NCBI GenBank assembly: GCA_036679605.1
Contig: JAZDCZ010000407.1
Span: 64,001 to 128,000, forward strand
DNA: 64,000 bases
DNA from: Gemmatimonadota bacterium
Lineage (GTDB): Bacteria > Gemmatimonadota > Gemmatimonadetes > Gemmatimonadales > GWC2-71-9
Direction: 5' to 3'
Shown here: piece after piece, positions 1-64,000 of the stretch
How the letters are laid out: every line of letters starts with the position of its first letter
How positions within the stretch are numbered: position 1 is the first letter of the stretch
Translations under genes and position numbers: made by a program
Notes under the pieces: model-generated
Seen by the model: the letters and a program-made list of their open reading frames with translations, nothing else
Database searches by the model: none
Told to the model about the DNA's origin: nothing

Positions 1-642
1 CATAACCTCGCGATGCTTGACGCGATAGCTGTGACGGACAATGGTTCCGATGATGGCACATGGGAGATACTTCAGAGCCTCGCCGCGAGGGATGACCGCA
101 TATGCCTTTTCCGGGATTTAGCGCCTTTCAACCACCGAGTGTTCCACCGCAGCGCAATGATGGTTCGCCGCATAGGCTGGCGCCGCCGACGGGGCGATTG
201 GGTGGTGCAGTGTGACTGCGACGAGATGTACGAGAGTGATGTGAGGGCAGTGTGCGAAGCCTCGGCGGATCACGATCTAATACTTGGACGCAAGTGGATG
301 TTCACATTGCTGCCAGATACGCCGACTGAGGGGCCTGTGCGCGAGAGGGTCAGGTGGCACCATCCCAAGCCACATGTCGAGCTTAGGGCGTACCGTAACC
401 CGCGATGGTTTTTCGTGCGGGCAGTCGAGACAAGGTATGGGCTGAGCATATCCCCACTCCGTCTCGATATCGCGCATTACCAATACCGCAGCCCAGAACA
501 GGTGGAGTCTCGACTCGCCGTGCGGCATCTGGCCGCCGAGACGCATGATCTGGAATGGTGGCGTCGGAGTCCACTGGGCGTCGCGTCTAGCAGCAGGGGA
601 CTCGTTCGCCGAGACATTCTGGACGGTTGGAGGTCCTCATGA
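1..642 (+). CDS. Glycosyltransferase family 2-like protein (probably 5'-truncated)
   Basis: DNGSDDGT and DCDE motifs, IAHYQYRS tail; frame open from base 1. Confidence 0.75.
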   Translation, partial: HNLAMLDAIAVTDNGSDDGTWEILQSLAARDDRICLFRDLAPFNHRVFHRSAMMVRRIGWRRRRGDWVVQCDCDEMYESDVRAVCEASADHDLILGRKWMFTLLPDTPTEGPVRERVRWHHPKPHVELRAYRNPRWFFVRAVETRYGLSISPLRLDIAHYQYRSPEQVESRLAVRHLAAETHDLEWWRRSPLGVASSSRGLVRRDILDGWRSS

Positions 643-1445
643 CGCCAGTCGTATGGGGTATTATGCTGGCGAAGGACGAGGCTGACATTGTCGGCACGAA
701 CATCCGGCATCACTTGGCCTTGGGGCTGTCTGGCTTCGTCGTGTTTGATAACATGAGTCGCGACGGCACTGGCGACATTGCCAGATCACTTGACGTCGAT
801 GTATTTTTGGACGAGGAGGTGGCCTTCTGCCAGCAGACCAAGAACCGCCGCATGACAGAGAAAGCGTCGTTGTTAGGTGCCGAGTGGGTACTGGCAGTGG
901 ACGCCGATGAGCTGTGGTATCCCACCCACGACAAGACGATACCGGAGGCGATTGCATCCCTGCCGCTAGGGACGGACGCCGTCCGCGCCCTCTCATTTGA
1001 TCATGTATGTTGCGAGTTGGACGACGAGTCTGAGGCCGATCCTGTCCTGCGCATGGGCTGGCGGCGGAACAGACCGAGCATAGGCAAAGTAGCGCACCGA
1101 TGCCTGCCTGGCGCGTACGCGTGGGGCGGGAACGAGAGTTGGGTACTCGACGGTGAGGTGAAGGAACCTGACCCGTGTAATTGTCTCCGCATACGGCATT
1201 ATTCCGTACGGGGACTATCCCACCTGAAGCGGAAGGCTGCGAACGGTTGGAGAGCCGTGAATGGACAGCCGGGCGTGAGCAGGAGAGCCTGCGGCCACTG
1301 GCGCAAATGGTATCGTAAGTACCGGGACGATCCTGTGTGGTTCCGGTCGTATTTTGAGGGAAAGGTGCGATTGAACCAGGGTAGGATTGCGCGGGAGTCC
1401 GGCGGTTGGGTTGAGGATCCCTTCACGCCAGCGCATTTGCGGTAA
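639..1445 (+). CDS. Glycosyltransferase family 2-like protein
   Basis: KDEADIV, DNMSRDGT, DADE, RHYSVR; ATGA overlap with upstream gene, GGAGG RBS. Confidence 0.8.
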   Translation: MTPVVWGIMLAKDEADIVGTNIRHHLALGLSGFVVFDNMSRDGTGDIARSLDVDVFLDEEVAFCQQTKNRRMTEKASLLGAEWVLAVDADELWYPTHDKTIPEAIASLPLGTDAVRALSFDHVCCELDDESEADPVLRMGWRRNRPSIGKVAHRCLPGAYAWGGNESWVLDGEVKEPDPCNCLRIRHYSVRGLSHLKRKAANGWRAVNGQPGVSRRACGHWRKWYRKYRDDPVWFRSYFEGKVRLNQGRIARESGGWVEDPFTPAHLR

Positions 1446-1451
1446 GTCGAT

Positions 1452-1572
1452 GTCAATCAGCCGAAATGCAGGACTTGTTACACGCCGATAGCGTGTGACA
1501 TTTCCAGCATTACGATGCGGCAGGCTTTCAGCTTAGTTGCAAGCCACCGGCCTTGTGCCGGTGGTAATTGAC
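1452..1572 (+). mobile_element. IS200/IS605-family right-end / omegaRNA-like remnant
   Basis: Ends in GCAAGCCACCGGCCTTGTGCCGGTGGTAATTGAC hairpin shared with 3047, 14769, 21633; starts GTCAAT complementary to terminal ATTGAC. Confidence 0.65.
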
Positions 1573-1578
1573 TTTGAA

Positions 1579-2553
1579 TTACCAGCCGAGCAAATAGGCG
1601 AACATCAGGGGTACTACTATCGTTGCGTCTGACTCGATGACAAACCTTGGCGTGTCCGGCGTCAGCTTACCCCATGTGATTTTTTCGTTCGGCACAGCGC
1701 CGGAGTAGGAACCATAGCTGGTGGTGCTATCGCTCACTTGACAGAAGTATTCCCAGCACCGCACCTCCTGTGTCTCCCCGACCGCGACAGGCAAATCCTT
1801 CGCGATCAGCGGTACGACGCATATGGGAAAGTCGCCTGCGATACCGCCGCCTATCTGGAAGAACCCAGTCGGCGAGTCCTCGTTGTTCTGGTACCAGCGC
1901 ACGAGCTCTTTCATGTAGTCCACGCCCGATTTCACGCACGGTTTCGGCAATCTACCGTTGATAAGGCAGGCGGCGTAGCCGTTGCCGAGGGTGGAATCCT
2001 CCCAGCCAGGTACGAAGATTGGCAGGCCTGCCTCCGCAGCGGCTAGGAGCCAACTCGCGGATGGGTCGATACAATACTGACCCTTCAGGTCACCTTCCAG
2101 CAGGGCGGTGCACAGGAACTCGTGAGGGAAAAAGGTCTCGCCAGCTTCGCAGGCGCGGAGCCATCTCGGACGGAGGACATCTTCCAAACGCACCATCGCG
2201 TCCTCTGGTATACAGGTATCGGTGACTCGGCTCATGCCGCTATCATAGATGATTTGCTCCTCGCTCGGCGAGAGGTGTCTGTAGTCCGGCATCCTCTGGT
2301 AACCGTCCGCCGCGATGAGATTGTAAATGTCCTCCTCTAGGTTGGCTCCAGTGCAGCAGATGGCATGGACCTTATCTTGGCGTATCATCTCGGCTAAGGA
2401 AAGGCCGATCTCCGCCGTACTCATCGCGCCAGCCATGGTGAGGAGCATCTTGCCGTCCCGATTCAGCAGTCTCTCATATTCTCTGGAAGCGTCCCTTAGA
2501 GTGGCAGCGTTGAAGTGCCGGAAGTGTCTGTCCACGAATTGCCGAATGTCCAT
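1579..2553 (-). CDS. Deoxyhypusine synthase-like protein (bacterial homospermidine-synthesis type)
   Basis: AGAMSTAE, TGANLEED, FQIGGGIAGDF, SGAVPNEKITWGK motifs. Confidence 0.9.
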   Translation of the reverse strand: MDIRQFVDRHFRHFNAATLRDASREYERLLNRDGKMLLTMAGAMSTAEIGLSLAEMIRQDKVHAICCTGANLEEDIYNLIAADGYQRMPDYRHLSPSEEQIIYDSGMSRVTDTCIPEDAMVRLEDVLRPRWLRACEAGETFFPHEFLCTALLEGDLKGQYCIDPSASWLLAAAEAGLPIFVPGWEDSTLGNGYAACLINGRLPKPCVKSGVDYMKELVRWYQNNEDSPTGFFQIGGGIAGDFPICVVPLIAKDLPVAVGETQEVRCWEYFCQVSDSTTSYGSYSGAVPNEKITWGKLTPDTPRFVIESDATIVVPLMFAYLLGW

Positions 2554-2927
2554 TCCTTCTCCTCTGTTATTTTCCACGCGCGGTCGATTAGCTTGGCCCG
2601 ACCATCAAAAGGTGACCATAACGAGTCGATGTGCATCAACACCGCTTTGGACCGGAACGCCATACAGGAATAGAGGCAGAAGCTAAGCCTGCCAGACTCG
2701 TCCGACTCTGCCGACCACCAATGGAACGCCGCGTGGGATGTGCTGATGACCAGTATTCCTGTGATGCCTTCGTTCCCTTCGTCCAAACATTTTACACACC
2801 GCGCTGGCATGAGTGTATTCATGCCCACCAATGGCGGCAGGGCGTCCAGCCACGCCGTGCAGGCGGCGATGTCTGGGGTAGCTGCCACGCGGGCGTTGAC
2901 CATTAGATGCATGTGTTGGCTCGGCAT
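2496..2927 (-). CDS. SpeD-like pyruvoyl-dependent decarboxylase proenzyme
   Basis: GITGILVISTSHAAFHWW (self-cleavage Ser) and LYSC motif, 143 aa. Confidence 0.75.
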   Translation of the reverse strand: MPSQHMHLMVNARVAATPDIAACTAWLDALPPLVGMNTLMPARCVKCLDEGNEGITGILVISTSHAAFHWWSAESDESGRLSFCLYSCMAFRSKAVLMHIDSLWSPFDGRAKLIDRAWKITEEKEWTFGNSWTDTSGTSTLPL

Positions 2928-3046
2928 TCAGGTTGCGTGTGCAACTAGAACAAAATAATAAGCTGACACAAAGGCTCTGGAATCCCACCGTGATGGTGAA
3001 TGCCTCGCCAAGCAGAAACCTACGAGTGTGTCATATATAATAGTGT

Positions 3047-3613
3047 GTCAATTACCACCGGCACAAGGCCAGTGGCTTGCAACTTGGGTTGCGCGCAATC
3101 GCCTTCTGGAGGAACGAGTGCCTTTTGCCTGCAATGTGCTTCTGTTGTGGCCGTAGCGCCGCTTCGCGGCTCCAATGCTGGACTTGCCAAGTGTTCGCAC
3201 GCTGTAGCATTTTCTGCATCACAGTCAAGCATGATCCTGAACCGCTTGCCGATGCAGGACAGAGTCAGAAGACTGCCTCTCATGGAGAGTGTGCGAAGGT
3301 TATACCTGACGCTAAGCGTGTTCTTCGTGGGAGTTTTCCACTCACCCTTGTTGCCCAGGATGCGATTCGCGGATGCCGCGATAGAGTCCCTCATGGGCTT
3401 TCTGTTTGCTATATGTTCGATTCTCCGTCGCCCATTTGGTGTGTTCGTCGAAGATTTCGACACAAGTCTCCAACATGGGCAGAAACCTGTCCTTCGGAAG
3501 GTCCGGGCACAACGACACTGTACGAACCATTTTCATATGACATTCTATCTAAAGGAGGAATGCGGGGGTTCACTTTCCTCCACCGGCACGAGACGTGTCC
3601 CCGCTCACATTTT
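3047..3613 (-). mobile_element. Decayed IS200/IS605-type element: left end, internally deleted tnpB, right end
   Basis: Left end 3551-3613 repeated at 63484-63551; TnpB-like fragments MKMVRTVSL..WATENRTYSKQKAHEGLY and VRYNLRTLSMRGSLLTLSCIGKR in different frames; right-end hairpin 3047-3080. Confidence 0.7.
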
Positions 3614-4717
3614 ATGAAGCTGGATTTCGCTGAATTTTTCGCTGGCATGGGGCTTGTCCGTGTTGGTTTGGAGCCGTTTTGGCAATGTTGCTATGCCAAC
3701 GATATAGATGCCATAAAGGGCAAAATGTACCAAGCATTGTTTCCGGACTCCGCCGAGTTCCACTTGTGCGACATTTGGGAGACCGACGAGGTGATATTGC
3801 GGGCAGGTTCGCCCTTCCTTGTGACTGCGTCCTTCCCGTGTACAGATCTCTCACTCGCTGGCGTGCAGCGTGGCCTGTCTGGAGCTGGCTCCGGAGCTTT
3901 CCATGGCTTAATGCTTGTCATGCACGAATGGCTGTCGGCGGGCAAACTTCCGCCCATGGTCATGTTGGAGAATGTACACGGGTTCGTCACTGGCCGCAGT
4001 GGGCGGGATTTCAGGACAGTGTGTGGCGAGTTGCGGTCGCTTGGCTATTCGCTTGATGCGATTTCCCTAGACGCGAGGCATTTCACGCCTCAAAGCAGGC
4101 CTCGCATCTTCATCGTCGGGTTTCTTGGGGAACCGCCTGACAATATGTTTGGCGAGAGGCCGACGATCCTACGCCCACCTGCATTGGTGTCCGCGATGGC
4201 ATTAGAGGGCGGGCGGTGGTCTGGCTTCCGGTTCTCTGAGCCGCCGGAGATGAATGTTCCGTTGGAATCCATTTTGGACTCTGGGGATGGCCAAGATTGG
4301 TGGACTGAGGAACAGGTTGATAGGCATGCCGCTAGTATGAGCCGCGCACACAAAGATCGCCTCGCAAGCATTGTTCCGGCAGTCGTACCAGCGTTCAGGA
4401 GGACGCGCAATGGAAAAGTGAGGCTTGAGGTGCGGTTTGACGGATTGGCAGGTTGTCTCCGGACGCCCCGCGGTGGCAGCGGGAGGCAGATCATCGTGAG
4501 GGCGGCTATCGACGGAAGTCTGGCGATGAGGTGGATGACATCCACAGAGTACGCTCGGCTTCAGGGCGCGCCGCATCCAGGCATCGCCGTCTCTGAAAGG
4601 CAAGCGATGTTCGGTTTCGGCGACGCCGTGTGTGTGCCAGTGATTTCTTGGTTGAATCACAATCTTCTGTCGCCTCTGGCCACCCACCTCCGCCGGGAAC
4701 TAGCTAGAATCCACTGA
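3614..4717 (+). CDS. DNA (cytosine-5) methyltransferase
   Basis: FFAGMG, SFPC, ENV, QSRPRIF, GDAV motifs. Confidence 0.92.
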   Translation: MKLDFAEFFAGMGLVRVGLEPFWQCCYANDIDAIKGKMYQALFPDSAEFHLCDIWETDEVILRAGSPFLVTASFPCTDLSLAGVQRGLSGAGSGAFHGLMLVMHEWLSAGKLPPMVMLENVHGFVTGRSGRDFRTVCGELRSLGYSLDAISLDARHFTPQSRPRIFIVGFLGEPPDNMFGERPTILRPPALVSAMALEGGRWSGFRFSEPPEMNVPLESILDSGDGQDWWTEEQVDRHAASMSRAHKDRLASIVPAVVPAFRRTRNGKVRLEVRFDGLAGCLRTPRGGSGRQIIVRAAIDGSLAMRWMTSTEYARLQGAPHPGIAVSERQAMFGFGDAVCVPVISWLNHNLLSPLATHLRRELARIH

Positions 4718-5343
4718 TGAAGTTCCCCAACCTGAAGATAGTGCGGCACCCTTTGATCCAGGAGAAACTTACGCGCATCCGCGACAGACACACGGGTAGC
4801 CCAGAATTCAGGATCCTACTTTCGGAGATCGCGGAGTTGATGGCCTATGAGCTGACGGCGGATTTTCCCGTGAGGGATGTCGTGGTTGAGACCCCTCTCG
4901 CCGTCATGACTGGTGCTGAGTTGGCCATAGGCGTCACGCTTGTGCCGATAATACGAGCAGGACTAGGGATGTTGGACGGCATCTTGCGTTTGGTGCCGCA
5001 GGCTAAGGTTGGGCATGTTGGGATGTACAGGGATGAGGACACGCTTGAGCCAGTCGAGTATTACGGGAGATTGCCAAAGGATGCTGCCGACACCAATATC
5101 ATCGTCATCGACCCCATGCTCGCGACTGGCGGCTCATGTAGTGCGGCGGTGTCGAAGCTAGGGGAGTCGCACAGCGTGAGGGTGCTGTGTCTCGTGGCGT
5201 CGCCGGAGGGTGTTGCCCGCATGCTGGAGGATCACCCACTCGTGACGGTCTATGCGGCGGCGTTGGACGAGAGGCTCGACCACAGGGGATATATTCTGCC
5301 CGGACTGGGCGACGCGGGCGACCGCATATACGGCACAACATAA
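4717..5343 (+). CDS. upp: Uracil phosphoribosyltransferase
   Basis: PIIRAGLGM, DPMLATGGS, YILPGLGDAGDR. Confidence 0.95.
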   Translation: MKFPNLKIVRHPLIQEKLTRIRDRHTGSPEFRILLSEIAELMAYELTADFPVRDVVVETPLAVMTGAELAIGVTLVPIIRAGLGMLDGILRLVPQAKVGHVGMYRDEDTLEPVEYYGRLPKDAADTNIIVIDPMLATGGSCSAAVSKLGESHSVRVLCLVASPEGVARMLEDHPLVTVYAAALDERLDHRGYILPGLGDAGDRIYGTT

Positions 5344-5433
5344 AGGAGATACGATGCGAAGATCCGGTCAATTCAAGTCTGACCCTGAAATCCATGTTGC
5401 ATGGCCAGGTGTTTGCAAGAATTTGAGGATGCC

Positions 5434-5580
5434 ATGAGTAAACTGAACTCGGTTTTGGACAGAGTCATCTATCGCGGCGATAAGGACAAGTTGGTGCTTG
5501 CCGTGAATCTGGCTATCTCCGCAGGGAAGGAAGCGCAGAGGGCACTAGAACAAGCATACGGGAAAAAGGAGGACAGATGA
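5434..5580 (+). CDS. Small hypothetical protein (48 aa)
   Basis: GAGG RBS; stop overlaps next ATG (ATGA). Confidence 0.45.
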   Translation: MSKLNSVLDRVIYRGDKDKLVLAVNLAISAGKEAQRALEQAYGKKEDR

Positions 5581-6299
5581 GCGATGTGACCAAGAGCCGC
5601 CAGACATGCAGGGAATGCAAGAGTTCCAGTCAGGTCATCCGTGTGCGGTGGCAGGACGACTGCGGCGGCCCGACGATCGACTATGACAATCATATCTGTT
5701 TGGGGTGCGGGCTGTACGCGAATGGAAGCGGATGCAGCCTGGGCGAGCAGTCACTGAATGAGTACCAGAGGGAGTATGGATATATTGTCTCGCGGGAGAA
5801 CGCGGCGTACCGGAAACTGATGAACGCGGCGATCAAGGAGGCCAAGGCCGGGCTAGCCGAGGGCGGCATCCCGATAGGGGCAGTCCTGGGGACGCCTGGC
5901 GGTCGCATCCTGGCGAGGGGACACAACATGCGGGTCCAGGACGGGAACCCCATGGCGCACGCTGAGATCGCGTGCATGGCGGCCCTCGGTAGGGAAAGGG
6001 ACTTCAACGGTCTGGTGTTGGCGTCCACTCTGATGCCATGCATGATGTGCGCTGGCGCCGCGATACAGTTCGGTGTCGGCACCGTGCTCGTTGGCGACAG
6101 CCTGATGTTCAAAGGGGAGAGGGGACTCCTGGAGTTGCGGGGTGTGAAGGTGGAGGACATGTGCGACAAGAGGTGCACCGGCATGATGTCGCGCTTCATC
6201 CAAGACAACCCAGATCTGTGGAGCGAGGACATAGGCGTGAAGACGAAAAAGCGGGGTCGGAAGGCGCGCGCGAGCTGCGAATCGTGCGGAAGAAGGTAG
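5577..6299 (+). CDS. Cytosine/nucleoside deaminase (Fcy1-like) with N-terminal Cys-rich extension
   Basis: HAE and PCMMC zinc motifs; FIQDNPDLWSEDIG C-terminus. Confidence 0.85.
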   Translation: MSDVTKSRQTCRECKSSSQVIRVRWQDDCGGPTIDYDNHICLGCGLYANGSGCSLGEQSLNEYQREYGYIVSRENAAYRKLMNAAIKEAKAGLAEGGIPIGAVLGTPGGRILARGHNMRVQDGNPMAHAEIACMAALGRERDFNGLVLASTLMPCMMCAGAAIQFGVGTVLVGDSLMFKGERGLLELRGVKVEDMCDKRCTGMMSRFIQDNPDLWSEDIGVKTKKRGRKARASCESCGRR

Positions 6300-6314
6300 C
6301 CGACCTGCGTGCTC

Positions 6315-6599
6315 CTAGATGAACGGCGTCAGTTCCACCGAGTTCGCCGCAGGACGGGAACGGATTCCATTTCCTCCTCCGAGGAACATCTCTAGGATAT
6401 AAGACTTCGTGAATCCGTGCCACACGATCGGTGACATCTCGTCGCTGACGCATCGGGTGTAGAGAGTGAACAGTTCCCCCTTGGTCAACTTCATGAGGTC
6501 CGACTTCGTTGCTGTGAATGCCTCCAGCTTGCAGTCGCAGCATTCTTGAGGGCTGCAGCCGCAGGACAGTTTTTCCGGCTTCAAGTTGATTCCGATCAT
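6315..6599 (-). CDS. Hypothetical protein
   Basis: 94-aa ORF with GGAG RBS. Confidence 0.45.
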   Translation of the reverse strand: MIGINLKPEKLSCGCSPQECCDCKLEAFTATKSDLMKLTKGELFTLYTRCVSDEMSPIVWHGFTKSYILEMFLGGGNGIRSRPAANSVELTPFI

Positions 6600-6691
6600 A
6601 TTCGCTCTCCGAGTTCTGTGAAAACGAGCGAATGGTCCGATATGGCGGTTAATAGTCGTTTTCCACCACCGTGAAGCTGATTCTCATCGTG

Positions 6692-6861
6692 TCAATCCCT
6701 TTCCCAGACGCCGTCCGGTCGCATGCGGAGGCGTTCCCTTCGGCGGCCTTCCAATTAGTCGGCGTCCGCGTCGTCAGGCTCTCCGCCCCGTTCGTGCCGT
6801 AGATGGATCGTCAGGCTTTCCGCCCCGTTCGTGGGTCGTTGAGTTGGATGTCATAGCTCAT
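6692..6861 (-). pseudogene. Deleted remnant of a small phage-type gene
   Basis: Fragments MSYDIQLNDP / IYGTNGAES / WKAAEGNA / MRPDGVWE broken by stops and frameshifts; 25-bp near-direct repeat inside. Confidence 0.35.
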
Positions 6862-6893
6862 GGATCGGCTTTCTCAAATGTCGTCATGAGAAC

Positions 6894-6931
6894 AAAGGGG
6901 GGGACGAAAACGTCCCCCCCTTTTTTTTTTT
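6894..6931. terminator. Rho-independent terminator (possibly bidirectional)
   Basis: GGGGGGGACG-AAAA-CGTCCCCCCC stem followed by long T tract. Confidence 0.8.
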
Positions 6932-6948
6932 ATTCATGCGATGATATG

Positions 6949-8790
6949 TTACTCGCCTGTCAGGGAGAGGTCGATCGTGGCGACCTTCTCCTGGGCGATA
7001 ATGTCGAGCGCGCCGAGCGTCGCCCGCACGGCCGCAGCACCATCCGGATCGACTTTGGACATGCCATCGAGCAGTGCCTGCACGGCGGGCGACCTCCCGA
7101 CATTCAAACCAAGGCTCAATCCACCGTTCTCGCCGCCGTACATCGCTTGTATTAGCGACATTGGTGCAGGCAGGTTCACGACCGCATAACTGCCGATGCC
7201 CGCTGCCCTCGCCGCCGCCTTGATTGCGTCATCGACGCCGCCGAGTTTGTCGGCCAAACCTAGTCCGATCGCTTGTGACCCAGTGTATACTCGTCCGCCA
7301 GCGATCTCGTCAATCGGCTTGGACAGTTTGTTTCCACGGCCCTCCGTGACGCGCGACTTGAATACGCCGTAGATGGTCTCCATCTGTGTCCTGACGATCG
7401 CCCTCTCATCCTCGCTGAACGGCGTGGAGGAACTGTATATCCCCGCGTGCGCCCCTCGTTGCGTTGTGTGCCATTTGACGCTAAGCTTGCCCCAGCCGCC
7501 TGTGGTGACGAATTTGCCGCCCACGACGCCGATCGACCCAGTTATGGTCGTTGGTTCCACGAAGATCATCCTCGCCGGTGTCGAGACATAGTATCCACCA
7601 CTGGCGGCGACATTACCCATGGAGACGAACAGTGGTTTGCGCTTGGCCAACTTGGCCGCCGCACTCCAAATAACCTCAGACGCGAGTGCTGATCCGCCCG
7701 GCGAGTTCACGCGGAGTACCACGGCCTTGATTGTCGGATCGTTCATAGCCTGCACGAGAGCCCTACGGATGGTCGTGCTGTAAGCGCCTTTCGATGCGCC
7801 GAACAGTCCGACTTTCTGCTCCCCGCTGTGGATCGCACCGTCCACACTGACGATAGCAATCGCGGCACCGCCAGGTACAGCCTGCATGGGCTTTCCTTTG
7901 AGCATCTTCGCGAGTTCCATGAACATCCCGAACGGATTGTCGGGCATGTTCGCGAACGGGTTCTCGTTGCCACCGCCGTAATTGGCACGTATTGGACCGT
8001 GCTGCGACGCAATGCGATTGATGAAGTCCTGCTGGTGTTCGACGGAGTCAATTAGGCCAGCCGCTAGCGCACCCTCGGCTAAATATGGACCGCCGTCAAT
8101 CAACGCACGAGCCTTCTCTGGCGTCACATGCCGCCCCTCCGCGATCATGGATATGATGGAGTTGTACAAGTCGTCATAGAGCCAACCACTCATGGCCTTC
8201 GCGGCATCGGACGGTCCGTCGCGGGTGATGGTCTCCGCTGCAGTCTTGAAGTCACCAATATGTATGAAGTCCGCTCGGACGCCCACCATGTCGAGCAGCC
8301 CTTTGAGGTATGCCATGCTTGAGTGCAGCCCAATCAGGTTCACGCTTCCTGTGGGCGTCACATTGATGTGTGTGGCCGCGCTAGCGAGCGCGTACGACGC
8401 AGTGCTGAGTGTGTCCACGGTGACATACACTTCCTTGTCCGCCGCCGCGAGCTTGAACATCTGTGCCCTGATCTCAGCGAGCTGGCCAAGGCCGTATGAG
8501 GACGCGTTGAGATCCAAGATCACCGCCCGAACGGATGAATCTTGCCGAGCCGCTTCTAAGCGAGACACCAGCTCGTGAGTTGTTTGCGCCGCGCCAGGCT
8601 GCGCTCCGAAGAGTCCTTGTTGCGCTGGCGTCTCTGTTAAAGCACCTACACGGATGTGTGCAATGCCTGCCCGTTTCTGCACAAGAGGCTGGTTGCCCTC
8701 AAACTTGAGGGTGAATTGCGCCTGTGCGGCACCTGTGAACGCGAAGACCGCCAAGGCCGCCGCGACGATGGTTGTTTTCCGTTTCGTCAT
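6949..8790 (-). CDS. sppA: Signal peptide peptidase SppA (67K type)
   Basis: VNSPGGS, AASGGY, TITGSIGV, GDFKTAAE motifs; signal peptide; AGGAG RBS. Confidence 0.92.
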   Translation of the reverse strand: MTKRKTTIVAAALAVFAFTGAAQAQFTLKFEGNQPLVQKRAGIAHIRVGALTETPAQQGLFGAQPGAAQTTHELVSRLEAARQDSSVRAVILDLNASSYGLGQLAEIRAQMFKLAAADKEVYVTVDTLSTASYALASAATHINVTPTGSVNLIGLHSSMAYLKGLLDMVGVRADFIHIGDFKTAAETITRDGPSDAAKAMSGWLYDDLYNSIISMIAEGRHVTPEKARALIDGGPYLAEGALAAGLIDSVEHQQDFINRIASQHGPIRANYGGGNENPFANMPDNPFGMFMELAKMLKGKPMQAVPGGAAIAIVSVDGAIHSGEQKVGLFGASKGAYSTTIRRALVQAMNDPTIKAVVLRVNSPGGSALASEVIWSAAAKLAKRKPLFVSMGNVAASGGYYVSTPARMIFVEPTTITGSIGVVGGKFVTTGGWGKLSVKWHTTQRGAHAGIYSSSTPFSEDERAIVRTQMETIYGVFKSRVTEGRGNKLSKPIDEIAGGRVYTGSQAIGLGLADKLGGVDDAIKAAARAAGIGSYAVVNLPAPMSLIQAMYGGENGGLSLGLNVGRSPAVQALLDGMSKVDPDGAAAVRATLGALDIIAQEKVATIDLSLTGE

Positions 8791-8838
8791 TTTCAATCTC
8801 CTTTGTATGTGCCTGTTTTCCAGACTTTCCCAAAACAT

Positions 8839-9192
8839 TCAAAACTGCCTCGCTGAGTGCCGATCCTTTGGACACGGCGACTCCAACCTATAGGAGAAGG
8901 TCTCGAAACGGGCCCACATCCTATCGGACATGCAACGTACGACGCGCCAAGCGCCGTTCACGAAAATTATTGTTTCCTCAATCCTACCTGGTTCTTCGCC
9001 CGGCGGGTGTTCTAAGAGCAACCATGCGCGCCGTCTCGCAGCTCCCCCACCGCGCACCTTTGCGCGGTGCCAAAACATGTGATTATCTAGGTCATCCCTC
9101 ACGACAGCTCTATCGCCGGATTCCAGCTTGGCAAGAGTCTTCCTCCACTCAGCGTCAAGGTGCCTTCTGTCTTTCCTAACTGTCATGGCCAC
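8839..9192 (-). CDS. Hypothetical protein
   Basis: 117-aa ORF overlapping upstream gene end. Confidence 0.5.
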   Translation of the reverse strand: MAMTVRKDRRHLDAEWRKTLAKLESGDRAVVRDDLDNHMFWHRAKVRGGGAARRRAWLLLEHPPGEEPGRIEETIIFVNGAWRVVRCMSDRMWARFETFSYRLESPCPKDRHSARQF

Positions 9193-9490
9193 GCCCTTCT
9201 CCGCGTAGTTCTCTTTCGCGGGCCTCTGCGTCGAACTTGGCGTACTTCGTGAGCAGGTTCAGGTCGGTCGCCTTGTCGATTAGTTTCGCATTGGCCTCCG
9301 TGAGTTCCCCTAGAGCCTGTGTGAACTCCATCGCAGCTATCCTCCCAGCTTCGCCAGCTTTCTTGATATCCGCAGCTCTCTTACGGGTCTCCTCGGCCAA
9401 CATTCTCAGTGCAGATCTGCGATCCTCCGGCAGCGACTCTATTTGCTGTTTGAATTCCGCCATTGCCTCATTGAAGGAGCGTTCTTCCAT
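9176..9490 (-). CDS. Hypothetical coiled-coil protein (leaderless start)
   Basis: TACTAT + 5 nt + ATG; helical charged sequence. Confidence 0.65.
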   Translation of the reverse strand: MEERSFNEAMAEFKQQIESLPEDRRSALRMLAEETRKRAADIKKAGEAGRIAAMEFTQALGELTEANAKLIDKATDLNLLTKYAKFDAEARERELRGEGRGHDS

Positions 9491-9520
9491 GACCTATAGT
9501 ATCCGACATTAGGGTTCGAG

Positions 9521-10465
9521 TCAAGGGTGTTCAAGGGAAAGCCATTCGGCGTATTTGGCCACACCGATGGCGTATGGGGTGGTGGCGCGCCAACCGAGTG
9601 CCTTTTCGGCCTTGCTTGTGTCGGCATGGGTCGTCATCGCATCGGCGGGGTTGCCTGACATCCGATCGAACTTCGGCACCACATCAAAGGCGTCGGCTAT
9701 CGTGTATATGGCATCCTTGAGCGTCACTGGTGATCCATTGCCTAGATTGTAGACCTCGTGTCCTGGCTGGGCGGCGGACTCCGCCGCGAGTATACCAGCC
9801 ACGATGTCGTCGATGTATGTGTAGTCGCGGCTCAGCGCGTCCATGTTGCCATATACAGGGATGGGCTTGCTATCCAACATCAGCTTGGCGAATTTGGACA
9901 GGACAAGGTCAGGCCTACATCGCGGGCCATAGACGCAGAAGAATCGTAGGGATGTTATCGCGAGGTCGGGATTGCATATGGCGTGGGCGTCGCACATCTT
10001 CTCGGCCGCCAGTTTGGTGGCACCGTACGGGCTTATTGGTTTCGTCGGTCCAGACTCAGGCGTCGGAGCTGGCACATCTCCGTAGACCGACGAGCTGCTA
10101 GCCACGATGACCTTGCCGACCCCAGCGCTTGTGGCTTTGTCCAGCACAGATTGTGTGCCGACGACATTGTTTTTTGCGTATGCCTGCCCCATGCCGATGG
10201 ATGACCGTACACCCGGCGTCGCGGCCATATGAAACACTGTGTCCGCGCCGAGGTATGAGACTGATGTACTTGAATCCAGGATGTCCTTTCGGCAGAACGA
10301 GAAGTCAGGCAGAGACTTCAACAACTCCAGATTGCGAATCTTCTCGTCTGGGCCGTAGTATGCGTCGAGACAGTCAATCCCGACCACCTCCCGTCCCTCC
10401 CTCAAAAGGCTCTCGCAAAGGTGTGAGCCTATGAACCCAGCGCATCCTGTGACAATGGCTTTCAT
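9521..10465 (-). CDS. NAD-dependent epimerase/dehydratase (UDP-glucuronate 4-epimerase-like)
   Basis: TGCAGFIG, SSSSVYG, YGATK, RDYTYIDD. Confidence 0.9.
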   Translation of the reverse strand: MKAIVTGCAGFIGSHLCESLLREGREVVGIDCLDAYYGPDEKIRNLELLKSLPDFSFCRKDILDSSTSVSYLGADTVFHMAATPGVRSSIGMGQAYAKNNVVGTQSVLDKATSAGVGKVIVASSSSVYGDVPAPTPESGPTKPISPYGATKLAAEKMCDAHAICNPDLAITSLRFFCVYGPRCRPDLVLSKFAKLMLDSKPIPVYGNMDALSRDYTYIDDIVAGILAAESAAQPGHEVYNLGNGSPVTLKDAIYTIADAFDVVPKFDRMSGNPADAMTTHADTSKAEKALGWRATTPYAIGVAKYAEWLSLEHP

Positions 10466-10770
10466 AAAGTGCGAATACATCCTTTTCGCGTACATGAGAC
10501 TGAAACCAGCCTTAAACCCTGTCGAACCTAAAAGCCTGTGAGATTTACCGCATGCCTTAACCCAAACCAAGTTCCACGTCGTTCACGGGTACTAAATGCC
10601 GTTTGGTTATCGTGGCACATTTCATTATAGTGGACGCGGTTTCCAGTTTTTGTTCCCACATGGGGTATCTGCATGACCTCTCCAATGGCTGTTTGTTGTT
10701 GTTTTGAGCTTCGAGTCCGATTCGGAACGGCACTAAATGTGGATAGACCCAAAGCGAAGGAGGCACGAGA

Positions 10771-11469
10771 ATGTCTAGGGAACCATCGAATTTCTTCGTC
10801 GATAACCTCGACGGTACAAGGGTAGAGTCGAGTATCCTGCCGGCTGGCTGGATTGAGATTGATCAGCAGAGCGGGCAGATTTTCTTCAGGCACCTGCACA
10901 TGCCCGGTAACCCTGGTCGTGAGGTTCTTCCGACATCGGATGGTACTGGCATCTTTAACCCGTTCAATGTCGCGCCAGGCGGAGGAGGCTCTGGCATGCA
11001 CTTCGTGGAGTCCGTGTACCTATATGGACTCGCCCCCGGCGTGGCCATGGAGAATATGAAGGCCTGGATCGATGCCCGCGTAACTGAACTTCAGCTCGCG
11101 GTTGATGATTTAGTGAGCATATGGGACGCACGAACCGAGCCAACAGCCGTCATTTCGTCGCCAGGATCAGCCGCAGCGGGGGTCGCAGTGACATTTGACG
11201 GTTCGACATCATCCGTCGGCGTCAAGGCTGCTGGCTCATTGCCATCCGGTGCCATCCATTCTGGTGACACGGGAGACTTGTTTTACACTTGGGACTTCTC
11301 CGGCGCTGCGGTGCCGGAACCAGGTTCCACACTAGCAAGTGTGTCGCCAATTGTCAAGTTCAGTGCTGCTGGCACTTTTGAAGTAACCTTGACCGTCAGA
11401 GATTCCTTCGGCAGGACATACCCAGACTTCTCGTCGGCCAAGACATCGGTGATGTACACCGCTACATAA
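10771..11469 (+). CDS. PKD/Ig-like domain protein, putative structural
   Basis: VTFDGSTS..YTWDF..GTFEVTLTVRD PKD signature; GGAGG RBS. Confidence 0.7.
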   Translation: MSREPSNFFVDNLDGTRVESSILPAGWIEIDQQSGQIFFRHLHMPGNPGREVLPTSDGTGIFNPFNVAPGGGGSGMHFVESVYLYGLAPGVAMENMKAWIDARVTELQLAVDDLVSIWDARTEPTAVISSPGSAAAGVAVTFDGSTSSVGVKAAGSLPSGAIHSGDTGDLFYTWDFSGAAVPEPGSTLASVSPIVKFSAAGTFEVTLTVRDSFGRTYPDFSSAKTSVMYTAT

Positions 11470-11494
11470 ACTGTTCCATAATTCGTTTTGGAAA

Positions 11495-11525
11495 AAGAGA
11501 GCCGCCTTTGGTGGTTCTTTTTTTT
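11495..11525. terminator. Terminator between convergent genes
   Basis: AGAGCCGCC-TTT-GGTGGTTCT stem plus T run. Confidence 0.7.
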
Positions 11526-11534
11526 GCGCGATGC

Positions 11535-12272
11535 CTATTCGATCTTCACTTGCATGGCGTCTGGGCAGTTCGCCTTCACATCTAACCACAACCGTCGCCG
11601 CGACCCTTCAGCATCCTTTGTGGCGATGCGGATGGTGTATACGGTCGTCACCCCCTCGCCTTCGGTGTAATCGATCGTTGTGGACAAAACCTTGCCCCCG
11701 TCCTCTGCTATTGCTATCAGAACCTTCTCGCCATTATCCCCGCCCTGATGGTGTGAGATGGTGAGTTTTATGTAGTGGTGGCTTGCAAGCAACCGATCCG
11801 CAGCGCGCAACGCCAAGAGGGCGAACAGCATAATGGTTGCCCCCATGCCTGCGACCACATACATTCCTTGACCGACCGCCAAACCGACCCCAGCGGTACA
11901 CCACAGTGCTGCGGCCGTGGTCAGGCCATGCGGCCTGAGTCCTTGTTTCATTATCACACCGGCTCCAAGGAACCCAATGCCTGCCACCACGCCGTAGGCT
12001 AACCTTGCGGGATCCAAGCGCACGACGCTGTTCGCGTCGAGGTGTTCATAGATTCGCGGGAGGTTCATGGAGGTCAACATCATAATGCAGCAGCCGAGAC
12101 ACACAAGTATCTGTGTCCGTAGCCCCGCCGAGCGTCCGTGCAATTCCCGTTCCAATCCAACCGCGCCGCCAATGGTCGCGGCTATCAGCATGCGAATAAT
12201 GGCCGCCCACTGCCAAGGTTCCAGCCCTAGCCAAGCCTTGGCACTGTTGATGATCTCGCTGAGGGTCTCCAT
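11535..12272 (-). CDS. MgtC/SapB family membrane protein
   Basis: GLERE..AGLRT, GIGFLGAG, GLTTAAALW. Confidence 0.92.
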   Translation of the reverse strand: METLSEIINSAKAWLGLEPWQWAAIIRMLIAATIGGAVGLERELHGRSAGLRTQILVCLGCCIMMLTSMNLPRIYEHLDANSVVRLDPARLAYGVVAGIGFLGAGVIMKQGLRPHGLTTAAALWCTAGVGLAVGQGMYVVAGMGATIMLFALLALRAADRLLASHHYIKLTISHHQGGDNGEKVLIAIAEDGGKVLSTTIDYTEGEGVTTVYTIRIATKDAEGSRRRLWLDVKANCPDAMQVKIE

Positions 12273-12326
12273 ATTGCGATTATACCTAGCGGCTGGTAAA
12301 GTCCTTATTATGTTGATCGATACCCT

Positions 12327-12755
12327 ATGAATGTATGGTATTCAGTGAGACGGCTTCTTGCATCGACTGACGAGGAAAGCTATTATATGGAAGAGGCCTG
12401 CGCCTACTTTGCATTGGCCTTGCATGATTTTTTCGGCTATCGCATCCGGATGCTCATCGATAATGCCCAGGAGGACGAATGGGATGGCCAAACTTTGCCG
12501 CTTGTTGCGCATGTCTATACCGTAGATTCGGCTGGTAACGCGGTTGATATCAAAGGGAAGCGGAGCGAGACTGACATAAGGGCGGATTTTTTTGATCTAG
12601 TCGAGCCGACCATTTACGATCTTACGCCAGTTGAGCTGGAACATGAATGGATGGGCGATGACCTTCCGCTTCACGCGCCGTCGGGGTCTGATGTCGCCGA
12701 GGCAAAGGCTGTAATCACGGCGAATCCCAGTGTCTGGGCACCGAATCTGATTTAG
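12327..12755 (+). CDS. Hypothetical protein
   Basis: 142-aa acidic ORF. Confidence 0.6.
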   Translation: MNVWYSVRRLLASTDEESYYMEEACAYFALALHDFFGYRIRMLIDNAQEDEWDGQTLPLVAHVYTVDSAGNAVDIKGKRSETDIRADFFDLVEPTIYDLTPVELEHEWMGDDLPLHAPSGSDVAEAKAVITANPSVWAPNLI

Positions 12756-12822
12756 CCCTAATCTCATTGTCTTATATGGATTTCCTTTACTTGTTATTGT
12801 GTTTCTCCCCGTCCGCACTGCG

Positions 12823-13389
12823 ATGACTGACAGTGCTAAAAAACCAAGCAGGGGCAAGAAGGTCAAGCCCATCCGTGAGACTGCGTACGGCAGGCAACTT
12901 CTGGAACGGGTGGCTAACCTTGACGAGGAGTTCTGGGGCGGCGCGTTTGAGGCCGAGTTTGTCCGCGCCGTAGTAGGCGGCGATGACTATGCGACGGTCG
13001 CTGGCAGGTTTGGCATATCATACGAGATGGCCCAATACACAGTGCGCCGCCTGCTTTGGCGGTACGATGCTATCCTGAAACTCCAGGCGGGATTGGTCGT
13101 ACTTAACGATCGGAAGACTGACCTCGCTGCTGCTGGCCTGACGGACACCCAGCGGGAGGCTTTGCTCATGCTTCTCGCCGGTCGCTCACAGGCGCATGTG
13201 GCTGGGTCCCTGCAGATCACCCAAGCCGCCGTCAGCAGTAGACTTCGTCTCGCCAGCAAATTCTTGGAGAAGTTTTCGACCGATGAGGGCAACGAGTGGA
13301 TGTTCCCGCTCGCCGAGGCCGTCAGAATCCGCCGCAGCCGCAACACATTGACCGCTTTTCAACGCAAGTCCAAGGGATCGCGAAGTTGA
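12823..13389 (+). CDS. HTH (sigma-70 region 4-like) DNA-binding protein
   Basis: LTDTQREAL..GRSQAHVAGSLQITQAAVSSRLRLA. Confidence 0.65.
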   Translation: MTDSAKKPSRGKKVKPIRETAYGRQLLERVANLDEEFWGGAFEAEFVRAVVGGDDYATVAGRFGISYEMAQYTVRRLLWRYDAILKLQAGLVVLNDRKTDLAAAGLTDTQREALLMLLAGRSQAHVAGSLQITQAAVSSRLRLASKFLEKFSTDEGNEWMFPLAEAVRIRRSRNTLTAFQRKSKGSRS

Positions 13390-13445
13390 CTTAGCCCCTC
13401 TGGCGATATATTATTTGTGGATTCATTGCAGTCAGGGGGAATCGC

Positions 13446-14648
13446 ATGAGATTCAGGTACATCAAGCACGACAGTCCGCTCGCCACGGCCGTCTTCACAT
13501 TCAAGGCAGGCAGTTTGACGGATCCAAAAGGGCAGGAGGGTGTCAGCCATTACTTAGAGCATGTTCTGCTGGATGCGAGTGACATGTATCCGGACGAGGT
13601 AGCCGTGTCGAATGCCTTCGCTGGTTTGGGCGCGCGGACCAATGGCGGGACTGGTTTTGGCTCTGTGTCGTATTACGGCACATGTCGCGCGAGCAAATTG
13701 ACCGAGATGGTCGCCATCCATTGCGATCTCGTGTCGGCTCCGCTGCTCAAGGATGACGATGTGGAGCGTGAGGGCAAGATTATCATGTCCGAACTAAAGG
13801 ATGGGCTGGACGACGCGATGTCCGTATTCTTGCACGACACGATCGGCTCGACCTTGGGTTGGCCGCCGATAGTTGGACATAAGCCGACGGTACTCTCCAT
13901 AACGGCTAAACAGATTCGAGAGCACTACGCACGCCATTATGGTAAGTCAAACCTCATGGTCACGGTGTGCGGTCCCGCGTCCGCAGAGGACGAGATACGC
14001 CGCAGGCTGGATTTACTCCCGACGCTCGCACCGACTGTGTTGGCCAAGCCTACGATCAACCTCGACGATAGGATGATCTCTAAGCCGAAGTTCGGGCAGA
14101 CGTGCCTAGCCATACTCGCGCCGACGACGCTTGGTCAGTCTAGTCATTTCAGGGAAAACCTTGTCGCATCCGTCGCGGCCAACTGCGTCGGCGGATCCGA
14201 CTTCAGCATGCTGTTTAGGCGTCTGCGAGGCGAATTAGGGCTGACATATTGGATCGGCTGCGGCGGGTTGGCTTGGGAGGACGCTGGGATGGTGTATGTT
14301 ATGAGCCAATTCGAGCCGAAACTCGTAGATCAGGTCAAGGCGGAAATCCAGGGTGTACTCAGGAAGGTAGTCTCCTCCGGCGTGCCGGAGGAGACGGTGA
14401 GGTTTGCCAAGGATGCTATGCTGACATCCGCCGCTGGTTCCTATGAGACGACAGGAGGCCGTGCGAGGCAATTTGAGAGTTACCATCTCGCCAGTGCTCT
14501 AGACATCCCCAACTCATACGCAGAGTACGAGGCGATGATATTATCCGTGGATCAGGCGGATGTCGATGCGCATGCTAAGCGGGCGTACGCGCCGATGCTG
14601 GATTCCGACGCATGCAAGACGGTGATCATGAACGCTCCGACACCATAA
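13446..14648 (+). CDS. M16 family zinc peptidase
   Basis: Inverted HYLEH motif; LFRRLRGELGLTY. Confidence 0.9.
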   Translation: MRFRYIKHDSPLATAVFTFKAGSLTDPKGQEGVSHYLEHVLLDASDMYPDEVAVSNAFAGLGARTNGGTGFGSVSYYGTCRASKLTEMVAIHCDLVSAPLLKDDDVEREGKIIMSELKDGLDDAMSVFLHDTIGSTLGWPPIVGHKPTVLSITAKQIREHYARHYGKSNLMVTVCGPASAEDEIRRRLDLLPTLAPTVLAKPTINLDDRMISKPKFGQTCLAILAPTTLGQSSHFRENLVASVAANCVGGSDFSMLFRRLRGELGLTYWIGCGGLAWEDAGMVYVMSQFEPKLVDQVKAEIQGVLRKVVSSGVPEETVRFAKDAMLTSAAGSYETTGGRARQFESYHLASALDIPNSYAEYEAMILSVDQADVDAHAKRAYAPMLDSDACKTVIMNAPTP

Positions 14649-14768
14649 ATACACATGCGTGTATAATGGGATATGGCTAGGTTCTGTTTTTCCAAGGCGG
14701 AGTTGACGGATTTGTATGCAGCTAGACCGTGTTATTGGTCTGCCGCATCATTGCTAGGGATACGTCAG

Positions 14769-14960
14769 GTCAATTACCACCAGCACAAGGCCAGTGGCTT
14801 GCAGCGTGCGAATGCACGCTGTATGAAATCCCGTCGCATGGCTGGGATATTGACGCATGGAGTTTAGTACCTGTCTCATGCACGAAAAGGATGTTCTTGG
14901 CAGCATTGGTATCGGAATGACGACAAACACCGCACAGGGATAGATCCGCGAGACCGCAGG
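14769..14960 (-). mobile_element. tnpB 3' remnant with IS200/IS605 right end
   Basis: CGVCRHSDTNAAKNIL (TnpB RuvC-III-like) followed by right-end hairpin; interrupts a leaderless ORF starting 14673. Confidence 0.65.
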
Positions 14961-14971
14961 AGGTACGAGTA

Positions 14972-15739
14972 ATGGCCAGAAGCATTTTCGACTGGGAGCA
15001 CATGTTCACATATCTGGCAGGAAGTATTGACTTTTCCAAAGATCGCGGTTGCGGTTGGCGCGATGTTATCATCGAGAAGCTGACGAAGATCGGCATACCA
15101 AAGGAACGCATTCTCAATCCGTGCGACAAACCAGTATGCATAAGCCATAAGACAGTGAACGCAGACGAAGGTGAGTTGATGGATAAGTATAGGTCAGCTA
15201 GAGATTGGGGTGGTCTTGTCCGTGTTATGAAGGCTGTAGCCCACTTCGACCTGCGGATGGTGGACAAGTCGGACTTCATCATCGCAGCATTCCCGAAACT
15301 CGGTCGCGGTCCATTAGAGGATGACATTGCCAATTTCGAGAGGTCATACTCGGCCATCAAAGACTTCATCGGCAGAGGGCAGGCTGAGGGCATCAAACAG
15401 GCGCGGATCGACTTAAAGCATCTGAAGGATGTGTTTGAGCGAATGATGGGTCGGTTGGCGGATTCGCATGTACCCACATATGGTACTATGCATGAGATTG
15501 TCGTCGCACGGCAGCAGAAGAAACCAGTGTTTGTTATTTGGGAATCTGATGGCATGTCCACCTGCAGCGCTTGGCTGGCTTGGTTGGTAGGACACAAGAA
15601 TGTTTTCCGCAGCCTTGATTCCTGCGTCAACAAGATTGATAGGATCATGCACGACAGAGAATCGGTCGATAAGGAAGACTGGGTCATATTCGAGCTTTAC
15701 GATGATGCCATCAAGACCGAAGAAGCGTCCGCTAAATAG
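14972..15739 (+). CDS. Nucleoside 2-deoxyribosyltransferase-like protein
   Basis: TYLAGSID..GWR..ILNP..DLRMVDKSD..YGTMHEI..KKPV. Confidence 0.7.
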   Translation: MARSIFDWEHMFTYLAGSIDFSKDRGCGWRDVIIEKLTKIGIPKERILNPCDKPVCISHKTVNADEGELMDKYRSARDWGGLVRVMKAVAHFDLRMVDKSDFIIAAFPKLGRGPLEDDIANFERSYSAIKDFIGRGQAEGIKQARIDLKHLKDVFERMMGRLADSHVPTYGTMHEIVVARQQKKPVFVIWESDGMSTCSAWLAWLVGHKNVFRSLDSCVNKIDRIMHDRESVDKEDWVIFELYDDAIKTEEASAK

Positions 15740-15843
15740 CGGTGGACATCACCCGTATCTGATGCTATAGTTATACATGAGGAAATCCATTCATGGATTC
15801 AGTGCGCGTTCCGTAGGCAATGCTGTTCGGGAAGAATATGATC

Positions 15844-18081
15844 ATGAGCAAGACTCTCTACATATTAGTCGGTCTGCCAGGGTCCGGTAAGTCATGGTAC
15901 GCGACGCACGAGTTGAAGGCTGTGAGGCGGGTGAGCCAAGATGATATGGGCAGAGATGTGCATATGAGAGCCTTCACCGCCGCCTTGGCTGCTGACGAGT
16001 CCGTGGTTGTGGATCGCGTGAACTTTGACCGCAGCCAACGGGAGAGGTACATCACCCCTGCCAGGCAGCGCGGCTACCATATCGTATGCGTCTGGTTCGA
16101 TGTGGATCGGGCGACTTGTATGAGGCGGCTGTCTGGGAGGAAGGGACACCCGACCGTGTCTAAGGACGATGACCACGAGCGAATAGTGGGACACTTCGCC
16201 AAGATGATGGTGCAGCCGCTGGGGGACGAGTACGACGAGTTGAGGGTGGTGTCCAAGCGCACGCACGCGAAGGTGGAGGACATACGGGATGAGTGCGAGG
16301 GCAGGCGGACTATCGTCGTGGGCGATATACACGGCTGCTTCGACGAGTTCATGCTCCTCCTGCAAAAATGTGGATATAGCCCAGAGGACATCGTCGTGAG
16401 CGTCGGTGACTTGACTGATCGCGGACCGAAGAGTCGAGAGACATTGGAGTGGTTCTACAGCACGCCCGGGACGCATGTGGCGGAGGGGAACCACTGCAAC
16501 AAACTGAGACGGCTCTGGTCCGGACGCCGGGTCAAGATATCCAATGGATTGGGTTCCACAATCGAGCAGTGCGATGGCATGGATCATAAGGCAATCGCCG
16601 CGTGGATGTCCCTGTGGCCGCAGATCATTCGAGTCCCAGACATCGGTGGTCTGCCTGCGTATGTGGTACACGCCGGCGTGGACGGGACCCGTCCGATCGA
16701 CAGACAGAAGGTGGAGGATTGTTTGTACGCGCGGTGTCTCGGAGGCAAGGACTATTTTGACGAGGACGGCGGGGCGTGGTGGTATCACACACTGGACGGC
16801 TCGTTTGTCGTGTTGAGTGGACACGCTATCCATGACAATCCGCGCCCAGTGGAGTGTGCATATCTATTGGATGGTGGCGCATTCCAAGGCGGGACGCTAC
16901 GGGCTCTGGTGATCAATGGTGAGGGGACGGAGGTGTTCGAGGTGGACAGTTCCGGCTATGTGACGTCGACTGAACCCAAGACTCCGGTGCAAGCGAGGGA
17001 GGAACTCGTTGCGGAGGGTTTGATCCGTAAGGATGAACTCGGGGACTTGGCCGTCTACACATACACAGATGCCTGCGTGCATGCGCGCATGTGGGACAAC
17101 ATCACCATCAACAGCCGAGGTCATGTGTTTAATCGAGTCACAGGGGAATGCGTCGCGTGGTCGTTCCCGAAGTTCTTCAACATGGGCGAGATGCCAGAGA
17201 CGCAGGAATATGTCCTGCCGTGGACTGGGGGTTTCGCGGCGTTCGAGAAGATGGACGGATGGTTGGGTAACCTCTATAGGCTGGATGACGGGCAATATGC
17301 GATATCCACGCGAGGTTCTTTCAAGAGTCCTGGCGCACTCTGGGCGACGCAATTCCTACGGGACAACCATGACCTGTCCGGCCTGCCGGACGATGTCACG
17401 CTCGTGTTTGAGCTGATAAGCCCGATCACGAGGATCATAGTGGACTACGGTGACAAAGAAGCTCTCACACTTCTGGCGGCCTTCAACAGGCACACTGGGG
17501 AGGAGTACGCTTGGCATAGGGTTATGGAATGGGCTAGTATATACAAGTTCATCACGCCGACGGTGTATTGTGGGGATTTCGCGGAATGCCGCGCCACCTT
17601 GGCTCATAGCTCCGGCAAGGACATGGAGGGATTCGTCGTGAGGTTTCACAACGGCTTGCGGGTCAAGGTGAAGGGCGAGGATTATCTGCGCCGTGCGAAA
17701 ATAGTTTCCAATATGACGCCGCTGTCCGTGTGGGGCGCCATGTCGTCGGGCAAAGTGTTGGACGAGTACCGCGACGCGGTGGACGCGGATTACAGGGGAC
17801 AATTGGACGCCATGGCTGATGAATTGGAAGAGCGGTGGGCCGCAGTAAATGAAGAAATAGACAGTGAGTTCGCCTGTAGCTTTCCGGGAATGACTGCCCA
17901 AATATCCGATGAACACGAAGGCAGGAAGGGTTTTGCCGAGAGAGTTGGGAACCTGACGCTGCGCCACAGGCGCGTGATGTTCGCCAGACTCGACGGAAAG
18001 TCGGAACTCATTGACAAGTACATAATGGGGATCATCAGGCCCCATAACAACGAAATGAAGGTGATAAATGGTGATTCGTAG
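15844..18081 (+). CDS. Polynucleotide kinase / metallophosphoesterase / T4 Rnl1-type RNA ligase fusion
   Basis: GLPGSGKS; GDIHG, GDLTDRGP, GNH; KFFN, EKMDG, STRG, EGFV, KVK. Confidence 0.9.
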   Translation: MSKTLYILVGLPGSGKSWYATHELKAVRRVSQDDMGRDVHMRAFTAALAADESVVVDRVNFDRSQRERYITPARQRGYHIVCVWFDVDRATCMRRLSGRKGHPTVSKDDDHERIVGHFAKMMVQPLGDEYDELRVVSKRTHAKVEDIRDECEGRRTIVVGDIHGCFDEFMLLLQKCGYSPEDIVVSVGDLTDRGPKSRETLEWFYSTPGTHVAEGNHCNKLRRLWSGRRVKISNGLGSTIEQCDGMDHKAIAAWMSLWPQIIRVPDIGGLPAYVVHAGVDGTRPIDRQKVEDCLYARCLGGKDYFDEDGGAWWYHTLDGSFVVLSGHAIHDNPRPVECAYLLDGGAFQGGTLRALVINGEGTEVFEVDSSGYVTSTEPKTPVQAREELVAEGLIRKDELGDLAVYTYTDACVHARMWDNITINSRGHVFNRVTGECVAWSFPKFFNMGEMPETQEYVLPWTGGFAAFEKMDGWLGNLYRLDDGQYAISTRGSFKSPGALWATQFLRDNHDLSGLPDDVTLVFELISPITRIIVDYGDKEALTLLAAFNRHTGEEYAWHRVMEWASIYKFITPTVYCGDFAECRATLAHSSGKDMEGFVVRFHNGLRVKVKGEDYLRRAKIVSNMTPLSVWGAMSSGKVLDEYRDAVDADYRGQLDAMADELEERWAAVNEEIDSEFACSFPGMTAQISDEHEGRKGFAERVGNLTLRHRRVMFARLDGKSELIDKYIMGIIRPHNNEMKVINGDS

Positions 18082-19666
18082 ACAGAAAATGACGATGCTC
18101 GTCAACTCGGTCGCTGGGGAGACCCGTGTGGCTATATGCCGAGATGGGCGACTGGAGGAGCTGTGGGTCGAACACTCAGATCAGGTTTCGCCCGTTGGTA
18201 ACATCTACAAGGGAAGGGTGACGAATGTGGAGCGTAGCCTCCAGGCCGCGTTCATCGATTGCGGGTTCGGCAAGGAAGGCTTCCTGCATGTGTCCGATAT
18301 ACTCCCTCGGTATTTCCCGAAGAAGCGCAAGAACGAGCGGATCGGGAACCGCACGCGCAGGAGTGATCGCCCTACGATCGAGAGCTGCCTCCGGAGGGGG
18401 GATGAGGTCATCGTACAGGTCATCAAAGATGGTTTCGGACATAAAGGTCCGGCCTTGAGTACATATATATCGCTTCCCGGCAGGATGTTGGTTATGTTGC
18501 CGTATAGCACTGGATCAGGAGTGTCCCGCCGCGTGGTTGATATCGAGAAGAGGCGTGAACTCAAGAAGATGCTTGCTGGGATGAGACTGTCGAAGGAGGC
18601 AGGTTTCATACTCCGCACGGCAGGCAATACTGGTGGTCTGACCGAATTTCAGGCAGACGCCAAGTATCTCGTTGAATTGTGGGAGAAAGCTGAACGCAGG
18701 ATGAAGCGAAAGGCTCCCACGGAGGTACTGCATGAGCGAGGCTTGGTTACGCAGATTCTGCGGGACAGGTGGACTAAGGACTTCGATCAGGTGATCGTGG
18801 ACAGTAGGGAGGACGCAGCAGCAGCACGGGCATACTTGAAGGCGACAGCTCCGCGGATCAAAAGGAAACTGGTCACGCTCCACACCGGCTCGCCCATATT
18901 CGAGAAATATGGCATCGAGAGCGATGTCGAAGGGTTGGCTGGCAGGAGCGCCCCACTTCCGTCTGGTGGACACATAGTCATCGATCAGACCGAGGCTTTG
19001 GTCGCGGTGGATGTGAACTCAGGCAGGACCAAAAGCAGGAACAGCGAAGACACCGCGCTTAAGACCAATTTAGAGGCTGCCACAGAGGTGGCCAGACAAC
19101 TTAGGCTGCGAGATCTCGGCGGTCTAGTCGTTGTGGATTTCATAGACATGGTGAGCCACCGGAATCGTGTCAAAGTGGAAGAGACACTGTCCAAAGCTTT
19201 GGCACAGCACAGGGAAAAGGCTCAGGTGTTGCCGATGAGTGAGTTTGGTATAATTGAGATAACGCGGCAGCGTAGCAGACAGTCTGTGGCTGCAGCCTTA
19301 CACGCCACCTGCCCTCAGTGTTCAGGCAGCGGGAAGATAGAGTCGCTCGCGTCGTCCGTGGCGTCCATACTACGGCAGATGCGATCTGCGATATCCGCGA
19401 ATCCAAGATGCAGGATACGCGCTATGGCTCCTACGGAGATTGTCACGGAGGTTTTTAATCGGCATCGGGAAGAGATGGATAGACTAGAGTCTCTGGCAGG
19501 TGCGCCAGTGGAACTTTTGGCAGGGGGGAGGACGGATGTTAGCATTGGACAGCCCGCGACGCACGGTGGAAAAACAAGTGAAAAACCAAGTGGACGCGGG
19601 AACAGTAGAAAGAGGAGGCGTCGTAGAAAGAGCCGAGGCAACAAAGTGGCCAAGGCGGTTGGATAA
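18068..19666 (+). CDS. Ribonuclease E/G family
   Basis: GNIYKGRV, AAFID, DVNSG, LRDLGGLVVVDFIDM, CPQCSGSG. Confidence 0.95.
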   Translation: MVIRRQKMTMLVNSVAGETRVAICRDGRLEELWVEHSDQVSPVGNIYKGRVTNVERSLQAAFIDCGFGKEGFLHVSDILPRYFPKKRKNERIGNRTRRSDRPTIESCLRRGDEVIVQVIKDGFGHKGPALSTYISLPGRMLVMLPYSTGSGVSRRVVDIEKRRELKKMLAGMRLSKEAGFILRTAGNTGGLTEFQADAKYLVELWEKAERRMKRKAPTEVLHERGLVTQILRDRWTKDFDQVIVDSREDAAAARAYLKATAPRIKRKLVTLHTGSPIFEKYGIESDVEGLAGRSAPLPSGGHIVIDQTEALVAVDVNSGRTKSRNSEDTALKTNLEAATEVARQLRLRDLGGLVVVDFIDMVSHRNRVKVEETLSKALAQHREKAQVLPMSEFGIIEITRQRSRQSVAAALHATCPQCSGSGKIESLASSVASILRQMRSAISANPRCRIRAMAPTEIVTEVFNRHREEMDRLESLAGAPVELLAGGRTDVSIGQPATHGGKTSEKPSGRGNSRKRRRRRKSRGNKVAKAVG

Positions 19667-19703
19667 TGGCACAACAACAAAGGAATCAGATAGGAATGGG
19701 AGC

Positions 19704-19913
19704 ATGGTAAAGGTCACAGCAAAAGGCCCACACGAGAATTTCCGGAAGTTGCTTCGTCGCTTCAAGAAAGCGTGCGACAACGCTGGTGTAATGCGCGAGA
19801 TCAAACGAAGGGCGTATTATGAGAAGCCGAGCGACAAACGTCGTAGGGAGCGTCGCCGCCAAGTGCGCGAGGCTCAGAAGAAGCTAAGGGAAGAAAGCCA
19901 GTCCCAATCCTAG
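19704..19913 (+). CDS. rpsU: 30S ribosomal protein bS21
   Basis: LRRFKKAC..GVMREIKRRAYYEKPSDKRRR. Confidence 0.9.
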   Translation: MVKVTAKGPHENFRKLLRRFKKACDNAGVMREIKRRAYYEKPSDKRRRERRRQVREAQKKLREESQSQS

Positions 19914-19922
19914 GGAGGGCGT

Positions 19923-20912
19923 GTGGATTACTACAAGACACTGGGTTTGCGGAGGGATGCTACGTCAGAGCAAATCAAGAAGGCATACCGCGCGCATGCC
20001 AAGGAATATCACCCCGACAGGAATCCTGACGACCCGTCCGCTGAGGCTAAATTCAAAAAGGCCGCAGAGGCATACGAGACCCTCTCCGATACCGAGAAAC
20101 GGAGGCGATACGATCTGGCGGGTTCGGACGGGGGTTTCCGCATAAACATCGGCGACATCTTCAGTGCGTTCCAGAGTAGACCTCGCCACCGGCGAGGTGC
20201 CAACTTGGAGACGGTCGTGGAGATTGGCATTGAGGATGTCTTGCGCGGAGTGAAGCGAAGCGTCGAAGTGTCCGGACCGACGCCCTGCGCCGCCTGCCAA
20301 GGCGCTGGCACAGGCAGCGCCTCGTCGAGGCGCTGCAACTGCTGTGGCGGTTGGGGAGAGATGGAATCTGTCGATATCATGGTGGGGAGAAAGGTGTCGC
20401 CGTGCCCAGCATGCGGGGGATCCGGCAGACAGAGCGAACGGTGCGACGCGTGCGGCGGAACTGGGTCAATCCCATCGGCGAGATCGCTCGATGTGTCCAT
20501 TCCTCCTGGCATCGCCCACGGCGCGGTGGTGAGGATAAGGGGCCACGGTGGAGCTGGCCATTTGGGCGGCTCACCAGGCGACCTCCATGTCCGTGTGTTC
20601 GTCAGGCCACACCCACTTTTCGTCAGGAAGGCCAGCGACCTATGGCAGGAGGCGGCCATGCCATTTGCCGCTGCAGCCTTGGGTGGTAGGATTGATGTGC
20701 CGACCCTCGACGAGGGCGATATGACTTTGACTATTCCGCCTAGCACACAATCAGGGCAGGTTTTTCGACTCACGGGAAAAGGTCTTCCGAGGATGCGATC
20801 CGCTGGGCGTGGCGATATGCTCGTCCGAGTGTCTGTCGCGGTCCCGACTGACCTGACAGACGAGCAACGAGCCGCCATCCAAACCCTTCGAGACTCAGGA
20901 ACTTCCAGATGA
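19923..20912 (+). CDS. dnaJ: DnaJ chaperone
   Basis: DYY..HPD J-domain, CxxCxGxG repeats, C-terminal domain. Confidence 0.92.
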   Translation: MDYYKTLGLRRDATSEQIKKAYRAHAKEYHPDRNPDDPSAEAKFKKAAEAYETLSDTEKRRRYDLAGSDGGFRINIGDIFSAFQSRPRHRRGANLETVVEIGIEDVLRGVKRSVEVSGPTPCAACQGAGTGSASSRRCNCCGGWGEMESVDIMVGRKVSPCPACGGSGRQSERCDACGGTGSIPSARSLDVSIPPGIAHGAVVRIRGHGGAGHLGGSPGDLHVRVFVRPHPLFVRKASDLWQEAAMPFAAAALGGRIDVPTLDEGDMTLTIPPSTQSGQVFRLTGKGLPRMRSAGRGDMLVRVSVAVPTDLTDEQRAAIQTLRDSGTSR

Positions 20913-21445
20913 CCGCTGGGCGCGAATCAATCAGCGGGACGAAGGATTGGTGTACACCTCCGGAGTATGTGAATGCCGTTCGAAGTGTCTTCGTCACTGG
21001 AATCGAGCTGGATCCATGTTCCAATATGCACTCGATTGTGGGAGCCGACACGAGTATCTCTTTGCCGCAGGACGGCCTTGCCGCGCTGTGGAGTGCATCG
21101 ACAGTGTATGTCAATCCGCCGTACGGCAGAGACAAGGCGAGAGGGACGACAATCAAGGACTGGCTTGCGAAGTGCAGCACTGCTGCCAAGGCTGGTTCCC
21201 AAGTTCTATCGCTTGTCCCAGTAGCAACCAACACAAGGCATTGGCGGGATCATGTGTTCACCGCGACAGGCATCTGCTTCCTGAAGGTGTCGAGGCTGAA
21301 GTTCTCGCTGGCTGGTGAGGTTGCGCCAAAGGGCGCTCCGATGGCGTGTGCCATGGTTTACTGGGGCGATACTGGATCAGGCCTTTCCCGATTCCGGACG
21401 GTGTTCGGCGAGTTCGGCGCTGTGCTGCTGTGTCCTAAAACTTGA
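20909..21445 (+). CDS. Phage-type DNA N6-adenine methyltransferase
   Basis: WCTPP, LDPC, NPPY. Confidence 0.8.
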   Translation: MTAGRESISGTKDWCTPPEYVNAVRSVFVTGIELDPCSNMHSIVGADTSISLPQDGLAALWSASTVYVNPPYGRDKARGTTIKDWLAKCSTAAKAGSQVLSLVPVATNTRHWRDHVFTATGICFLKVSRLKFSLAGEVAPKGAPMACAMVYWGDTGSGLSRFRTVFGEFGAVLLCPKT

Positions 21446-21530
21446 CAGCGAGCCAGCCGCGCGATATACAAGTGTAGCATACCCGCTGGGCCTCTGTTGC
21501 AAAGCATGCCATACTACGGCGGGTTTTTTA

Positions 21531-21656
21531 TTAGAGTGAGCGGGGATACCACCAGCCTTGTGCCGTCCAGAAATCCCGTCTGCCATCCTTCAAGGAAAGC
21601 GAACCTCCCGCAATCCTTCTGATATACTAGCTGCAAGCCACTGGGTGGTAATTGAC
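21531..21656 (+). mobile_element. Miniature non-autonomous IS200/IS605 derivative (left end + right end)
   Basis: GTGAGCGGGGA.ACCAC..GCCT.GTGCC and GGAAAGCGAACC match the left end; GCAAGCCACTGG..GTGGTAATTGAC matches the right end. Confidence 0.65.
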
Positions 21657-21706
21657 GCGCTAAGCATCCTATATTGTTCCCATGTACCCGCACTGGCGGA
21701 GGCTAA

Positions 21707-22933
21707 ATGAACATGCACAGGACAGCCAGACACATTATCGTTGCGTGCGAGGAAAGCGGACGCATCACTGGGGATAGGTCGGTGACCACCGAGGACGGCT
21801 ACATCTTTCATAGGCAGCCAGACGGTTCTTGGACGGACGGCGACATGACCTTTGGATCGCTCGACGAGATCGAGTCACAGGTGGGCATAAAACATCTCGG
21901 TCCTGGCAAGTCAGATAGAGGTTTGCAGGCGTCCATAGCCGCCAAAGTGATTGATGCTATCGGCGCTGGATTGCGATCCGCTATTGAGAGGGAGGCCATG
22001 TGGCAATCCACTCTCCATGAGAACTACGACGATGACTTCGGTCAGTGGTTGGAGTACTCGGACATGTACGGCCTCGCGCGGAAACTCGGCTTTACCACGG
22101 CTGAGGAAGCATGGAAGGCTAATCCGACAGTGCAGGGTTCCATCGACCCGCAGGATTTTAGGATCGTGCCAGATGGCGAGAGGATGGACTTGAGGGTTGA
22201 TGCCGCCTTGGGTTGGATTTGTGAGTCCTGCGGCTCTGTCATGTCGTCGGGAGAGCCGTGCGACTGTATTCGCCGCCCGGAGGCGAGGCAACCAGACTTG
22301 GCCAGAGCGGCTGGTGAAGCCTTGCTCGAAGCCGGAGGGTCGGCTGGCAGCAGCTTATCCCTCCCGATCATGGCTGCCCAGATTATCGCGTCAAACGGGT
22401 ACTTCGTCGGCGAGGTGTTCATGCCAGATATGCGGACCAACCCTAGGAACAAGGGTCGCATGGGCAACATTGTCATTGGCGGCGACAGGGGCGATGTGTG
22501 GGCGACGAGTACCCATGCTGATGAGAGGGACGGTGTGGAGGGCGTTACATTGACGGATGTGGAGTTCAGGACGACATTGGATTTTGACGGCCTTGACCAC
22601 GATGAACTCTTGGATGAGGTCAGGCAAGTCGTTGGGGAGAGTTACGACTCGATTCAGGAGGACACTTTCGTGCCGACGCGGATCGCCATACTTGCCCCAG
22701 ACGAGTCTGGCAGGCTTGTTCGCCGTTCACCAGCCAAGCCAATCCCTGTTGATTACAATGTTGATACGGAGGACATGGACCCGGAAATTTGTCCTAGGTG
22801 CAAAGGACATGGAGGTGTGTTCCCTGCCGACGAGGGTGAGAATTGCAACCTGTGTGACGGCATCGGCGAGGTGTTCAGGCACCCAGATGGCTCGTATTCA
22901 AACGAGACTGACAAGAACACATACCTATATTAG
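21707..22933 (+). CDS. Hypothetical mosaic protein with zinc-ribbon motifs
   Basis: 408 aa, acidic, CESC and CPRC..CNLC; GGAGG RBS. Confidence 0.6.
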   Translation: MNMHRTARHIIVACEESGRITGDRSVTTEDGYIFHRQPDGSWTDGDMTFGSLDEIESQVGIKHLGPGKSDRGLQASIAAKVIDAIGAGLRSAIEREAMWQSTLHENYDDDFGQWLEYSDMYGLARKLGFTTAEEAWKANPTVQGSIDPQDFRIVPDGERMDLRVDAALGWICESCGSVMSSGEPCDCIRRPEARQPDLARAAGEALLEAGGSAGSSLSLPIMAAQIIASNGYFVGEVFMPDMRTNPRNKGRMGNIVIGGDRGDVWATSTHADERDGVEGVTLTDVEFRTTLDFDGLDHDELLDEVRQVVGESYDSIQEDTFVPTRIAILAPDESGRLVRRSPAKPIPVDYNVDTEDMDPEICPRCKGHGGVFPADEGENCNLCDGIGEVFRHPDGSYSNETDKNTYLY

Positions 22934-22980
22934 GTTTTGGGCGGGGACTCTGCGAACGGTGATCCTGTTTAGGGCTTTCG

Positions 22981-23565
22981 TTACTCGCTCGCTGTCGCGG
23001 CCATTCGCTCGCGGGTTTGCTTGTCTGCTTCGGCCATCGCCGCCTCCGCACTCTCGAAAGTACCCATGTCAAGTCCATCCCACGCCGCCAGCACATCCTT
23101 CCCGGCCTCTGACAGCCCTAACTCGCCTTCGTCGAGATGACTGGCTTCTAGTGCGTCGTCGAGAATCTCTTGGTATACAGACGATGCAGCGGAGTCCTTG
23201 TCCATCGCCGTCTCTATGCCTCTGAGATCCTGCGGACGCACGACGGCGTTCACGCCGCTGTTCTGTTTCACAGCGCGAATGCGGGACACGATCATCACTT
23301 CTTTGGACACAATGTTGAGCTGTCGCCCGATCATGAGTTCCTCTGTGGTGGTCAGGTCGAATTGTTGCGCCAGCGTCCGCCGAAGTTCTGCGGAGGTGGT
23401 TTTCGCTCCCCTGTCAAATGTCTCTTGCTTTTTCTTGGCTAGCTTGATCGCTTTTTTTTCCAGCGTCTTTCGCCTGTTTTCGGCCATCAGCTCCGCCTTC
23501 CGCAGCTCCTTGAGATCCATCTTGCCGAGCGGTTTTTGTTTCCTCTCAAATATATTCAGTCCCAT
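22981..23565 (-). CDS. ESCRT-III/Snf7(CdvB)-like coiled-coil protein
   Basis: Amphipathic MGLNIF start, basic helical hairpin, acidic C-terminus, 194 aa. Confidence 0.55.
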   Translation of the reverse strand: MGLNIFERKQKPLGKMDLKELRKAELMAENRRKTLEKKAIKLAKKKQETFDRGAKTTSAELRRTLAQQFDLTTTEELMIGRQLNIVSKEVMIVSRIRAVKQNSGVNAVVRPQDLRGIETAMDKDSAASSVYQEILDDALEASHLDEGELGLSEAGKDVLAAWDGLDMGTFESAEAAMAEADKQTRERMAATASE

Positions 23566-23568
23566 GTC

Positions 23569-23952
23569 TTATTCTCCCACTGGTATATACACATACGCCG
23601 TGCTATCCCCGCGCCATCCCGCACCGGGAAAGTCGATTGCTGCGTATATGATTGTCTCATTGCAAAGCCGCATCTCCGCCGTCATCGCATCCACCGCCCG
23701 GCGATTGGCTGTCCTGCATATCGTATCTAGTGTGGCCTCGCAGCCTATAATTTCCCTGCGTTCTCTCGCCGTCTCGTCATCTGTCAGCGACCGCACGGTT
23801 CCGCGTCTACTTGTGCCGCACGGCACCACGGTCGCCACCTTCGCAAGAGCCTCGCCAGTTGCCCACCGTGGGAACTTGCCACCACCGGCCAAGCTGCGGG
23901 CATACACAGTCAGGTCGCCATCGACGCTTTCAACTCTGTGTATAGTCCACAT
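23569..23952 (-). CDS. Hypothetical protein
   Basis: Tightly packed in operon. Confidence 0.55.
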   Translation of the reverse strand: MWTIHRVESVDGDLTVYARSLAGGGKFPRWATGEALAKVATVVPCGTSRRGTVRSLTDDETARERREIIGCEATLDTICRTANRRAVDAMTAEMRLCNETIIYAAIDFPGAGWRGDSTAYVYIPVGE

Positions 23953-23954
23953 GA

Positions 23955-24794
23955 TCAGAATCTCGCTATCGCATCAGACGCGGCCATGTCCCGCGCCGTC
24001 ATCCGTTTCTTCGGACCTGACATCTGTGCGTATATCCGAGTACTCTCGACGGAGTCGTGTCCCAGCCTATCCTGTATGTCCGACATCTCAAATCCGCCCT
24101 CCACCATGTGGACCGCCAGTGAATGGCGCAGCGAGTGGATTCGGCTCCATCTGTACTCGTTTGGGTTGTATGACGGGCACCGCCTCGCAACACGCTGGAA
24201 TCTACGCAGGATGGTCTTGGAACAGGCCTGTCCGCTATCCTGCCCAGGAAACACCCAAGGGCTGTCAATGTCCAGACCCTCGCGGCTTTCACACCAGTCG
24301 CGCAGAGCTCGCATTGTGCCATTGTCCAGCACGACATCGTGTACCATGCGGGTCGCTATCTCGTTACGGATGCGTCGGCGTTTTTTGACGCGGGTGACGC
24401 GGATAACCTCCGCCCGACCCGTGCGCCGCCCTTTTGGACTCCAACCCAAATCCTGCCATTGCAGGAGGGTATATTCCGCTGCGCGCAGTCCGCACAGATA
24501 ACCGACAGCCATGAGCGCGTATTCCTGCGGCGTTTCGCACGCTTTTTTCAGCTCCTGCATCATCGACCGTGTGAACCATCGGTCGGGCGAAAGACTTTCC
24601 CGCGGCTTGTCTGTCCGGGTCAGCCCAGCGTCCGGAACGAGTCTCCGTACGATTGCCAAGGCTTCCGTAATTGGCAGGTCGAGCGCTGGGGAGATGGCGT
24701 CGGCGAGTCCTTGCCCGACGATACGGACAAGGATACGGCGTCTGGTGTTCGGCGTCAACACCGCCAACCCCATAATATCGTCAAGCGTTTCCAT
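23955..24794 (-). CDS. Tyrosine recombinase/integrase
   Basis: GLRAAE, HSLRH, LGH..STRIY catalytic set. Confidence 0.9.
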   Translation of the reverse strand: METLDDIMGLAVLTPNTRRRILVRIVGQGLADAISPALDLPITEALAIVRRLVPDAGLTRTDKPRESLSPDRWFTRSMMQELKKACETPQEYALMAVGYLCGLRAAEYTLLQWQDLGWSPKGRRTGRAEVIRVTRVKKRRRIRNEIATRMVHDVVLDNGTMRALRDWCESREGLDIDSPWVFPGQDSGQACSKTILRRFQRVARRCPSYNPNEYRWSRIHSLRHSLAVHMVEGGFEMSDIQDRLGHDSVESTRIYAQMSGPKKRMTARDMAASDAIARF

Positions 24795-25744
24795 TACGCC
24801 GTGTCCTTAGCTTTGGATTCGGTTTCGGTGTCGCTTGATTCATCCGACAGATCATTGCCTTCGAACACTTCAAACTCGGCCATCGCTTCCGCGTCCGCCG
24901 CGTCTGGCTCCGCCGTTTCGGTTGCTTTGGCGGGCTCGTCGGCCTCAAACTCAGCCATACAGGCCTCGGCTTCTTCATCCAAGTAATCGAACTCGACCGA
25001 CTCGGCTGCGTCCGCCGCCGCGTCCGCCGCTTCGATGGCCAACTCCGCTTCGACCTGATTATCGACAATATCCTCGGTGTCCGGCAGCCCAGAAGTCCCG
25101 GCAAGCCTCATCATTTTACGGGTGTGCAGAAAATCCTCGCATCGGTATATTTGCCGTCCTGCGAATTGCACCGTCGAGTTCTCGCGCGAGATGTCTTTCC
25201 TGAGTGCGGCTAAGCGACCTGCGAGACGTCTCTTGATGTTTGTGCTTTTCTCGGCTTTCCCATCGCGGATGATGTCCTTTTCTTGCTTCTCGAGTTCGTC
25301 CAGCTTCTCGCGGGCGTCGTCCTTCGTCGCACGGAGCTTCCCGAGTGCGTCGCGGACCCTCTCCTCTTTCTCGATCTCGGCGATCTCGCGCCGGTAACTT
25401 TTTGACGCGGCGTATTTTATGTAATGTCCAAGGCCGGGTCCTGGAGCCGTCGGGGGTGGTTCGATATCCAAACCCTGCTGCTGCTTGACATATTCGACAT
25501 AGTCGTCGAATCGTTCCATCATGTCGCGGAGATCTTCGGTGTCAAGTTCTTTGAAGTGCACAGGCGGCGATCCACTGGCGAGTCGATACCGCAGCCCTTT
25601 CTTCCAGTAGTTCATGCCCCAGCCTGGCGGTTGCCAGACGATTCCGCCACTCTCGACCACGGTCTTGATGTCCGAGAGTTTCCTGTAGAGTATCCTTTCG
25701 GCCGCAGCCAACCTGTCAAGATGCGTTTCCTTCGGTACAGCCAT
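24794..25744 (-). CDS. ESCRT-III/Snf7-like coiled-coil protein with N-terminal extension
   Basis: Shares G....S...RR.LA pattern with 22981-23565; very acidic tail. Confidence 0.5.
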   Translation of the reverse strand: MAVPKETHLDRLAAAERILYRKLSDIKTVVESGGIVWQPPGWGMNYWKKGLRYRLASGSPPVHFKELDTEDLRDMMERFDDYVEYVKQQQGLDIEPPPTAPGPGLGHYIKYAASKSYRREIAEIEKEERVRDALGKLRATKDDAREKLDELEKQEKDIIRDGKAEKSTNIKRRLAGRLAALRKDISRENSTVQFAGRQIYRCEDFLHTRKMMRLAGTSGLPDTEDIVDNQVEAELAIEAADAAADAAESVEFDYLDEEAEACMAEFEADEPAKATETAEPDAADAEAMAEFEVFEGNDLSDESSDTETESKAKDTA

Positions 25745-26023
25745 ATCTTTTCCTTTCTGCCAGGTGTCCGTCTACAACGGTTTCCATCCACTCTATCTTA
25801 CACTATGCAGGCTCCAGAATCAAGGGGACATTGTTCCTTGTCCTTTTTGCCTGTCCCTTTTCCATTATGAGAGGTGGAGGATTGCCTACGGAAGTTCTAC
25901 TGTTATCGGGTGTCGCGACCGGGCGGCTCCCTCCGGGCCAGAGTTCATTGCCCCCGCTCGCTCCGACTGCCCTAGCGACTTGATTGTTCGGGGCCGCTAG
26001 TCCCTAACCCCCTGCGGGGGTAC

Positions 26024-26857
26024 CTATGCTTTATTATACCGGACGATGTCAATGCCACGATCAGTGATATTTTTCCGTCCGGAGCGGCTGGCCCAGACGG
26101 TGTCCATGCCGGATTCCGGCATGATGTCTGGCTCGAGCATGGTTTTTTTGATGCCGAGGACGCGTTTGGATCTCGGCGCCAAACCTAAATGGGATGCACA
26201 TGACTTCATGCACCAGTAGCTGAACTCCGAGCAGCACAGGGAATCAAAGTTGGTGAAGTCGAAGTCGAAGTCGTAGGGCGTGCCGATACGGCTTATCGCC
26301 CTTTCGAGAACCGATGGCAGTATTTCCTCGCGGGCGACCCCCTCGCCCTCCTGTAGCCGAGTGTAAATCTCTAGCTCGTCCGGCGTGAACTGGGAGACGG
26401 GAATAAGGGATTCCGAGGAAATGTCGGATTTCCGGACGATGTCTGGTAGCCGAAGTATCGCCATGCGATCCGTCCTACAGAAATCCAGTAGATCTTCGCA
26501 GAGGACGCCCTCTGCCTTCGCATGAACAACCATCTGTGGACCAGGCTCAAAGAGTGCTTCGGCATCGATGCCTTCGGCCTGTTTGAGGTCGTCTATTGTC
26601 AGACGGCCCACATATGTTCCGGCGTGGCTGAAGAATCCCGGTATGAAATGGCCGTCTAGGTAATCGACATACCCGCGCAGCAGAACATCACCTGGCTGCA
26701 CGACATCCATCGCCTCGCGGCAGTCGATGCCCCGTACTTGATATCCCCTCGGTGCGTAGATTAGGAACATTGGCCACCTATAGACCTTGATATCGCCGAA
26801 TATGGTCAATAGCTTGCCCAGCAACGACTTATGGTATTTCATTTTTTTCTCGGCCAT
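26024..26857 (-). CDS. Permuted papain-like NlpC/P60 (YiiX/YebB) enzyme
   Basis: PGDVLLR, FSHAG, PYDFDF..CCSE; AGGAGG RBS. Confidence 0.8.
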   Translation of the reverse strand: MAEKKMKYHKSLLGKLLTIFGDIKVYRWPMFLIYAPRGYQVRGIDCREAMDVVQPGDVLLRGYVDYLDGHFIPGFFSHAGTYVGRLTIDDLKQAEGIDAEALFEPGPQMVVHAKAEGVLCEDLLDFCRTDRMAILRLPDIVRKSDISSESLIPVSQFTPDELEIYTRLQEGEGVAREEILPSVLERAISRIGTPYDFDFDFTNFDSLCCSEFSYWCMKSCASHLGLAPRSKRVLGIKKTMLEPDIMPESGMDTVWASRSGRKNITDRGIDIVRYNKA

Positions 26858-26928
26858 GGTGCCTCCTTTTATCGTGTTGACGAGCCGCAAACAAAATTAA
26901 GGGCTAAAATAGAGGACTGGAGGTATGT

Positions 26929-27201
26929 GTGAAATCTATATTCGTGATAGCGGCCATAGTATTCCTGGCTGAGGCGGGTTGTATGCTGCGGTCCGCAGCT
27001 CTTGTCACGCAGCACGGGAAGTTGGCTGTGTTCCTTGGGACGATGGTTGGCACGGCTATCGCCGCCGTCATTGGTGTGTATTTCGGGGAATGGGCGGACA
27101 AGGCACTTCCGCATGGGATGGTGCATTGGATCGCAGGGCTGGTCCTCGCCGCCGTCGGCGCGTGGGTGATAGTTGAACACTACATTGGTGGTTCACATTA
27201 G
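26929..27201 (+). CDS. TMEM165/GDT1-like single-repeat membrane protein
   Basis: IVFLAEAG (degenerate ExGDKT), VFLGT, three TM segments. Confidence 0.55.
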   Translation: MKSIFVIAAIVFLAEAGCMLRSAALVTQHGKLAVFLGTMVGTAIAAVIGVYFGEWADKALPHGMVHWIAGLVLAAVGAWVIVEHYIGGSH

Positions 27202-27211
27202 GGCGGGTTAT

Positions 27212-28579
27212 ATGGAAGAGTTCTTGGACTTGCCGCACGACGAGTTGGAGAGATTAAATCTGAAGGCCAAGCGGCTAAGGATTGCCGAGCCGACGAAGGC
27301 GGAGTCGGCGTATAGAGAATGGCTGAAGACTGAGAGAAAAATCAAGGCGGTGACAGTGTGCTTCTCGGACATCGAAGGCCGCCTCCACATGCTTGATTAT
27401 GACAAAAAATGGCTTCTGGCTCATGGTGACGCCCTGACATTTGACGGGTCGTCCATACAGGGATTCAGCGAACTGGGCGAATCTGATTTACGGTTAGAGT
27501 TGGATTGGCCCGCTTTCTATAGGCTGCCTGCGAGCGTGTTTAGGGCTGGCAAGGCGCTTGTGTTCGCCATTGTCCGCAACAGGGACGGATCGCCGTACCC
27601 AATGGATTTCAGAGGCAGGCTCGCAGACATGGATTTGGACGGACGCACCGTGTCCGCAGCTATGGAAATAGAGGGGTTCTTGTTCGACGGTGTGAACGCC
27701 GAGCAAACGTACTCAGGTGAGTTCTGGCCGTCGTCCTCCAAAGGTTACTGCCATTCGCTCCCCGGGGATTTGTTGCGTCAGTTCATGGATCGCGCGGCCG
27801 AGACGCATAGGGCGCTAGGTTTCGAGAACGAGAAGGATCATCCGGAAGTGGCTCCGGCGCAGTTTGAGATGAACTGGTCGCACACTGAGATGGCGATCGC
27901 TGCGGATCAAGTGCAGCTTTATAAGCTCGTGTGCCGGCAGGTGGCTAGCCAAATGGGGTGTACAGCGTGCTTCCTGCCCAAGCCAATCGCCGGGGTGAAT
28001 GGGAGCGGAATGCACACTAATCTGTCCGTCTCGGACTTGGGTGGAGAGAATCTTTTTCACGATCCATCGGCGGATGACGGACTGAGTGCGCTAGCTGTCT
28101 CGTTCGCCGATGGTATCTTAGCCCGCGCCAATGATATATGTCTGATCCTGAATCCCAGTGTGAACGCGTATAGGCGACTTGATCCGAACTATGAGGCGTC
28201 GAATCAGATAAGACGATCGTCCATCGATCGTGGGGCGATGATACGGGTACCCCTAGCTGAGCCGTCATCGGCTCGCATAGAAGTCAGATCCGTATCACCC
28301 GACGCGAACCCGTACATGCTGCTGTATGCGCTGGTCGGCTGCGGCATTTCGGGAAGCATGCCCCTCCGCGAAGGTAAAATTCTCCATGCCGACATACACT
28401 CGGCCATGGATGGATTCTCGGCGGATGACATTATAGGTGTCGATGAGGCGGCCAAATATGTCGCCCTCAAGAGGGCGACAGCCAGTCGCAGCCCGATGAA
28501 ATTAGGATCGCGGGTGAAGGTGTCTGAGGTAATCTTCCACCACGAAGTTACCAATCAGTCCCTGTGGAGCGATTTCTGA
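27212..28579 (+). CDS. Glutamine synthetase family protein
   Basis: FDGSSI, HPEVAPAQFE, PKPIAGVNGSGMH, NAYRRL, RIEVR. Confidence 0.9.
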   Translation: MEEFLDLPHDELERLNLKAKRLRIAEPTKAESAYREWLKTERKIKAVTVCFSDIEGRLHMLDYDKKWLLAHGDALTFDGSSIQGFSELGESDLRLELDWPAFYRLPASVFRAGKALVFAIVRNRDGSPYPMDFRGRLADMDLDGRTVSAAMEIEGFLFDGVNAEQTYSGEFWPSSSKGYCHSLPGDLLRQFMDRAAETHRALGFENEKDHPEVAPAQFEMNWSHTEMAIAADQVQLYKLVCRQVASQMGCTACFLPKPIAGVNGSGMHTNLSVSDLGGENLFHDPSADDGLSALAVSFADGILARANDICLILNPSVNAYRRLDPNYEASNQIRRSSIDRGAMIRVPLAEPSSARIEVRSVSPDANPYMLLYALVGCGISGSMPLREGKILHADIHSAMDGFSADDIIGVDEAAKYVALKRATASRSPMKLGSRVKVSEVIFHHEVTNQSLWSDF

Positions 28580-28655
28580 TCGAGGAACGCCCTCTAACAC
28601 TCATATGCGGCATTGCATATTGTCTTTCCTCGTGCGGTGTTTCGGAGGATTGTAT

Positions 28656-29429
28656 ATGGTGCATCCGTGGCATGACGCTGATTGGTGGGATATGTACACC
28701 CCAGAGCTGGATAAGGATCGTACGCGATACGACCGTGCCATCATTGCTATGGCTGGCCTAGCCGATCGTCTGCACACTGCGATCCTTTCCTGCCAGTATA
28801 CGGATATCAACGGAATAATGGACGAATTCTTGCGGGTGCAGGACGAATATGCTGACCTCGGCGCGGCCGACAGTGAGTCGTCTATGGCAATGGCTAAGGT
28901 CGTGGAGGAGTCGAATCCATCGCTTGACGAGATAGCAGGGAAGGTGCGGTGGTGGGGCATCGTGGACAGGATTGCTAGCGCACTCAAGACCAGCTCGCCA
29001 TCCATAGACGCTTACCACGGAACAGTGTGGAACCTGTTGACAGGTGATTGGTTTGAGAAGTTGGATCCGTTGGAGGCGTGCAGGGCATTGGAATTCAGCG
29101 AGGACATGTACACCGCCCGTGGGCGGTGTTTGGACGCCAGAGATTTCGACAAAGGCGAGGTCGAGGTGGTGTTCCGTGCGAAAATAGAACTAGGCCGCGC
29201 TGAGAGGCATGGCGATGAGATATGGGTCCTTCGTCCCGACGCGGTATCTGAGACGCAGGCTAGGGCAATCGTTGGTGATGACCAATGGACGGGTTGGATG
29301 GATCCGGCCGACCTTTGGTGCTATCTGCTGAAGCTTAATGGGCTGTTGCCCCAAGGCGACGAGATCGCGATCATTCTGCTGGCAGCCGCAGATAGACTGG
29401 GGGATGGGCATGCGAATCTTCATACTTGA
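28656..29429 (+). CDS. Hypothetical protein
   Basis: Long acidic ORF; start uncertain. Confidence 0.55.
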   Translation: MVHPWHDADWWDMYTPELDKDRTRYDRAIIAMAGLADRLHTAILSCQYTDINGIMDEFLRVQDEYADLGAADSESSMAMAKVVEESNPSLDEIAGKVRWWGIVDRIASALKTSSPSIDAYHGTVWNLLTGDWFEKLDPLEACRALEFSEDMYTARGRCLDARDFDKGEVEVVFRAKIELGRAERHGDEIWVLRPDAVSETQARAIVGDDQWTGWMDPADLWCYLLKLNGLLPQGDEIAIILLAAADRLGDGHANLHT

Positions 29430-29793
29430 GGATAACAGCCGGCGCGTCGTGAAGTTCAGGCGGGAACTCATCGGCAACATTGTGGATCACGCCGAGACAT
29501 TGGATGTCGGTCGCAAGATGATACACGAGAACGAGTATGATCTTATTTTTTTAGATCATGATTTGGGCGGCAAGGAGATGGTCGATTCTGTGGATGAGGA
29601 CACAGGCTACCACCTCGCTCTCTTCATAGCCGATGATGACGCAAACAGAGATACGCTGTGCGTCGTCCATTCATGCAACCCAGCCGGAGCTGATAATATC
29701 GTTACCATCCTTCCGCACGCTGTTAAAGTACCGTTTCCCTCTCTGGATATCGCTGCAGCCGTCCGCTGGGCGGAGGGGAGCGGAAGTGAGTAA
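29410..29793 (+). CDS. Cyclic-phosphate-processing receiver-like domain protein
   Basis: IFILED, LDHDLGG, TGY, VHSCNPAG. Confidence 0.8.
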   Translation: MRIFILEDNSRRVVKFRRELIGNIVDHAETLDVGRKMIHENEYDLIFLDHDLGGKEMVDSVDEDTGYHLALFIADDDANRDTLCVVHSCNPAGADNIVTILPHAVKVPFPSLDIAAAVRWAEGSGSE

Positions 29794-31684
29794 CGGAAAG
29801 CCGGACGGACAACAGCCTCCACGGATGCCGGCTTTCCGATTCCCAATGTTCCTTTTGCTGATAGTAGGTTTGGCCTTCCTGCTGTCTGGATTACGGCAAC
29901 CCATAGATGTCAGAGTGGATATTAATGAGTTTCGCAGCATGGTGGACAGCGGCACTATCTCGGCGATGACTATATCCGGTAACTCCATATCTGGGGAGAG
30001 GACGGACGGCTCCCGCTTCGCGTTGGACTACCCTGTCGGAGCCATTGACTCGGATTTCGTGAAGGAACTCCATGAGAGGGTACCAGACGCTGTCATCATT
30101 GTGGAGAAGCCCAGCGTATGGGTGCAATTGATGGTGATGATGCTCCCATGGTTGCTGATATTCGCCGTCGTCTGGTTTATGTTCCTCCGTCCCGGCGCTA
30201 AGACTGGCGGCAGTGGTCTCATGGGCGGCTTCGGCCGGTCGCGGCATTCCACAATGACTGCGGAGGAGGACACAAATGTCACTTTCGACGATGTTGCTGG
30301 GATCGAGGAGGCAAAAGAGGAGGTCTCGGAGATCGTCGAGTTCCTGAAGTCCCCCAAACGATTCACTAGGTTGGGCGGGCGCGTGCCGCACGGTGTCCTA
30401 TTAGTTGGTGCCCCTGGATGTGGTAAAACATTGCTCGCCAAGGCGATTGCTGGTGAGGCGAACGTGCCGTTTTTGTCGGTGACGGGTTCGGATTTTGTTG
30501 AAATGTTCGTTGGCGTCGGTGCATCTCGTGTGAGGAATCTTTTCGAGGAGGCGAGACAGCGCTCGCCGTGCATCATCTTTATAGATGAGATAGACGCTGT
30601 CGGCAGGAAACGCGGCAACTTCTCAGGCGGCCACGATGAGCGTGAGCAGACACTGAATGCCGTGCTGGTGGAGATGGACGGTTTCAAGAATGACGAGGGC
30701 GTGATAGTCCTCGCCGCCACCAATCGCGCCGACATACTTGACCCCGCGCTCGTCAGGCCTGGCAGGTTTGACAGGCAGGTGCATGTTCCGGCACCTGATG
30801 TGGATGGCAGGCTCGCCATACTGGGCATCCATGTCCAGAGTGTGGTGCTGGGTCCCGATGTTGATCTCCGGAGGATGGCGAGGGGTACCCCTATGTTCAG
30901 CGGCGCGGACTTGGAGGCTCTCGTCAATGAGGCGGCGATAGTTGCCACCATGAAAGGCAATGAACATGTGGGGCAGGACGATTTCGAGGAGGCGAGGGAC
31001 AAGATTAAGTGGGGGAAGGCTCGAAAGAGCCATGTCGCCACCGACGAGGAGCGGAGGCTCACTGCCTATCACGAGGCCGGACATGCGATCGTCCAAGCTC
31101 TGGAGGAGGAGGCTGATCCAATACACAAGGTGAGCATCATACCACGCGGTCCGTTCGGCGGCGCAACATTTTCCCTGCCTGAGAGGGACAGGACATACTA
31201 CACGAAAAGGCATGCCCTCGCCATGTTGCGGGTCATGCTGGGCGGCAGGGTTGCGGAGGAGGAGTTCCTCGGTGACATCAGCAGCGGGGCGTCGTCTGAC
31301 ATATGTCAGGCCACAGCACTCGCTCGGCGGATGGTGGAGGAGTGGGGTATGGACGACGAAATAGGATTTGTCCACCATGGGACGGACGGTGAAATGTGGT
31401 CGGTTAGGCCATCGCCGGACACCGCACGCAGGATCGAGGAGCAGATCAAGAGGCTCGTTGATGTGGCGAAGGACGGCGCGAGGCAGACAATCAAGGATGC
31501 CCTAGACAAGTGTGAGGAGATCGCGAAGGCACTACTCGAGTATGAGACCATAACGGGTGATGAGGTCACAGGACTCGTCGAGGGCAGGCCGATTGACAGG
31601 CCGGAGCCACCTTTGCCGACCACCGTCCCACCACTTTGCGACCGCAGTGTGGTGGACGATCTGCTTGATGGAGCCAACGGATAG
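29786..31684 (+). CDS. ftsH: ATP-dependent zinc metalloprotease FtsH
   Basis: Two TM segments, [20 protein letters not shown]. Confidence 0.95.
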
Positions 31685-31706
31685 ACTGTTTCAGGAGGAT
31701 GAGATC

Positions 31707-31931
31707 ATGAGGAAGCCGGAGAAGCCGGGCGCGGCAGGGCAGAAGGCCGCAGTGAACATCATGAGGCAGCGCGCGAAGGCGGAGGAGCGTCGTGGTGTAT
31801 CTGAGAACGCCGTGCGGGAGACGATGGATGAGTTTGAGGAGAGGCGGAAGGCAAAGGAGGCCATCGAGGCCGACGACGCGTCGAGCGGCACATCAGGTGG
31901 CGGGCGAGATGGCTTTGGCTTGGATATCTGA
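31707..31931 (+). CDS. Hypothetical protein
   Basis: AGGAGG RBS; charged helix. Confidence 0.5.
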   Translation: MRKPEKPGAAGQKAAVNIMRQRAKAEERRGVSENAVRETMDEFEERRKAKEAIEADDASSGTSGGGRDGFGLDI

Positions 31932-31994
31932 TAAAGTTTCCGGCATATCCGGTGATTGGAAGATGTTTGCGAAATCCAATGGAGGGAACACTTG

Positions 31995-32159
31995 ATGGCA
32001 ACACCACTGGAAACCCGAAAATCGGAATGCGCCGCACGGCTACGGGACACGCTGGACAGGAACAGAAAAGTCTGTCGAGAGCTCAAGGAGGCGGTGGAGA
32101 ATTGCATCGCCAAAGCGACTGACCCAGAGGTGTCAGAGGATACGCAGCCGTCGGATTAG
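31995..32159 (+). CDS. Hypothetical protein
   Basis: GGAGG RBS. Confidence 0.45.
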   Translation: MATPLETRKSECAARLRDTLDRNRKVCRELKEAVENCIAKATDPEVSEDTQPSD

Positions 32160-32174
32160 GTCACGGAGGATCGT

Positions 32175-32411
32175 ATGCGCAATGCAAACCGAGAGGCAGA
32201 CAGAATAGTGATGGCGGCGTTGACATCCGCTGACTTGTTGGAGAGGGCAAAGGGTGCCATCGAGGCTGGTGAGGGTTTCGTCTACGACATCGCCGCTGAA
32301 TATGGCCAAATGGTGGACAATGTGGGTCACATGGGATGGTTCGTCGAGGCGGTGGCGAATTGGCTGATAGACAACACGCGTAGGTGGTCTCGGCTTCCAC
32401 ATTTTGGTTAG
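32175..32411 (+). CDS. Hypothetical protein
   Basis: GGAGG RBS. Confidence 0.5.
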   Translation: MRNANREADRIVMAALTSADLLERAKGAIEAGEGFVYDIAAEYGQMVDNVGHMGWFVEAVANWLIDNTRRWSRLPHFG

Positions 32412-32480
32412 CCGTCAGCAGCAGGTGTATAGTGGAACTGACGCGACGCTTTGGCGCCGCGTTTTTTTGGAGGATGATGG

Positions 32481-33095
32481 ATGCCGAAGTCCGAGAACAT
32501 TGCCGCAGATATTATCGAGCAGACTGAGGGTGAGCAGGTGGTCGAAGAGCAGCGCCCGACGACTACGCCTGGCATGCAATGGTGCATTATACGAGCCACC
32601 ACCAACATGGAGAACAGGGTGATGAAGTCGCTGGCTAGTGGCAGGATACCCGGCATCGGGCGGGTTTTGGTGCCGACTGTGGCCGAACGGCGTGCGAAGG
32701 GCGGCGAGAGCATAGTGGTGGAGAGGCGGCTGTACCCTGGCTATGTGTGGGCGGAGATTGTCCTAGAGGACGGTTTGGTGCCGGACGATGTGTGGTACGC
32801 GATAGGCGGCGTCACTGGGTGTATCGGCGTGTTGGGGGATAGAAAACCCTCGCATGTGTCGGAGGAGGAGGCCATCGCCATGTTGGAGGTTGCGTATCAG
32901 AAGGAGAAGCGGATCAAGGGTCCGGATTTCGCTCTTGGCGATATGGTGGCTGTCCGGGACGGCAGCTTTGAGGGTCATGAGGGGGTTGTGGAGAAGATCG
33001 ATGAGAGGAAGTGCATGGCCACTGTGGACATCGTGATATTCGGGCGATCCACCCCAGTGGATATCGAAATTTGGGCGTTGGAGAAGACCGTCTGA
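32481..33095 (+). CDS. nusG: Transcription antitermination factor NusG
   Basis: LYPGYV NGN domain; KOW DGSFEGHEG..IFGRSTPV. Confidence 0.92.
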   Translation: MPKSENIAADIIEQTEGEQVVEEQRPTTTPGMQWCIIRATTNMENRVMKSLASGRIPGIGRVLVPTVAERRAKGGESIVVERRLYPGYVWAEIVLEDGLVPDDVWYAIGGVTGCIGVLGDRKPSHVSEEEAIAMLEVAYQKEKRIKGPDFALGDMVAVRDGSFEGHEGVVEKIDERKCMATVDIVIFGRSTPVDIEIWALEKTV

Positions 33096-33173
33096 GGTTT
33101 AGGATGATAATTAGCAGTTAAGGAACTGATTGATATCAGGAGAAAATTGATGTAGCAGCGGAAAAAAGTCCTT

Positions 33174-33467
33174 ATGAAATCAGTACTCAAACTTCTGACT
33201 GGTATCTTTGGAGTATCGTTCGCTATATTCAGGCGGAGGGTGGCACCATGCCATCCACCCGAACCTGTCAGGGAACCCCTCCCGATAACAGCCGTTGACA
33301 GCATTGCCCTCTGCCACGTGCCGGAACATTGGCCACCCCACTATAATGTCAACATGGAGCCGTGCGACATGACGGATGGCCCGTGTTGCTGTGGTGCGTG
33401 GCACGACCATGGTGAGGACTGGGTTCGGAATGGGGTTGCTCGGTTCGGGGTTCGACCTACCGTATAA
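33174..33467 (+). CDS. Hypothetical protein
   Basis: 97 aa with PCDM..GPCCCGAWH. Confidence 0.45.
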   Translation: MKSVLKLLTGIFGVSFAIFRRRVAPCHPPEPVREPLPITAVDSIALCHVPEHWPPHYNVNMEPCDMTDGPCCCGAWHDHGEDWVRNGVARFGVRPTV

Positions 33468-33715
33468 TCCGGTGTTTAGATGTCCGGTAGCGCTACTCTC
33501 GAATCACGCAGGCGTTTGTCTAGCTCCGCTCCCGCATAGGGCGAGCATTCCGATAAGTATCTCCCGATTGTGATAAGCCAGTATGTTTCATAATTTTTCG
33601 TGGGAGAGCCGCCCGGAGGGCGGCTCTCTGTGCGACACATTCCGTAGGCGGATTCCTTTTGCTGATATTAATGAGCAGACGGTCGGTAGTCGACCGCATA
33701 TTAAAGGAGACGGAT

Positions 33716-33916
33716 ATGAGAGCGATCAGGAATCTTCTATGTTTGTCGGTGTTAGCTGCAGCCATTTTGTTTGCAGGTGGGTGCGTTCTGGACGATGTTG
33801 TCGTGGATATTATCGTACCTGGATATGGCGGAGATATCTATTCGGACTATAATGGCGGCTGCTACTGCGATGATTTTTCCGACGATTTTTCTTTCGATTT
33901 CTACTCGGATTTCTAG
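33716..33916 (+). CDS. Small putative lipoprotein
   Basis: Signal peptide ending AGGC; AAGGAG RBS. Confidence 0.55.
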   Translation: MRAIRNLLCLSVLAAAILFAGGCVLDDVVVDIIVPGYGGDIYSDYNGGCYCDDFSDDFSFDFYSDF

Positions 33917-34001
33917 GTTATACGGATGAAACTCCGTAGGCAGAACCACATCTGGCTTAGTATGTTTGTAAGGAAACGGAAACCAAAACAGGAGAACGAA
34001 A

Positions 34002-34730
34002 ATGGCGACTACCACGAAAACCACGAAAAAGACCACCGCGAAGAAGTCCACGACCGCGAAAAAGACCGCCAAGATCACCGAGCGACCCAAAGTTGCCCCG
34101 GCAGTCGATCCATTCGCCCCCGCCCCAGTGTCCGCTACGAAGAAAACTCCTGCTGGCGACAACATCAATAATGCCCCGTCGGACGACGCGGAGCTGGGCA
34201 ATATCTCAGCCGACATTGCCAGCTTCGCAGAGGCCAAAGCCGAGTGGAAGGCAGCCGAGGCTCGCTGGAAAGCCCTATCTGGCACCGTGCTGTCCTATTC
34301 TAAACGCATTTTGCTTGCCTTGATGGTCAAGAACCAGTCTAAGGCACCGAGCCAAAAGCTGGTCGGCGATAAAAATGCCATCGTGACTACCTTCTACGCG
34401 GACAAAGTCCTCAGTATGGAAGGCAAGAACTCCGGACGGTACGAAACCCTATGCGACATGTTCGATAAGGAAACTGTCGATACGGAGATCGTGGAGTTCA
34501 CTGGATGGACCATCCCCAACGAGAAGATGGCAGACAAGAAGCTCGTTGAAAAGATGAAGGCGGCTCTCCAAGACGCGCTGACAGGCGATGAACTCGATGG
34601 ACTGTTTGTCCCGTCACACAAGAGTCGAAAGGGCGTCGTGGATAAGGCCGCACAGTTGTGCGACAATGACACCGAGAAGATGGACATTCTTCTGCAGCTC
34701 ACCGTCCCGTCGCCGACATTGAAAGGCTAA
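34002..34730 (+). CDS. Hypothetical protein with Lys/Thr-rich histone-like N-terminus
   Basis: TTKTTKKTTAKKSTTAKK; AGGAG RBS. Confidence 0.7.
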   Translation: MATTTKTTKKTTAKKSTTAKKTAKITERPKVAPAVDPFAPAPVSATKKTPAGDNINNAPSDDAELGNISADIASFAEAKAEWKAAEARWKALSGTVLSYSKRILLALMVKNQSKAPSQKLVGDKNAIVTTFYADKVLSMEGKNSGRYETLCDMFDKETVDTEIVEFTGWTIPNEKMADKKLVEKMKAALQDALTGDELDGLFVPSHKSRKGVVDKAAQLCDNDTEKMDILLQLTVPSPTLKG

Positions 34731-34746
34731 TTCGATGCTATCCTTC

Positions 34747-34772
34747 AGAGCCACCTTCGGGTGGCTCTTTTT
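34747..34772 (+). terminator. Rho-independent terminator
   Basis: AGAGCCACC-TTCG-GGTGGCTCT plus T run. Confidence 0.85.
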
Positions 34773-34843
34773 AATTAGTCAATTTTGGCGTGGAATCGGC
34801 TTTTTTGCGCGTTGTATTGTGTTAAGCCCCATCTCTATTTCCG

Positions 34844-37800
34844 ATGTCTTTGCGCAGATATGTTTTCGTGAAACGGATACTCTTCCGTTGGATTAAGCTC
34901 CCTGGCGGCGCTGATCGTGTGATGCGCGTGGGTGAATACATTGATTTCGATTTTGAGACGGAGAGAGGCCATTATGTTGAGGGTACGCTCAGCAGCCCGT
35001 TGGGCGGCACATCCTTCCGGATCGTCGCCCGCGAGTTTTTAGGGCTTCTGGATGACCGCAATGGTTCGCATGTTTTGGAGGAGGTAGGCCTTGCCTGTGA
35101 TCTGGCATGTGGTGGCAGCGGGGGGGGTATTGTAGGCTCAACTGGAGCCACTGGAGCCACTGGTATTGGAGTCACAGGCCCCACTGGGCCTCTTGGCGGT
35201 CCTTTAGGTCCGACTGGCCCGACAGGTCCGGCAGGAGCGCCAACCGGAGCGACAGGGGTTGGTATAACGGGTCCAACTGGTCCAACAGGCATTGTTGGTC
35301 CAACAGGCTTTGGTTCAGCAGGACCAACTGGATCAACTGGAACGATGGGATTCATCGGACCCACAGGCCCCACTGGGCCTCTCGGTGGCCCTCTAGGTCC
35401 GACTGGCCCGACAGGTGCGGTGGGTCCAGCAGGAGCGCCAACCGGAGCAACAGGGGTCACAGGAAACACTGGCAACACTGGTGCGATAGGTCCGACAGGC
35501 GTCGGACTGTTGGGTCCAACAGGTGTGGGTGCAGCAGGCTCGACAGGAGCTACTGGTCCCATTGGGCCAGCCGGTGCGCCGACAGGAGTCACTGGGGCGA
35601 CAGGCACAGCGGGTCCAGCCGGAGGCACGGGTTCCATGGGTTTGCCAGGACCTGTAGGCAGCACTGGTGCCACTGGTATTGGATTTACTGGTGCTACTGG
35701 CTCAATTGGTCCAGCCGGTGGTTCCACAGGACCAACTGGGGCTACTGGATCCGTTGGTCCGGCAGGCGCGCCCACTGGGGCCACCGGAGCCACTGGCGTG
35801 ACAGGTGCAGGAGCCACTGGCCCTACTGGCCCGGCTGGCGCTCCCACAGGAGCGACAGGCATCACGGGTTCGACAGGGTTGGTAGGCACTACTGGGCCGA
35901 CCGGCGTAGGTCTGGTCGGCAGCATGGGATTCACAGGTAGCACGGGCTCCACAGGCAGCGCAGGTCTTATTGGAGCTGCAGGCAGCACTGGCACTACTGG
36001 TATTGGTATGCCGGGTTTTACAGGTGCTACAGGCGCGACTGGTCCAGCCGGAGGTCCCATTGGCCCGACGGGGGTTACAGGTCCAATCGGGCCAGCAGGT
36101 GCGCCGACCGGAGCCACTGGCTCGACAGGTGCCACAGGTATGGGTGCGACTGGTCCAATAGGTCCGGCAGGAGCACCGACCGGAGCAACAGGTGGTACTG
36201 GAAGCACGGGTTTGACAGGTATTGGTCTGCCAGGACCGACAGGCGCGACCGGATCGGGTTCCACAGGAGCCACAGGAGCCACAGGTCCTGCTGGTGCACC
36301 AACTGGAGCCACGGGTTCCACGGGTGGTACAGGCTTGGCGGGTGTGACTGGATTGGTTGGCAACACAGGATCTGCTGGAGCGACAGGCGCTGCTGGTCCG
36401 GCTGGTCCGACTGGTTTCACAGGCGGCGCTGGCATCACTGGATTGCAGGGTGCTACAGGCCTGATAGGTACCACGGGTTCGACTGGTACCACAGGTTTGA
36501 CTGGCGCAGCCGGCGAGTGGTTCAGTGGGGTGGGCGTGCCGTCGCCTGGTCTTGGCAAGATCGGCGATTTTTACATCGACAGCATTACGGGTGACTACTT
36601 CGAGAAGACTGGGATTACCACTTGGGCATTCCGTGGGAATTTGAAAGGTTCAGGTGGAGGTACAGGTTCGACAGGTTCGTCGGGCGTCGTTGGTGCCACT
36701 GGAGCCGGAGCCACAGGTTCCACAGGGTCCACAGGACCCGCTGGCCCAGCAGGCGCGCCAACTGGTTCTACGGGTTCTACTGGTATCGTGGGTGCCACAG
36801 GCGCAACAGGACCGGCTGGAGCCTCTACAGGAGCGACTGGCGGTATCGGGGCAACAGGCACCATTGGAGCCACTGGGATTGTTGGTCCAACAGGTGCTGG
36901 TGCGACAGGCGCGACTGGCCAAGGTTCCACTGGCTCCACTGGAGCAAAAGGAAGCACGGGTAACACTGGATCGGCAGGTGCTACTGGATTTGGGTCCACC
37001 GGAGCCACTGGAAATCCCGGGACAACAGGGGCAACCGGATCCACGGGTTCTGGATTAACAGGAGCCACAGGCGCTGGTGTAACTGGTGCCACTGGTGCCA
37101 CTGGTTCGACTGGTTCAGGAACCACGGGGGTCACAGGTGCGACAGGTGTCACCGGACCTGCTGGTGCACCAACAGGATCGACGGGTGCCACCGGACCTGC
37201 AGGTATTGCAGGTCCTGCGGGCGCACCGACTGGCGCGACAGGTTTATCAGGCCCTGCGGGTCCGAGCGGAATCACAGGTCCTACCGGCCCGACTGGCATC
37301 TTTGGAGCAACTGGTCCGACAGGTTCGTTTGGATCCACTGGATCCACTGGATTTGGCGGTAGCACAGGTTCCACGGGTTCTGCGGGTTCGACAGGAACTA
37401 TCGGTGGAACTGGTTTAACTGGTTCAACTGGTGCGGATGGTAGTGAATGGTTCACAGGTGTTGGTGTACCGTCACCCGGACTGGGTGTCGTCGGTGACTT
37501 TTACCTTGACGGTTTTGCGGGCGATTATTTTGAGAAGACCGGAACAGGCGTTTGGACTTTCCGCGGAAATTTGAAGGGGCCGACCGGACCTATTGGCCCT
37601 CTTGGCGCGACTGGAGTTGGAGTGACTGGTTCCGTTGGTCCCACAGGCCCACTCGGCGGACCATCGGGTGCGACTGGCTTGGTTGGTCCTACTGGCGCAA
37701 CAGGTCCAGCAGGAGCGCCGACAGGAGCTACTGGAGTAACTGGCTCGCTCGGTCCGACTGGTGCAACAGGTGCTGGTATCACTGGCCCAACTGGGTTAGG

Positions 37801-38578
37801 TGTCACAGGCACGGCAGGAGCTACAGGTACGACTGGTCCTGTCGGACCCGCTGGGGCTCCCACTGGTCCAACTGGGCCTGCTGGACCACCTGGCATAGCT
37901 GGACCGGCTGGCGCGTCTACTGGTGCGACCGGATCGACAGGTCAAACTGGTCCAACTGGTTCCACTGGCATGTCTGGCTCAAAGTGGTTTGACGGCATCG
38001 CCGCGCCGACGGGCGGGCTGGGCAATGTGGGAGATTTTTACCTCAATGATACGACTGGGGAGTATTTCGAGAAGAGCGGCACGACCATCTGGACATTGAA
38101 GGGTAACCTTACCGGCCCTCTCGGTGCAACTGGCGCGACTGGCTCACTGGGTCCGATTGGATCCACTGGATCCACTGGATCCACTGGGGTGGCTGGTCCC
38201 AACATAAGCGGCCCATACCAAGGCGATCTCCGCGACGACGAGAAACCTTGGATAAGGATCAAGAACTTGGATTATACTCTTATCGCGACATTCCGGTTCG
38301 CTGGGACGGGTGAATGGACTCCTGCGGCTTTTAGGGCGGTTCTGCAGGCCAAAACCACTCCGGTCGCGGGGCAGAGACACCAAGTGCGTCTTTGGGATTT
38401 GACGCATGGTGTCCCAATTGCGACATTGGACGAGCTGCTGACGGAGGATAAGGTGATATATTCCACTGTTTCGTTGGCAAATCTTCCCGCAGTCGAAGCT
38501 ATATTTGAGGTGCAGGTTAAGAGGTCATCCACCTCCACGCCGGAGGGAAGGATTTCGTATGTGATGCTCGACCTTTAG
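34844..38578 (+). CDS. Collagen-like (Gly-X-Thr) fibre protein
   Basis: Long GPT/GAT/GST repeats interrupted by three WFxG..GLGxxGDFY..YFEK..W..GNL modules. Confidence 0.9.
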
Positions 38579-38592
38579 GTCGGAGGTGTTTT

Positions 38593-39612
38593 ATGGCGAT
38601 ATTTTTCATCTGGAGGGTCTGGTGCAACACGGAGGGCGCATACCATCGCGTGGTCTCCTCTTTGGCACCTACACAGTGTCCAGTCGATCCGGCAGACACC
38701 ATCGATCCCACGAGAAGCGTCATCCTAGAGGAACTCGGGGCCGGCGGCGGCGGCACATCCGTTGAGGTGAGTCTTGTCACGGACAAGGAAACCCCGTTCG
38801 TGAGAATACACGAGTCGTCATGGACGACTTTGGGTGAGATATTCTATCCTGGTACGGATGTGTGGACACCAAGTGTGGCGAGAGTCATTATGGGCAGGGA
38901 AGGTTCTGGGTCGGAGACGGGTGACTTCTGCGCTGGCGGTGGCGTGAAGCCTGCGTCGCTCATGCTGGAGTACACTGGCGAGGGTTGTTTGGCGAGTGCC
39001 AACTCGCAGCCCTCTGACAAGTGGAGTTGTGCGGGCGACCCAGCCATGGCTTCGTCTGTGCGCATAGTGGTGAATAACAAGTCCATATGGAACCAAAGTC
39101 AGGCGAAAGTGTGGCACGATGCCGTTGTCCCACTAAACGGACTTTTCCTAGCTGCGGCATCCAATGCTGGAGAGAGCAAACTGAAGGGGAGTACATGGGT
39201 GCATATATTGTCCTCCCCTGGCGACTCAGTGCTACAGACGGTTAATTTTCACACATCCTGTTCGCAGCCTTTGTTCGCCAATGATCAGTTCGGGAGCGTG
39301 ATTGTTAGGAGCTTCGTCGCGGAGCAGAATAGCGGCGGCTCGGGCGGTGACAGCACGGGACCTGGAACAAATGGCCCAGCGAGTCGCTATCGTTTCAGGT
39401 TATTTGATCTTATGAATGGGAATATATTGGCACAGATACCCGATGACGGCGGCGAAATCACACTGAATGTGCTGGAGGAAATTTTCGAGGCTAGACAGTT
39501 CACAAATCTGCCGATGACGCAGACAATCATAGAGATACAGGCGCACAAGAATGCAGTTGTGGCAAGTGGGGACGATGATGGAAGACTATTCCATGTCGCT
39601 CTGCAGGAGTAG
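38593..39612 (+). CDS. Putative structural protein
   Basis: N-terminal RVWC..PTQCP..ID shared with next gene; FHTSCSQPL insert. Confidence 0.65.
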   Translation: MAIFFIWRVWCNTEGAYHRVVSSLAPTQCPVDPADTIDPTRSVILEELGAGGGGTSVEVSLVTDKETPFVRIHESSWTTLGEIFYPGTDVWTPSVARVIMGREGSGSETGDFCAGGGVKPASLMLEYTGEGCLASANSQPSDKWSCAGDPAMASSVRIVVNNKSIWNQSQAKVWHDAVVPLNGLFLAAASNAGESKLKGSTWVHILSSPGDSVLQTVNFHTSCSQPLFANDQFGSVIVRSFVAEQNSGGSGGDSTGPGTNGPASRYRFRLFDLMNGNILAQIPDDGGEITLNVLEEIFEARQFTNLPMTQTIIEIQAHKNAVVASGDDDGRLFHVALQE

Positions 39613-39621
39613 GGAGGAATA

Positions 39622-40476
39622 ATGGCAAGGGTCAGGAAATACAGGATATGGTGCGTTACGGAGAACAGGTATGTCTTCGAGTGGTCCATAAACACCCCCA
39701 CACAGTGTCCGAACAACTCGGCGGATATTATAGACCCCAGCAACATTGTCGCCATTCAGGGCGCGGGAAAGCCGCGACTCACGGCCGACGGGGATACCAC
39801 GGTCGTCAGGAAGGACAAGGCAGAGTTGACAGGCAATGTTCTCATCATGAAACGCATCGACGCTGAACTCGCTCCACAGGCCATCATGACCAAGGAGTGG
39901 ATAATCCCCTTCGGGAAGACTTGGCGAATGAGACTCTTCGCGTCGTCCGTCATGGCATATGAGGTCGAGTCGCGGTTGGAGTTTTATATTCCCAACGGTC
40001 AAAGCGGATTTGTGAGGGCGAATCCGTTCGGCGACTATGCCGACGAACCCATAGCTGTACTTAAACTGGATGCCAACTCTGACTCTGCGCCGTTTTTTGA
40101 GGGCTTGCATTTCGTGGGCGACGGATCGTCCAAGCTTCGCATGGCTATAGAGAACAAAGATGCCTTAGACTCCGTGGAGGCGTCGGCGTACTTCAACGGG
40201 TATGAGGCGGATTCAATCCAGTCGTCGTCGCCGACAATTGACACGCCATTGTCAGCAGGTGCTGTCACTGTGTCAGGAACGAGCGCTGAGTCGGACGGTA
40301 CCACAGTTCAGGTGTATGTGAACTTGGTTGTCACCAGCGCGCCTGTTTTGGTGACTGGTGGCATTTGGACATTGGGCGGATTGCCCGCTCTCGCTGCCGC
40401 AGACACAGTGCAGGCGAAGTCCACGGTCCTCGGCAAGGATGAGAGTGGTTTCTCTAACAAAGTAATCGTCGTATAA
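39622..40476 (+). CDS. Putative structural protein with C-terminal Ig-like domain
   Basis: YRIWC..PTQCP..IID; VTVSGTS..VQVYVN. Confidence 0.65.
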   Translation: MARVRKYRIWCVTENRYVFEWSINTPTQCPNNSADIIDPSNIVAIQGAGKPRLTADGDTTVVRKDKAELTGNVLIMKRIDAELAPQAIMTKEWIIPFGKTWRMRLFASSVMAYEVESRLEFYIPNGQSGFVRANPFGDYADEPIAVLKLDANSDSAPFFEGLHFVGDGSSKLRMAIENKDALDSVEASAYFNGYEADSIQSSSPTIDTPLSAGAVTVSGTSAESDGTTVQVYVNLVVTSAPVLVTGGIWTLGGLPALAAADTVQAKSTVLGKDESGFSNKVIVV

Positions 40477-40486
40477 GGAGGGCTTT

Positions 40487-41515
40487 ATGGGACGCAGGCG
40501 AACTGAGGCTAGGCAAATTACCCGCCGCATAGCGGTGTATAGCGATTTTAAGGACAAAATAGTTGACAAAGACTTGGCTATGCAGGTGGAAGAGACGGAC
40601 AAATTCTATCTCCTGAAGGCCATAGACGGTCGCAGACTGTGGGTCCATCAGGTGTGGAAATCCACATACCTATCCTCTAGGACTGTGGTAGGTGTGGATC
40701 CAGTGCAGGAGGCGCTTGACCAAACAGACTTTGAGGCCAACCATAAGACCGCAGCCGAGGAAGACCCACCCACCAATGAGATGACGCGTGACGGAAAACT
40801 TTACACTCAGGCCACACCAGCGCCGATCGGCGCGACGACATACTTCACCTCGGTCGGTGATGATCCAGCTAACCCATCAGTAGTCGGCGGTGGCCAACAG
40901 ACGATGATTGACCATCAGGTGGGTGGCGGGGACGTCGTGGTGGATGTGAGGTTCAACATGGCCGCCAATAAGACCTATTTGCACTCCGGTTACCTCACTT
41001 GGGCGTCCTCTGTGCAGGACACAGTGTCCCTGCATGTGGTGGCCAGCGGTAGTACAACTGCAGCTTTGGCTGGCACGAACTACACCACACTTTCGTTTCC
41101 AGGCCATCCTTGGGATGGAAAACTCATCACCCCGGCTGCGCCTGGAGCTGGTGATATAGATGTCATTACGCCAGTCTTGGTAGGTTTCTACCAGAGCGAG
41201 ACAAAGGCTAACAATCCGGTGCCGCGGTATTGGAATGCGACATGGAACCCTGTGACGCAAGTGTATGATGGATTGGTCGCCGCCCCAGCGGGCGACGGTG
41301 AGTTCAATATGTTCACCACGGAGATGCTCCTCCTCTGTTTCGCGAGGGAGATAATACTGGAGGGTACTAACTATTCTCCGTGGATGTTCAACTCCTCAAA
41401 CTCACAGAGGTTGGGCGACGGGATGTTTATCCGGCTCACGCCGAGAACAACAGGCGTCGATCACGCGTGGCGGTGTATGTCCACATTGGTGTTGCACCGC
41501 GAGAAGACACTTTAA
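40487..41515 (+). CDS. Putative structural protein
   Basis: AAGGAGG RBS; beta-rich; same operon. Confidence 0.6.
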   Translation: MGRRRTEARQITRRIAVYSDFKDKIVDKDLAMQVEETDKFYLLKAIDGRRLWVHQVWKSTYLSSRTVVGVDPVQEALDQTDFEANHKTAAEEDPPTNEMTRDGKLYTQATPAPIGATTYFTSVGDDPANPSVVGGGQQTMIDHQVGGGDVVVDVRFNMAANKTYLHSGYLTWASSVQDTVSLHVVASGSTTAALAGTNYTTLSFPGHPWDGKLITPAAPGAGDIDVITPVLVGFYQSETKANNPVPRYWNATWNPVTQVYDGLVAAPAGDGEFNMFTTEMLLLCFAREIILEGTNYSPWMFNSSNSQRLGDGMFIRLTPRTTGVDHAWRCMSTLVLHREKTL

Positions 41516-42072
41516 TCTGAGGATTGTGCCTCGCCAGATTCACCGATGGAACGAGCTGCTCTGATCAGCATTGCAGCCAGTCTCTCGGCTTCCTCCGGCG
41601 TGATTTTCGCCAGTTTGGTTGGAATTTCCACAGTCACGAGATTTCCATCCTTGCTGATCAGCACATTGTCGGTCGCCATACCTGCCATCGAGTAGTTCCA
41701 AGAAATACCCCTTTGTCTGCCCCAGTCCAGCCACGCCGCCGCCGCCTTCGCACGATCTGCCTTGTGTCCTGTGGCTGGATTCACTCCTGTGATCCTTTGC
41801 AGTGCTGAGAGCCAGAATTCCGTCGAATCTCGTTCCAGTGACTCCAGCATGAATGGAATGACCTCTTCACCAAGGGATACGATCTCCAGCCATGCTGGGT
41901 GTTGTATCGCTGCCGCCTCTCCGATTGATCCAGCATCTTTCCTGCAGCGGGCAGCCAGTTCTATGAACCTTTGGTTCGTCGTGCCGCTCGTACTTGGTTC
42001 ACCGCCGCGATGGTGTTGATAACCAAGCAGCTTCGATCTCAGCGCGTTGTCTGGCTTCTTACACCCATCCAT
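41512..42072 (-). CDS. Hypothetical protein (leaderless start)
   Basis: TAGAAT + 5 nt + ATG; HPAWLEIVSLGEEVIP..ALQRITGVNP. Confidence 0.6.
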   Translation of the reverse strand: MDGCKKPDNALRSKLLGYQHHRGGEPSTSGTTNQRFIELAARCRKDAGSIGEAAAIQHPAWLEIVSLGEEVIPFMLESLERDSTEFWLSALQRITGVNPATGHKADRAKAAAAWLDWGRQRGISWNYSMAGMATDNVLISKDGNLVTVEIPTKLAKITPEEAERLAAMLIRAARSIGESGEAQSSD

Positions 42073-42100
42073 ATGGCATTCTATCCGATAGAATCAACTT

Positions 42101-44602
42101 ATGCCGCACAGCGAGACCGCCAAAATAAGGCAATATGTATGGCCGTGGATCAAGGATGGGAAAGGCGTGGATCTCGGTTGCGGTTTCGACAAGGTGCATC
42201 CGAGGTGTATCGGCATGGACAGCATCAAAACGCCCACTGTGGATGTCGTGGGGAACATAACTGATCTTTCCAGATGGGGGAATGAAGAGTTCGACTGGAT
42301 TTTCTCAAGCCACGCTATTGAGGACATACCAGACACTGAAGGGACATTCCGCGAGTGGCTTCGGGTTCTGCGTCTTGGAGGCACTTTTATCGTATATTGT
42401 CCGTACAGGCACTACTATCCGAACATCGGACAACCTGGCGCGAACCAAGATCATGTTCACGATTTCGTCCCGTCCGAGATTGTGGCGGCTCTCCGAGCAG
42501 CCGATCCGGATGTGTGGATTGTCACAGCCGAGGTGCGCGGTCATGAGAGGACGGACGAGTTCCATGAGTACTCGTGTTTGGTCATCGCAAGGAAAGGTCG
42601 CCCAGAACGACCCGCCGTCCTCATAGAGAACAACCATCAGATCGGAGATACTATATCTGCTGCTCCGCTATGCGGGATTCTGCGAGATATCCTGCCGGAT
42701 TGTGAGATCACCATGGGTATGGATAAGACCGCCGTACTTATGACTGGTACTGTGGATAGGATCGGCAAGGAGGATAGGGCGTATGACCTGATTGTCCATC
42801 AGAGGACATCCGCCACAGAGAGAGGAGATTGGCTCAGGAGGACGACGCATTTCACGCAGTTCACAGCCAGAGCCTGCGCCGAGATTTTTCCGGAGGTGAT
42901 CGCGGCGCTGCCTGATAATCCGCAGAAGGCCATTGCGTTGCCGTACCGCATTGATGATGCAGATCTCCACGGACTTCCGGAGATACCGATCGAATTTGTG
43001 GCGATTGCCATGGAGACGCATTCGCCTCGTTGTTGGTCACATGAGAAATGGTCCAAATTGATTGGATGGCTCCTAGATCGAGAGATTTCCGTTGTGGCGA
43101 TCGGGATGGACGCTACTGATGTTCTTGATGAAAGGGTGTTGGATTTACGGGGTATGACGACATTCCGCCAAGCCGCCGCCGCGATGTCCTTTGCAAAGGT
43201 GTTGGTGTCGGTAGACACATCCTTCGTACATGTGGCTCATTCGCTCGGTGTGCCTTGCGCTGTCCTGATGGGTCCCAGTGATTTCCGCACGACCTTTTAT
43301 GATGACACCGTTCCCATTCGCCGCCCCAACGGCTGCGTCGGATGCTACAATTGGACATCGAACACAAAGTATGTATGGAGTGAATCTGATGTTGATGTGC
43401 CAGCCGGCGAATCCCTCCGCGAGGGTCGCCAGATGCCGATGTATGAGAGAGCCGGATGCCGTGATTTCATGTCCGGTGTGGAGTGTATGTCAGCCATACG
43501 ACTTTCGGATGTCTTTGCGACAGTCGGAAAAATGTTGGGCATTGCGCCGCCGGAGAGACGCAAGCTAACGGCCGCGTACATCGTACTCAACGAGGAAGAC
43601 AATTTGCCCCGTTCCCTAGAGGCTATCGTTGGTCTCGCCGATGCCGTGGTGGTGGTAGATACCGGTTCCACCGATCACACTGTGGAAATTGCACAGGACT
43701 GGTCCGAGCGGACAGATATCCCGCTGAAGGTCGCCGAGTTCAAGTGGCGCGACGATTTCGCCGCAGCCAAAAATTTCGCCGTCGAGCAGGTGGAGACGAG
43801 CCATTTCATCTGGCTGGATGCAGACGACATCATGGAGAATCCAATCGAGGTAAGGGATGCCTTCGACTCCAGTGATCATGATGTCTACCATCTCCTGACT
43901 GATCTCGGCCCCGGTGGAAGGTTTCGAAGGGAGCGTATAGCGCCATCGTATGTCAGGTGGCTTTACCCAGTACACGAATGTCTGGACATCCGCGGCTTGG
44001 ACGGGACATACATTGACTCGGCTGTGTTGCACCGCCCAACGAAAGCCGAACACTGGATTGGCTCACTAGAGCGGAATGAGCGCATTCTGAAGGCTTGGCT
44101 GGAGAAGGAGCCGGAGAGCGATCGAGCGACTTTTTATCTCGCTGAGACACTTAGACAGCGAGGGGAGTCAGACGCAGCGGCGGCATTGTATGAGACGCAC
44201 TATGTCCGCAGCACGGATTGGAGGGAATCTTTGCTTCATTCGGCGTATCAGGTGGCAAGGCATCGACTGCATACCAGGAAATGGGAAGAGGCCATCAAAT
44301 GGGGGTTGGAGGCCATCCGCACAGATTCAGCTTGGCGCGAGGGGTACTATGTTGTCGGCGACGCGCATTTTTGGATGGGCGATTACACCACGGCATACGC
44401 TTGGTTCATCGCCGCACATAACCTGCCTAGGCCAGATCGCAGTCTGTGGAAGGAAGAAACTATTTACAGCCATCTGCCAGCCACCCAACTCTCATATTGC
44501 TGTGAAAGGTGTGGTAACCTAGCTAGCGCCATCTCGTGGGCCGAGGAGGCTGCCCTCGCTGGAGGGGATCCTTTAAGGCCTGCAGAACTCCGCAGCCATT
44601 AG
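42101..44602 (+). CDS. Methyltransferase / GT9 / GT2 / TPR multidomain protein
   Basis: DLGCG..SSHAIED; IGD..VSVDTSFVH; NEEDNL..DTGSTD..DADD; TPR-like tail. Confidence 0.85.
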   Translation: MPHSETAKIRQYVWPWIKDGKGVDLGCGFDKVHPRCIGMDSIKTPTVDVVGNITDLSRWGNEEFDWIFSSHAIEDIPDTEGTFREWLRVLRLGGTFIVYCPYRHYYPNIGQPGANQDHVHDFVPSEIVAALRAADPDVWIVTAEVRGHERTDEFHEYSCLVIARKGRPERPAVLIENNHQIGDTISAAPLCGILRDILPDCEITMGMDKTAVLMTGTVDRIGKEDRAYDLIVHQRTSATERGDWLRRTTHFTQFTARACAEIFPEVIAALPDNPQKAIALPYRIDDADLHGLPEIPIEFVAIAMETHSPRCWSHEKWSKLIGWLLDREISVVAIGMDATDVLDERVLDLRGMTTFRQAAAAMSFAKVLVSVDTSFVHVAHSLGVPCAVLMGPSDFRTTFYDDTVPIRRPNGCVGCYNWTSNTKYVWSESDVDVPAGESLREGRQMPMYERAGCRDFMSGVECMSAIRLSDVFATVGKMLGIAPPERRKLTAAYIVLNEEDNLPRSLEAIVGLADAVVVVDTGSTDHTVEIAQDWSERTDIPLKVAEFKWRDDFAAAKNFAVEQVETSHFIWLDADDIMENPIEVRDAFDSSDHDVYHLLTDLGPGGRFRRERIAPSYVRWLYPVHECLDIRGLDGTYIDSAVLHRPTKAEHWIGSLERNERILKAWLEKEPESDRATFYLAETLRQRGESDAAAALYETHYVRSTDWRESLLHSAYQVARHRLHTRKWEEAIKWGLEAIRTDSAWREGYYVVGDAHFWMGDYTTAYAWFIAAHNLPRPDRSLWKEETIYSHLPATQLSYCCERCGNLASAISWAEEAALAGGDPLRPAELRSH

Positions 44603-44635
44603 TGGCCATATTGTTTTCCTAAAACAAGGTTCGTT

Positions 44636-45415
44636 GTGGATGTGACATTGAACATGGTGGTGTTCGCGGAGGAGCCGGACATTCTGGGTATGTCCCTACG
44701 GCGGATCGTGCGGCACACGCGGCACACGCCGATAAGGTTATGGCTGCAGGGCGGCTGCACACCGCAAGTACACGAATTTTGCCAGCAATTCGCTGCCGCG
44801 CACGGCGACATTGATGTGGTCGTCTCACGAAAGAACATAGGACATGGCCCTGCGCTCGACAGGCTTTGGGAGATGTGCGAGACTCCATATTTTCTCTGTT
44901 TTGACATGGATTCATTTCCGATCGCCGACGGGTGGTTGGAGGATTTGGAGTCCAAAATCGCCAGTGGGGCCAGTTGCACAGGGGTGATTGAGAGAGCGGT
45001 TGGGCGGAGGAACAGGTGGGGGGAGTATGTACACCCATCTTGCCTTCTGATTGGGAAGGATGAGTTTGAGTCTCTGAAGCACCCGCGACATGGCTTACGG
45101 TTTGGTGGACTCTCGCCCACTAGGGCGGATGTCGGCGAGATGATAACTGTGCAGATAATGCGCTCCGGTCGCCAGTATGACGGATGGTGGTACACGCACA
45201 GCAGATTTCCAGATGAGGTGCGATGGGGCTTTCGGCACTACGGCGGTTATTGGTGTCACATATGGATGGTCTCGCAATTGGTTGGGCAGAAGAGATGGCA
45301 CGGTCGTGGTGACGCAGAGAAGAAGGCTGGCATGGCTTGGGTGTATGACCTCTACGGCGTCGCACCTGAGCGGTACGCCGAACTTATGGCGGAGTTCTTG
45401 TCGGAGAATGGGTGA
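44636..45415 (+). CDS. Glycosyltransferase family 2-like protein
   Basis: NIGHGPALD, FDMDSF. Confidence 0.7.
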   Translation: MDVTLNMVVFAEEPDILGMSLRRIVRHTRHTPIRLWLQGGCTPQVHEFCQQFAAAHGDIDVVVSRKNIGHGPALDRLWEMCETPYFLCFDMDSFPIADGWLEDLESKIASGASCTGVIERAVGRRNRWGEYVHPSCLLIGKDEFESLKHPRHGLRFGGLSPTRADVGEMITVQIMRSGRQYDGWWYTHSRFPDEVRWGFRHYGGYWCHIWMVSQLVGQKRWHGRGDAEKKAGMAWVYDLYGVAPERYAELMAEFLSENG

Positions 45416-45837
45416 TGGAACCTACTCTTTACATGATGATCGGTCTGCCGGGTTCCGGCAAGACATGGTATGCGAACAGGCTGAAGGCCGTTAAAGTAAG
45501 TCAGGATGAGATGGGGGGTGACGGCCATCTGAGAGAGTTTTGTAAATGTCTGACGAATGGCGATTCTGTGGTGGTGGATCGCGTGAATTTTGACCGTGAG
45601 CAGAGAGATAGGTACATCAGCCCCGCCCGGGCTAGGGGATATAGTGTCGTGTGTGTCTGGTTTGATGCCGATCAGGCAGCGTGCCTGAATCGGCTGTCAG
45701 ACAGGCGTGGACATCCGACCGTCTCCGAGAGTGACAATCACGAGATGATACTGAAGCGATACGCTGGATTGATGGTGTTCCCATTGGAGGACGAATACGA
45801 CGAGCTGAATGTCGTGTCGTTGGTAGATCAGATTTAG
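45415..45837 (+). CDS. Stand-alone polynucleotide kinase-like P-loop protein
   Basis: GLPGSGKT, VSQD, VVVDRVNFD; paralog of 15844 N-terminus. Confidence 0.8.
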   Translation: MEPTLYMMIGLPGSGKTWYANRLKAVKVSQDEMGGDGHLREFCKCLTNGDSVVVDRVNFDREQRDRYISPARARGYSVVCVWFDADQAACLNRLSDRRGHPTVSESDNHEMILKRYAGLMVFPLEDEYDELNVVSLVDQI

Positions 45838-45913
45838 TTGAACCATCTGCCGTGCATGCGCTGCGGGCAGGCCTGATCACCGAATAGATTCCGCAAAGGG
45901 CGGTTTCGCCTTA

Positions 45914-46267
45914 TCACGCCGCCACTGGTATGTCGTACAGGAATATGGAGAGAATCTCCTCGCCGTCCTTCTCGTCGACGAAAAGCACTGGCAGTTCCTT
46001 GTCTGTGTCGTAGCCGGATATGACATCGGCTATGTCGATCAAGCAAGAGCTGTTGCCAGCCACTGCGGTCGTGGGAAGCCCACTGTTCACGGCCTCGCAC
46101 AGATTTTCGAGAGTGAGCATCCGCCCGACAGAGGGTTCCCCGATGATTACGAGAAGTGCCTTGCGTGAGGATGTACCCCCCTTCCATCCACAGTCGTTGA
46201 TTACAGCACGCTCATGACCGGAACCCACCACTCTCATTTTCCTGCGAGAACCTTCGTCAATCATCAT
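45914..46267 (-). CDS. Hypothetical protein
   Basis: AAGGA RBS. Confidence 0.45.
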   Translation of the reverse strand: MMIDEGSRRKMRVVGSGHERAVINDCGWKGGTSSRKALLVIIGEPSVGRMLTLENLCEAVNSGLPTTAVAGNSSCLIDIADVISGYDTDKELPVLFVDEKDGEEILSIFLYDIPVAA

Positions 46268-46384
46268 TCGTTCCTTTCGTGGCCAGTGGTTTCGTTCGGG
46301 CTTCTCCGAGAATTGTAACATTCATTGTCTACGATGTCAAGTATTCCATCCGCGCTTCCAATAAAATCTTGGGTATAATCTGTT

Positions 46385-47503
46385 GTGAACGAGAGAGAAC
46401 GAAAGTTTACCGAGAACGCATCCAAACTGCTTGGACTGTGGTCTGCATATGTCACATCCGGCGGACTGGACAAACCTCCGGCTGCTGTGCCGGACGAATT
46501 ATTGGACTTAGAAGACCAAGTGAGTTCTGAGGTTCCGGCTCTCATCGGCATATGTATGGCGATTCACGCTGAGGAGCAGGAGTGTCTCCCGCAATGGCGT
46601 GCTGTTTTTGATGGCGTGGGAAGTCATGCTGCCCGCACAATACTGTCATTGTCCGCAAAGCTGGCTCTGAAGTCTCCGGATGCGGTCATGAAAATCATCC
46701 CATTGGCCACTGGATTAGCGAAATGGGCTGGCGCGGGCAAGGAGACGCTTTTGCGGGGCATGGGGTGTATGACTGCTATGACCTTGATGCGCAGCGGAAG
46801 CGCGATCGCCCCTAGTGGCACACTAAAGGAGATGGTGCGCGACGGAGCTGTGTGGTCCGTGCTTTTCCCGGGCAGTGACCCAACGCCCGTAGGTATGGCG
46901 ACGCTTGGGTCGGCGCTGGCGACGCATGTCTTCCCAGAGGGCGACGCTTGGGCAGATTTTGTCGGCGCGCCGGAACCGGAGCTTTTCAGTGGCTGGGCGG
47001 CTTACTTGTATGGCGGCGGATTGGATAAACCTGTCGCGTCAGTGCATTTCTCGTTGACAGGCATACTGGGCCAAGGTGCACAACTTGTGGACGCAGCCAC
47101 ATCATCTGTGATATCTGCGGCGATATGCCTCGCCGCCAATGATTTGGGAGACGATTCGACCGATTTGCTCAAGGTTACGGAGATGTGCGTGCGAGAGGCG
47201 GCTGGAGACATAGAAAAATTGCTTGTCATTCTATCGGAGAGGATTGGCTCGTTCTCACAGTTGTCCGTTAAGGTAGGAAGAGAAGAATCATACGGTGCGT
47301 CAGGGTGCCTCACAGCTTTGGTATTATGGCAGGCCGGACTTATGGAATGTCTCGATCCGCACCACACTCTCAGGAGAATGGCGGTGTCGCAGGATACACG
47401 ATTCGCCGCCAAGAGCAAAGTGTACACCATCGGTGAGTTTTCGCGCATGCAGGGAGATGTGCTGCGTGACATGCGGAGAGACGACGATGCCGAGGATTCC
47501 TAA
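46385..47503 (+). CDS. Hypothetical protein with two W-x-x-Y-x-x-x-GGLDKP repeats
   Basis: Internal duplication; TATAAT + 5 nt + GTG. Confidence 0.65.
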   Translation: MNERERKFTENASKLLGLWSAYVTSGGLDKPPAAVPDELLDLEDQVSSEVPALIGICMAIHAEEQECLPQWRAVFDGVGSHAARTILSLSAKLALKSPDAVMKIIPLATGLAKWAGAGKETLLRGMGCMTAMTLMRSGSAIAPSGTLKEMVRDGAVWSVLFPGSDPTPVGMATLGSALATHVFPEGDAWADFVGAPEPELFSGWAAYLYGGGLDKPVASVHFSLTGILGQGAQLVDAATSSVISAAICLAANDLGDDSTDLLKVTEMCVREAAGDIEKLLVILSERIGSFSQLSVKVGREESYGASGCLTALVLWQAGLMECLDPHHTLRRMAVSQDTRFAAKSKVYTIGEFSRMQGDVLRDMRRDDDAEDS

Positions 47504-47585
47504 TCCTGCATGTCGTTGGTGCGAAGGCACTGACATCACACTCCACGAGCCCCCCTAGACTGAATTGCTTCGACGGTAGAATGAG

Positions 47586-48215
47586 ATGATGTTAAGAGCA
47601 AACAAATTGATATCTGCTGTGACCGCTCTGATCCTCATGCGGCTGGTTGCAGCGGCGAGGGTTTTGTCAGGGCTAGCTGCTTTGCTTTGTTTCCGCAGGC
47701 CGAAGTCGATATTCGCTGCTCCACCAGATGACTCGACGGACGAAGTAAGTTGTGCCAGTCACCCTATTAAGCCGTCGGATGAGACGCAGACCACTCCGCA
47801 GGATGATACATATGCCCCGCCGGCGGATGCTTGGAGAGAACCCGCTCGCTGGCCTCTCACAGAGGCCGTACTGTTGCAGGCTAAAAAGGAAATAGCCGAT
47901 ATATTGCCTAGATGGTCGATTGATATCGATGCGTTCGACTTGTTCGCATCTCGATGTCAGGAGTTCGTCCTGCGGGCAGAAACGCCGAAGGAATGGGGTT
48001 GGAGGTGCCTTGGATCGGATAAGTATGTCGTGGAAGGCCAACCTAAACAAGTGATGGGTGCACGGTTTTCTGTGTCACATACCTGCATTCACGCGATGCG
48101 GGATGATTCATATCTAGCGCAGCACATAATCGGAAAGCTCTGTGGGTTCGCTCATGACATTCGGCGGGAGGTACTACCGCCTTCTTCGGAAATACTGCCT
48201 CCACTATACCATTAA
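47586..48215 (+). CDS. Hypothetical protein
   Basis: 209-aa ORF with hydrophobic N-terminus. Confidence 0.5.
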   Translation: MMLRANKLISAVTALILMRLVAAARVLSGLAALLCFRRPKSIFAAPPDDSTDEVSCASHPIKPSDETQTTPQDDTYAPPADAWREPARWPLTEAVLLQAKKEIADILPRWSIDIDAFDLFASRCQEFVLRAETPKEWGWRCLGSDKYVVEGQPKQVMGARFSVSHTCIHAMRDDSYLAQHIIGKLCGFAHDIRREVLPPSSEILPPLYH

Positions 48216-48689
48216 TAGCTCTATTTGGGCAGTTCGATTTCGACTTGTTTGCAGTTCTGTAGCAACTGCCTCGTCCCAAGGTACATTGCTTATATATCAC
48301 CGAAGAGGCAAATAGTGCTGCGGTATGACAAGCCTGGACTCACGCTAATAGGCGATGTCCACTCGAACAGCAGCGAGTCGCGTGGAGCGAAATTCGGGTC
48401 GAGAAACGTTGGATTGTCCAAGCAGAACCCGTCAAGCTCCTCTGAGTTATCCTTGATCCCGAGCCACCCTCTTGTCCGGAATCTCACAACACCGTCCTGC
48501 ACGAAGCGAATCAGCATGGAACCGCGTTGATCTTAAGGGGTCGCACATCCGCGTCACCTTATAGTCCCCCACCCCTTCTCCCATGACAGGTTGTCGGCCT
48601 TGATCATGCCTACGCCATCCCAGGCGTGACGAGAATCTCGCCGTCGAGTTCAAACCTGCGGAATGTTTCCGGTATGTCCACTCAAACAT
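48215..48689 (-). pseudogene. Fragmented Rnl1-type RNA ligase
   Basis: Frameshifted KIN/GSMLIR..FRTRG..LLFEWTSP motifs. Confidence 0.5.
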
Positions 48690-48963
48690 CCCCTGCTTCA
48701 GTTTTCTTCACATCTTCGTATGGTGCAACGATCCTCCGACTAAGTTCGCTTTTCGCGCAGTCTAAGGCACCGATCACAGCGTTCAGGCGGGCATAGCGGC
48801 ACTCCCCCCCCCCATGGCCGCAGAGCTGCCAAGTGAGCCTAGAGACAATGTAGTTAAGCGGTCCGACCATGGCATCGTTTGAACCGAGAGATCTTAGCTT
48901 CTCGGACAGTTCGTCCACCAAAATGTCGTATTTGGCTCTATTCTCCTGTGGTATGTATGGCAT
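48682..48963 (-). CDS. Small phage-type hypothetical protein
   Basis: MPYIPQENR..LNY..GALDCAKSEL.RR.VAPYED; TATAAT and AGGAGG. Confidence 0.7.
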   Translation of the reverse strand: MPYIPQENRAKYDILVDELSEKLRSLGSNDAMVGPLNYIVSRLTWQLCGHGGGECRYARLNAVIGALDCAKSELSRRIVAPYEDVKKTEAGDV

Positions 48964-49235
48964 AACGCCTCCTTTCAGGACATTATACCTGTCTCCGCGA
49001 GGCTGTCCTCTAACTGTCCTCCTGGTTATAGGTAGGACACACTCGTAGGTTCCTGCTTCAACGAGGCATGGTTTCACTGTTCAAGCCTTAACCCAAACCA
49101 AGACCAAACACACTCAAGTAGGACAGTCAGGGCTGCCCTTTGTGGAATCTTACGCGTCCCATCCCCTTCGGCCAACCAATCCGGGTGGATTTCCGTCGGC
49201 GAGGGGCCTATAAGTATATATGGAGGCTTTCCAAA

Positions 49236-50108
49236 ATGTTCGGCAAACATGAGATCGGCAAATTCAGGGCTTGGATGGATTATTTGAAGGGCGGCGGTCT
49301 TGACCGCCCTGCGGCGTCCATCCCGTTTGACCTGATATCCACAGATGGTGCCACCGATGACACGATACTTTTCCTAGCGAGCATGCTCACCATGGCCGCC
49401 TTTTCTGGGCCACCCGCTGCCGAGGAAGCGATGGAAGGGTTTATGCGCGATCCGGAGAACTTCGCGTCGGAGATAGATGGCGAGATCAAGGAGAAGATGG
49501 CCTCGGCGCAGGACGCGATGGACAGCATGCGATCCACCGAGGAGACACTCTTATCCGTCACGACCCTCCTGCACCTATTCGGCTTGTGGCAGGAGGGCCA
49601 AACGAAATTGCTGCATCCGGCCTATACGCTCAGAAAATTGATCCTGGATCCCGACGAGGGCGAATGGCTTGCCAGTAGTAGATGGATGAATGCAGACGAA
49701 GATAACAATCCTACAATGCTTACCCTTTCCGCCACAGAAGAGTTGGTTACATCGGAGCTGATGAAGTTCGGCGTCGGCCTACTGCTCCCATTGTCTGACA
49801 ACCTGCCGTTCGATCTTGTGCTACATTGGGAGGGGCGGATGTTTCGGGCGAAGCTCAGACAGGCAAAGAGGAAGGACACATCGACGCGTTTTTCACTTCC
49901 GACTGACTCAGATTGCGATATCATAGTGTTGTGTGACGGCGAATCGGTCTATCTCTTGAAGCCGAAGGAGTTCAAAGGCCGCCATGGGTTTACTATCCGT
50001 CATCGCCCGACGAAGAATGGTCGCTCGAAGGGTTGCAATTTCCACGAGGATTTCGTGGTGTCTGCGAAAAGAGTCAAGAGCGTCCTTACCTCCGGTCACC
50101 GCCGCTAG
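49236..50108 (+). CDS. GGLDRP-domain protein fused to PD-(D/E)XK-like nuclease fold
   Basis: EELVTSELMKFG..PLSDNLPFDLV..FRAKLR; GGAGG RBS. Confidence 0.65.
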   Translation: MFGKHEIGKFRAWMDYLKGGGLDRPAASIPFDLISTDGATDDTILFLASMLTMAAFSGPPAAEEAMEGFMRDPENFASEIDGEIKEKMASAQDAMDSMRSTEETLLSVTTLLHLFGLWQEGQTKLLHPAYTLRKLILDPDEGEWLASSRWMNADEDNNPTMLTLSATEELVTSELMKFGVGLLLPLSDNLPFDLVLHWEGRMFRAKLRQAKRKDTSTRFSLPTDSDCDIIVLCDGESVYLLKPKEFKGRHGFTIRHRPTKNGRSKGCNFHEDFVVSAKRVKSVLTSGHRR

Positions 50109-50209
50109 AATATAGCACGGGGTCGTTTTCCACTCTGAGGATAGCCACTGGGCAGCCGACCCTTTCCTTGCGCTGGGTTTGATGTTGTCTTTCCGCCGCG
50201 CGGTTCAAT

Positions 50210-51103
50210 ATGAGCAAATACCATCTCGCCGCCGTAGCTCTCACCAGACCCGCCGAGGAGGATTTGACCGCCGTCAGGGACGCCGTGGCGAAGGCCAAGA
50301 AATGGACATCGGACTCATTGCGCCGTCTGGACATCCATGACACCGTCACTGTAAAGGTGAAACGGTTCGCTAAGTCGCCGAACTGGCTGGCCATGTACAG
50401 GTCGAATTCGCAGTTCGGCCGCAACCCTATATTCTGGATCAACGAGAACATCCTCGGCGTCCTGCGCGACGAGGATGTGTTGGACTCTGAGCTGCTCAAG
50501 GTGGTGTACGACAGTCTGCTGCACGAGTATGGCCATGTCGTATGGGAATGGGCCAGGACACGGGATTCTGAGACTTACGACATGCTGTTGAACGGCTTCT
50601 GGGATGACGAGGAGGAGTTCGCCGAGGGGTTCGTGCAGTTCGCGCTAAACGGCCTCGGAGAGAAGGGATATAGGCCAGTCGTCGAGGCGTTCGCCGAGAA
50701 GGTGTTCACCCCCGCCGCGTCCGCTGAGGGCGGCCTACTTCGGCTGGAGTGTCTCTGTGCGGACGACTTCGGTGCTAGGTACAAGGACGGCGACTTGACT
50801 GATGATGACGCAGCGCACATCGAGAACTATGAGGAGACGCGGGCGGCGCAGCTCGCGATGGCCGAGGAGGCCCGGTCGCGAGGGATTGAATGTTATGTGT
50901 CGGACAGCGACGACAAGGACTCCCACCATTCCGATGCGTATATTTATTTCCCGTCCGGCCGCATGGCCGAGGTGGCGGAGATACTCGCCTCCGTCGGCCT
51001 CGATGGCGATGTGCTTGATGTGCCGGAGTGGTTCACCGACGAGAAACAGATATACGGCTGGATCGTGGAGAAGCATGAGAAGCCGGATTGGCACGGCGCT
51101 TGA
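50210..51103 (+). CDS. Hypothetical protein with HExxH motif
   Basis: LLHEYGH..EEEFAEGF. Confidence 0.6.
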   Translation: MSKYHLAAVALTRPAEEDLTAVRDAVAKAKKWTSDSLRRLDIHDTVTVKVKRFAKSPNWLAMYRSNSQFGRNPIFWINENILGVLRDEDVLDSELLKVVYDSLLHEYGHVVWEWARTRDSETYDMLLNGFWDDEEEFAEGFVQFALNGLGEKGYRPVVEAFAEKVFTPAASAEGGLLRLECLCADDFGARYKDGDLTDDDAAHIENYEETRAAQLAMAEEARSRGIECYVSDSDDKDSHHSDAYIYFPSGRMAEVAEILASVGLDGDVLDVPEWFTDEKQIYGWIVEKHEKPDWHGA

Positions 51104-51128
51104 CTTTCGGTTCCGCGTATGCTATATT
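51100..51128 (+). promoter_or_regulatory. Sigma70-type promoter of tRNA operon
   Basis: TTGACT-17 nt-TATATT with extended TG. Confidence 0.75.
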
Positions 51129-51146
51129 AGAGTTGGAGAAAGTATT

Positions 51147-51212
51147 ATGTTGATGATCGCAGCAACCCGTGAACAAGAGCAGGCCGCCGAAGCGAGGGGG
51201 GTCTCCGGGTAA
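51147..51212 (+). CDS. Leader peptide MLMIAATREQEQAAEARGVSG
   Basis: GGAG RBS; run GAA CAA GAG CAG GCC GCC GAA GCG matches downstream tRNAs. Confidence 0.75.
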   Translation: MLMIAATREQEQAAEARGVSG

Positions 51213-51270
51213 GCTGCACTTACATGGCGAAGTGAACCAGCCCTGGAGACGCGAGTCTCGGGGCTTTTTT
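51201..51270 (+). promoter_or_regulatory. Attenuator: antiterminator 51201-51209 and terminator 51239-51270
   Basis: GTCTCCGGG pairs with CCTGGAGAC, the 5' arm of AGCCCTGGAGAC-GCGA-GTCTCGGGGCT-TTTTT. Confidence 0.75.
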
Positions 51271-51275
51271 ATTGC

Positions 51276-51347
51276 GCCCCCATCGTCTAGTGGCTAGGAC
51301 GCCAGTCCCTCAAGCTGGAAACACGGGTTCAAGTCCCGTTGGGAGCA
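51276..51347 (+). tRNA. tRNA-Glu(CTC), C33
   Basis: Cloverleaf; anticodon arm CCAGT-CCCTCAA-GCTGG; no encoded CCA. Confidence 0.85.
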
Positions 51348-51352
51348 TTTTC

Positions 51353-51425
51353 GGGGCCATATCTCAGTCGGGAGAGCGCTTCCTCGGCAAGGAAGAGGTC
51401 AAGGGTTCGAATCCCTTTGGTTCCA
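51353..51425 (+). tRNA. tRNA-Ala(GGC), C33
   Basis: G3:U70; CTTCC-TCGGCAA-GGAAG. Confidence 0.85.
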
Positions 51426-51429
51426 TTGT

Positions 51430-51595
51430 TGGGCCGTAGCAGAACGCCCAGTTAGGAGGTCAAGACAGAGCGACATCACGCGCGGACAGAGAGCGTAACA
51501 GAGGCACTGTGGCAAGCCGCCGGAGTGGTGGTGGGACACCTTCGGTGTGCTGCGCGCGGGACTCAGTGATTCGGGTTCAAGTCCCAGTGGTTCAG
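51430..51595 (+). ncRNA. tRNA-like RNA with ~100-nt insertion
   Basis: Acceptor TGGGCCG/TGGTTCA, T loop GGTTCAAGTCC, internal cUUCGg hairpin. Confidence 0.5.
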
Positions 51596-51599
51596 TAGA

Positions 51600-51673
51600 G
51601 GGGTCGTAGCTCAACACGGGAGAGTGCCTGCCTCGCAAGCAGGAGGTTGGCGGTTCGAGTCCGCCCGATTCCA
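51600..51673 (+). tRNA. tRNA-Ala(CGC)
   Basis: G3:U70; CCTGC-CTCGCAA-GCAGG. Confidence 0.9.
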
Positions 51674-51674
51674 T

Positions 51675-51746
51675 TGCCTTGTGGTGTAACTGGTAACACA
51701 GATGGCTTTGAACCATCCGTTTCGGGTTCGAGTCCCGGTGAGGCAG
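51675..51746 (+). tRNA. tRNA-Gln(TTG)
   Basis: U1:A72; GATGG-CTTTGAA-CCATC. Confidence 0.9.
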
Positions 51747-51748
51747 CA

Positions 51749-51819
51749 GCCCTTGTCGTCTAGCGGTAGGACAGCGCGCCTTCAACGCGCAAACGCCGGT
51801 TCGATTCCGGTCAAGGGCA
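51749..51819 (+). tRNA. tRNA-Glu(TTC), C33
   Basis: GCGCG-CCTTCAA-CGCGC. Confidence 0.85.
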
Positions 51820-51821
51820 TT

Positions 51822-51919
51822 CAGCCGAGCCACTGGTTATCGTCGGGTCATGGGTTGAAATCCTCGAACAGATAGCCATGCGACTGGTGCCATCCGGATT
51901 CGGCGCACAAAAAAGGCTG
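51822..51919 (+). ncRNA. Y RNA-like (YrlA-type) RNA
   Basis: GCCGA..GGTTATC..GCACAAA; T-like GGGTTGAAATCC precedes a D-like GG loop. Confidence 0.55.
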
Positions 51920-51935
51920 GCGCTAGCCAGCCTTT
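51912..51935. terminator. Terminator between convergent units
   Basis: AAAGGCTGGC-GCTA-GCCAGCCTTT. Confidence 0.75.
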
Positions 51936-51956
51936 CCTGTTTTTGCGATTCGGTGG

Positions 51957-52370
51957 TTAGGACAGGATTCCATACCGTTTGCCGCCGAGCTGCGACTTGA
52001 TGCTTTTCGCATTTCGCTTTGAAATGATGTTGACTGCGAAGTGCCGACGTCCGTGACTTTTGCTGACGACCATCACATCGCCAGCCTTGGCGTTGGCGAG
52101 CGACACAAAGCCGCCAGTGAAGTGCGTTTCGTCGTCTCGTTGGAAGCCGCGAGAGTGTGCGATGACGGCCGCATCAACAGAGCCGACAAGGGTGCCGTTG
52201 CGCGACACATCAACCTTGACATTGGTCGCGGACGAGGGCAAAAGCGCGTAATTGGACACAACTGGTTGCGGTAGGATACCTTGGACGCTGAGCGGGATCA
52301 GTGGTCCGCCCTGATGCGAACCATTTGAGCCCACATCGGTTTGAGTGAGGATTTTTGCGAATTTCTTCAT
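51957..52370 (-). CDS. Stand-alone EcoRII N-terminal (B3-like) DNA-binding domain protein
   Basis: KILTQTDVGSNGSHQGGPLIP..ETHFTG..AGDVMVV. Confidence 0.65.
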   Translation of the reverse strand: MKKFAKILTQTDVGSNGSHQGGPLIPLSVQGILPQPVVSNYALLPSSATNVKVDVSRNGTLVGSVDAAVIAHSRGFQRDDETHFTGGFVSLANAKAGDVMVVSKSHGRRHFAVNIISKRNAKSIKSQLGGKRYGILS

Positions 52371-52465
52371 TTCATTCTCCTTTTTTCTATCTGCCTGTCT
52401 GCCTGTCTGTTGGGCACATGCCTTTGCACATATAGTTATATGCGCTCCGCAGGCGGAAGTCAACC

Positions 52466-53965
52466 TTAGAACTCAAAGAAAGCAAAGGCCGAGTGGAGGC
52501 CGAGCGCGGCCAGCGACGCCCAGAATATAGTGAGTCCCACATCACGGCTGACACCCGTGTGTGATGGCTTAGCCCGCGAGCCGATGGCGTATCCCAAGGC
52601 CGCGATCAACAGCCCGCTACCCGCCGTCTTGAGCAGTACCCATCCAATCCCTTTCGGGAGGGTGTCTGTCCAGAGGGTGGCGAAATAGTTCCGCCGGAAG
52701 GCGGACACAGTGGCACCGTCGGACGACAAAAGGAAGGCCACAAGGGACGCGTAACAGTTGGCCGCGAAGGCGATTAATGTCAGGATTGGTGCGGCGATTG
52801 CCATGGATAGCGATATGTTGCCGTACAGGTAATGTCTAGGGTTAGCCCCAAGGTTGTGCATGGCGTCGAATTGGTGTGTCAATCGCCTAGTCCCGATATC
52901 TGCCGCTATGGACGCGCCACATTTGCCTGCGATCAATACACATATCAGCAAGGGAGCCACCACGCGGAACGCACTATACCCCGTCGCCGCGAGGAACTCC
53001 TCCATGACCAGCGGCAATGTCATGTCCCTGTACGGCAGTTGCGAGAACCCGAAGAAGATTGTGACGAAGCCAGTGAGAGTTCCTGCGATGACGGCGTAGA
53101 GCGCGGTGTTCCCAAAGAGGACCATGCGCAGGTAGTGCAGGAGGTAGTGTACTTTCCATTGTGGTCGTGACCAGCCACGGAACGGTGCATTGGCGGCATC
53201 CAACAGCGTCAGTGCGACTTCGCCAGGAGCCTCCACTATGGCTCGCATTTGTCCGCTAACTGCCACCACCCGTTGCTGTACCTCTTGCTCTTCCTCAGTT
53301 TGAGATCGGAAAAAGTCGTCCAGTTCCTGCGGAGTCACATCACGCAGCCGTTTTTCGGACGGATCCAGCAGTACTAATCTCGGCTGGTGGGGGATGAAGG
53401 CAGCGTAATCATGGCTCACCACGATGGTTGTTCGCCCTGAGTTTCGGTGTGTCCGTGATATCAAGTCTGCTACGGCTTTTGCCCGTTGTGGGTCGAGTCC
53501 AGTGGTTGGCTCATCGAACAGTAGGATATCTGGCTCCATGGCGAGTGTCCGAGCCAACGCGACTCGTTGTCGTTCGCCACCACTGAGGGTACCTGTCTTA
53601 GCATGAAGCGGCACGGACATCTCGGCGAGCCGGCGTCTTGCTTCCCCTCCCTCCGCCTGTCTCTTCCGGTGGTCGATGGCGAATTGGACATTGTCGAGCG
53701 GGGAGAGTTCGTCGAACAGCGCGAGTTTCTGAAAAACCACGCCGATCGTCGCATCATTTTTAGTGTGTATGTCGCCAGACACCTCCATATGGCTTGTCTG
53801 ACGAGCCATGAGATTAAGCAGAGTGGACTTGCCGGATCCGCTCGGTCCAGCTAACACAATGAATTCTCCATCCTCCACGATCAGGTTTGCGCTCCGCAGC
53901 AGCGTTCGCCCTTCAGGTAGCGTGACAGACAGTGTATCGATGCTCAGTGCGGGTTGAAGCTTCAT
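52466..53965 (-). CDS. ABC ATPase fused to MlaE-like permease
   Basis: GPSGSGKS, LSGGERQR, DEPTTGLD; GASIAADIG..DAM..LG. Confidence 0.85.
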   Translation of the reverse strand: MKLQPALSIDTLSVTLPEGRTLLRSANLIVEDGEFIVLAGPSGSGKSTLLNLMARQTSHMEVSGDIHTKNDATIGVVFQKLALFDELSPLDNVQFAIDHRKRQAEGGEARRRLAEMSVPLHAKTGTLSGGERQRVALARTLAMEPDILLFDEPTTGLDPQRAKAVADLISRTHRNSGRTTIVVSHDYAAFIPHQPRLVLLDPSEKRLRDVTPQELDDFFRSQTEEEQEVQQRVVAVSGQMRAIVEAPGEVALTLLDAANAPFRGWSRPQWKVHYLLHYLRMVLFGNTALYAVIAGTLTGFVTIFFGFSQLPYRDMTLPLVMEEFLAATGYSAFRVVAPLLICVLIAGKCGASIAADIGTRRLTHQFDAMHNLGANPRHYLYGNISLSMAIAAPILTLIAFAANCYASLVAFLLSSDGATVSAFRRNYFATLWTDTLPKGIGWVLLKTAGSGLLIAALGYAIGSRAKPSHTGVSRDVGLTIFWASLAALGLHSAFAFFEF

Positions 53966-55104
53966 TTGCCTGCCTTTTTCGCACGGAGAGTTACCCATGC
54001 CACATTGCGCCTCAATGCGGTGGATCGTACTAGATGCACAATCTCCGGTCGAGTGACTCCGTTTTGGTCGAACATGACCGTCGATAGTATACTTTTCAGC
54101 GTCGGACCGAGCAATTCTATGGTGTGGTACATCTCCTGCCGTACATGCGGATCATCGATGAGCCTCTCCCGCAGGAAGTCGGCGGTGTGCGAGTTCTTGG
54201 CCATCGTTTCACGGTAGATGTCCGAAAGGAGTAGTTGAATCTGCTTATCGTCGCGCAGCCGCTGGAGAATTCCGCCCAGACGAGTTCTGAGTTCCTCGTC
54301 CTGCCGTGCCATGTCCCAAGTCTCATGCAACGCCTCGCGCAGTTCGTGTCGGTCGTCCTCCGGCATGTCAGATATCCAATCGCCGAGCCAGTCCAACATT
54401 AGTTCGTATGCGGCGCTGTAATTTCCCCGTACTATATTCCAAACAATCTGTGTTTTAGGAGCGTCGGCCAAAGCGTTGCTAGCAAGACGGCTCAAAGTGG
54501 GTGTCAGGTGTTCCTGGAGTATTGGACGCAGTCGCTGCTGTATCAGCGGCCAATCCTCGCCTAAGCGATCCAGATGTTTTTGGCTTATGGTTTGCATATC
54601 CCCGCTGTGGTTTCGTATTACCGCTCCAAACTCTTCACTGACCAGACCGATGTATGCCATAGCCAAGCCGCCCGCGATTGGTTTCCAAATTTCCGTGAGT
54701 TCGGTGCCATTATCGCGCCATGCCAGCGAGATGTGGTCGGCCACGCGCTTTCGTATGGCGGGTGGCAGCAAGGCGGACACGGTTTCCTCCGCCGACATCG
54801 GCGTCTGCCAGCAGGTCGCCAATGTGTTGGATAGGTCGCCCAACCTCTGATCGACGGACAAAGCGATTGTGTCCCAGTGGACGGCACCTACTTCCCCGAT
54901 GCGTCGCAGGCCATTCTCTGTGTCTAGGAACACAACATCCCCTGGAGAGATATTGTGTTCCCTCGGGGCAGGTATATGGAGTTCGCTTGTCGGTCTCAGC
55001 ATGCGTCGGCATACAATATATGCCGATCCGACTGCCCCCGACCCCGCTGAAAGCCACAGGACAGCTCCGAGGATTAGATGGATATTGCGGCTACCGCTGT
55101 GCAT
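53962..55104 (-). CDS. Membrane-anchored MlaD-like partner
   Basis: N-terminal TM, PGDVVF..RIGEV, long helical region; ATGA coupling. Confidence 0.55.
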   Translation of the reverse strand: MHSGSRNIHLILGAVLWLSAGSGAVGSAYIVCRRMLRPTSELHIPAPREHNISPGDVVFLDTENGLRRIGEVGAVHWDTIALSVDQRLGDLSNTLATCWQTPMSAEETVSALLPPAIRKRVADHISLAWRDNGTELTEIWKPIAGGLAMAYIGLVSEEFGAVIRNHSGDMQTISQKHLDRLGEDWPLIQQRLRPILQEHLTPTLSRLASNALADAPKTQIVWNIVRGNYSAAYELMLDWLGDWISDMPEDDRHELREALHETWDMARQDEELRTRLGGILQRLRDDKQIQLLLSDIYRETMAKNSHTADFLRERLIDDPHVRQEMYHTIELLGPTLKSILSTVMFDQNGVTRPEIVHLVRSTALRRNVAWVTLRAKKAGK

Positions 55105-55408
55105 TTATTTCTCTTTTATTCAAACGGCGTATCAACCCAGCGTCCGCTCGACCGATTATCATGACGGCTTCCAAACCGTCCGGCAGTTCATTCGTCTCAA
55201 ACTGCCACCATGTCAGCCCCCCGTCTAATGTCAGAAGCCTGTAGACACCATATGTTTCGTCATCTCCCAACCTTTGGGCGAATTTGTCTTTGTAGGCCTG
55301 AACCGTGAGTTCTAGTCCGGCGTTCCTACCCTGCACATCAAACAGCATCGCGATCACCAGCCCCCACACGATTGCTGTTGTGATTCCGATAGCGATTTGT
55401 AGCTTCAT
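55091..55408 (-). CDS. Small membrane protein
   Basis: N-terminal TM. Confidence 0.55.
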   Translation of the reverse strand: MKLQIAIGITTAIVWGLVIAMLFDVQGRNAGLELTVQAYKDKFAQRLGDDETYGVYRLLTLDGGLTWWQFETNELPDGLEAVMIIGRADAGLIRRLNKREINAQR

Positions 55409-55409
55409 G

Positions 55410-56546
55410 TTATTTTCCTGTCTCGGCGAATTTCTTGTATCTTTTTAGGTCATCCGGTTTCACAGAAGGCTTTATCCCCTTCAGTACGGAGAGGATATCC
55501 TGCATCGCGATGGGACGCCGGTCGTCCTTCCCGCCGGATTTTACGAAGTCCATGAAAGGTACGCTCGCGGATTTCGTTGCGAGGTTCTTTATGTCTGCGC
55601 CGCTGTAGCCGTCGAGGGACTCGCACAGTTTATTGAGATTGACATCGTCGTCGAGAGGTCTGTCACCGAGGTAAATTTCCAGCATGCGCATCCGCGCCGC
55701 CGTATCCGGCAGACCAAGATAAGCCATCGTATCAAACCGGCCAGGGCGCATCATTGCGTCGTCCAACATCCACGGTTTATTGGTGGCTCCGATGAATAAT
55801 AGACAGCGTTCCCCGCAGTCGAAGCCTTCCAACTCTTGTAGTATCTGCGGCACTACTCTTTGCATGACGGTTGATCCGCCCGACCCCCGACGTGGCGCGA
55901 GCGCTTCGATCTCGTCGATGAAAATGACGGCTTTCTCCTCTGCCTTCGCCGCATCGAACAATTTACTGACATTTTGTTCGGCCTCGCCGACCCATTTGCT
56001 CAGCATCTCGGCTGGTGACACCATGAAGAAGGTCGCGTCTATTTCGTTTGCCACGGCCTTCGCTATCATTGTTTTGCCTGTCCCTGGGGGGCCGTACACT
56101 AGCAGCCCGCCACCTGCTGAGATACCATACTCCGCCGCCTCTTCCGGATATGCGAGTGGGTGGATCATTTTGAGTCTGATTTCCTCCTTCACTTCATCCA
56201 GACCTGCGATGTCGTCGAAGCTGATGTCCGGTTTCTCTCGTACAATCCAGTCGTTGGCGTCGCTTCCATCATCTCCACTGTGATCCTTAACGCGGCCTTT
56301 CTTTCCGGACTTGCCTTTTTTTGCCGCGCATTCCTTCGCAAGGTCGATGAGCTGCTGCGCTAAGTCCTCCTGCTCGGTGCGCACATTGTCATCTGACCTG
56401 GTCTTGGCGATCCTGAGAAGGCAGTCTGCCGCCTGCATTAGGAATGGTTTGGCCTTGGCATGGTCACCAGCTTTGTAAGCAAGCAACCCTTTGGACTTCA
56501 GGCGATCGAATGTCTCGTACAATGGTGTTTTTGCGGTCACGGGCAT
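55410..56546 (-). CDS. Vps4/CdvC-like AAA+ ATPase with MIT-like N-domain
   Basis: Helical N-domain; REKPDISFDDIAGL, GPPGTGKT, LSKWVGEAE; SVKPDDLKRYKKF C-helix. Confidence 0.75.
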   Translation of the reverse strand: MPVTAKTPLYETFDRLKSKGLLAYKAGDHAKAKPFLMQAADCLLRIAKTRSDDNVRTEQEDLAQQLIDLAKECAAKKGKSGKKGRVKDHSGDDGSDANDWIVREKPDISFDDIAGLDEVKEEIRLKMIHPLAYPEEAAEYGISAGGGLLVYGPPGTGKTMIAKAVANEIDATFFMVSPAEMLSKWVGEAEQNVSKLFDAAKAEEKAVIFIDEIEALAPRRGSGGSTVMQRVVPQILQELEGFDCGERCLLFIGATNKPWMLDDAMMRPGRFDTMAYLGLPDTAARMRMLEIYLGDRPLDDDVNLNKLCESLDGYSGADIKNLATKSASVPFMDFVKSGGKDDRRPIAMQDILSVLKGIKPSVKPDDLKRYKKFAETGK

Positions 56547-56720
56547 TATTGGTACACTCCTGCGGCGCGAACGCTACAGACAGTTCATCTGCGCGGGATG
56601 GAACGCCGTCTGATTATAGCATTCGCACAGGTTGGCAGTCAAGGGGCAATTACTTGCCTTGGTAATGTTTTTCAACCTATTTGATAGCGAGGTAACTGAA
56701 TCTAAAAGGGAGGAACGTAA

Positions 56721-57311
56721 ATGTCGATAGCGATAGAGCGAGGTTACAAAGCAGTGGTCACAACCACTGGAATAGATTTCAGTGGCGCTAGCGGCGGAGC
56801 GACGGCGTCATTTGCGTTGGCCAGCTTAATCGCCACGCTAAACGACGGCACCGCGCATTTCCTGGTGTTGGATTTTGAGTTGGACACGGCTCCCGCCACT
56901 TGGAGGCTTAGAACATCCCTGGATGGTCTCGCCTTCATAGATCAAGGGACGGCGACAGGACCTACAGCCGCGTCTGTCACAGATACCGCACCGAATGTCA
57001 CATTGGCCAATGCGTCCTCGACTGCTTTCGCGGATGAGGTTGTGATGTATGTTGGCCATACGACATTCACTACGGCTCAGTTGGGGAACATGTTCGACCT
57101 AGCTCAAGTTTTCGGCGCTGGTTTGGATCAGTTCAGCCAGTCCTTCGGTGCCCCGTTGTGTTGGCAGGCCACCGCCACAGTCAATGGCAAGGCATGGCGG
57201 GATTCCGGCAGTGGCCCTTGTCCGCCCGTTGTTCGCGTGCCGATGGGTGCGGCGGATGTCGTGGTAACCGACGATGGGATGCCTGTCAGCCCGAGGATTC
57301 TCGAGGGCTAA
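56721..57311 (+). CDS. Hypothetical protein, putative structural
   Basis: GGAGG RBS; Thr/Ala-rich. Confidence 0.55.
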   Translation: MSIAIERGYKAVVTTTGIDFSGASGGATASFALASLIATLNDGTAHFLVLDFELDTAPATWRLRTSLDGLAFIDQGTATGPTAASVTDTAPNVTLANASSTAFADEVVMYVGHTTFTTAQLGNMFDLAQVFGAGLDQFSQSFGAPLCWQATATVNGKAWRDSGSGPCPPVVRVPMGAADVVVTDDGMPVSPRILEG

Positions 57312-57340
57312 GAGGCCACTTGTATTCACAAGCAAGGAAG

Positions 57341-57366
57341 AAAGCCCGCGTGAGTGGGCTTTTTTT
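57341..57366 (+). terminator. Rho-independent terminator
   Basis: AAAGCCCGC-GTGA-GTGGGCTTT plus T run. Confidence 0.8.
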
Positions 57367-57401
57367 GCGCTTTCCGTCGGGTATAATCCCTTGAGGAGGG
57401 A

Positions 57402-57950
57402 TTGGATATAGTGAGAGATCAGGCGAAGATATTGTATCTTGGCGAACACCTGCGTCTGATGTTGGCGGACGGCAAATGGGAGTTCGTCGAAAGGATCAGG
57501 GCATCAGATGTGGTGGTGGTGGTGGTGGCGGCTACATCGGACGGCCACATGCTTCTCATCGAGCAGATCAGAGCGTCACTCGGTGCTCCAGTCATAGAAT
57601 TGCCAGCCGGACTTGTCGGTGACTCTGAAAAGTACGAGAATCTCGCCGCTGCGGCTATCCGTGAGCTTGAGGAGGAGACTGGCTACACTGCGTCGTCCGT
57701 CGTGAAATTGACAGAGGGCCCCCCTTCCGCCGGATTGTCGTCAGAGGTGGTCACTTTCCTCCGGGCGACCGGACTCTCTAAGTCCGATAGGCCGGGTGCT
57801 GGGGAGGGCGACGGGGATGAGGATATAACCCTTCACAAGGTGCCGTTAGGACGCGTGAGCCGTTGGCTTGCCAGCAAGTCGGGGGAGGGCATACTTATAG
57901 ACCCAAAAGTGTATGTCGGGCTACATTTTCTTGGTGTCCCATTGCTTTGA
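57402..57950 (+). CDS. NUDIX hydrolase (ADP-ribose pyrophosphatase-like)
   Basis: ELPAGLV..AAIRELEEETG. Confidence 0.9.
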   Translation: MDIVRDQAKILYLGEHLRLMLADGKWEFVERIRASDVVVVVVAATSDGHMLLIEQIRASLGAPVIELPAGLVGDSEKYENLAAAAIRELEEETGYTASSVVKLTEGPPSAGLSSEVVTFLRATGLSKSDRPGAGEGDGDEDITLHKVPLGRVSRWLASKSGEGILIDPKVYVGLHFLGVPLL

Positions 57951-58001
57951 CATACATACGCCACAATTCAAATTGGCTAAAAAACCGTTTGGAGATATAG
58001 G

Positions 58002-58355
58002 ATGCGCGTATTGCTTGCTCAGATTAACCCAAAAGTCGGTGATATCGATGGAAACCTCCGGATGATCCACGCCATGACGCATGCGAAGCGGTGTGGGTTA
58101 GGGCAGGCGGATCAGGACACATTGCCACCGTATCCATTACTGGACACCATTCTCGAGGCATATGTGGAGGACGGCAGATCATCAGATGAGATCACAACTG
58201 CCACTGGGGAGTCGGACTGGGTTGCAAGGGTCGTCGGGATGGTGGATCGGAACGAGTACAAGCGGAAGCAGGCCGCTCTAGGTCTGAGGGTCACATCTCG
58301 GTCGTTCGGCACTGGTTGGAGGATGCCGATAGTCGCCGAATATCGGGCATTTTGA
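58002..58355 (+). pseudogene. nadE: Glutamine-dependent NAD synthetase with large in-frame internal deletion
   Basis: LAQINPKVGDIDGN joined directly to QADQDTLPPY..NEYKRKQA..FGTGWRMPI. Confidence 0.8.
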
Positions 58356-58441
58356 ACCTATATTTTGCTCTGTTAGCTCTTGCCACTTGTGCCTGCAAAT
58401 TCGACATAAATATCAACAAATAACAAAAACAGGTTTAGTGT

Positions 58442-58470
58442 TTGCCTTTCCGTTAGTAGTGGGATATAAG
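58442..58470 (+). promoter_or_regulatory. Sigma70-type promoter for Y RNA/rsr locus
   Basis: TTGCCT-17 nt-TATAAG. Confidence 0.6.
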
Positions 58471-58474
58471 AGAC

Positions 58475-58532
58475 AGTGAGCCGAAGCTCGCTGGTTACCG
58501 CTATTGATCCGGCAGGCACAAACTAGCTCACT
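58475..58532 (+). ncRNA. Short Y RNA-like RNA
   Basis: AGTGAGC-CGA..GGTTACC..GCACAAACTA-GCTCACT then T tract. Confidence 0.65.
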
Positions 58533-58581
58533 TTTTTGACGATAATCCGGCTCATTTATAGCTGGGTACGATGGTTTGGTT

Positions 58582-58637
58582 CGGGCCGACGCGGACGGGT
58601 TATCTGGTAATGACTCCCGTCCGCACAAACTTGCCCG
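58582..58637 (+). ncRNA. Short Y RNA-like RNA
   Basis: CGGGCCGA-C-GCGGACGGG-TTATCT..CCCGTCCGC-ACAAACTTGCCCG, resembling the Ro-binding stem. Confidence 0.7.
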
Positions 58638-58693
58638 CCCCAGTCTTGCGATGCTTTGTCTCGGCGATTACTTGCCGAACAGAGGCTTCTGTG

Positions 58694-58724
58694 GCCGGAG
58701 CGGTTTGCCGCCTCGGCTTTTTTT
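58694..58724 (+). terminator. Terminator upstream of rsr
   Basis: GCCGGAGCGG-TTTG-CCGCCTCGGC plus T run. Confidence 0.65.
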
Positions 58725-58749
58725 GTGCGGACAGAGAAGGAGAATGGAG

Positions 58750-60345
58750 ATGGATTACTCAAAGCATGTGGCGGACAAGACCCCGCAGTCTGAGCCGATC
58801 ATTGGTCGCGAGGCGGACATGGCCAAAAATAGCGCCGGCGGGTTCTCGTTCGAGCTAGACAAATGGACGCAGCTCGAGAGGTTTCTCGTGTTGGGTACTG
58901 AGGGTGGAACATTCTACACAGGCGAGCGGAAGCTGACCCGGGAAAACATGTCCGTGATCTTGATCTGCGCGAAGGAGGATGGCCCGCGCGCCGTCGCTAC
59001 CATTGTCAGGTTCCGCAGGGAGAACCGTGCGCCGAAGGTGAACACACTGCTCTTCGCGCTGGCGGTCTGCGCCAAGATGGCTGGCAAAGAGTCCGCCACG
59101 GCGGCCAACGCGGCCGTCACAGAGGTTTGCAGCACGGCGACGCACTTGTTTGGGTTCCTAAAGTATGTCAAAGCCCTCGGAGGCACTGGTTCTGGCACCC
59201 GCCGGGCAGTTGCCCGCTGGTACAACTCTCGTGAGCCAGTAAACTTGGCGTACCAGGTCGCGAAATACCGCAGCAGGGAAGGTTGGACGCACAGGGATGT
59301 CCTGCGCGTGGCGCATGTTGTCCCAGAGACCGACGCCCACAACGATGTCCTCGCGTTCGCGGCTGGCAAGGCCGGGGCTGATCCGGAGAAGGCACATATG
59401 GAGATTCTTCGAGCGGCGGAGATCGCGGCTGGCGCGACCACGCCGGACGAGGTGATCTCTCTCATCCACGACTTCAGGTTGCCGTGGGAGTGCATCCCGT
59501 CGGACCTAATGAAGTCGCCGGAGGTCAATGAAGCATTGCTTCAGAACATGCCGATGACGGCCACGGTGCGACAGCTCGGCAGGATGACGGCCCTAGGGCT
59601 GCTCGGGCCGATGTCGGACACCGCGAATCTCGTCATCGAGAGGCTTTTGAACGCCGACGCGGTGAGGAAGTCGCGGATGCACCCGATCCAGGTGCTGGCG
59701 GCTTTGTCCACCTACTCCAATGGTGAGGGGGCTAGGGGATCCCTTAGCTGGAACCCGAACCAGTCGATTGTGGACGCCCTCGACGGGGCGTTCTATGCGT
59801 CCTTCGGGAATGTGGAGCCGACGGGCAAGAGGACATACCTTGCCCTCGACGCGTCCGGCTCGATGGGCTGGGGCGACATCGCGGGCATCCCTGGGCTGAC
59901 CCCAGCCAAGGCGACGGCGGCGATGTGTATGGTCACCGCTCGCACCGAGGCCAAGGGCAGCTTCCATGTGGCGGCCTTCTCGGACGAGATGATCCCGGTG
60001 GCGATCACGCCGAACCAGCGGCTGGACACCGCGATGAGGATTATCGCCGATGTCAACTGGGGCGGCACAGACTGTGCCCAGCCGATGCTCGACGCCCTTG
60101 AGAACGGGATCGAGGCGGACACATTCGTGATTTACACCGACGGGGAGACTTGGGCGGGTGCTGTCCACCCGTGCGAGGCACTCAGAAGATACCGCAGGGA
60201 GACGGGTATCCCAGCCAAGCTGGTCGTGGTTGGTATGACCTCGACGGGATTCACGATTGCGGATCCAAAGGACGCTGGAACACTGGATGTTGTCGGATTC
60301 GATTCGGCTGCCCCACAGGTCATATCGGACTTCGCTAGGGCGTAA
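58750..60345 (+). CDS. rsr: Ro60/Rsr TROVE-vWA RNA-binding protein
   Basis: NSAGGFSF, RFLVLGTEGGTFY, KYRSREGWTHRD, DASGSM, GGTDC, YTDGET. Confidence 0.95.
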   Translation: MDYSKHVADKTPQSEPIIGREADMAKNSAGGFSFELDKWTQLERFLVLGTEGGTFYTGERKLTRENMSVILICAKEDGPRAVATIVRFRRENRAPKVNTLLFALAVCAKMAGKESATAANAAVTEVCSTATHLFGFLKYVKALGGTGSGTRRAVARWYNSREPVNLAYQVAKYRSREGWTHRDVLRVAHVVPETDAHNDVLAFAAGKAGADPEKAHMEILRAAEIAAGATTPDEVISLIHDFRLPWECIPSDLMKSPEVNEALLQNMPMTATVRQLGRMTALGLLGPMSDTANLVIERLLNADAVRKSRMHPIQVLAALSTYSNGEGARGSLSWNPNQSIVDALDGAFYASFGNVEPTGKRTYLALDASGSMGWGDIAGIPGLTPAKATAAMCMVTARTEAKGSFHVAAFSDEMIPVAITPNQRLDTAMRIIADVNWGGTDCAQPMLDALENGIEADTFVIYTDGETWAGAVHPCEALRRYRRETGIPAKLVVVGMTSTGFTIADPKDAGTLDVVGFDSAAPQVISDFARA

Positions 60346-60615
60346 TTGCTGGTTGAAGAACCCATCGGCGTAAGTCAATCATAACACAGGCGGCCCATCT
60401 GGGGCGGCCTTTCTTATGCGCGCTTTCCTGCTTGAGTACATCGCCCTGCCGCAATCCTAGTCCTGATAACGATAATTTTGAAGAAAAACGGCTGCGTTGC
60501 CCTATATAACGCGACCGTTTTTGTGGACAACCTCCCCTATATAATGTAGAATATGGGTAGGGGGAGACACAAAGGTAAAAGCAATCGGTAAAAGACCGCT
60601 ATCAAGGAGACAGTT

Positions 60616-61203
60616 ATGAGGAAAACCGCAATCGCAATCGCAATCGTGTTCGTCTTTAGCACAGTAGCACAGGCTCAGACGCGAACCATAAAGCCACCGC
60701 CGAAGGCTGTCAGGAAGACTCCAGCCAAATCCGGCAAGGCTCGCGTACGGATTCATCTAAACCGCAGCAACAGCGGCCAAACTCACGACAGCAATGGTAG
60801 TCGTCAGATTCACGGCAACGGAAGCCGTTACAACGGAAGCCGTTACGACAGCGGAAGTCGTTACAACAACGGAAGCCGTTACGACAGCGGAAGTCGTTAC
60901 AACAACGGAAGCCGTTACGACAGCGGAAGTCGTTACAACAACGACAGCGGAAGTTACGACAGTGGAAGTCGTTACAACAGCGAAAGTGGAAGCCATAGTC
61001 ATCAATATAATGAATGGATTCCTGCGGTTTACGGTTACCGCAATGTTGAAGTTTGGGTAGTGCCTGTCTACTACGGGGAAATACTCGTCCATGAGGGTTA
61101 TTATGAGAGCAGGAAAGTTAGTTATGTCGTGTATGAAGGTTATTGGCAAACGCAATCCTCGTGTCTATTGTGTGGACACATCCGCGTCAGGATTGGACAC
61201 TAG
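60616..61203 (+). CDS. Secreted protein with SRYDSG/SRYNNG repeats
   Basis: Signal peptide, AAGGAG RBS, WxP/GYY/GYW tail. Confidence 0.7.
   Translation: MRKTAIAIAIVFVFSTVAQAQTRTIKPPPKAVRKTPAKSGKARVRIHLNRSNSGQTHDSNGSRQIHGNGSRYNGSRYDSGSRYNNGSRYDSGSRYNNGSRYDSGSRYNNDSGSYDSGSRYNSESGSHSHQYNEWIPAVYGYRNVEVWVVPVYYGEILVHEGYYESRKVSYVVYEGYWQTQSSCLLCGHIRVRIGH
60832..60939 (+). repeat. 36-bp coding tandem repeat x3
   Basis: AACGGAAGCCGTTACGACAGCGGAAGTCGTTACAAC. Confidence 0.85.
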
Positions 61204-61212
61204 GTCCGCTGG

Positions 61213-61857
61213 GTGCGAATGATACCGGATGTGTTGAAAACATTGGACAGTGGCTTCATTGATTTGATGAATCTGCGCGGAGCATCCATCGGCTGTCGTG
61301 TGGCTGTGGTGGTTGGGAGCAACGCCTGCGGCAAATCCCTACTGCGCCGAGCGATCGTTCAGAAGTTGCATTACGACGAAGGCTTGTTTGTGGCCCATTT
61401 CTCGCAGGAGGCGAGATCCAAAGGTGGGTTACAGAGAGTTTTTGTGTACGGATCTGAGGATGACGAATCGACGGGTTATCTCACCATTAGTTCCCTTCTC
61501 AAGAACTTTCAGCAGGATCGGGACAAGCCATGGGTCACAGTGTGTGACGAGCCGGAGATCGGACTTAGCGAGGAGTCGCAAATTGGACTCGGAGGCTGGC
61601 TCCGCGACAGAATGTCGAATGGAATGCCAAATCTGCTTGGTATGGTGGTCGTCACTCACAGCCGCCATGTCGTGTCGGCTCTCTCGCAGTGTGACGGGTT
61701 TCGGCTGCTAGACTTGGACGGAAAGTGCAATACGGCGGAGGAATGGCTGAACCGCGACATTGTCTCTGTATCGCCGCAGCAGCTTAAGGATAAAGGCATG
61801 GCTCGGTGGCATGAGTTCTCCGGTTACTTCAAGAGGCGGGAGGACAAGAATGGGTAG
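61213..61857 (+). CDS. ABC-type ATPase
   Basis: GSNACGKS, DEPEIGL, VTH. Confidence 0.75.
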   Translation: MRMIPDVLKTLDSGFIDLMNLRGASIGCRVAVVVGSNACGKSLLRRAIVQKLHYDEGLFVAHFSQEARSKGGLQRVFVYGSEDDESTGYLTISSLLKNFQQDRDKPWVTVCDEPEIGLSEESQIGLGGWLRDRMSNGMPNLLGMVVVTHSRHVVSALSQCDGFRLLDLDGKCNTAEEWLNRDIVSVSPQQLKDKGMARWHEFSGYFKRREDKNG

Positions 61858-63478
61858 GGATGCGGAATCGATGGCAGCCACGCAGCGATCCATTTCCGTG
61901 TCTGAGTTCTTTGCCAAGAATCGACATCTGCTCGGTTTTGATAACAAACGCAAGGCCCTGCTCACCACCGTCAAAGAAGCTGTGGACAACAGCCTTGATG
62001 CCTGTGAGGAGGCCGGAATACTTCCTGAGATACATGTGTCCCTCGCACAGGTCGGTGACGACCGTTGGCGCGTGTCTGTACGGGATAATGGCCCAGGCAT
62101 ACCAAGGGAACAGTTACCGCAGGTGTTCGGTAAGCTGCTATACGGTTCCAAATTCCACCGACTCAAGATGTCCCGTGGGCAGCAAGGTATCGGCATTTCG
62201 GCTGCTGGGATGTACGGCCTAATAACCACAGGAAAGCCTGTCCGGGTCGTCAGCCGCACGGACATCTCCGATCCAGGTTGCGAAATGATGCTGGCGATCA
62301 ACACGAACCGAAACTTACCAGAGGTTATCTCCGACGCCCCAGCGTCCGTTCCATGGGGGAGGGGTACGTATATTGAGATTGAGATGTCGGCGTCATACGC
62401 TCGTGGAAGGCTTTCGGTGGATGAATATATCGAGTTGACGGCGATGGCTAATCCGCACGCCGAGATATATTATAGACCGCCGTCGGGCCTAGTCATATTT
62501 CGCCGCGCAATGGAAACCATGCCCGCCGAGACGAGGGAAATCAAGCCGCACCCGCATGGTGTTGAGTTGGGTACCATGCTGAGGATGCTGAAGGACACAA
62601 AGGCGCGGACGGTTTCGATGTTCCTGCGCGGGGAGTTCTGTCGCGTGAGCGAATCCATCGCCACCAAAGTGTGTAGAGAGGCAAAAGTTGGTGCTGCCCG
62701 CGCGGTACGATCCGTTAAATCGTCCGACGCGGAGAGACTGCATTGCGCGCTCCAGACCGCCAAGATCATGTCCCCACCGACTGATTGCCTCTCGCCTATC
62801 GGTGCAGAGGCTCTTTTGGCTGGATTACTGAAAGGCGTGAGAGCTGAGTTTTACACCGCAGTCTCGCGCCCCCCTGCCGTCTATAGAGGGAATCCATTCC
62901 AGATAGAGGTTGCACTTGCGTGGGGCGGGGATATTGGCAATGTGGAGGGAAACAAATCCAAACTCATCAGGTTCGCGAATAGGGTGCCGTTGCTCCACCA
63001 GCCTGGATCGTGTTGTATGCACAAGTCCGCTGCGGAGGTGCGATGGGGAGGGTATGGGCTCTCTCAGTCGAAGGGCTTGCTACCGTCCGCGCCATTGGTG
63101 ATGTTAGTACACATGGCGTCCGTGTGGGTGCCGTATATGAGCGAGGGCAAGGAAGCGATCGCTGACTATGATGAGATACATAAGGAGATCAAACTCGCCC
63201 TTGCCGAGGTTGGTCGCCGATTGGCTAGACTCGTCAAACGGAAGAAAAGGCGGAAGCATCATCAGAACCGGAGGGATGTGTTTGACAGGTACATTGGTGA
63301 GGTGGCTGACGCCGTCTGTTCTCTTCGGCCCAGCACAGATAACGCCAAGTTGCGGTCAAACCTGCAGGCCATCGCGAAGACGCACACCGCCCGCGCCGAC
63401 GAGCAGTATGATGACCATGGCAAAGTGGTCCGGGCGTACGATCTTCCGGACACGATTATCATTGAGGAACCCAGCTAG
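61850..63478 (+). CDS. top6B: DNA topoisomerase VI subunit B
   Basis: SVSEFFAKNRHLLGFD, EAVDNSLDA, DNGPG, SRGQQGIG, RFANRVPLL. Confidence 0.95.
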   Translation: MGRDAESMAATQRSISVSEFFAKNRHLLGFDNKRKALLTTVKEAVDNSLDACEEAGILPEIHVSLAQVGDDRWRVSVRDNGPGIPREQLPQVFGKLLYGSKFHRLKMSRGQQGIGISAAGMYGLITTGKPVRVVSRTDISDPGCEMMLAINTNRNLPEVISDAPASVPWGRGTYIEIEMSASYARGRLSVDEYIELTAMANPHAEIYYRPPSGLVIFRRAMETMPAETREIKPHPHGVELGTMLRMLKDTKARTVSMFLRGEFCRVSESIATKVCREAKVGAARAVRSVKSSDAERLHCALQTAKIMSPPTDCLSPIGAEALLAGLLKGVRAEFYTAVSRPPAVYRGNPFQIEVALAWGGDIGNVEGNKSKLIRFANRVPLLHQPGSCCMHKSAAEVRWGGYGLSQSKGLLPSAPLVMLVHMASVWVPYMSEGKEAIADYDEIHKEIKLALAEVGRRLARLVKRKKRRKHHQNRRDVFDRYIGEVADAVCSLRPSTDNAKLRSNLQAIAKTHTARADEQYDDHGKVVRAYDLPDTIIIEEPS

Positions 63479-63483
63479 AATCA

Positions 63484-63551
63484 AAAGGAGGGATGCGGGG
63501 GTTCGCTTTCCTCCACTGGCACGAGGCTAGTGGTGTCCCCGCTCACACTTT
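63484..63551 (-). mobile_element. Solo IS200/IS605-type left end
   Basis: Close match to 3551-3613, with hairpin CCACTGGCACGAGGCTAGTGG; abuts ATGAA. Confidence 0.65.
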
Positions 63552-64000
63552 ATGAAAAATCCATTCAGAATTATCGCGTCGTGGTTTTGGAGTGGAACAT
63601 CCAAGAACGCACACGCGAGAAGGTGGAGACGATACAGGAATTGCGAGACAAAGGATTCTTAGTTCAGGAACACACTGGACCAGGCCTAGGCACTGGCGCC
63701 CGCGAGGGCGCATCCTTGGACTGGGACATCGCGACGGCTGAAACAATGGCCGATGCAAATGATAAGCTGAGCGTGCAGAAGATGGCATGGCTTGAGAGAG
63801 GAGCACATCACATGGGTTCATCGACCACCCCATTGTTACCGTCGTTATCGACCGCGAGGCTGTCTGGGTGCGAAAGGCTCATGCACGCCACCGAGTGCGA
63901 GTGGATCGAGCCGATGGTAAGGGATGGACTTATCCGCCCGAAGATCGAATCCGGCCACAGGATGATACTGGAGATTGTGCCGTTAGAGGTGGTCGTCTCG

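Follow-up and report, generated by a model that had tools for sequence, protein, structure and literature searches.

Two proteins, P0001 and P0002, encoded in the 64,000-nt window analysed here (G000:C343:64001-128000; coordinates below are window positions unless prefixed) are, with a probability of about 0.58, divergent ESCRT-III proteins carried on a giant phage-like element together with a Snf7-type subunit and a Vps4-type ATPase, as a host-derived set predicted to remodel the host cytoplasmic membrane. The ESCRT-III/Vps4-type set on this element is a real feature. Its gene content, paralogy and conservation, the chromosomal operon of its orthologues and their common Phycisphaerae affinity were established by the comparisons described below.

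The locus consists of four intact minus-strand ORFs that overlap or are spaced by 1-3 nt. P0002 (hereafter subunit a; 24794-25744, 316 aa) comprises an element-specific N-terminal domain (residues 1-111), an ESCRT-III-like hairpin domain (112-~270) and a very acidic tail. It is followed by a tyrosine recombinase gene (23955-24794, 279 aa; Pfam Phage_integrase, E 1.9e-22), a 127-aa ORF with no assigned function (23569-23952) and P0001 (subunit b; 22981-23565, 194 aa), an ESCRT-III-like hairpin protein and paralogue of the P0002 C-domain. P0003 (55410-56546, minus strand, 378 aa) is a single-AAA, Vps4/CdvC-like ATPase with a helical, likely MIT, N-terminal domain. A third ESCRT-III-type gene, P0056 (subunit c; G000:C343:148192-148797, equal to L001:8193-8798, plus strand), lies beyond the window end. 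The preliminary description had placed both hairpin genes correctly; its layout was incomplete, since the fourth ORF (23569-23952) and the extra 111-aa N-terminal domain of P0002 had been missed. The 127-aa ORF has a 64% identical orthologue in the related locus L165 (dN/dS 0.22), is missing at the corresponding position in the relatives L167 and L168, and gave no match in Pfam, PHROG or NCBIfam.

The two hairpin genes had been described as split by the recombinase, a view that the packing of the four intact ORFs contradicts. The recombinase has a short N-terminus and intact catalytic motifs. L165, L167 and L168 each have a recombinase of 58-84% identity at this same place, its start and stop codons directly adjoining those of a and b; the gene is thus a conserved resident and not an interruption. 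Searches around the recombinase revealed no convincing att-like repeats. Recent insertion was rejected on these two grounds, which together indicate that the element has carried the gene for a long time. The recombinase is likely to be co-transcribed and to serve the element in a housekeeping role (e.g. replicon resolution), outside the membrane machine.

The relationship between P0001 and P0002 is visible only through profiles, since pairwise BLAST detected no similarity (E 0.46). Alignment of the two family profiles with hhalign extended over 164 columns (probability 97.3%, E 1.7e-11), in the register first proposed, and an HMM of the P0002 family, which holds no P0001-family row, picked P0001 among the 168 ORFs of the contig with an E value of 2.9e-7. 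The pattern reported earlier as common to both proteins is present at residues 45-69 of P0001 and 154-178 of P0002. These results support the conclusion that P0001 and the P0002 C-domain are paralogous. The basic N-terminal and acidic C-terminal halves typical of ESCRT-III were found in both, with net charges of +12 (1-103) and -14 (104-194) in P0001 and of +8 (112-215) and -32 (216-316) in P0002. The AlphaFold2 (AF2) models have the long hairpin of helices 1 and 2 followed by shorter helices within about 200 aa; helices were predicted at 18-55, 59-103, 111-144, 153-166 and 173-193 in P0001 (pLDDT 76) and at 2-53, 57-105, 113-142 and 144-157 in residues 112-316 of P0002 (model numbering; pLDDT 80), so that three helices follow the hairpin in P0001 and two in the P0002 domain. 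Charge halves and predicted helices therefore bear out the proposed layout of a basic hairpin and an acidic tail. The MGLNIF start, a candidate membrane-anchor helix, belongs to P0001, and this hydrophobic N-terminus is conserved in A1, but residues 1-8 have a pLDDT below 50. P0002 carries the 111-aa domain in place of this start.

Whether this shape denotes ESCRT-III ancestry was assessed through profiles and folds. The curated Pfam Snf7 cut-off (PF03357) was passed by 0/42 members of the P0001 family and 0/54 of the P0002 family; a distant member, one of 69 proteins scanned, reached E 2.5e-4 and 21.2 bits against a cut-off of 27.3. The same 42 and 54 members gave no Pfam match to PspA/Vipp1 (PF04012), and hhalign to 24 planctomycete PspA proteins returned probabilities of 0.3-2% over 28-65 columns. 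An hhalign comparison of a and b with a low-diversity alignment of c gave no match. Foldseek with the P0002 domain placed CHMP2A-CHMP3 at the top with a probability of 0.96 but an E value of 0.18; no match had an E value below 0.001. The earlier ESCRT-III/Snf7-like assignment therefore stands as regards paralogy and shape, and lacks both a Pfam Snf7 match and a significant fold match.

These gaps would be expected if P0001 and P0002 were unrelated coiled-coil adaptors, with a CdvA- or ESCRT-I-like role, and P0056 the only true ESCRT-III protein. The VIA structure search, in which BAR domains and bundles rank above ESCRT-III, also suits such adaptors, as does the weak hhalign match of both families to the Snf7-positive family (probability 3-6%, E 0.007-0.016). 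That match, however, extends over up to 112-141 columns, against mostly short stretches (E 0.04-0.55) for control coiled-coil families, and the colinear full-length helix pattern, the length and the charge polarity all fit ESCRT-III. ESCRT-III-superfamily chains account for nine of the ten listed Foldseek rows with a probability of at least 0.75, and the ESM Atlas ties P0001 and P0002 (0.93 and 0.90) to clusters of bacterial proteins, 16-20% of which carry Snf7. We consider unrelated adaptors quite unlikely. On the basis of their predicted shape and of their gene context, P0001 and P0002 are likely to be divergent ESCRT-III subunits that fall outside Pfam Snf7.

Subunit c, which stands alone ahead of a tRNA cluster, is the orthologue of the Snf7-positive subunit of a Phycisphaerae operon and is 60-70% identical to the chromosomal copies. 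Neither P0056 itself nor any of 50 close family members passes the Pfam Snf7 cut-off; the five proteins that do so among 401 Planctomycetota genomes all belong to this family, as more distant P0056 orthologues (family HMM E ~1e-50). Of 301 genomes of the class, just 89 have the family, which disfavours subunit c as a universal division machine of that class. The conserved terminal helix of c resembles the MIM1 consensus and is the best candidate for a tail recognised by the ATPase.

P0003 has the single classical AAA domain and the Vps4-type C-terminal helix that characterise Vps4/CdvC, with Pfam AAA (E 1e-39) and Vps4_C (29.9 bits against a cut-off of 21.3) both passed. No Pfam MIT match was found in it. 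Its best NCBIfam match is CdvC (E 3.3e-71, residues 19-375), with 240 bits, below the cut-off of 650. As is usual for Vps4/CdvC, it is encoded with ESCRT-III genes, on the same contig here and, as ~54-64% identical orthologues in the downstream part of the chromosomal operon, at 41 of 55 chromosomal loci. The proposal that the ATPase at 55410-56546 is Vps4/CdvC-like was thus upheld, and gene context makes it the partner of the hairpin genes. The minimal module suggested in the preliminary description holds as to this partner and has to be widened by the third, more canonical ESCRT-III gene, P0056, outside the window. A sequence search of the PDB with P0003 returned mostly two-domain Cdc48 entries, which are uninformative on Vps4, and plasmid and phage collections yielded CDC48/FtsH-type matches only, none over 80% of P0003. 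Directly downstream of P0003, at 52466-55408 (minus strand), are genes for a membrane protein of 105 aa, a helical protein of 380 aa and a fusion of an ABC-ATPase with an MlaE permease; such a fusion is of the Mla/Mce lipid-transport type, and the set is possibly co-transcribed with P0003. A second Vps4-like AAA fragment, 50% identical to P0003, was seen at L002:6989-7972 (minus strand) on another contig of the bin, G000:C226 (10.5 kb), where no ESCRT-III gene was seen beside it.

Co-occurrence in related genomes had been proposed as a check, and orthologues of a, b, c and the ATPase indeed share one Phycisphaerae operon. When GTDB genomes were searched with the P0001 alignment, 218 stretches were confirmed as matches, of which the best 80, a choice that favours close relatives, were analysed. 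The titles of these 80 loci were Planctomycetota/Phycisphaerae-type or uncultured bacterium in 79 cases and Alphaproteobacteria in one. The operon runs from a membrane protein, a Ser/Thr kinase with zinc ribbons and a zinc-ribbon membrane protein to a, b, the third helical subunit c, the Vps4-like ATPase and an SPFH-propeller protein. Chromosomal a is a 485-aa protein with the P0002-type domain at its end. Counted only over those of the best 80 of 218 loci with enough flank (for the ATPase, at least 6 kb downstream), the P0002 orthologue lies directly upstream of b in 75/77 loci (77/80 with the family HMM), the kinase upstream in 64/68, the P0056 orthologue downstream of b in 64/69, the Vps4 orthologue downstream in 41/55 and the SPFH-propeller gene in 38/55. 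The recombinase was present in none of the best 80 loci. Two further features of these operons were recorded. Seven other Planctomycetota versions (L176, L189, L191, L192, L194, L199 and L202) have an additional AAA ATPase gene, divergent from the first, immediately ahead of the gene for the Snf7-type subunit, which is thus encoded between two ATPases. Gene pairs resembling nucleotidyltransferase-HEPN, named by eye, occur repeatedly between the ESCRT-III-type genes and Vps4 (L008, L016, L029, L030, L044, L054, L058, L066, L072, L080 and L082).

In phylogenetic trees, the element copies of b (10 rows, 100/100), of c and of the ATPase (SH-aLRT 100) group with the same Phycisphaerae set, and this set with the element copies is separate from other planctomycete versions. 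The nesting of the element copies inside the Phycisphaerae set has weak support in these trees. We infer a transfer from host to element, the four-gene set having likely been taken from the probable Phycisphaerae host. Identity to the host orthologues is ~30% for a, ~42% for b, ~60-70% for c and 54-64% for the ATPase, and in the b tree the element copies sit on a long stem (0.65). The N-domain of P0002 (1-111) is unrelated to that of the chromosomal orthologues (hhalign 1%). A search of contig C343 for the kinase, zinc-ribbon, membrane and SPFH partners revealed none of them. The ftsZ gene is absent from four of five operon-bearing genomes and is present in the fifth, G305, on a single contig.

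The contig itself (155,416 nt) is uniform in composition and lies at a tetranucleotide distance of 0.28 from the bin core, compared with 0.05-0.14 for the other 24 largest contigs. It carries 24 tRNAs, with tRNA arrays, and genes for bS21, IF3, DnaK, RuvB, RNase HII and RNase E/G among many orphan ORFs and methyltransferases; further cell-like genes are those for DnaJ, FtsH, Topo VI B and glutamine synthetase. Relatives were found on two metagenome contigs, L167 (127 kb) and L168 (576 kb), both of ~70% GC; they have DnaJ, bS21, RNase E/G and a peptidase as common neighbours with C343, and synteny among the relatives is kept across 56-71% GC. For P0023 and for P0055, the longest contig recorded measures 654,058 nt. 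Comparison of gene pairs gave dN/dS values of 0.10-0.60 in 12 of 13 pairs, with one pair saturated, indicating purifying selection. The RNase E/G of the element is 44-46% identical to those of four operon-bearing genomes, against 37% to that of the genus of the bin. The bin carries ftsZ, and a search of 300 other genomes of its phylum found no member of the P0001 family. Composition, tRNAs, gene content, syntenic relatives and RNase E/G affinity lead us to read C343 as part of a giant extrachromosomal element that was assigned to the wrong bin and whose host is probably one of the Phycisphaerae, in agreement with the phage-like element suggested earlier. Its gene style, reminiscent of huge phages, makes it likely that the element is a phage.

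The alternative that C343 represents a secondary replicon, or comes from the unusual cellular genome of a planctomycete-like organism in which the genes do a normal cellular job after shuffling, draws on the many cell-like genes (DnaK, DnaJ, FtsH, RuvB, RNase HII, Topo VI B, glutamine synthetase). It also draws on virion hallmarks, because no capsid, portal or terminase was called among the 125 of 168 ORFs compared with PHROGs on this partial contig, and on IMG/VR, where no relative of b or c was found. Against such a replicon, bS21 is the only ribosomal protein seen on the contig, tRNA arrays, orphan ORFs and methyltransferases abound, the relatives are syntenic across a wide GC range, and the contig covers no more than 155 kb of an element that likely measures 600 kb. 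We regard a cellular replicon as improbable. The bin has a single terminase, which lies on a different contig; a search for Gp23 gave no match, but neither did its control, and the scan of IMG/VR with Vps4 yielded only AAA matches of at most 41%, which were set aside. A search of sequencing runs returned one run with a match and listed no RNA run. Other genes of the giant-element family (C343, L167, L168 and probably the 654-kb contig) encode NusG, FtsH and Topo VI B. Also on C343 are a 1,244-aa collagen-repeat protein (34844-38578, plus strand), the only tail-fibre-like match; a 3,415-aa protein (G000:C343:28516-38763; L172:516-10760) with only a C-terminal NUDIX match in PHROGs; and RNA-repair genes for a 753-aa protein resembling a kinase/phosphatase/ligase, assigned by eye (15820-18081, plus strand), and for a TROVE/Ro60 protein (58576-60345, plus strand), with a 2',3'-cyclic phosphodiesterase further along the contig.

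For a phage-like element, the set suggests the following mechanism. The basic hairpins of a and b would bind acidic membrane, and both subunits would co-polymerise with c on the host inner membrane. The Vps4-type ATPase would then grip a C-terminal helix, most probably the MIM1-like one at the end of c, and remodel or recycle the filament, so that the element could repair, bend or cut the host membrane during its own cycle. The element would have dropped the host kinase, zinc-ribbon, membrane and SPFH partners, and the new N-terminal domain of a would likely retarget the polymer to a site chosen by the element. The retention of the four core genes under purifying selection, with the accessory ones missing on the contig, points to a minimal working unit. 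Instead of forming an independent machine, a and b of the element might act as decoys or modulators that co-polymerise with the ESCRT-III/Vps4 of the host and stall or redirect that system, for instance blocking division or a membrane-based defence. Such a role would fit the greater divergence of a and b from the host proteins than of c and the ATPase, as well as the swapped N-domain and the -32 tail gained by a. The element has nevertheless also kept an intact ATPase and Snf7-type subunit, for which a pure inhibitor would have no use, and we hold decoys to be unlikely.

Several known systems resemble this set in part. Makarova et al. 2024 (PMC10936438) describe ESCRT homologues as 'not in bacteria' and report kinases and SPFH proteins in archaeal ESCRT loci. 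As described there, archaeal non-Asgard ESCRT-III/Vps4 loci ('Main', Halo_FHA, Meth_adaptin), like crenarchaeal CdvB/CdvC, have several ESCRT-III-type genes upstream of an MIT-type single-AAA ATPase, and they have kinase, zinc-ribbon and SPFH partners in common with the Phycisphaerae source operon; archaeal CdvC is also the best NCBIfam match of P0003. The present set differs in its bacterial host lineage, in that two of its three subunits fall below the Snf7 threshold and form a family without a name, and in that the genes are scattered on a giant element without these partners. Vps4-like ATPases were reported from Planctomycetes, Verrucomicrobia and other bacteria in Text S2.2 of Ravi et al. 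2024 (PMC11237479), with snf7 displaced there by a TPR+6TM gene, whereas in the set described here three ESCRT-III-type genes accompany the ATPase. A 2025 review states that a Vps4-like partner of ESCRT-III appears to be absent in bacteria (PMC7619361). Membrane-remodelling genes of the ESCRT-III superfamily are likewise found on giant mobile elements, as huge phages carry PspA (bioRxiv 10.64898/2026.10.24.761521, the main text of which mentions neither Snf7 nor Vps4) and Borgs carry PspA/Vipp1-like proteins (bioRxiv 10.1101/2024.11.05.622173, with no mention of Vps4 in its text). Unlike these, the element proteins have no PF04012 match, comprise three distinct subunits and are accompanied by an ATPase encoded on their contig. 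With the chromosomal Phycisphaerae operon the element has the same four gene families in common (80 loci), and it differs from the operon in the dispersal of the set, the new N-domain of a and the recombinase between a and b. No description of the operon or the element was found in the literature searched, subscription journals and bioRxiv supplements lying outside the search.

The retention of the set by the element suggests that controlling host membranes in this way pays, and the four soluble proteins offer themselves for direct reconstitution. According to PMC6952346, Phycisphaerae divide by fission without FtsZ through a mechanism that is not known. It is a bolder and rather doubtful proposal that a family of giant phages or phage-like elements of 500-650 kb in FtsZ-less Phycisphaerae encodes a complete three-subunit ESCRT-III with Vps4, of the eukaryotic and archaeal style and retargeted by the new N-domain, by which the host membrane would be budded, compartmentalised or controlled in its division. 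If true, no bacterial virus would have been known to carry such a machine before, and it would provide a handle on the job of the host operon, including FtsZ-independent fission.

What the first reader, a model, noticed from the sequence alone, without database searches (positions are those of the whole stretch)
51100..51919. Leader-peptide attenuator matching the codons served by a downstream tRNA array
Seen: promoter (TTGACT-17-TATATT), RBS, and a 21-codon ORF whose core is GAA CAA GAG CAG GCC GCC GAA GCG. An intrinsic terminator (51239-51270) ends 5 nt before tRNAs Glu(CTC), Ala(GGC), Ala(CGC), Gln(TTG), Glu(TTC). Each of these anticodons has its cognate codon in the 8-codon run. The last leader codons (GTC TCC GGG, 51201-51209) pair with the terminator 5' arm CCTGGAGAC. 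Established: this is the logic of trp/his/pheST ribosome-stalling attenuation. Inference: a ribosome reaching the stop masks the antiterminator and transcription stops. Stalling on Glu/Gln/Ala codons (host tRNA depletion or anticodon-nuclease cleavage) frees it and turns on the replacement tRNAs. Stalling on the final GAA/GCG may partly mask the antiterminator. I know of no description of such an on-demand multi-codon sensor for a viral tRNA array.
Basis: partly seen in the sequence, partly recalled or inferred. Interest (0 to 1): 0.93.

Follow-up and report, generated by a model that had tools for sequence, protein, structure and literature searches.

The report
Codon-matched attenuators gating phage tRNAs
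A tiny test gene, written in the same codons that the next five tRNA genes read, sits before them with a switchable stop signal, so this phage-like element probably makes those tRNAs mainly when ribosomes run short of them.

Summary
A sigma-70-type promoter, Shine-Dalgarno site, 21-codon ORF (51147-51212), hairpin and intrinsic terminator end 5 nt before a Glu/Ala/Ala/Gln/Glu tRNA array. All five anticodons have their exact codon in one 8-codon run.

The window lies on a 155-kb huge-phage-like contig. The same module (stop codon, hairpin, terminator) occurs three times in the 6.7-Mb assembly, each time directly before a tRNA array. Each leader is written in its own array's codons: 8 of 12 in the best window, against 0-5 for the other arrays.

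Folding with a ribosome mask shows one switch in all three. The last sense codons pair with the terminator's 5' arm unless a ribosome sits on the last 5-6 codons.

Two metagenomic relatives keep promoter, frame (one in-frame indel), control run and both helices. Two published, unrelated AT-rich huge phages show the same layout (permutation 15/20,000 and 0/20,000).

I read it as leader-peptide attenuation giving demand-driven tRNA synthesis. Nothing is shown experimentally, and the trigger (host tRNA depletion or cleavage) is inference. My literature searches found no description. This scan has noted the same kind on other DNA: 59 notes in at least 54 genomes.

The parts
51100..51128 (+). Sigma-70-type promoter (-35 at 51100-51105, 17-nt spacer with TG, -10 at 51123-51128).
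   Evidence: One search gives 10 of 12 consensus matches. Both hexamers are conserved in relatives L040 and L041. Similarity to the window begins at the -35, and the upstream flanks cannot be aligned.
51135..51139 (+). Shine-Dalgarno site, 7 nt before the ATG.
   Evidence: Read from the sequence. Relatives carry a stronger GGAGG through the change 51139 A>G.
51147..51212 (+). Leader ORF of 21 sense codons plus TAA.
   Evidence: The frame is kept in L041 despite a 3-nt insertion. Own-array codons number 8 in frame against 2 and 1 out of frame.
51171..51194 (+). Control run of 8 codons (Glu, Gln and Ala only), holding the exact codon for each of the five array anticodons.
   Evidence: It is the only such run in 310,828 six-frame codon positions of the contig. 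Relatives differ only by GAA>GAG at 51173.
51201..51209 (+). 5' strand of the antiterminator: the last three sense codons, which resemble the terminator's 3' arm.
   Evidence: It pairs with 51242-51250 over 9 bp. The helix forms in truncated-transcript folds unless the ribosome A site is at 51195 or later. In relatives it is 9 Watson-Crick pairs. Across the alignment 90.8% of cells are paired, against at most 50.8% in slid controls.
51213..51241 (+). Hairpin P1, starting directly after the stop codon. It stacks under the antiterminator, leaving the stop codon as a 3-nt bulge.
   Evidence: The outer 4 bp are kept in all 5 aligned sequences, with one G-C to U-A double change in unit A.
51240..51270 (+). 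Intrinsic terminator (stem 51240-51264, T-run 51265-51270), ending 5 nt before the first tRNA.
   Evidence: and (-15.7 kcal/mol). In relatives T51244>C plus a C inserted after 51258 remove the G.U pair and the bulge, giving -22.1 kcal/mol. Cells paired are 100% against at most 59.3% when slid.
51276..51347 (+). tRNA-Glu (CUC), anticodon loop with C33.
   Evidence: 57.3 bits.
51353..51425 (+). tRNA-Ala (GGC).
   Evidence: 56.1 bits.
51426..51599 (+). 174-nt non-tRNA spacer. It begins with the decayed 5' part of a tRNA-Gln (CUG). The rest is an unexplained insert with a UUCG-capped hairpin and a tRNA 3'-end-like tail.
   Evidence: No tRNA is called here. Alignment to L041 and L040, which carry an intact Gln-CUG at this place.
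51600..51673 (+). tRNA-Ala (CGC).
   Evidence: 63 bits.
51675..51747 (+). tRNA-Gln (UUG).
   Evidence: 56.3 bits.
51749..51819 (+). tRNA-Glu (UUC) with C33. ARAGORN labels it SeC(tca).
   Evidence: against the Infernal alignment (62.3 bits, 5-bp stem, 7-nt loop). The same sequence is kept in L041.
51912..51945 (+). Terminator closing the tRNA operon (10-bp stem, then a T-rich tail).

Best explanation
The stretch is a ribosome-mediated (leader-peptide) transcription attenuator that gates a tRNA operon.

Proposed mechanism:
1. Transcription starts at the promoter at 51100-51128 and the 21-codon leader is translated while RNA polymerase moves on.
2. If the Glu, Gln and Ala codons at 51171-51194 are decoded quickly, the ribosome reaches the last codons and the stop. 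There it covers 51201-51209 and the start of hairpin P1, the terminator at 51240-51270 folds, and transcription ends 5 nt before tRNA-Glu.
3. If the ribosome lags on those codons because the matching charged tRNAs are scarce, 51201-51209 pairs with the terminator's 5' arm. This helix is stacked on P1. The terminator cannot form and polymerase runs into the five tRNA genes.

The product of the operon is the molecule being sensed, so the loop is a supply-on-demand homeostat for one set of codons. The contig carries three such modules, each tuned to its own array.

Shown here (computationally): the anatomy, the codon-to-anticodon match, the alternative pairings and their dependence on ribosome position, conservation, and recurrence in unrelated huge phages.

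Inferred: translation of the leader, the direction and size of the response, and the natural trigger. Candidate triggers are host tRNA cleavage or depletion, or heavy codon demand late in infection.
For: 1. Anatomy. Promoter, Shine-Dalgarno site, ORF, P1 and terminator are all present. There is no room for another promoter before the first tRNA (5 nt), so array expression must pass through the terminator.

2. Paralogues.
- An nhmmer profile of the stop-P1-terminator module finds 3 hits at E of 3e-14 or better in the 6.7-Mb assembly. All three lie directly before tRNA arrays on contig C343. The next hits have E 0.036 and 7.7.
- Each array's distinct anticodons have their exact codon in their own leader: A 6/7, B 5/5, C 4/6. 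Off-diagonal values among A, B and C are 0-3.
- In an ORF-blind matrix the best 12-codon window holds 8, 8 and 8 own-array codons, against at most 5 off the diagonal. Only 2 of 120 permutations reach the own sum.
- The share of all contig windows reaching 8 is 5.1e-4, 1.8e-4 and 1.35e-4.
- In-frame against out-of-frame counts are 12/6/6, 8/2/1 and 8/2/1.

3. Switch geometry. In transcripts cut before the terminator's 3' arm, and masked up to 12 nt past the A site, the antiterminator forms for stalls anywhere up to the end of the control codons. It vanishes when the ribosome is on the last 5-6 codons or the stop. This holds in A, B and C and in both relatives. In unit B full-length equilibrium also switches: terminator probability is 0.25 or less for stalls up to the first GCC and about 0.9 afterwards. 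Unit A has an added 1:2-type pairing that blocks the antiterminator in untranslated RNA.

4. Relatives.
- L040 and L041 keep promoter, SD, frame (one in-frame +3 indel), control run, P1 and terminator.
- T51244>C improves both the terminator and the antiterminator, and an inserted C pairs the bulged G.
- Their arrays differ in number and order (8 and 7 tRNAs) but contain only Glu, Ala and Gln tRNAs. They add Gln-CUG and Ala-UGC, which match the leader's CAG and GCA codons.

5. Independent lineage. In published huge phages LR756502.1 and LR745206.1 (GC about 0.35), tRNA blocks are preceded by short ORFs rich in the block's amino acids. One example is seven Gln codons in a row before a four-tRNA Gln block. 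Strong terminators follow, ending 2-16 nt before the first tRNA in 7 units. The upstream-to-block match beats permutation in 15 of 20,000 and 0 of 20,000 trials. In 8 of 10 units folded, the same ribosome-dependent pairing ends just after the block-specific codons.
Against: - There are no expression, Term-seq or ribosome data of any kind.
- For units A and C the full-length RNA prefers the terminator at equilibrium wherever the ribosome sits (P of 0.94 or more). The switch must therefore be kinetic, as in trp.
- Units B and C lack a 1:2 protector. Untranslated RNA would read through, and the last two or three control codons of B lie partly inside the masked zone.
- The match is incomplete. No Tyr codon occurs in leader A, and two exact codons are missing in leader C. 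Several codons for the right amino acids (ACC, CTC, CCC, and GCA in this genome) are not read exactly by the array.
- The fourth array (Lys/Arg) has only a weak leader-like ORF (2 of 12 in the best window) and no terminator. The single tRNA-Met has none.
- The two relatives are about 90% identical, so conservation of the leader alone proves little.
- The statistics were chosen after seeing the pattern.
- In the two huge phages only 3 of 18 and 4 of 19 blocks have their own upstream region as the unique best match, under my crude block definition. Two of the 10 folded units showed no switch.
- That the contig is a phage rests on a head-protease and tail-fibre match plus a huge-phage-like gene set. 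No capsid or terminase was identified.
Confidence: 0.75

Rival explanations
1. The same RNA switch exists but reports general translation status, not shortage of specific tRNAs. Any slowing of ribosomes would open all arrays together, whether from amino-acid starvation, ribosome shortage or host shut-off. On this view the codon match is only a secondary tuning.
For: In units B and C the antiterminator forms in ribosome-free RNA. Any failure to translate the leader promptly would therefore give read-through. A shortage of amino acids gives the same stall as a shortage of tRNA.
Against: Three modules in one genome carry three different codon sets, each matching its own array. The two AT-rich huge phages repeat this block by block. 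A general sensor would not need that.
Confidence: 0.12
2. The terminator is a fixed, leaky valve (or an RNA processing and stability hairpin) that sets a constant low level of tRNA transcription. The short ORF is not a sensor.
For: A terminator also sits directly before the single tRNA-Met, where there is no matched leader. At equilibrium A and C always fold the terminator.
Against: This reading does not explain the codon match, the in-frame bias or the in-frame indel in L041. It also does not explain why the last sense codons mimic the terminator's 3' arm in A, B, C and both relatives, or why the boundary falls just after the matched codons in unrelated phages.
Confidence: 0.07
3. The promoter-ORF-terminator unit is a separate small gene, encoding a micropeptide or an sRNA. 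Its position before the tRNAs and its codon content are coincidental.
For: The unit is a complete transcription unit on paper.
Against: Three of 3 copies of the module in 6.7 Mb lie before tRNA arrays. The peptides are unrelated to one another except in following their arrays. The chance estimates are low. There is no room for a separate tRNA promoter.
Confidence: 0.04

Closest known systems
Leader-peptide transcription attenuators of enterobacterial amino-acid operons (trp, his, leu, thr, pheA, and the multivalent ilvGMEDA leader). Named from established knowledge, not from a call.
   Same: Both have a promoter, a short translated leader with a cluster of control codons, and an intrinsic terminator. 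Both have an antiterminator that shares a strand with the terminator and is exposed or covered according to where the ribosome sits. Like ilv, the leader senses several amino acids at once. Unit A also has a 1:2-type protector.
   Different: The regulated genes are tRNAs, not biosynthetic enzymes. The output is therefore the sensed molecule itself, and the match holds at the level of individual codons and anticodons. The antiterminator is built as an extension of a hairpin that starts right after the stop codon. The window's unit has no 1:2 hairpin. There is no sequence similarity: no Rfam leader family is hit.
The pheST (phenylalanyl-tRNA synthetase) attenuator of E. coli.
   Same: Leader-peptide attenuation applied to a component of the translation apparatus rather than to amino-acid synthesis.
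   Different: It controls a synthetase with one codon type. It is not an array of tRNA genes with a multi-codon leader, and it is not in a phage.
T-box riboswitches.
   Same: A cis-acting leader RNA with a terminator/antiterminator choice that reads the state of a specific tRNA through a codon-like element.
   Different: T-boxes bind uncharged tRNA directly, without translation, and have a conserved T-box motif and specifier loop.
Phage tRNAs as a counter to tRNA-targeting host defences (eLife 2023, PMC10264068; Nat Commun 2024, PMC11555353). I saw the search listing, the abstract starts and a term search of each text.
   Same: They give a reason why a phage would want replacement tRNAs, and why anticodon loops may be altered. 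Both Glu tRNAs here have C33.
   Different: Neither text contains the words attenuat* or leader. They deal with what phage tRNAs do, not with how their synthesis is switched.

Membership tests
Leader-peptide (ribosome-mediated) transcription attenuators | Promoter followed by a short ORF with a ribosome-binding site, upstream of the regulated genes. | tested here: met
   Conserved in L040 and L041 from the -35 onward.
Leader-peptide (ribosome-mediated) transcription attenuators | A cluster of control codons that corresponds to the product of the regulated genes. | tested here: met
   Five of 5 anticodons have their exact codon in one 8-codon run. The run is unique in the contig. Paralogues and unrelated phages co-vary in the same way.
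Leader-peptide (ribosome-mediated) transcription attenuators | An intrinsic terminator between the leader and the regulated genes. | tested here: met
   It ends 5 nt before the first tRNA.
Leader-peptide (ribosome-mediated) transcription attenuators | An antiterminator mutually exclusive with the terminator, whose formation depends on ribosome position. | tested here: met
   Masked folds and pair counts. This is computational only.
Leader-peptide (ribosome-mediated) transcription attenuators | A 1:2 protector or pause hairpin that gives termination when the leader is not translated. | tested here: not met
   Ribosome-free RNA of units B and C forms the antiterminator. Only unit A has a 1:2-type pairing.
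Leader-peptide (ribosome-mediated) transcription attenuators | Read-through shown to depend on leader translation and on the supply of the cognate charged tRNA. | not testable with these tools
   No RNA run holds the stretch. Bench work is needed.
T-box riboswitch | A conserved T-box sequence and specifier loop recognised by the Rfam model. | tested here: not met
   Rfam scans at E up to 1 (51-52 kb region), 0.01 (other units and relatives) and 0.001 (whole window) found only tRNA and sub-threshold noise.
Rfam amino-acid operon leader families (His, Leu, Thr, Trp leaders) | A match to the curated covariance model. | tested here: not met
   No hit.

The most novel reading that the evidence does not exclude
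Huge phages run a modular decoding-capacity control system. Each block of tRNA genes has its own codon-matched leader-peptide attenuator. The phage therefore measures, codon family by codon family, how well the infected cell can still decode, and it replaces exactly the tRNAs that the host has lost to anticodon nucleases, shut-off or heavy demand. On this reading it is an inducible counter-defence that is widespread, being present in sequence-unrelated lineages including published 630-640-kb genomes. It is built from the classic attenuation logic but closes the loop on the tRNA itself.
Probability: 0.4. Interest if true: 0.92.

Novelty: new variant of a known kind. Interest (0 to 1): 0.85.

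Why it matters
Why phages carry tRNAs has been debated for decades, and how their synthesis is controlled has hardly been asked. A codon-matched attenuator would mean that tRNA supply is regulated by demand, block by block. That bears directly on two current ideas, codon compensation and escape from tRNA-cleaving defences. It also makes them testable, because the leader states which codons the phage 'worries' about. It would extend a textbook mechanism to a new class of target, RNA genes whose product is the sensed molecule. Finally, it offers compact, programmable parts that report the decoding capacity for chosen codons. The layout is readable from sequence alone, so it can be surveyed across thousands of phage genomes.

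Tried and rejected
Searches for relatives that led nowhere:
- The shared motif scanned in IMG/VR gave 32 hits, all chance.
- The neighbouring protein 50210-51103 and the DnaK next to unit A, searched in IMG/VR, gave no relatives.
- A 22-mer from the tRNA-Glu anticodon arm gave 0 hits.
- The 21-nt control run gave 1 hit, in an unrelated coding region with no tRNA.
- Two terminator-based patterns in genome contigs gave 0 hits and 4 ordinary bacterial terminators. The same pattern in IMG/VR gave 0.
- blastn and tblastn against isolated phages found only tRNA-level or distant protein matches. DnaK is at most 56% identical (59% over one partial match), FtsH at most 52%, and Pnkp-ligase about 23%.

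Expression: no RNA holder is listed for the stretch, so nothing can be said about expression.

Known RNA families (T-box, Rfam leaders, Y RNA) gave no credible hit. The YrlA match of 23.6 bits spans two tRNAs and lies far below its cut-off.

Equilibrium folding as the only test was rejected. It shows a switch for unit B but not for A or C, so I used truncated transcripts.

Array D (Lys/Arg) as a fourth attenuator was rejected as unproven. Its ORF holds all four exact codons (14 of 857 short ORFs do as well). However, its best window holds only 2 of 12, and it has three hairpins but no terminator.

The array on contig C173 has an upstream ORF rich in its amino acids, but no module and no clear promoter or terminator. 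I left it open.

My first genome-wide scan missed leaders A and B because it only took the first start codon after a stop. It was replaced by the ORF-blind matrix.

In one search the automatic choice of terminator was wrong for one unit: it took the first T-run in L058. One unit (the Lys block in L049) had no T-run.
Full report
WHAT IS THERE

- The scan of 49000-54000 finds a sigma-70-type promoter at 51100-51128, with 10 of 12 consensus matches, a 17-nt spacer and TG before the -10.
- A Shine-Dalgarno site lies at 51135-51139. An ORF of 21 sense codons runs from 51147 to a TAA at 51210-51212.
- Its core, 51171-51194, is the eight-codon Glu/Gln/Ala run.
- A hairpin (P1, 51213-51241) starts directly after the stop.
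- An intrinsic terminator follows: stem 51240-51264, -15.7 kcal/mol, T-run to 51270.
- Five nucleotides later the tRNA array begins.

ARAGORN labels the last tRNA SeC(tca). The Infernal alignment gives a 5-bp anticodon stem and a 7-nt loop reading UUC with C at position 33, on a Glu-type body. The first Glu tRNA has the same unusual C33. A second terminator at 51912-51935 closes the operon.

CONTEXT

The window is G000:C343:64001-128000. C343 is 155,416 bp with GC 0.556, inside a 6.7-Mb, 434-contig assembly.
- It encodes a head-maturation-protease match and a collagen-like tail-fibre match.
- It carries a polynucleotide kinase-phosphatase-RNA ligase fusion, an RNase E/G homologue, Ro60 (TROVE plus vWA), DnaK, FtsH, an initiation-factor-like protein, a 3415-residue ORF and several methyltransferases.
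- This set is typical of huge phages. No capsid or terminase was identified, so 'phage' is likely but not proven.
- The contig has 25 ARAGORN tRNA calls: four arrays, a single tRNA-Met and one Ser call with a 1,118-nt intron that I regard as spurious.

THE DECISIVE INTERNAL COMPARISON

I read the 450 nt upstream of every array. Three arrays share one architecture:
- A: contig 61513-60648, minus strand, Tyr/Thr/Gly/Gly/Asn/Asn/Met/Thr.
- B: the window's array.
- C: contig 131701-132387, Leu/Trp/Leu/Tyr/Pro/Pro.

Each has a promoter of the same type, a ribosome-binding site, a 20-28-codon ORF, TAA followed by the same three bases, a hairpin, and a GC-rich terminator. Each leader is written in its own array's codons.

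Codon match:
- The exact codon for the distinct anticodons is present in 6 of 7 (A), 5 of 5 (B) and 4 of 6 (C). Among these three, the other arrays' sets score 0-3.
- Reaching the same coverage among 857 short ATG ORFs of the contig: 16, 6 and 73.
- The best 12-codon window holds 8 own-array codons in each leader. The share of all 310,762 six-frame windows of the contig that reach this is 5.1e-4, 1.8e-4 and 1.35e-4.
- The bias is frame-specific: 12/6/6, 8/2/1 and 8/2/1 own-array codons in frames 0, +1 and +2.
- An ORF-blind matrix takes the best window over all ATG ORFs of 9-50 codons in the 330 nt upstream. It gives 8, 8 and 8 on the diagonal and at most 5 off it. Two of 120 permutations reach the own sum, the second merely swapping the two uninformative rows.
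- An nhmmer profile of the stop-P1-terminator module finds exactly these three places in the whole assembly (E from 4e-21 to 3e-14). The next hits have E 0.036 and 7.7.

The fourth array (Lys/Lys/Arg/Arg) has a 29-codon ORF containing all four exact codons. Infernal adds a weak fifth tRNA there, which my reading makes probably Arg-CCG. However, this ORF has only 2 of 12 in its best window and no terminator. I do not count it. The single tRNA-Met follows an ordinary 71-residue ORF and its terminator.

HOW THE SWITCH WOULD WORK

I folded each leader from the predicted start to the terminator.

With the full RNA at equilibrium, only unit B switches. The terminator probability is 0.25 or less for ribosomes stalled up to the first GCC and about 0.9 for later positions and for the stop. 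A and C always prefer their very stable terminators of -22.1 and -24.7 kcal/mol.

As with trp, the relevant question is kinetic: what holds the terminator's 5' arm before the 3' arm is made? I folded transcripts cut before the 3' arm and masked everything up to 12 nt past the A site. All three units then behave alike.
- The last sense codons pair with the 5' arm. This helix stacks on P1, with the stop codon as a bulge or small internal loop.
- The structure forms for stalls at A codons 10-23, at B from the start to the last control codon (weakening to 0.68 and 0.40 at the final GAA and GCG), and at C from the start to the last Leu/Pro codons.
- It is absent whenever the ribosome is on the last 5-6 codons or the stop.
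- The control codons therefore lie just upstream of the boundary.
- Unit A has, in addition, a pairing between its control-codon region and the leader's end that prevents antitermination in untranslated RNA. B and C lack this, so they should read through when the leader is not translated.

RELATIVES

Most searches found nothing (see tried and rejected).

Contigs of four marine metagenome runs laid on the window show relatives with 19 to 23 differing letters in 157 to 309 aligned bases across the leader. One metagenome pattern scan returned two contigs, L040 and L041.
- In both, similarity to the window begins at the -35 hexamer, and the upstream flanks are unalignable.
- Promoter hexamers, a stronger Shine-Dalgarno site, the frame (L041 has an in-frame 3-nt insertion), the control run (only GAA to GAG) and the last three codons are kept.
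- T51244>C turns a G.U pair into G-C in both the terminator and the antiterminator. A C inserted after 51258 pairs the bulged G. The terminator becomes -22.1 kcal/mol and the antiterminator nine Watson-Crick pairs, with the same switch boundary.
- Over the five aligned sequences, antiterminator plus outer P1 is 90.8% paired against at most 50.8% in slid controls. The terminator is 100% paired against at most 59.3%. There is one double (compensatory) change in each. With five sequences this is weak as covariation evidence.
- The relatives' arrays have 8 and 7 tRNAs in a different order, but only Glu, Ala and Gln tRNAs. They include Gln-CUG and Ala-UGC, the exact readers of the leader's CAG and GCA codons.
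- The window's 174-nt gap at 51426-51599 starts with the decayed 5' part of that Gln-CUG tRNA.

AN INDEPENDENT LINEAGE

The DnaK next to unit A led me to published huge-phage genomes. I located the tRNAs of LR756502.1 and LR745206.1 (50 and 61 Infernal matches). I fetched the arrays and applied the same scan. These genomes have GC of about 0.35 and no sequence similarity to the window's module.

Many blocks nevertheless show the same layout: an AT-rich promoter-like stretch, a short ORF rich in the block's amino acids, and a strong terminator close to the first tRNA.
- A block of four Gln tRNAs follows a leader with seven consecutive Gln codons.
- A 15-tRNA Asn/Arg/Leu/Val/Ile/Thr block follows a leader in which 26 of 37 codons are read by the block.
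- Pro/Asp, Ile/Gly, Glu/Tyr and His/Phe blocks follow the same rule.
- In the ORF-blind matrix, the own sums are 41 and 59 against 23.9 and 25.8 expected elsewhere. They are reached by 15 of 20,000 and 0 of 20,000 permutations. Only 3 of 18 and 4 of 19 blocks are the unique best for their set, partly because my 110-nt rule splits operons into blocks that have no leader of their own.
- In 8 of 10 units folded with the ribosome mask, the terminator's 5' arm pairs with the leader's end until the ribosome passes the block-specific codons. The pairing is lost within two or three codons after that. Two units showed nothing, one because my script chose the wrong T-run.

COMPARISON WITH WHAT IS KNOWN

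This is the logic of the enterobacterial amino-acid operon attenuators and of pheST, which I name from established knowledge.

Four of the five sequence-level defining features are met. The 1:2 protector is not met in the window's unit. The functional criterion cannot be tested here.

The element is not a T-box and matches no Rfam leader family.

It differs in three respects: the target is tRNA genes, the loop closes on the sensed molecule, and several differently tuned modules sit in one genome.

IS IT IN PRINT?

Eight full-text searches combining leader peptide, attenuation, terminator, ribosome stalling, tRNA genes/operon/cluster, phage tRNA and huge phages found no paper describing it.
- The huge-phage paper (PMC7162821, term search of the text) has no occurrence of attenuat*, leader or terminator.
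- Two recent papers on phage tRNAs as counter-defence have none of attenuat* or leader.
- The library lacks most subscription journals, so this is not proof of absence.
- Within this scan the same kind has been noted before on other DNA: 59 notes in at least 54 genomes hold the search words, and the eight shown all describe codon-matched leaders before phage tRNA arrays. I did not check those genomes.

VERDICT

The attenuator reading is well supported by anatomy, by paralogues that co-vary with their arrays, by relatives and by an independent lineage.

It remains untested at the bench, and the natural trigger is inference.

I file it as a new variant of a known kind, of high interest.

Noticed in passing
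window 51276-51347 and 51749-51819; L041 (reverse strand) and L040: Both Glu tRNAs have C instead of the near-universal U at position 33, with A at 38. The same loops are kept in relative L041, whereas L040's two Glu tRNAs have ordinary U33 loops. ARAGORN therefore mislabels the last tRNA as SeC(tca). This may be relevant to escape from anticodon-loop nucleases.
   Followed up: partly
window 51426-51599; L040 about 840-1019: A spacer of about 175 nt sits inside the array. In the window it starts with a decayed tRNA-Gln(CUG) and ends with a tRNA 3'-end-like stretch. Both the window and L040 carry an unexplained insert here with a UUCG-capped hairpin and patchy mutual similarity.
   Followed up: partly
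window 15820-18081, 18068-19666, 45412-45837, 57402-57950, 58576-60345: An RNA repair and quality-control gene set: a kinase-phosphatase-RNA ligase fusion (a tRNA-repair type), an RNase E/G homologue, a stand-alone P-loop kinase, a NUDIX hydrolase and a Ro60 (TROVE plus vWA) homologue. No Y RNA was found by Rfam.
   Followed up: partly
contig C343 149609-149698 (minus strand; locus L038 9609-9698) and 149172-149241: Before the Lys/Lys/Arg/Arg array lies a 29-codon ORF holding all four exact codons. It has three hairpins and no terminator, and no clear Shine-Dalgarno site. Infernal finds a fifth, weak tRNA in this array (38.6 bits) that ARAGORN misses; from the sequence it is probably Arg-CCG.
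   Followed up: partly
contig C343 about 131575-131700 (locus L037 about 6575-6700): Between unit C's terminator and its first tRNA lie about 130 nt, holding a tRNA-like acceptor/T-arm minihelix and a GA-rich stretch. Their function is unknown.
   Followed up: no
L041 (reverse strand) 5' UTR of the leader; unit C 5' UTR (locus L037 about 6400-6440): An extra hairpin-forming insert of about 30 nt lies between the promoter and the Shine-Dalgarno site. It is present in L041 and in unit C but absent from the window's unit and from L040.
   Followed up: no
contig C343 about 49950-50089 (locus L035): The single tRNA-Met starts a few nucleotides after the terminator of an ordinary 71-residue ORF. Terminator-to-tRNA juxtaposition is therefore not limited to the matched leaders.
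   Followed up: no
G000 contig C173 about 160480-160674: A six-tRNA array (Ala, Gly, Met, Val, Arg, Pro) on another contig is preceded by a 14-codon ORF made mostly of those amino acids. It lacks the module and has no clear promoter or terminator. Whether C173 is host or phage is unknown.
   Followed up: partly
loci L049-L059 (LR756502.1 and LR745206.1): Published AT-rich huge phages arrange their tRNAs in blocks of one to a few amino acids, often with duplicated isoacceptors. Many blocks are preceded by matched leaders whose N-termini resemble each other, suggesting a duplicated module.
   Followed up: partly
contig C343 28516-38763 (locus L034 8516-18763): A single ORF of 3415 residues whose only family match is a C-terminal NUDIX domain.
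   Followed up: no
window 61760-63478: An ORF with topoisomerase VI B-subunit domains (transducer plus GHKL ATPase), unusual for a phage-like contig.
   Followed up: no
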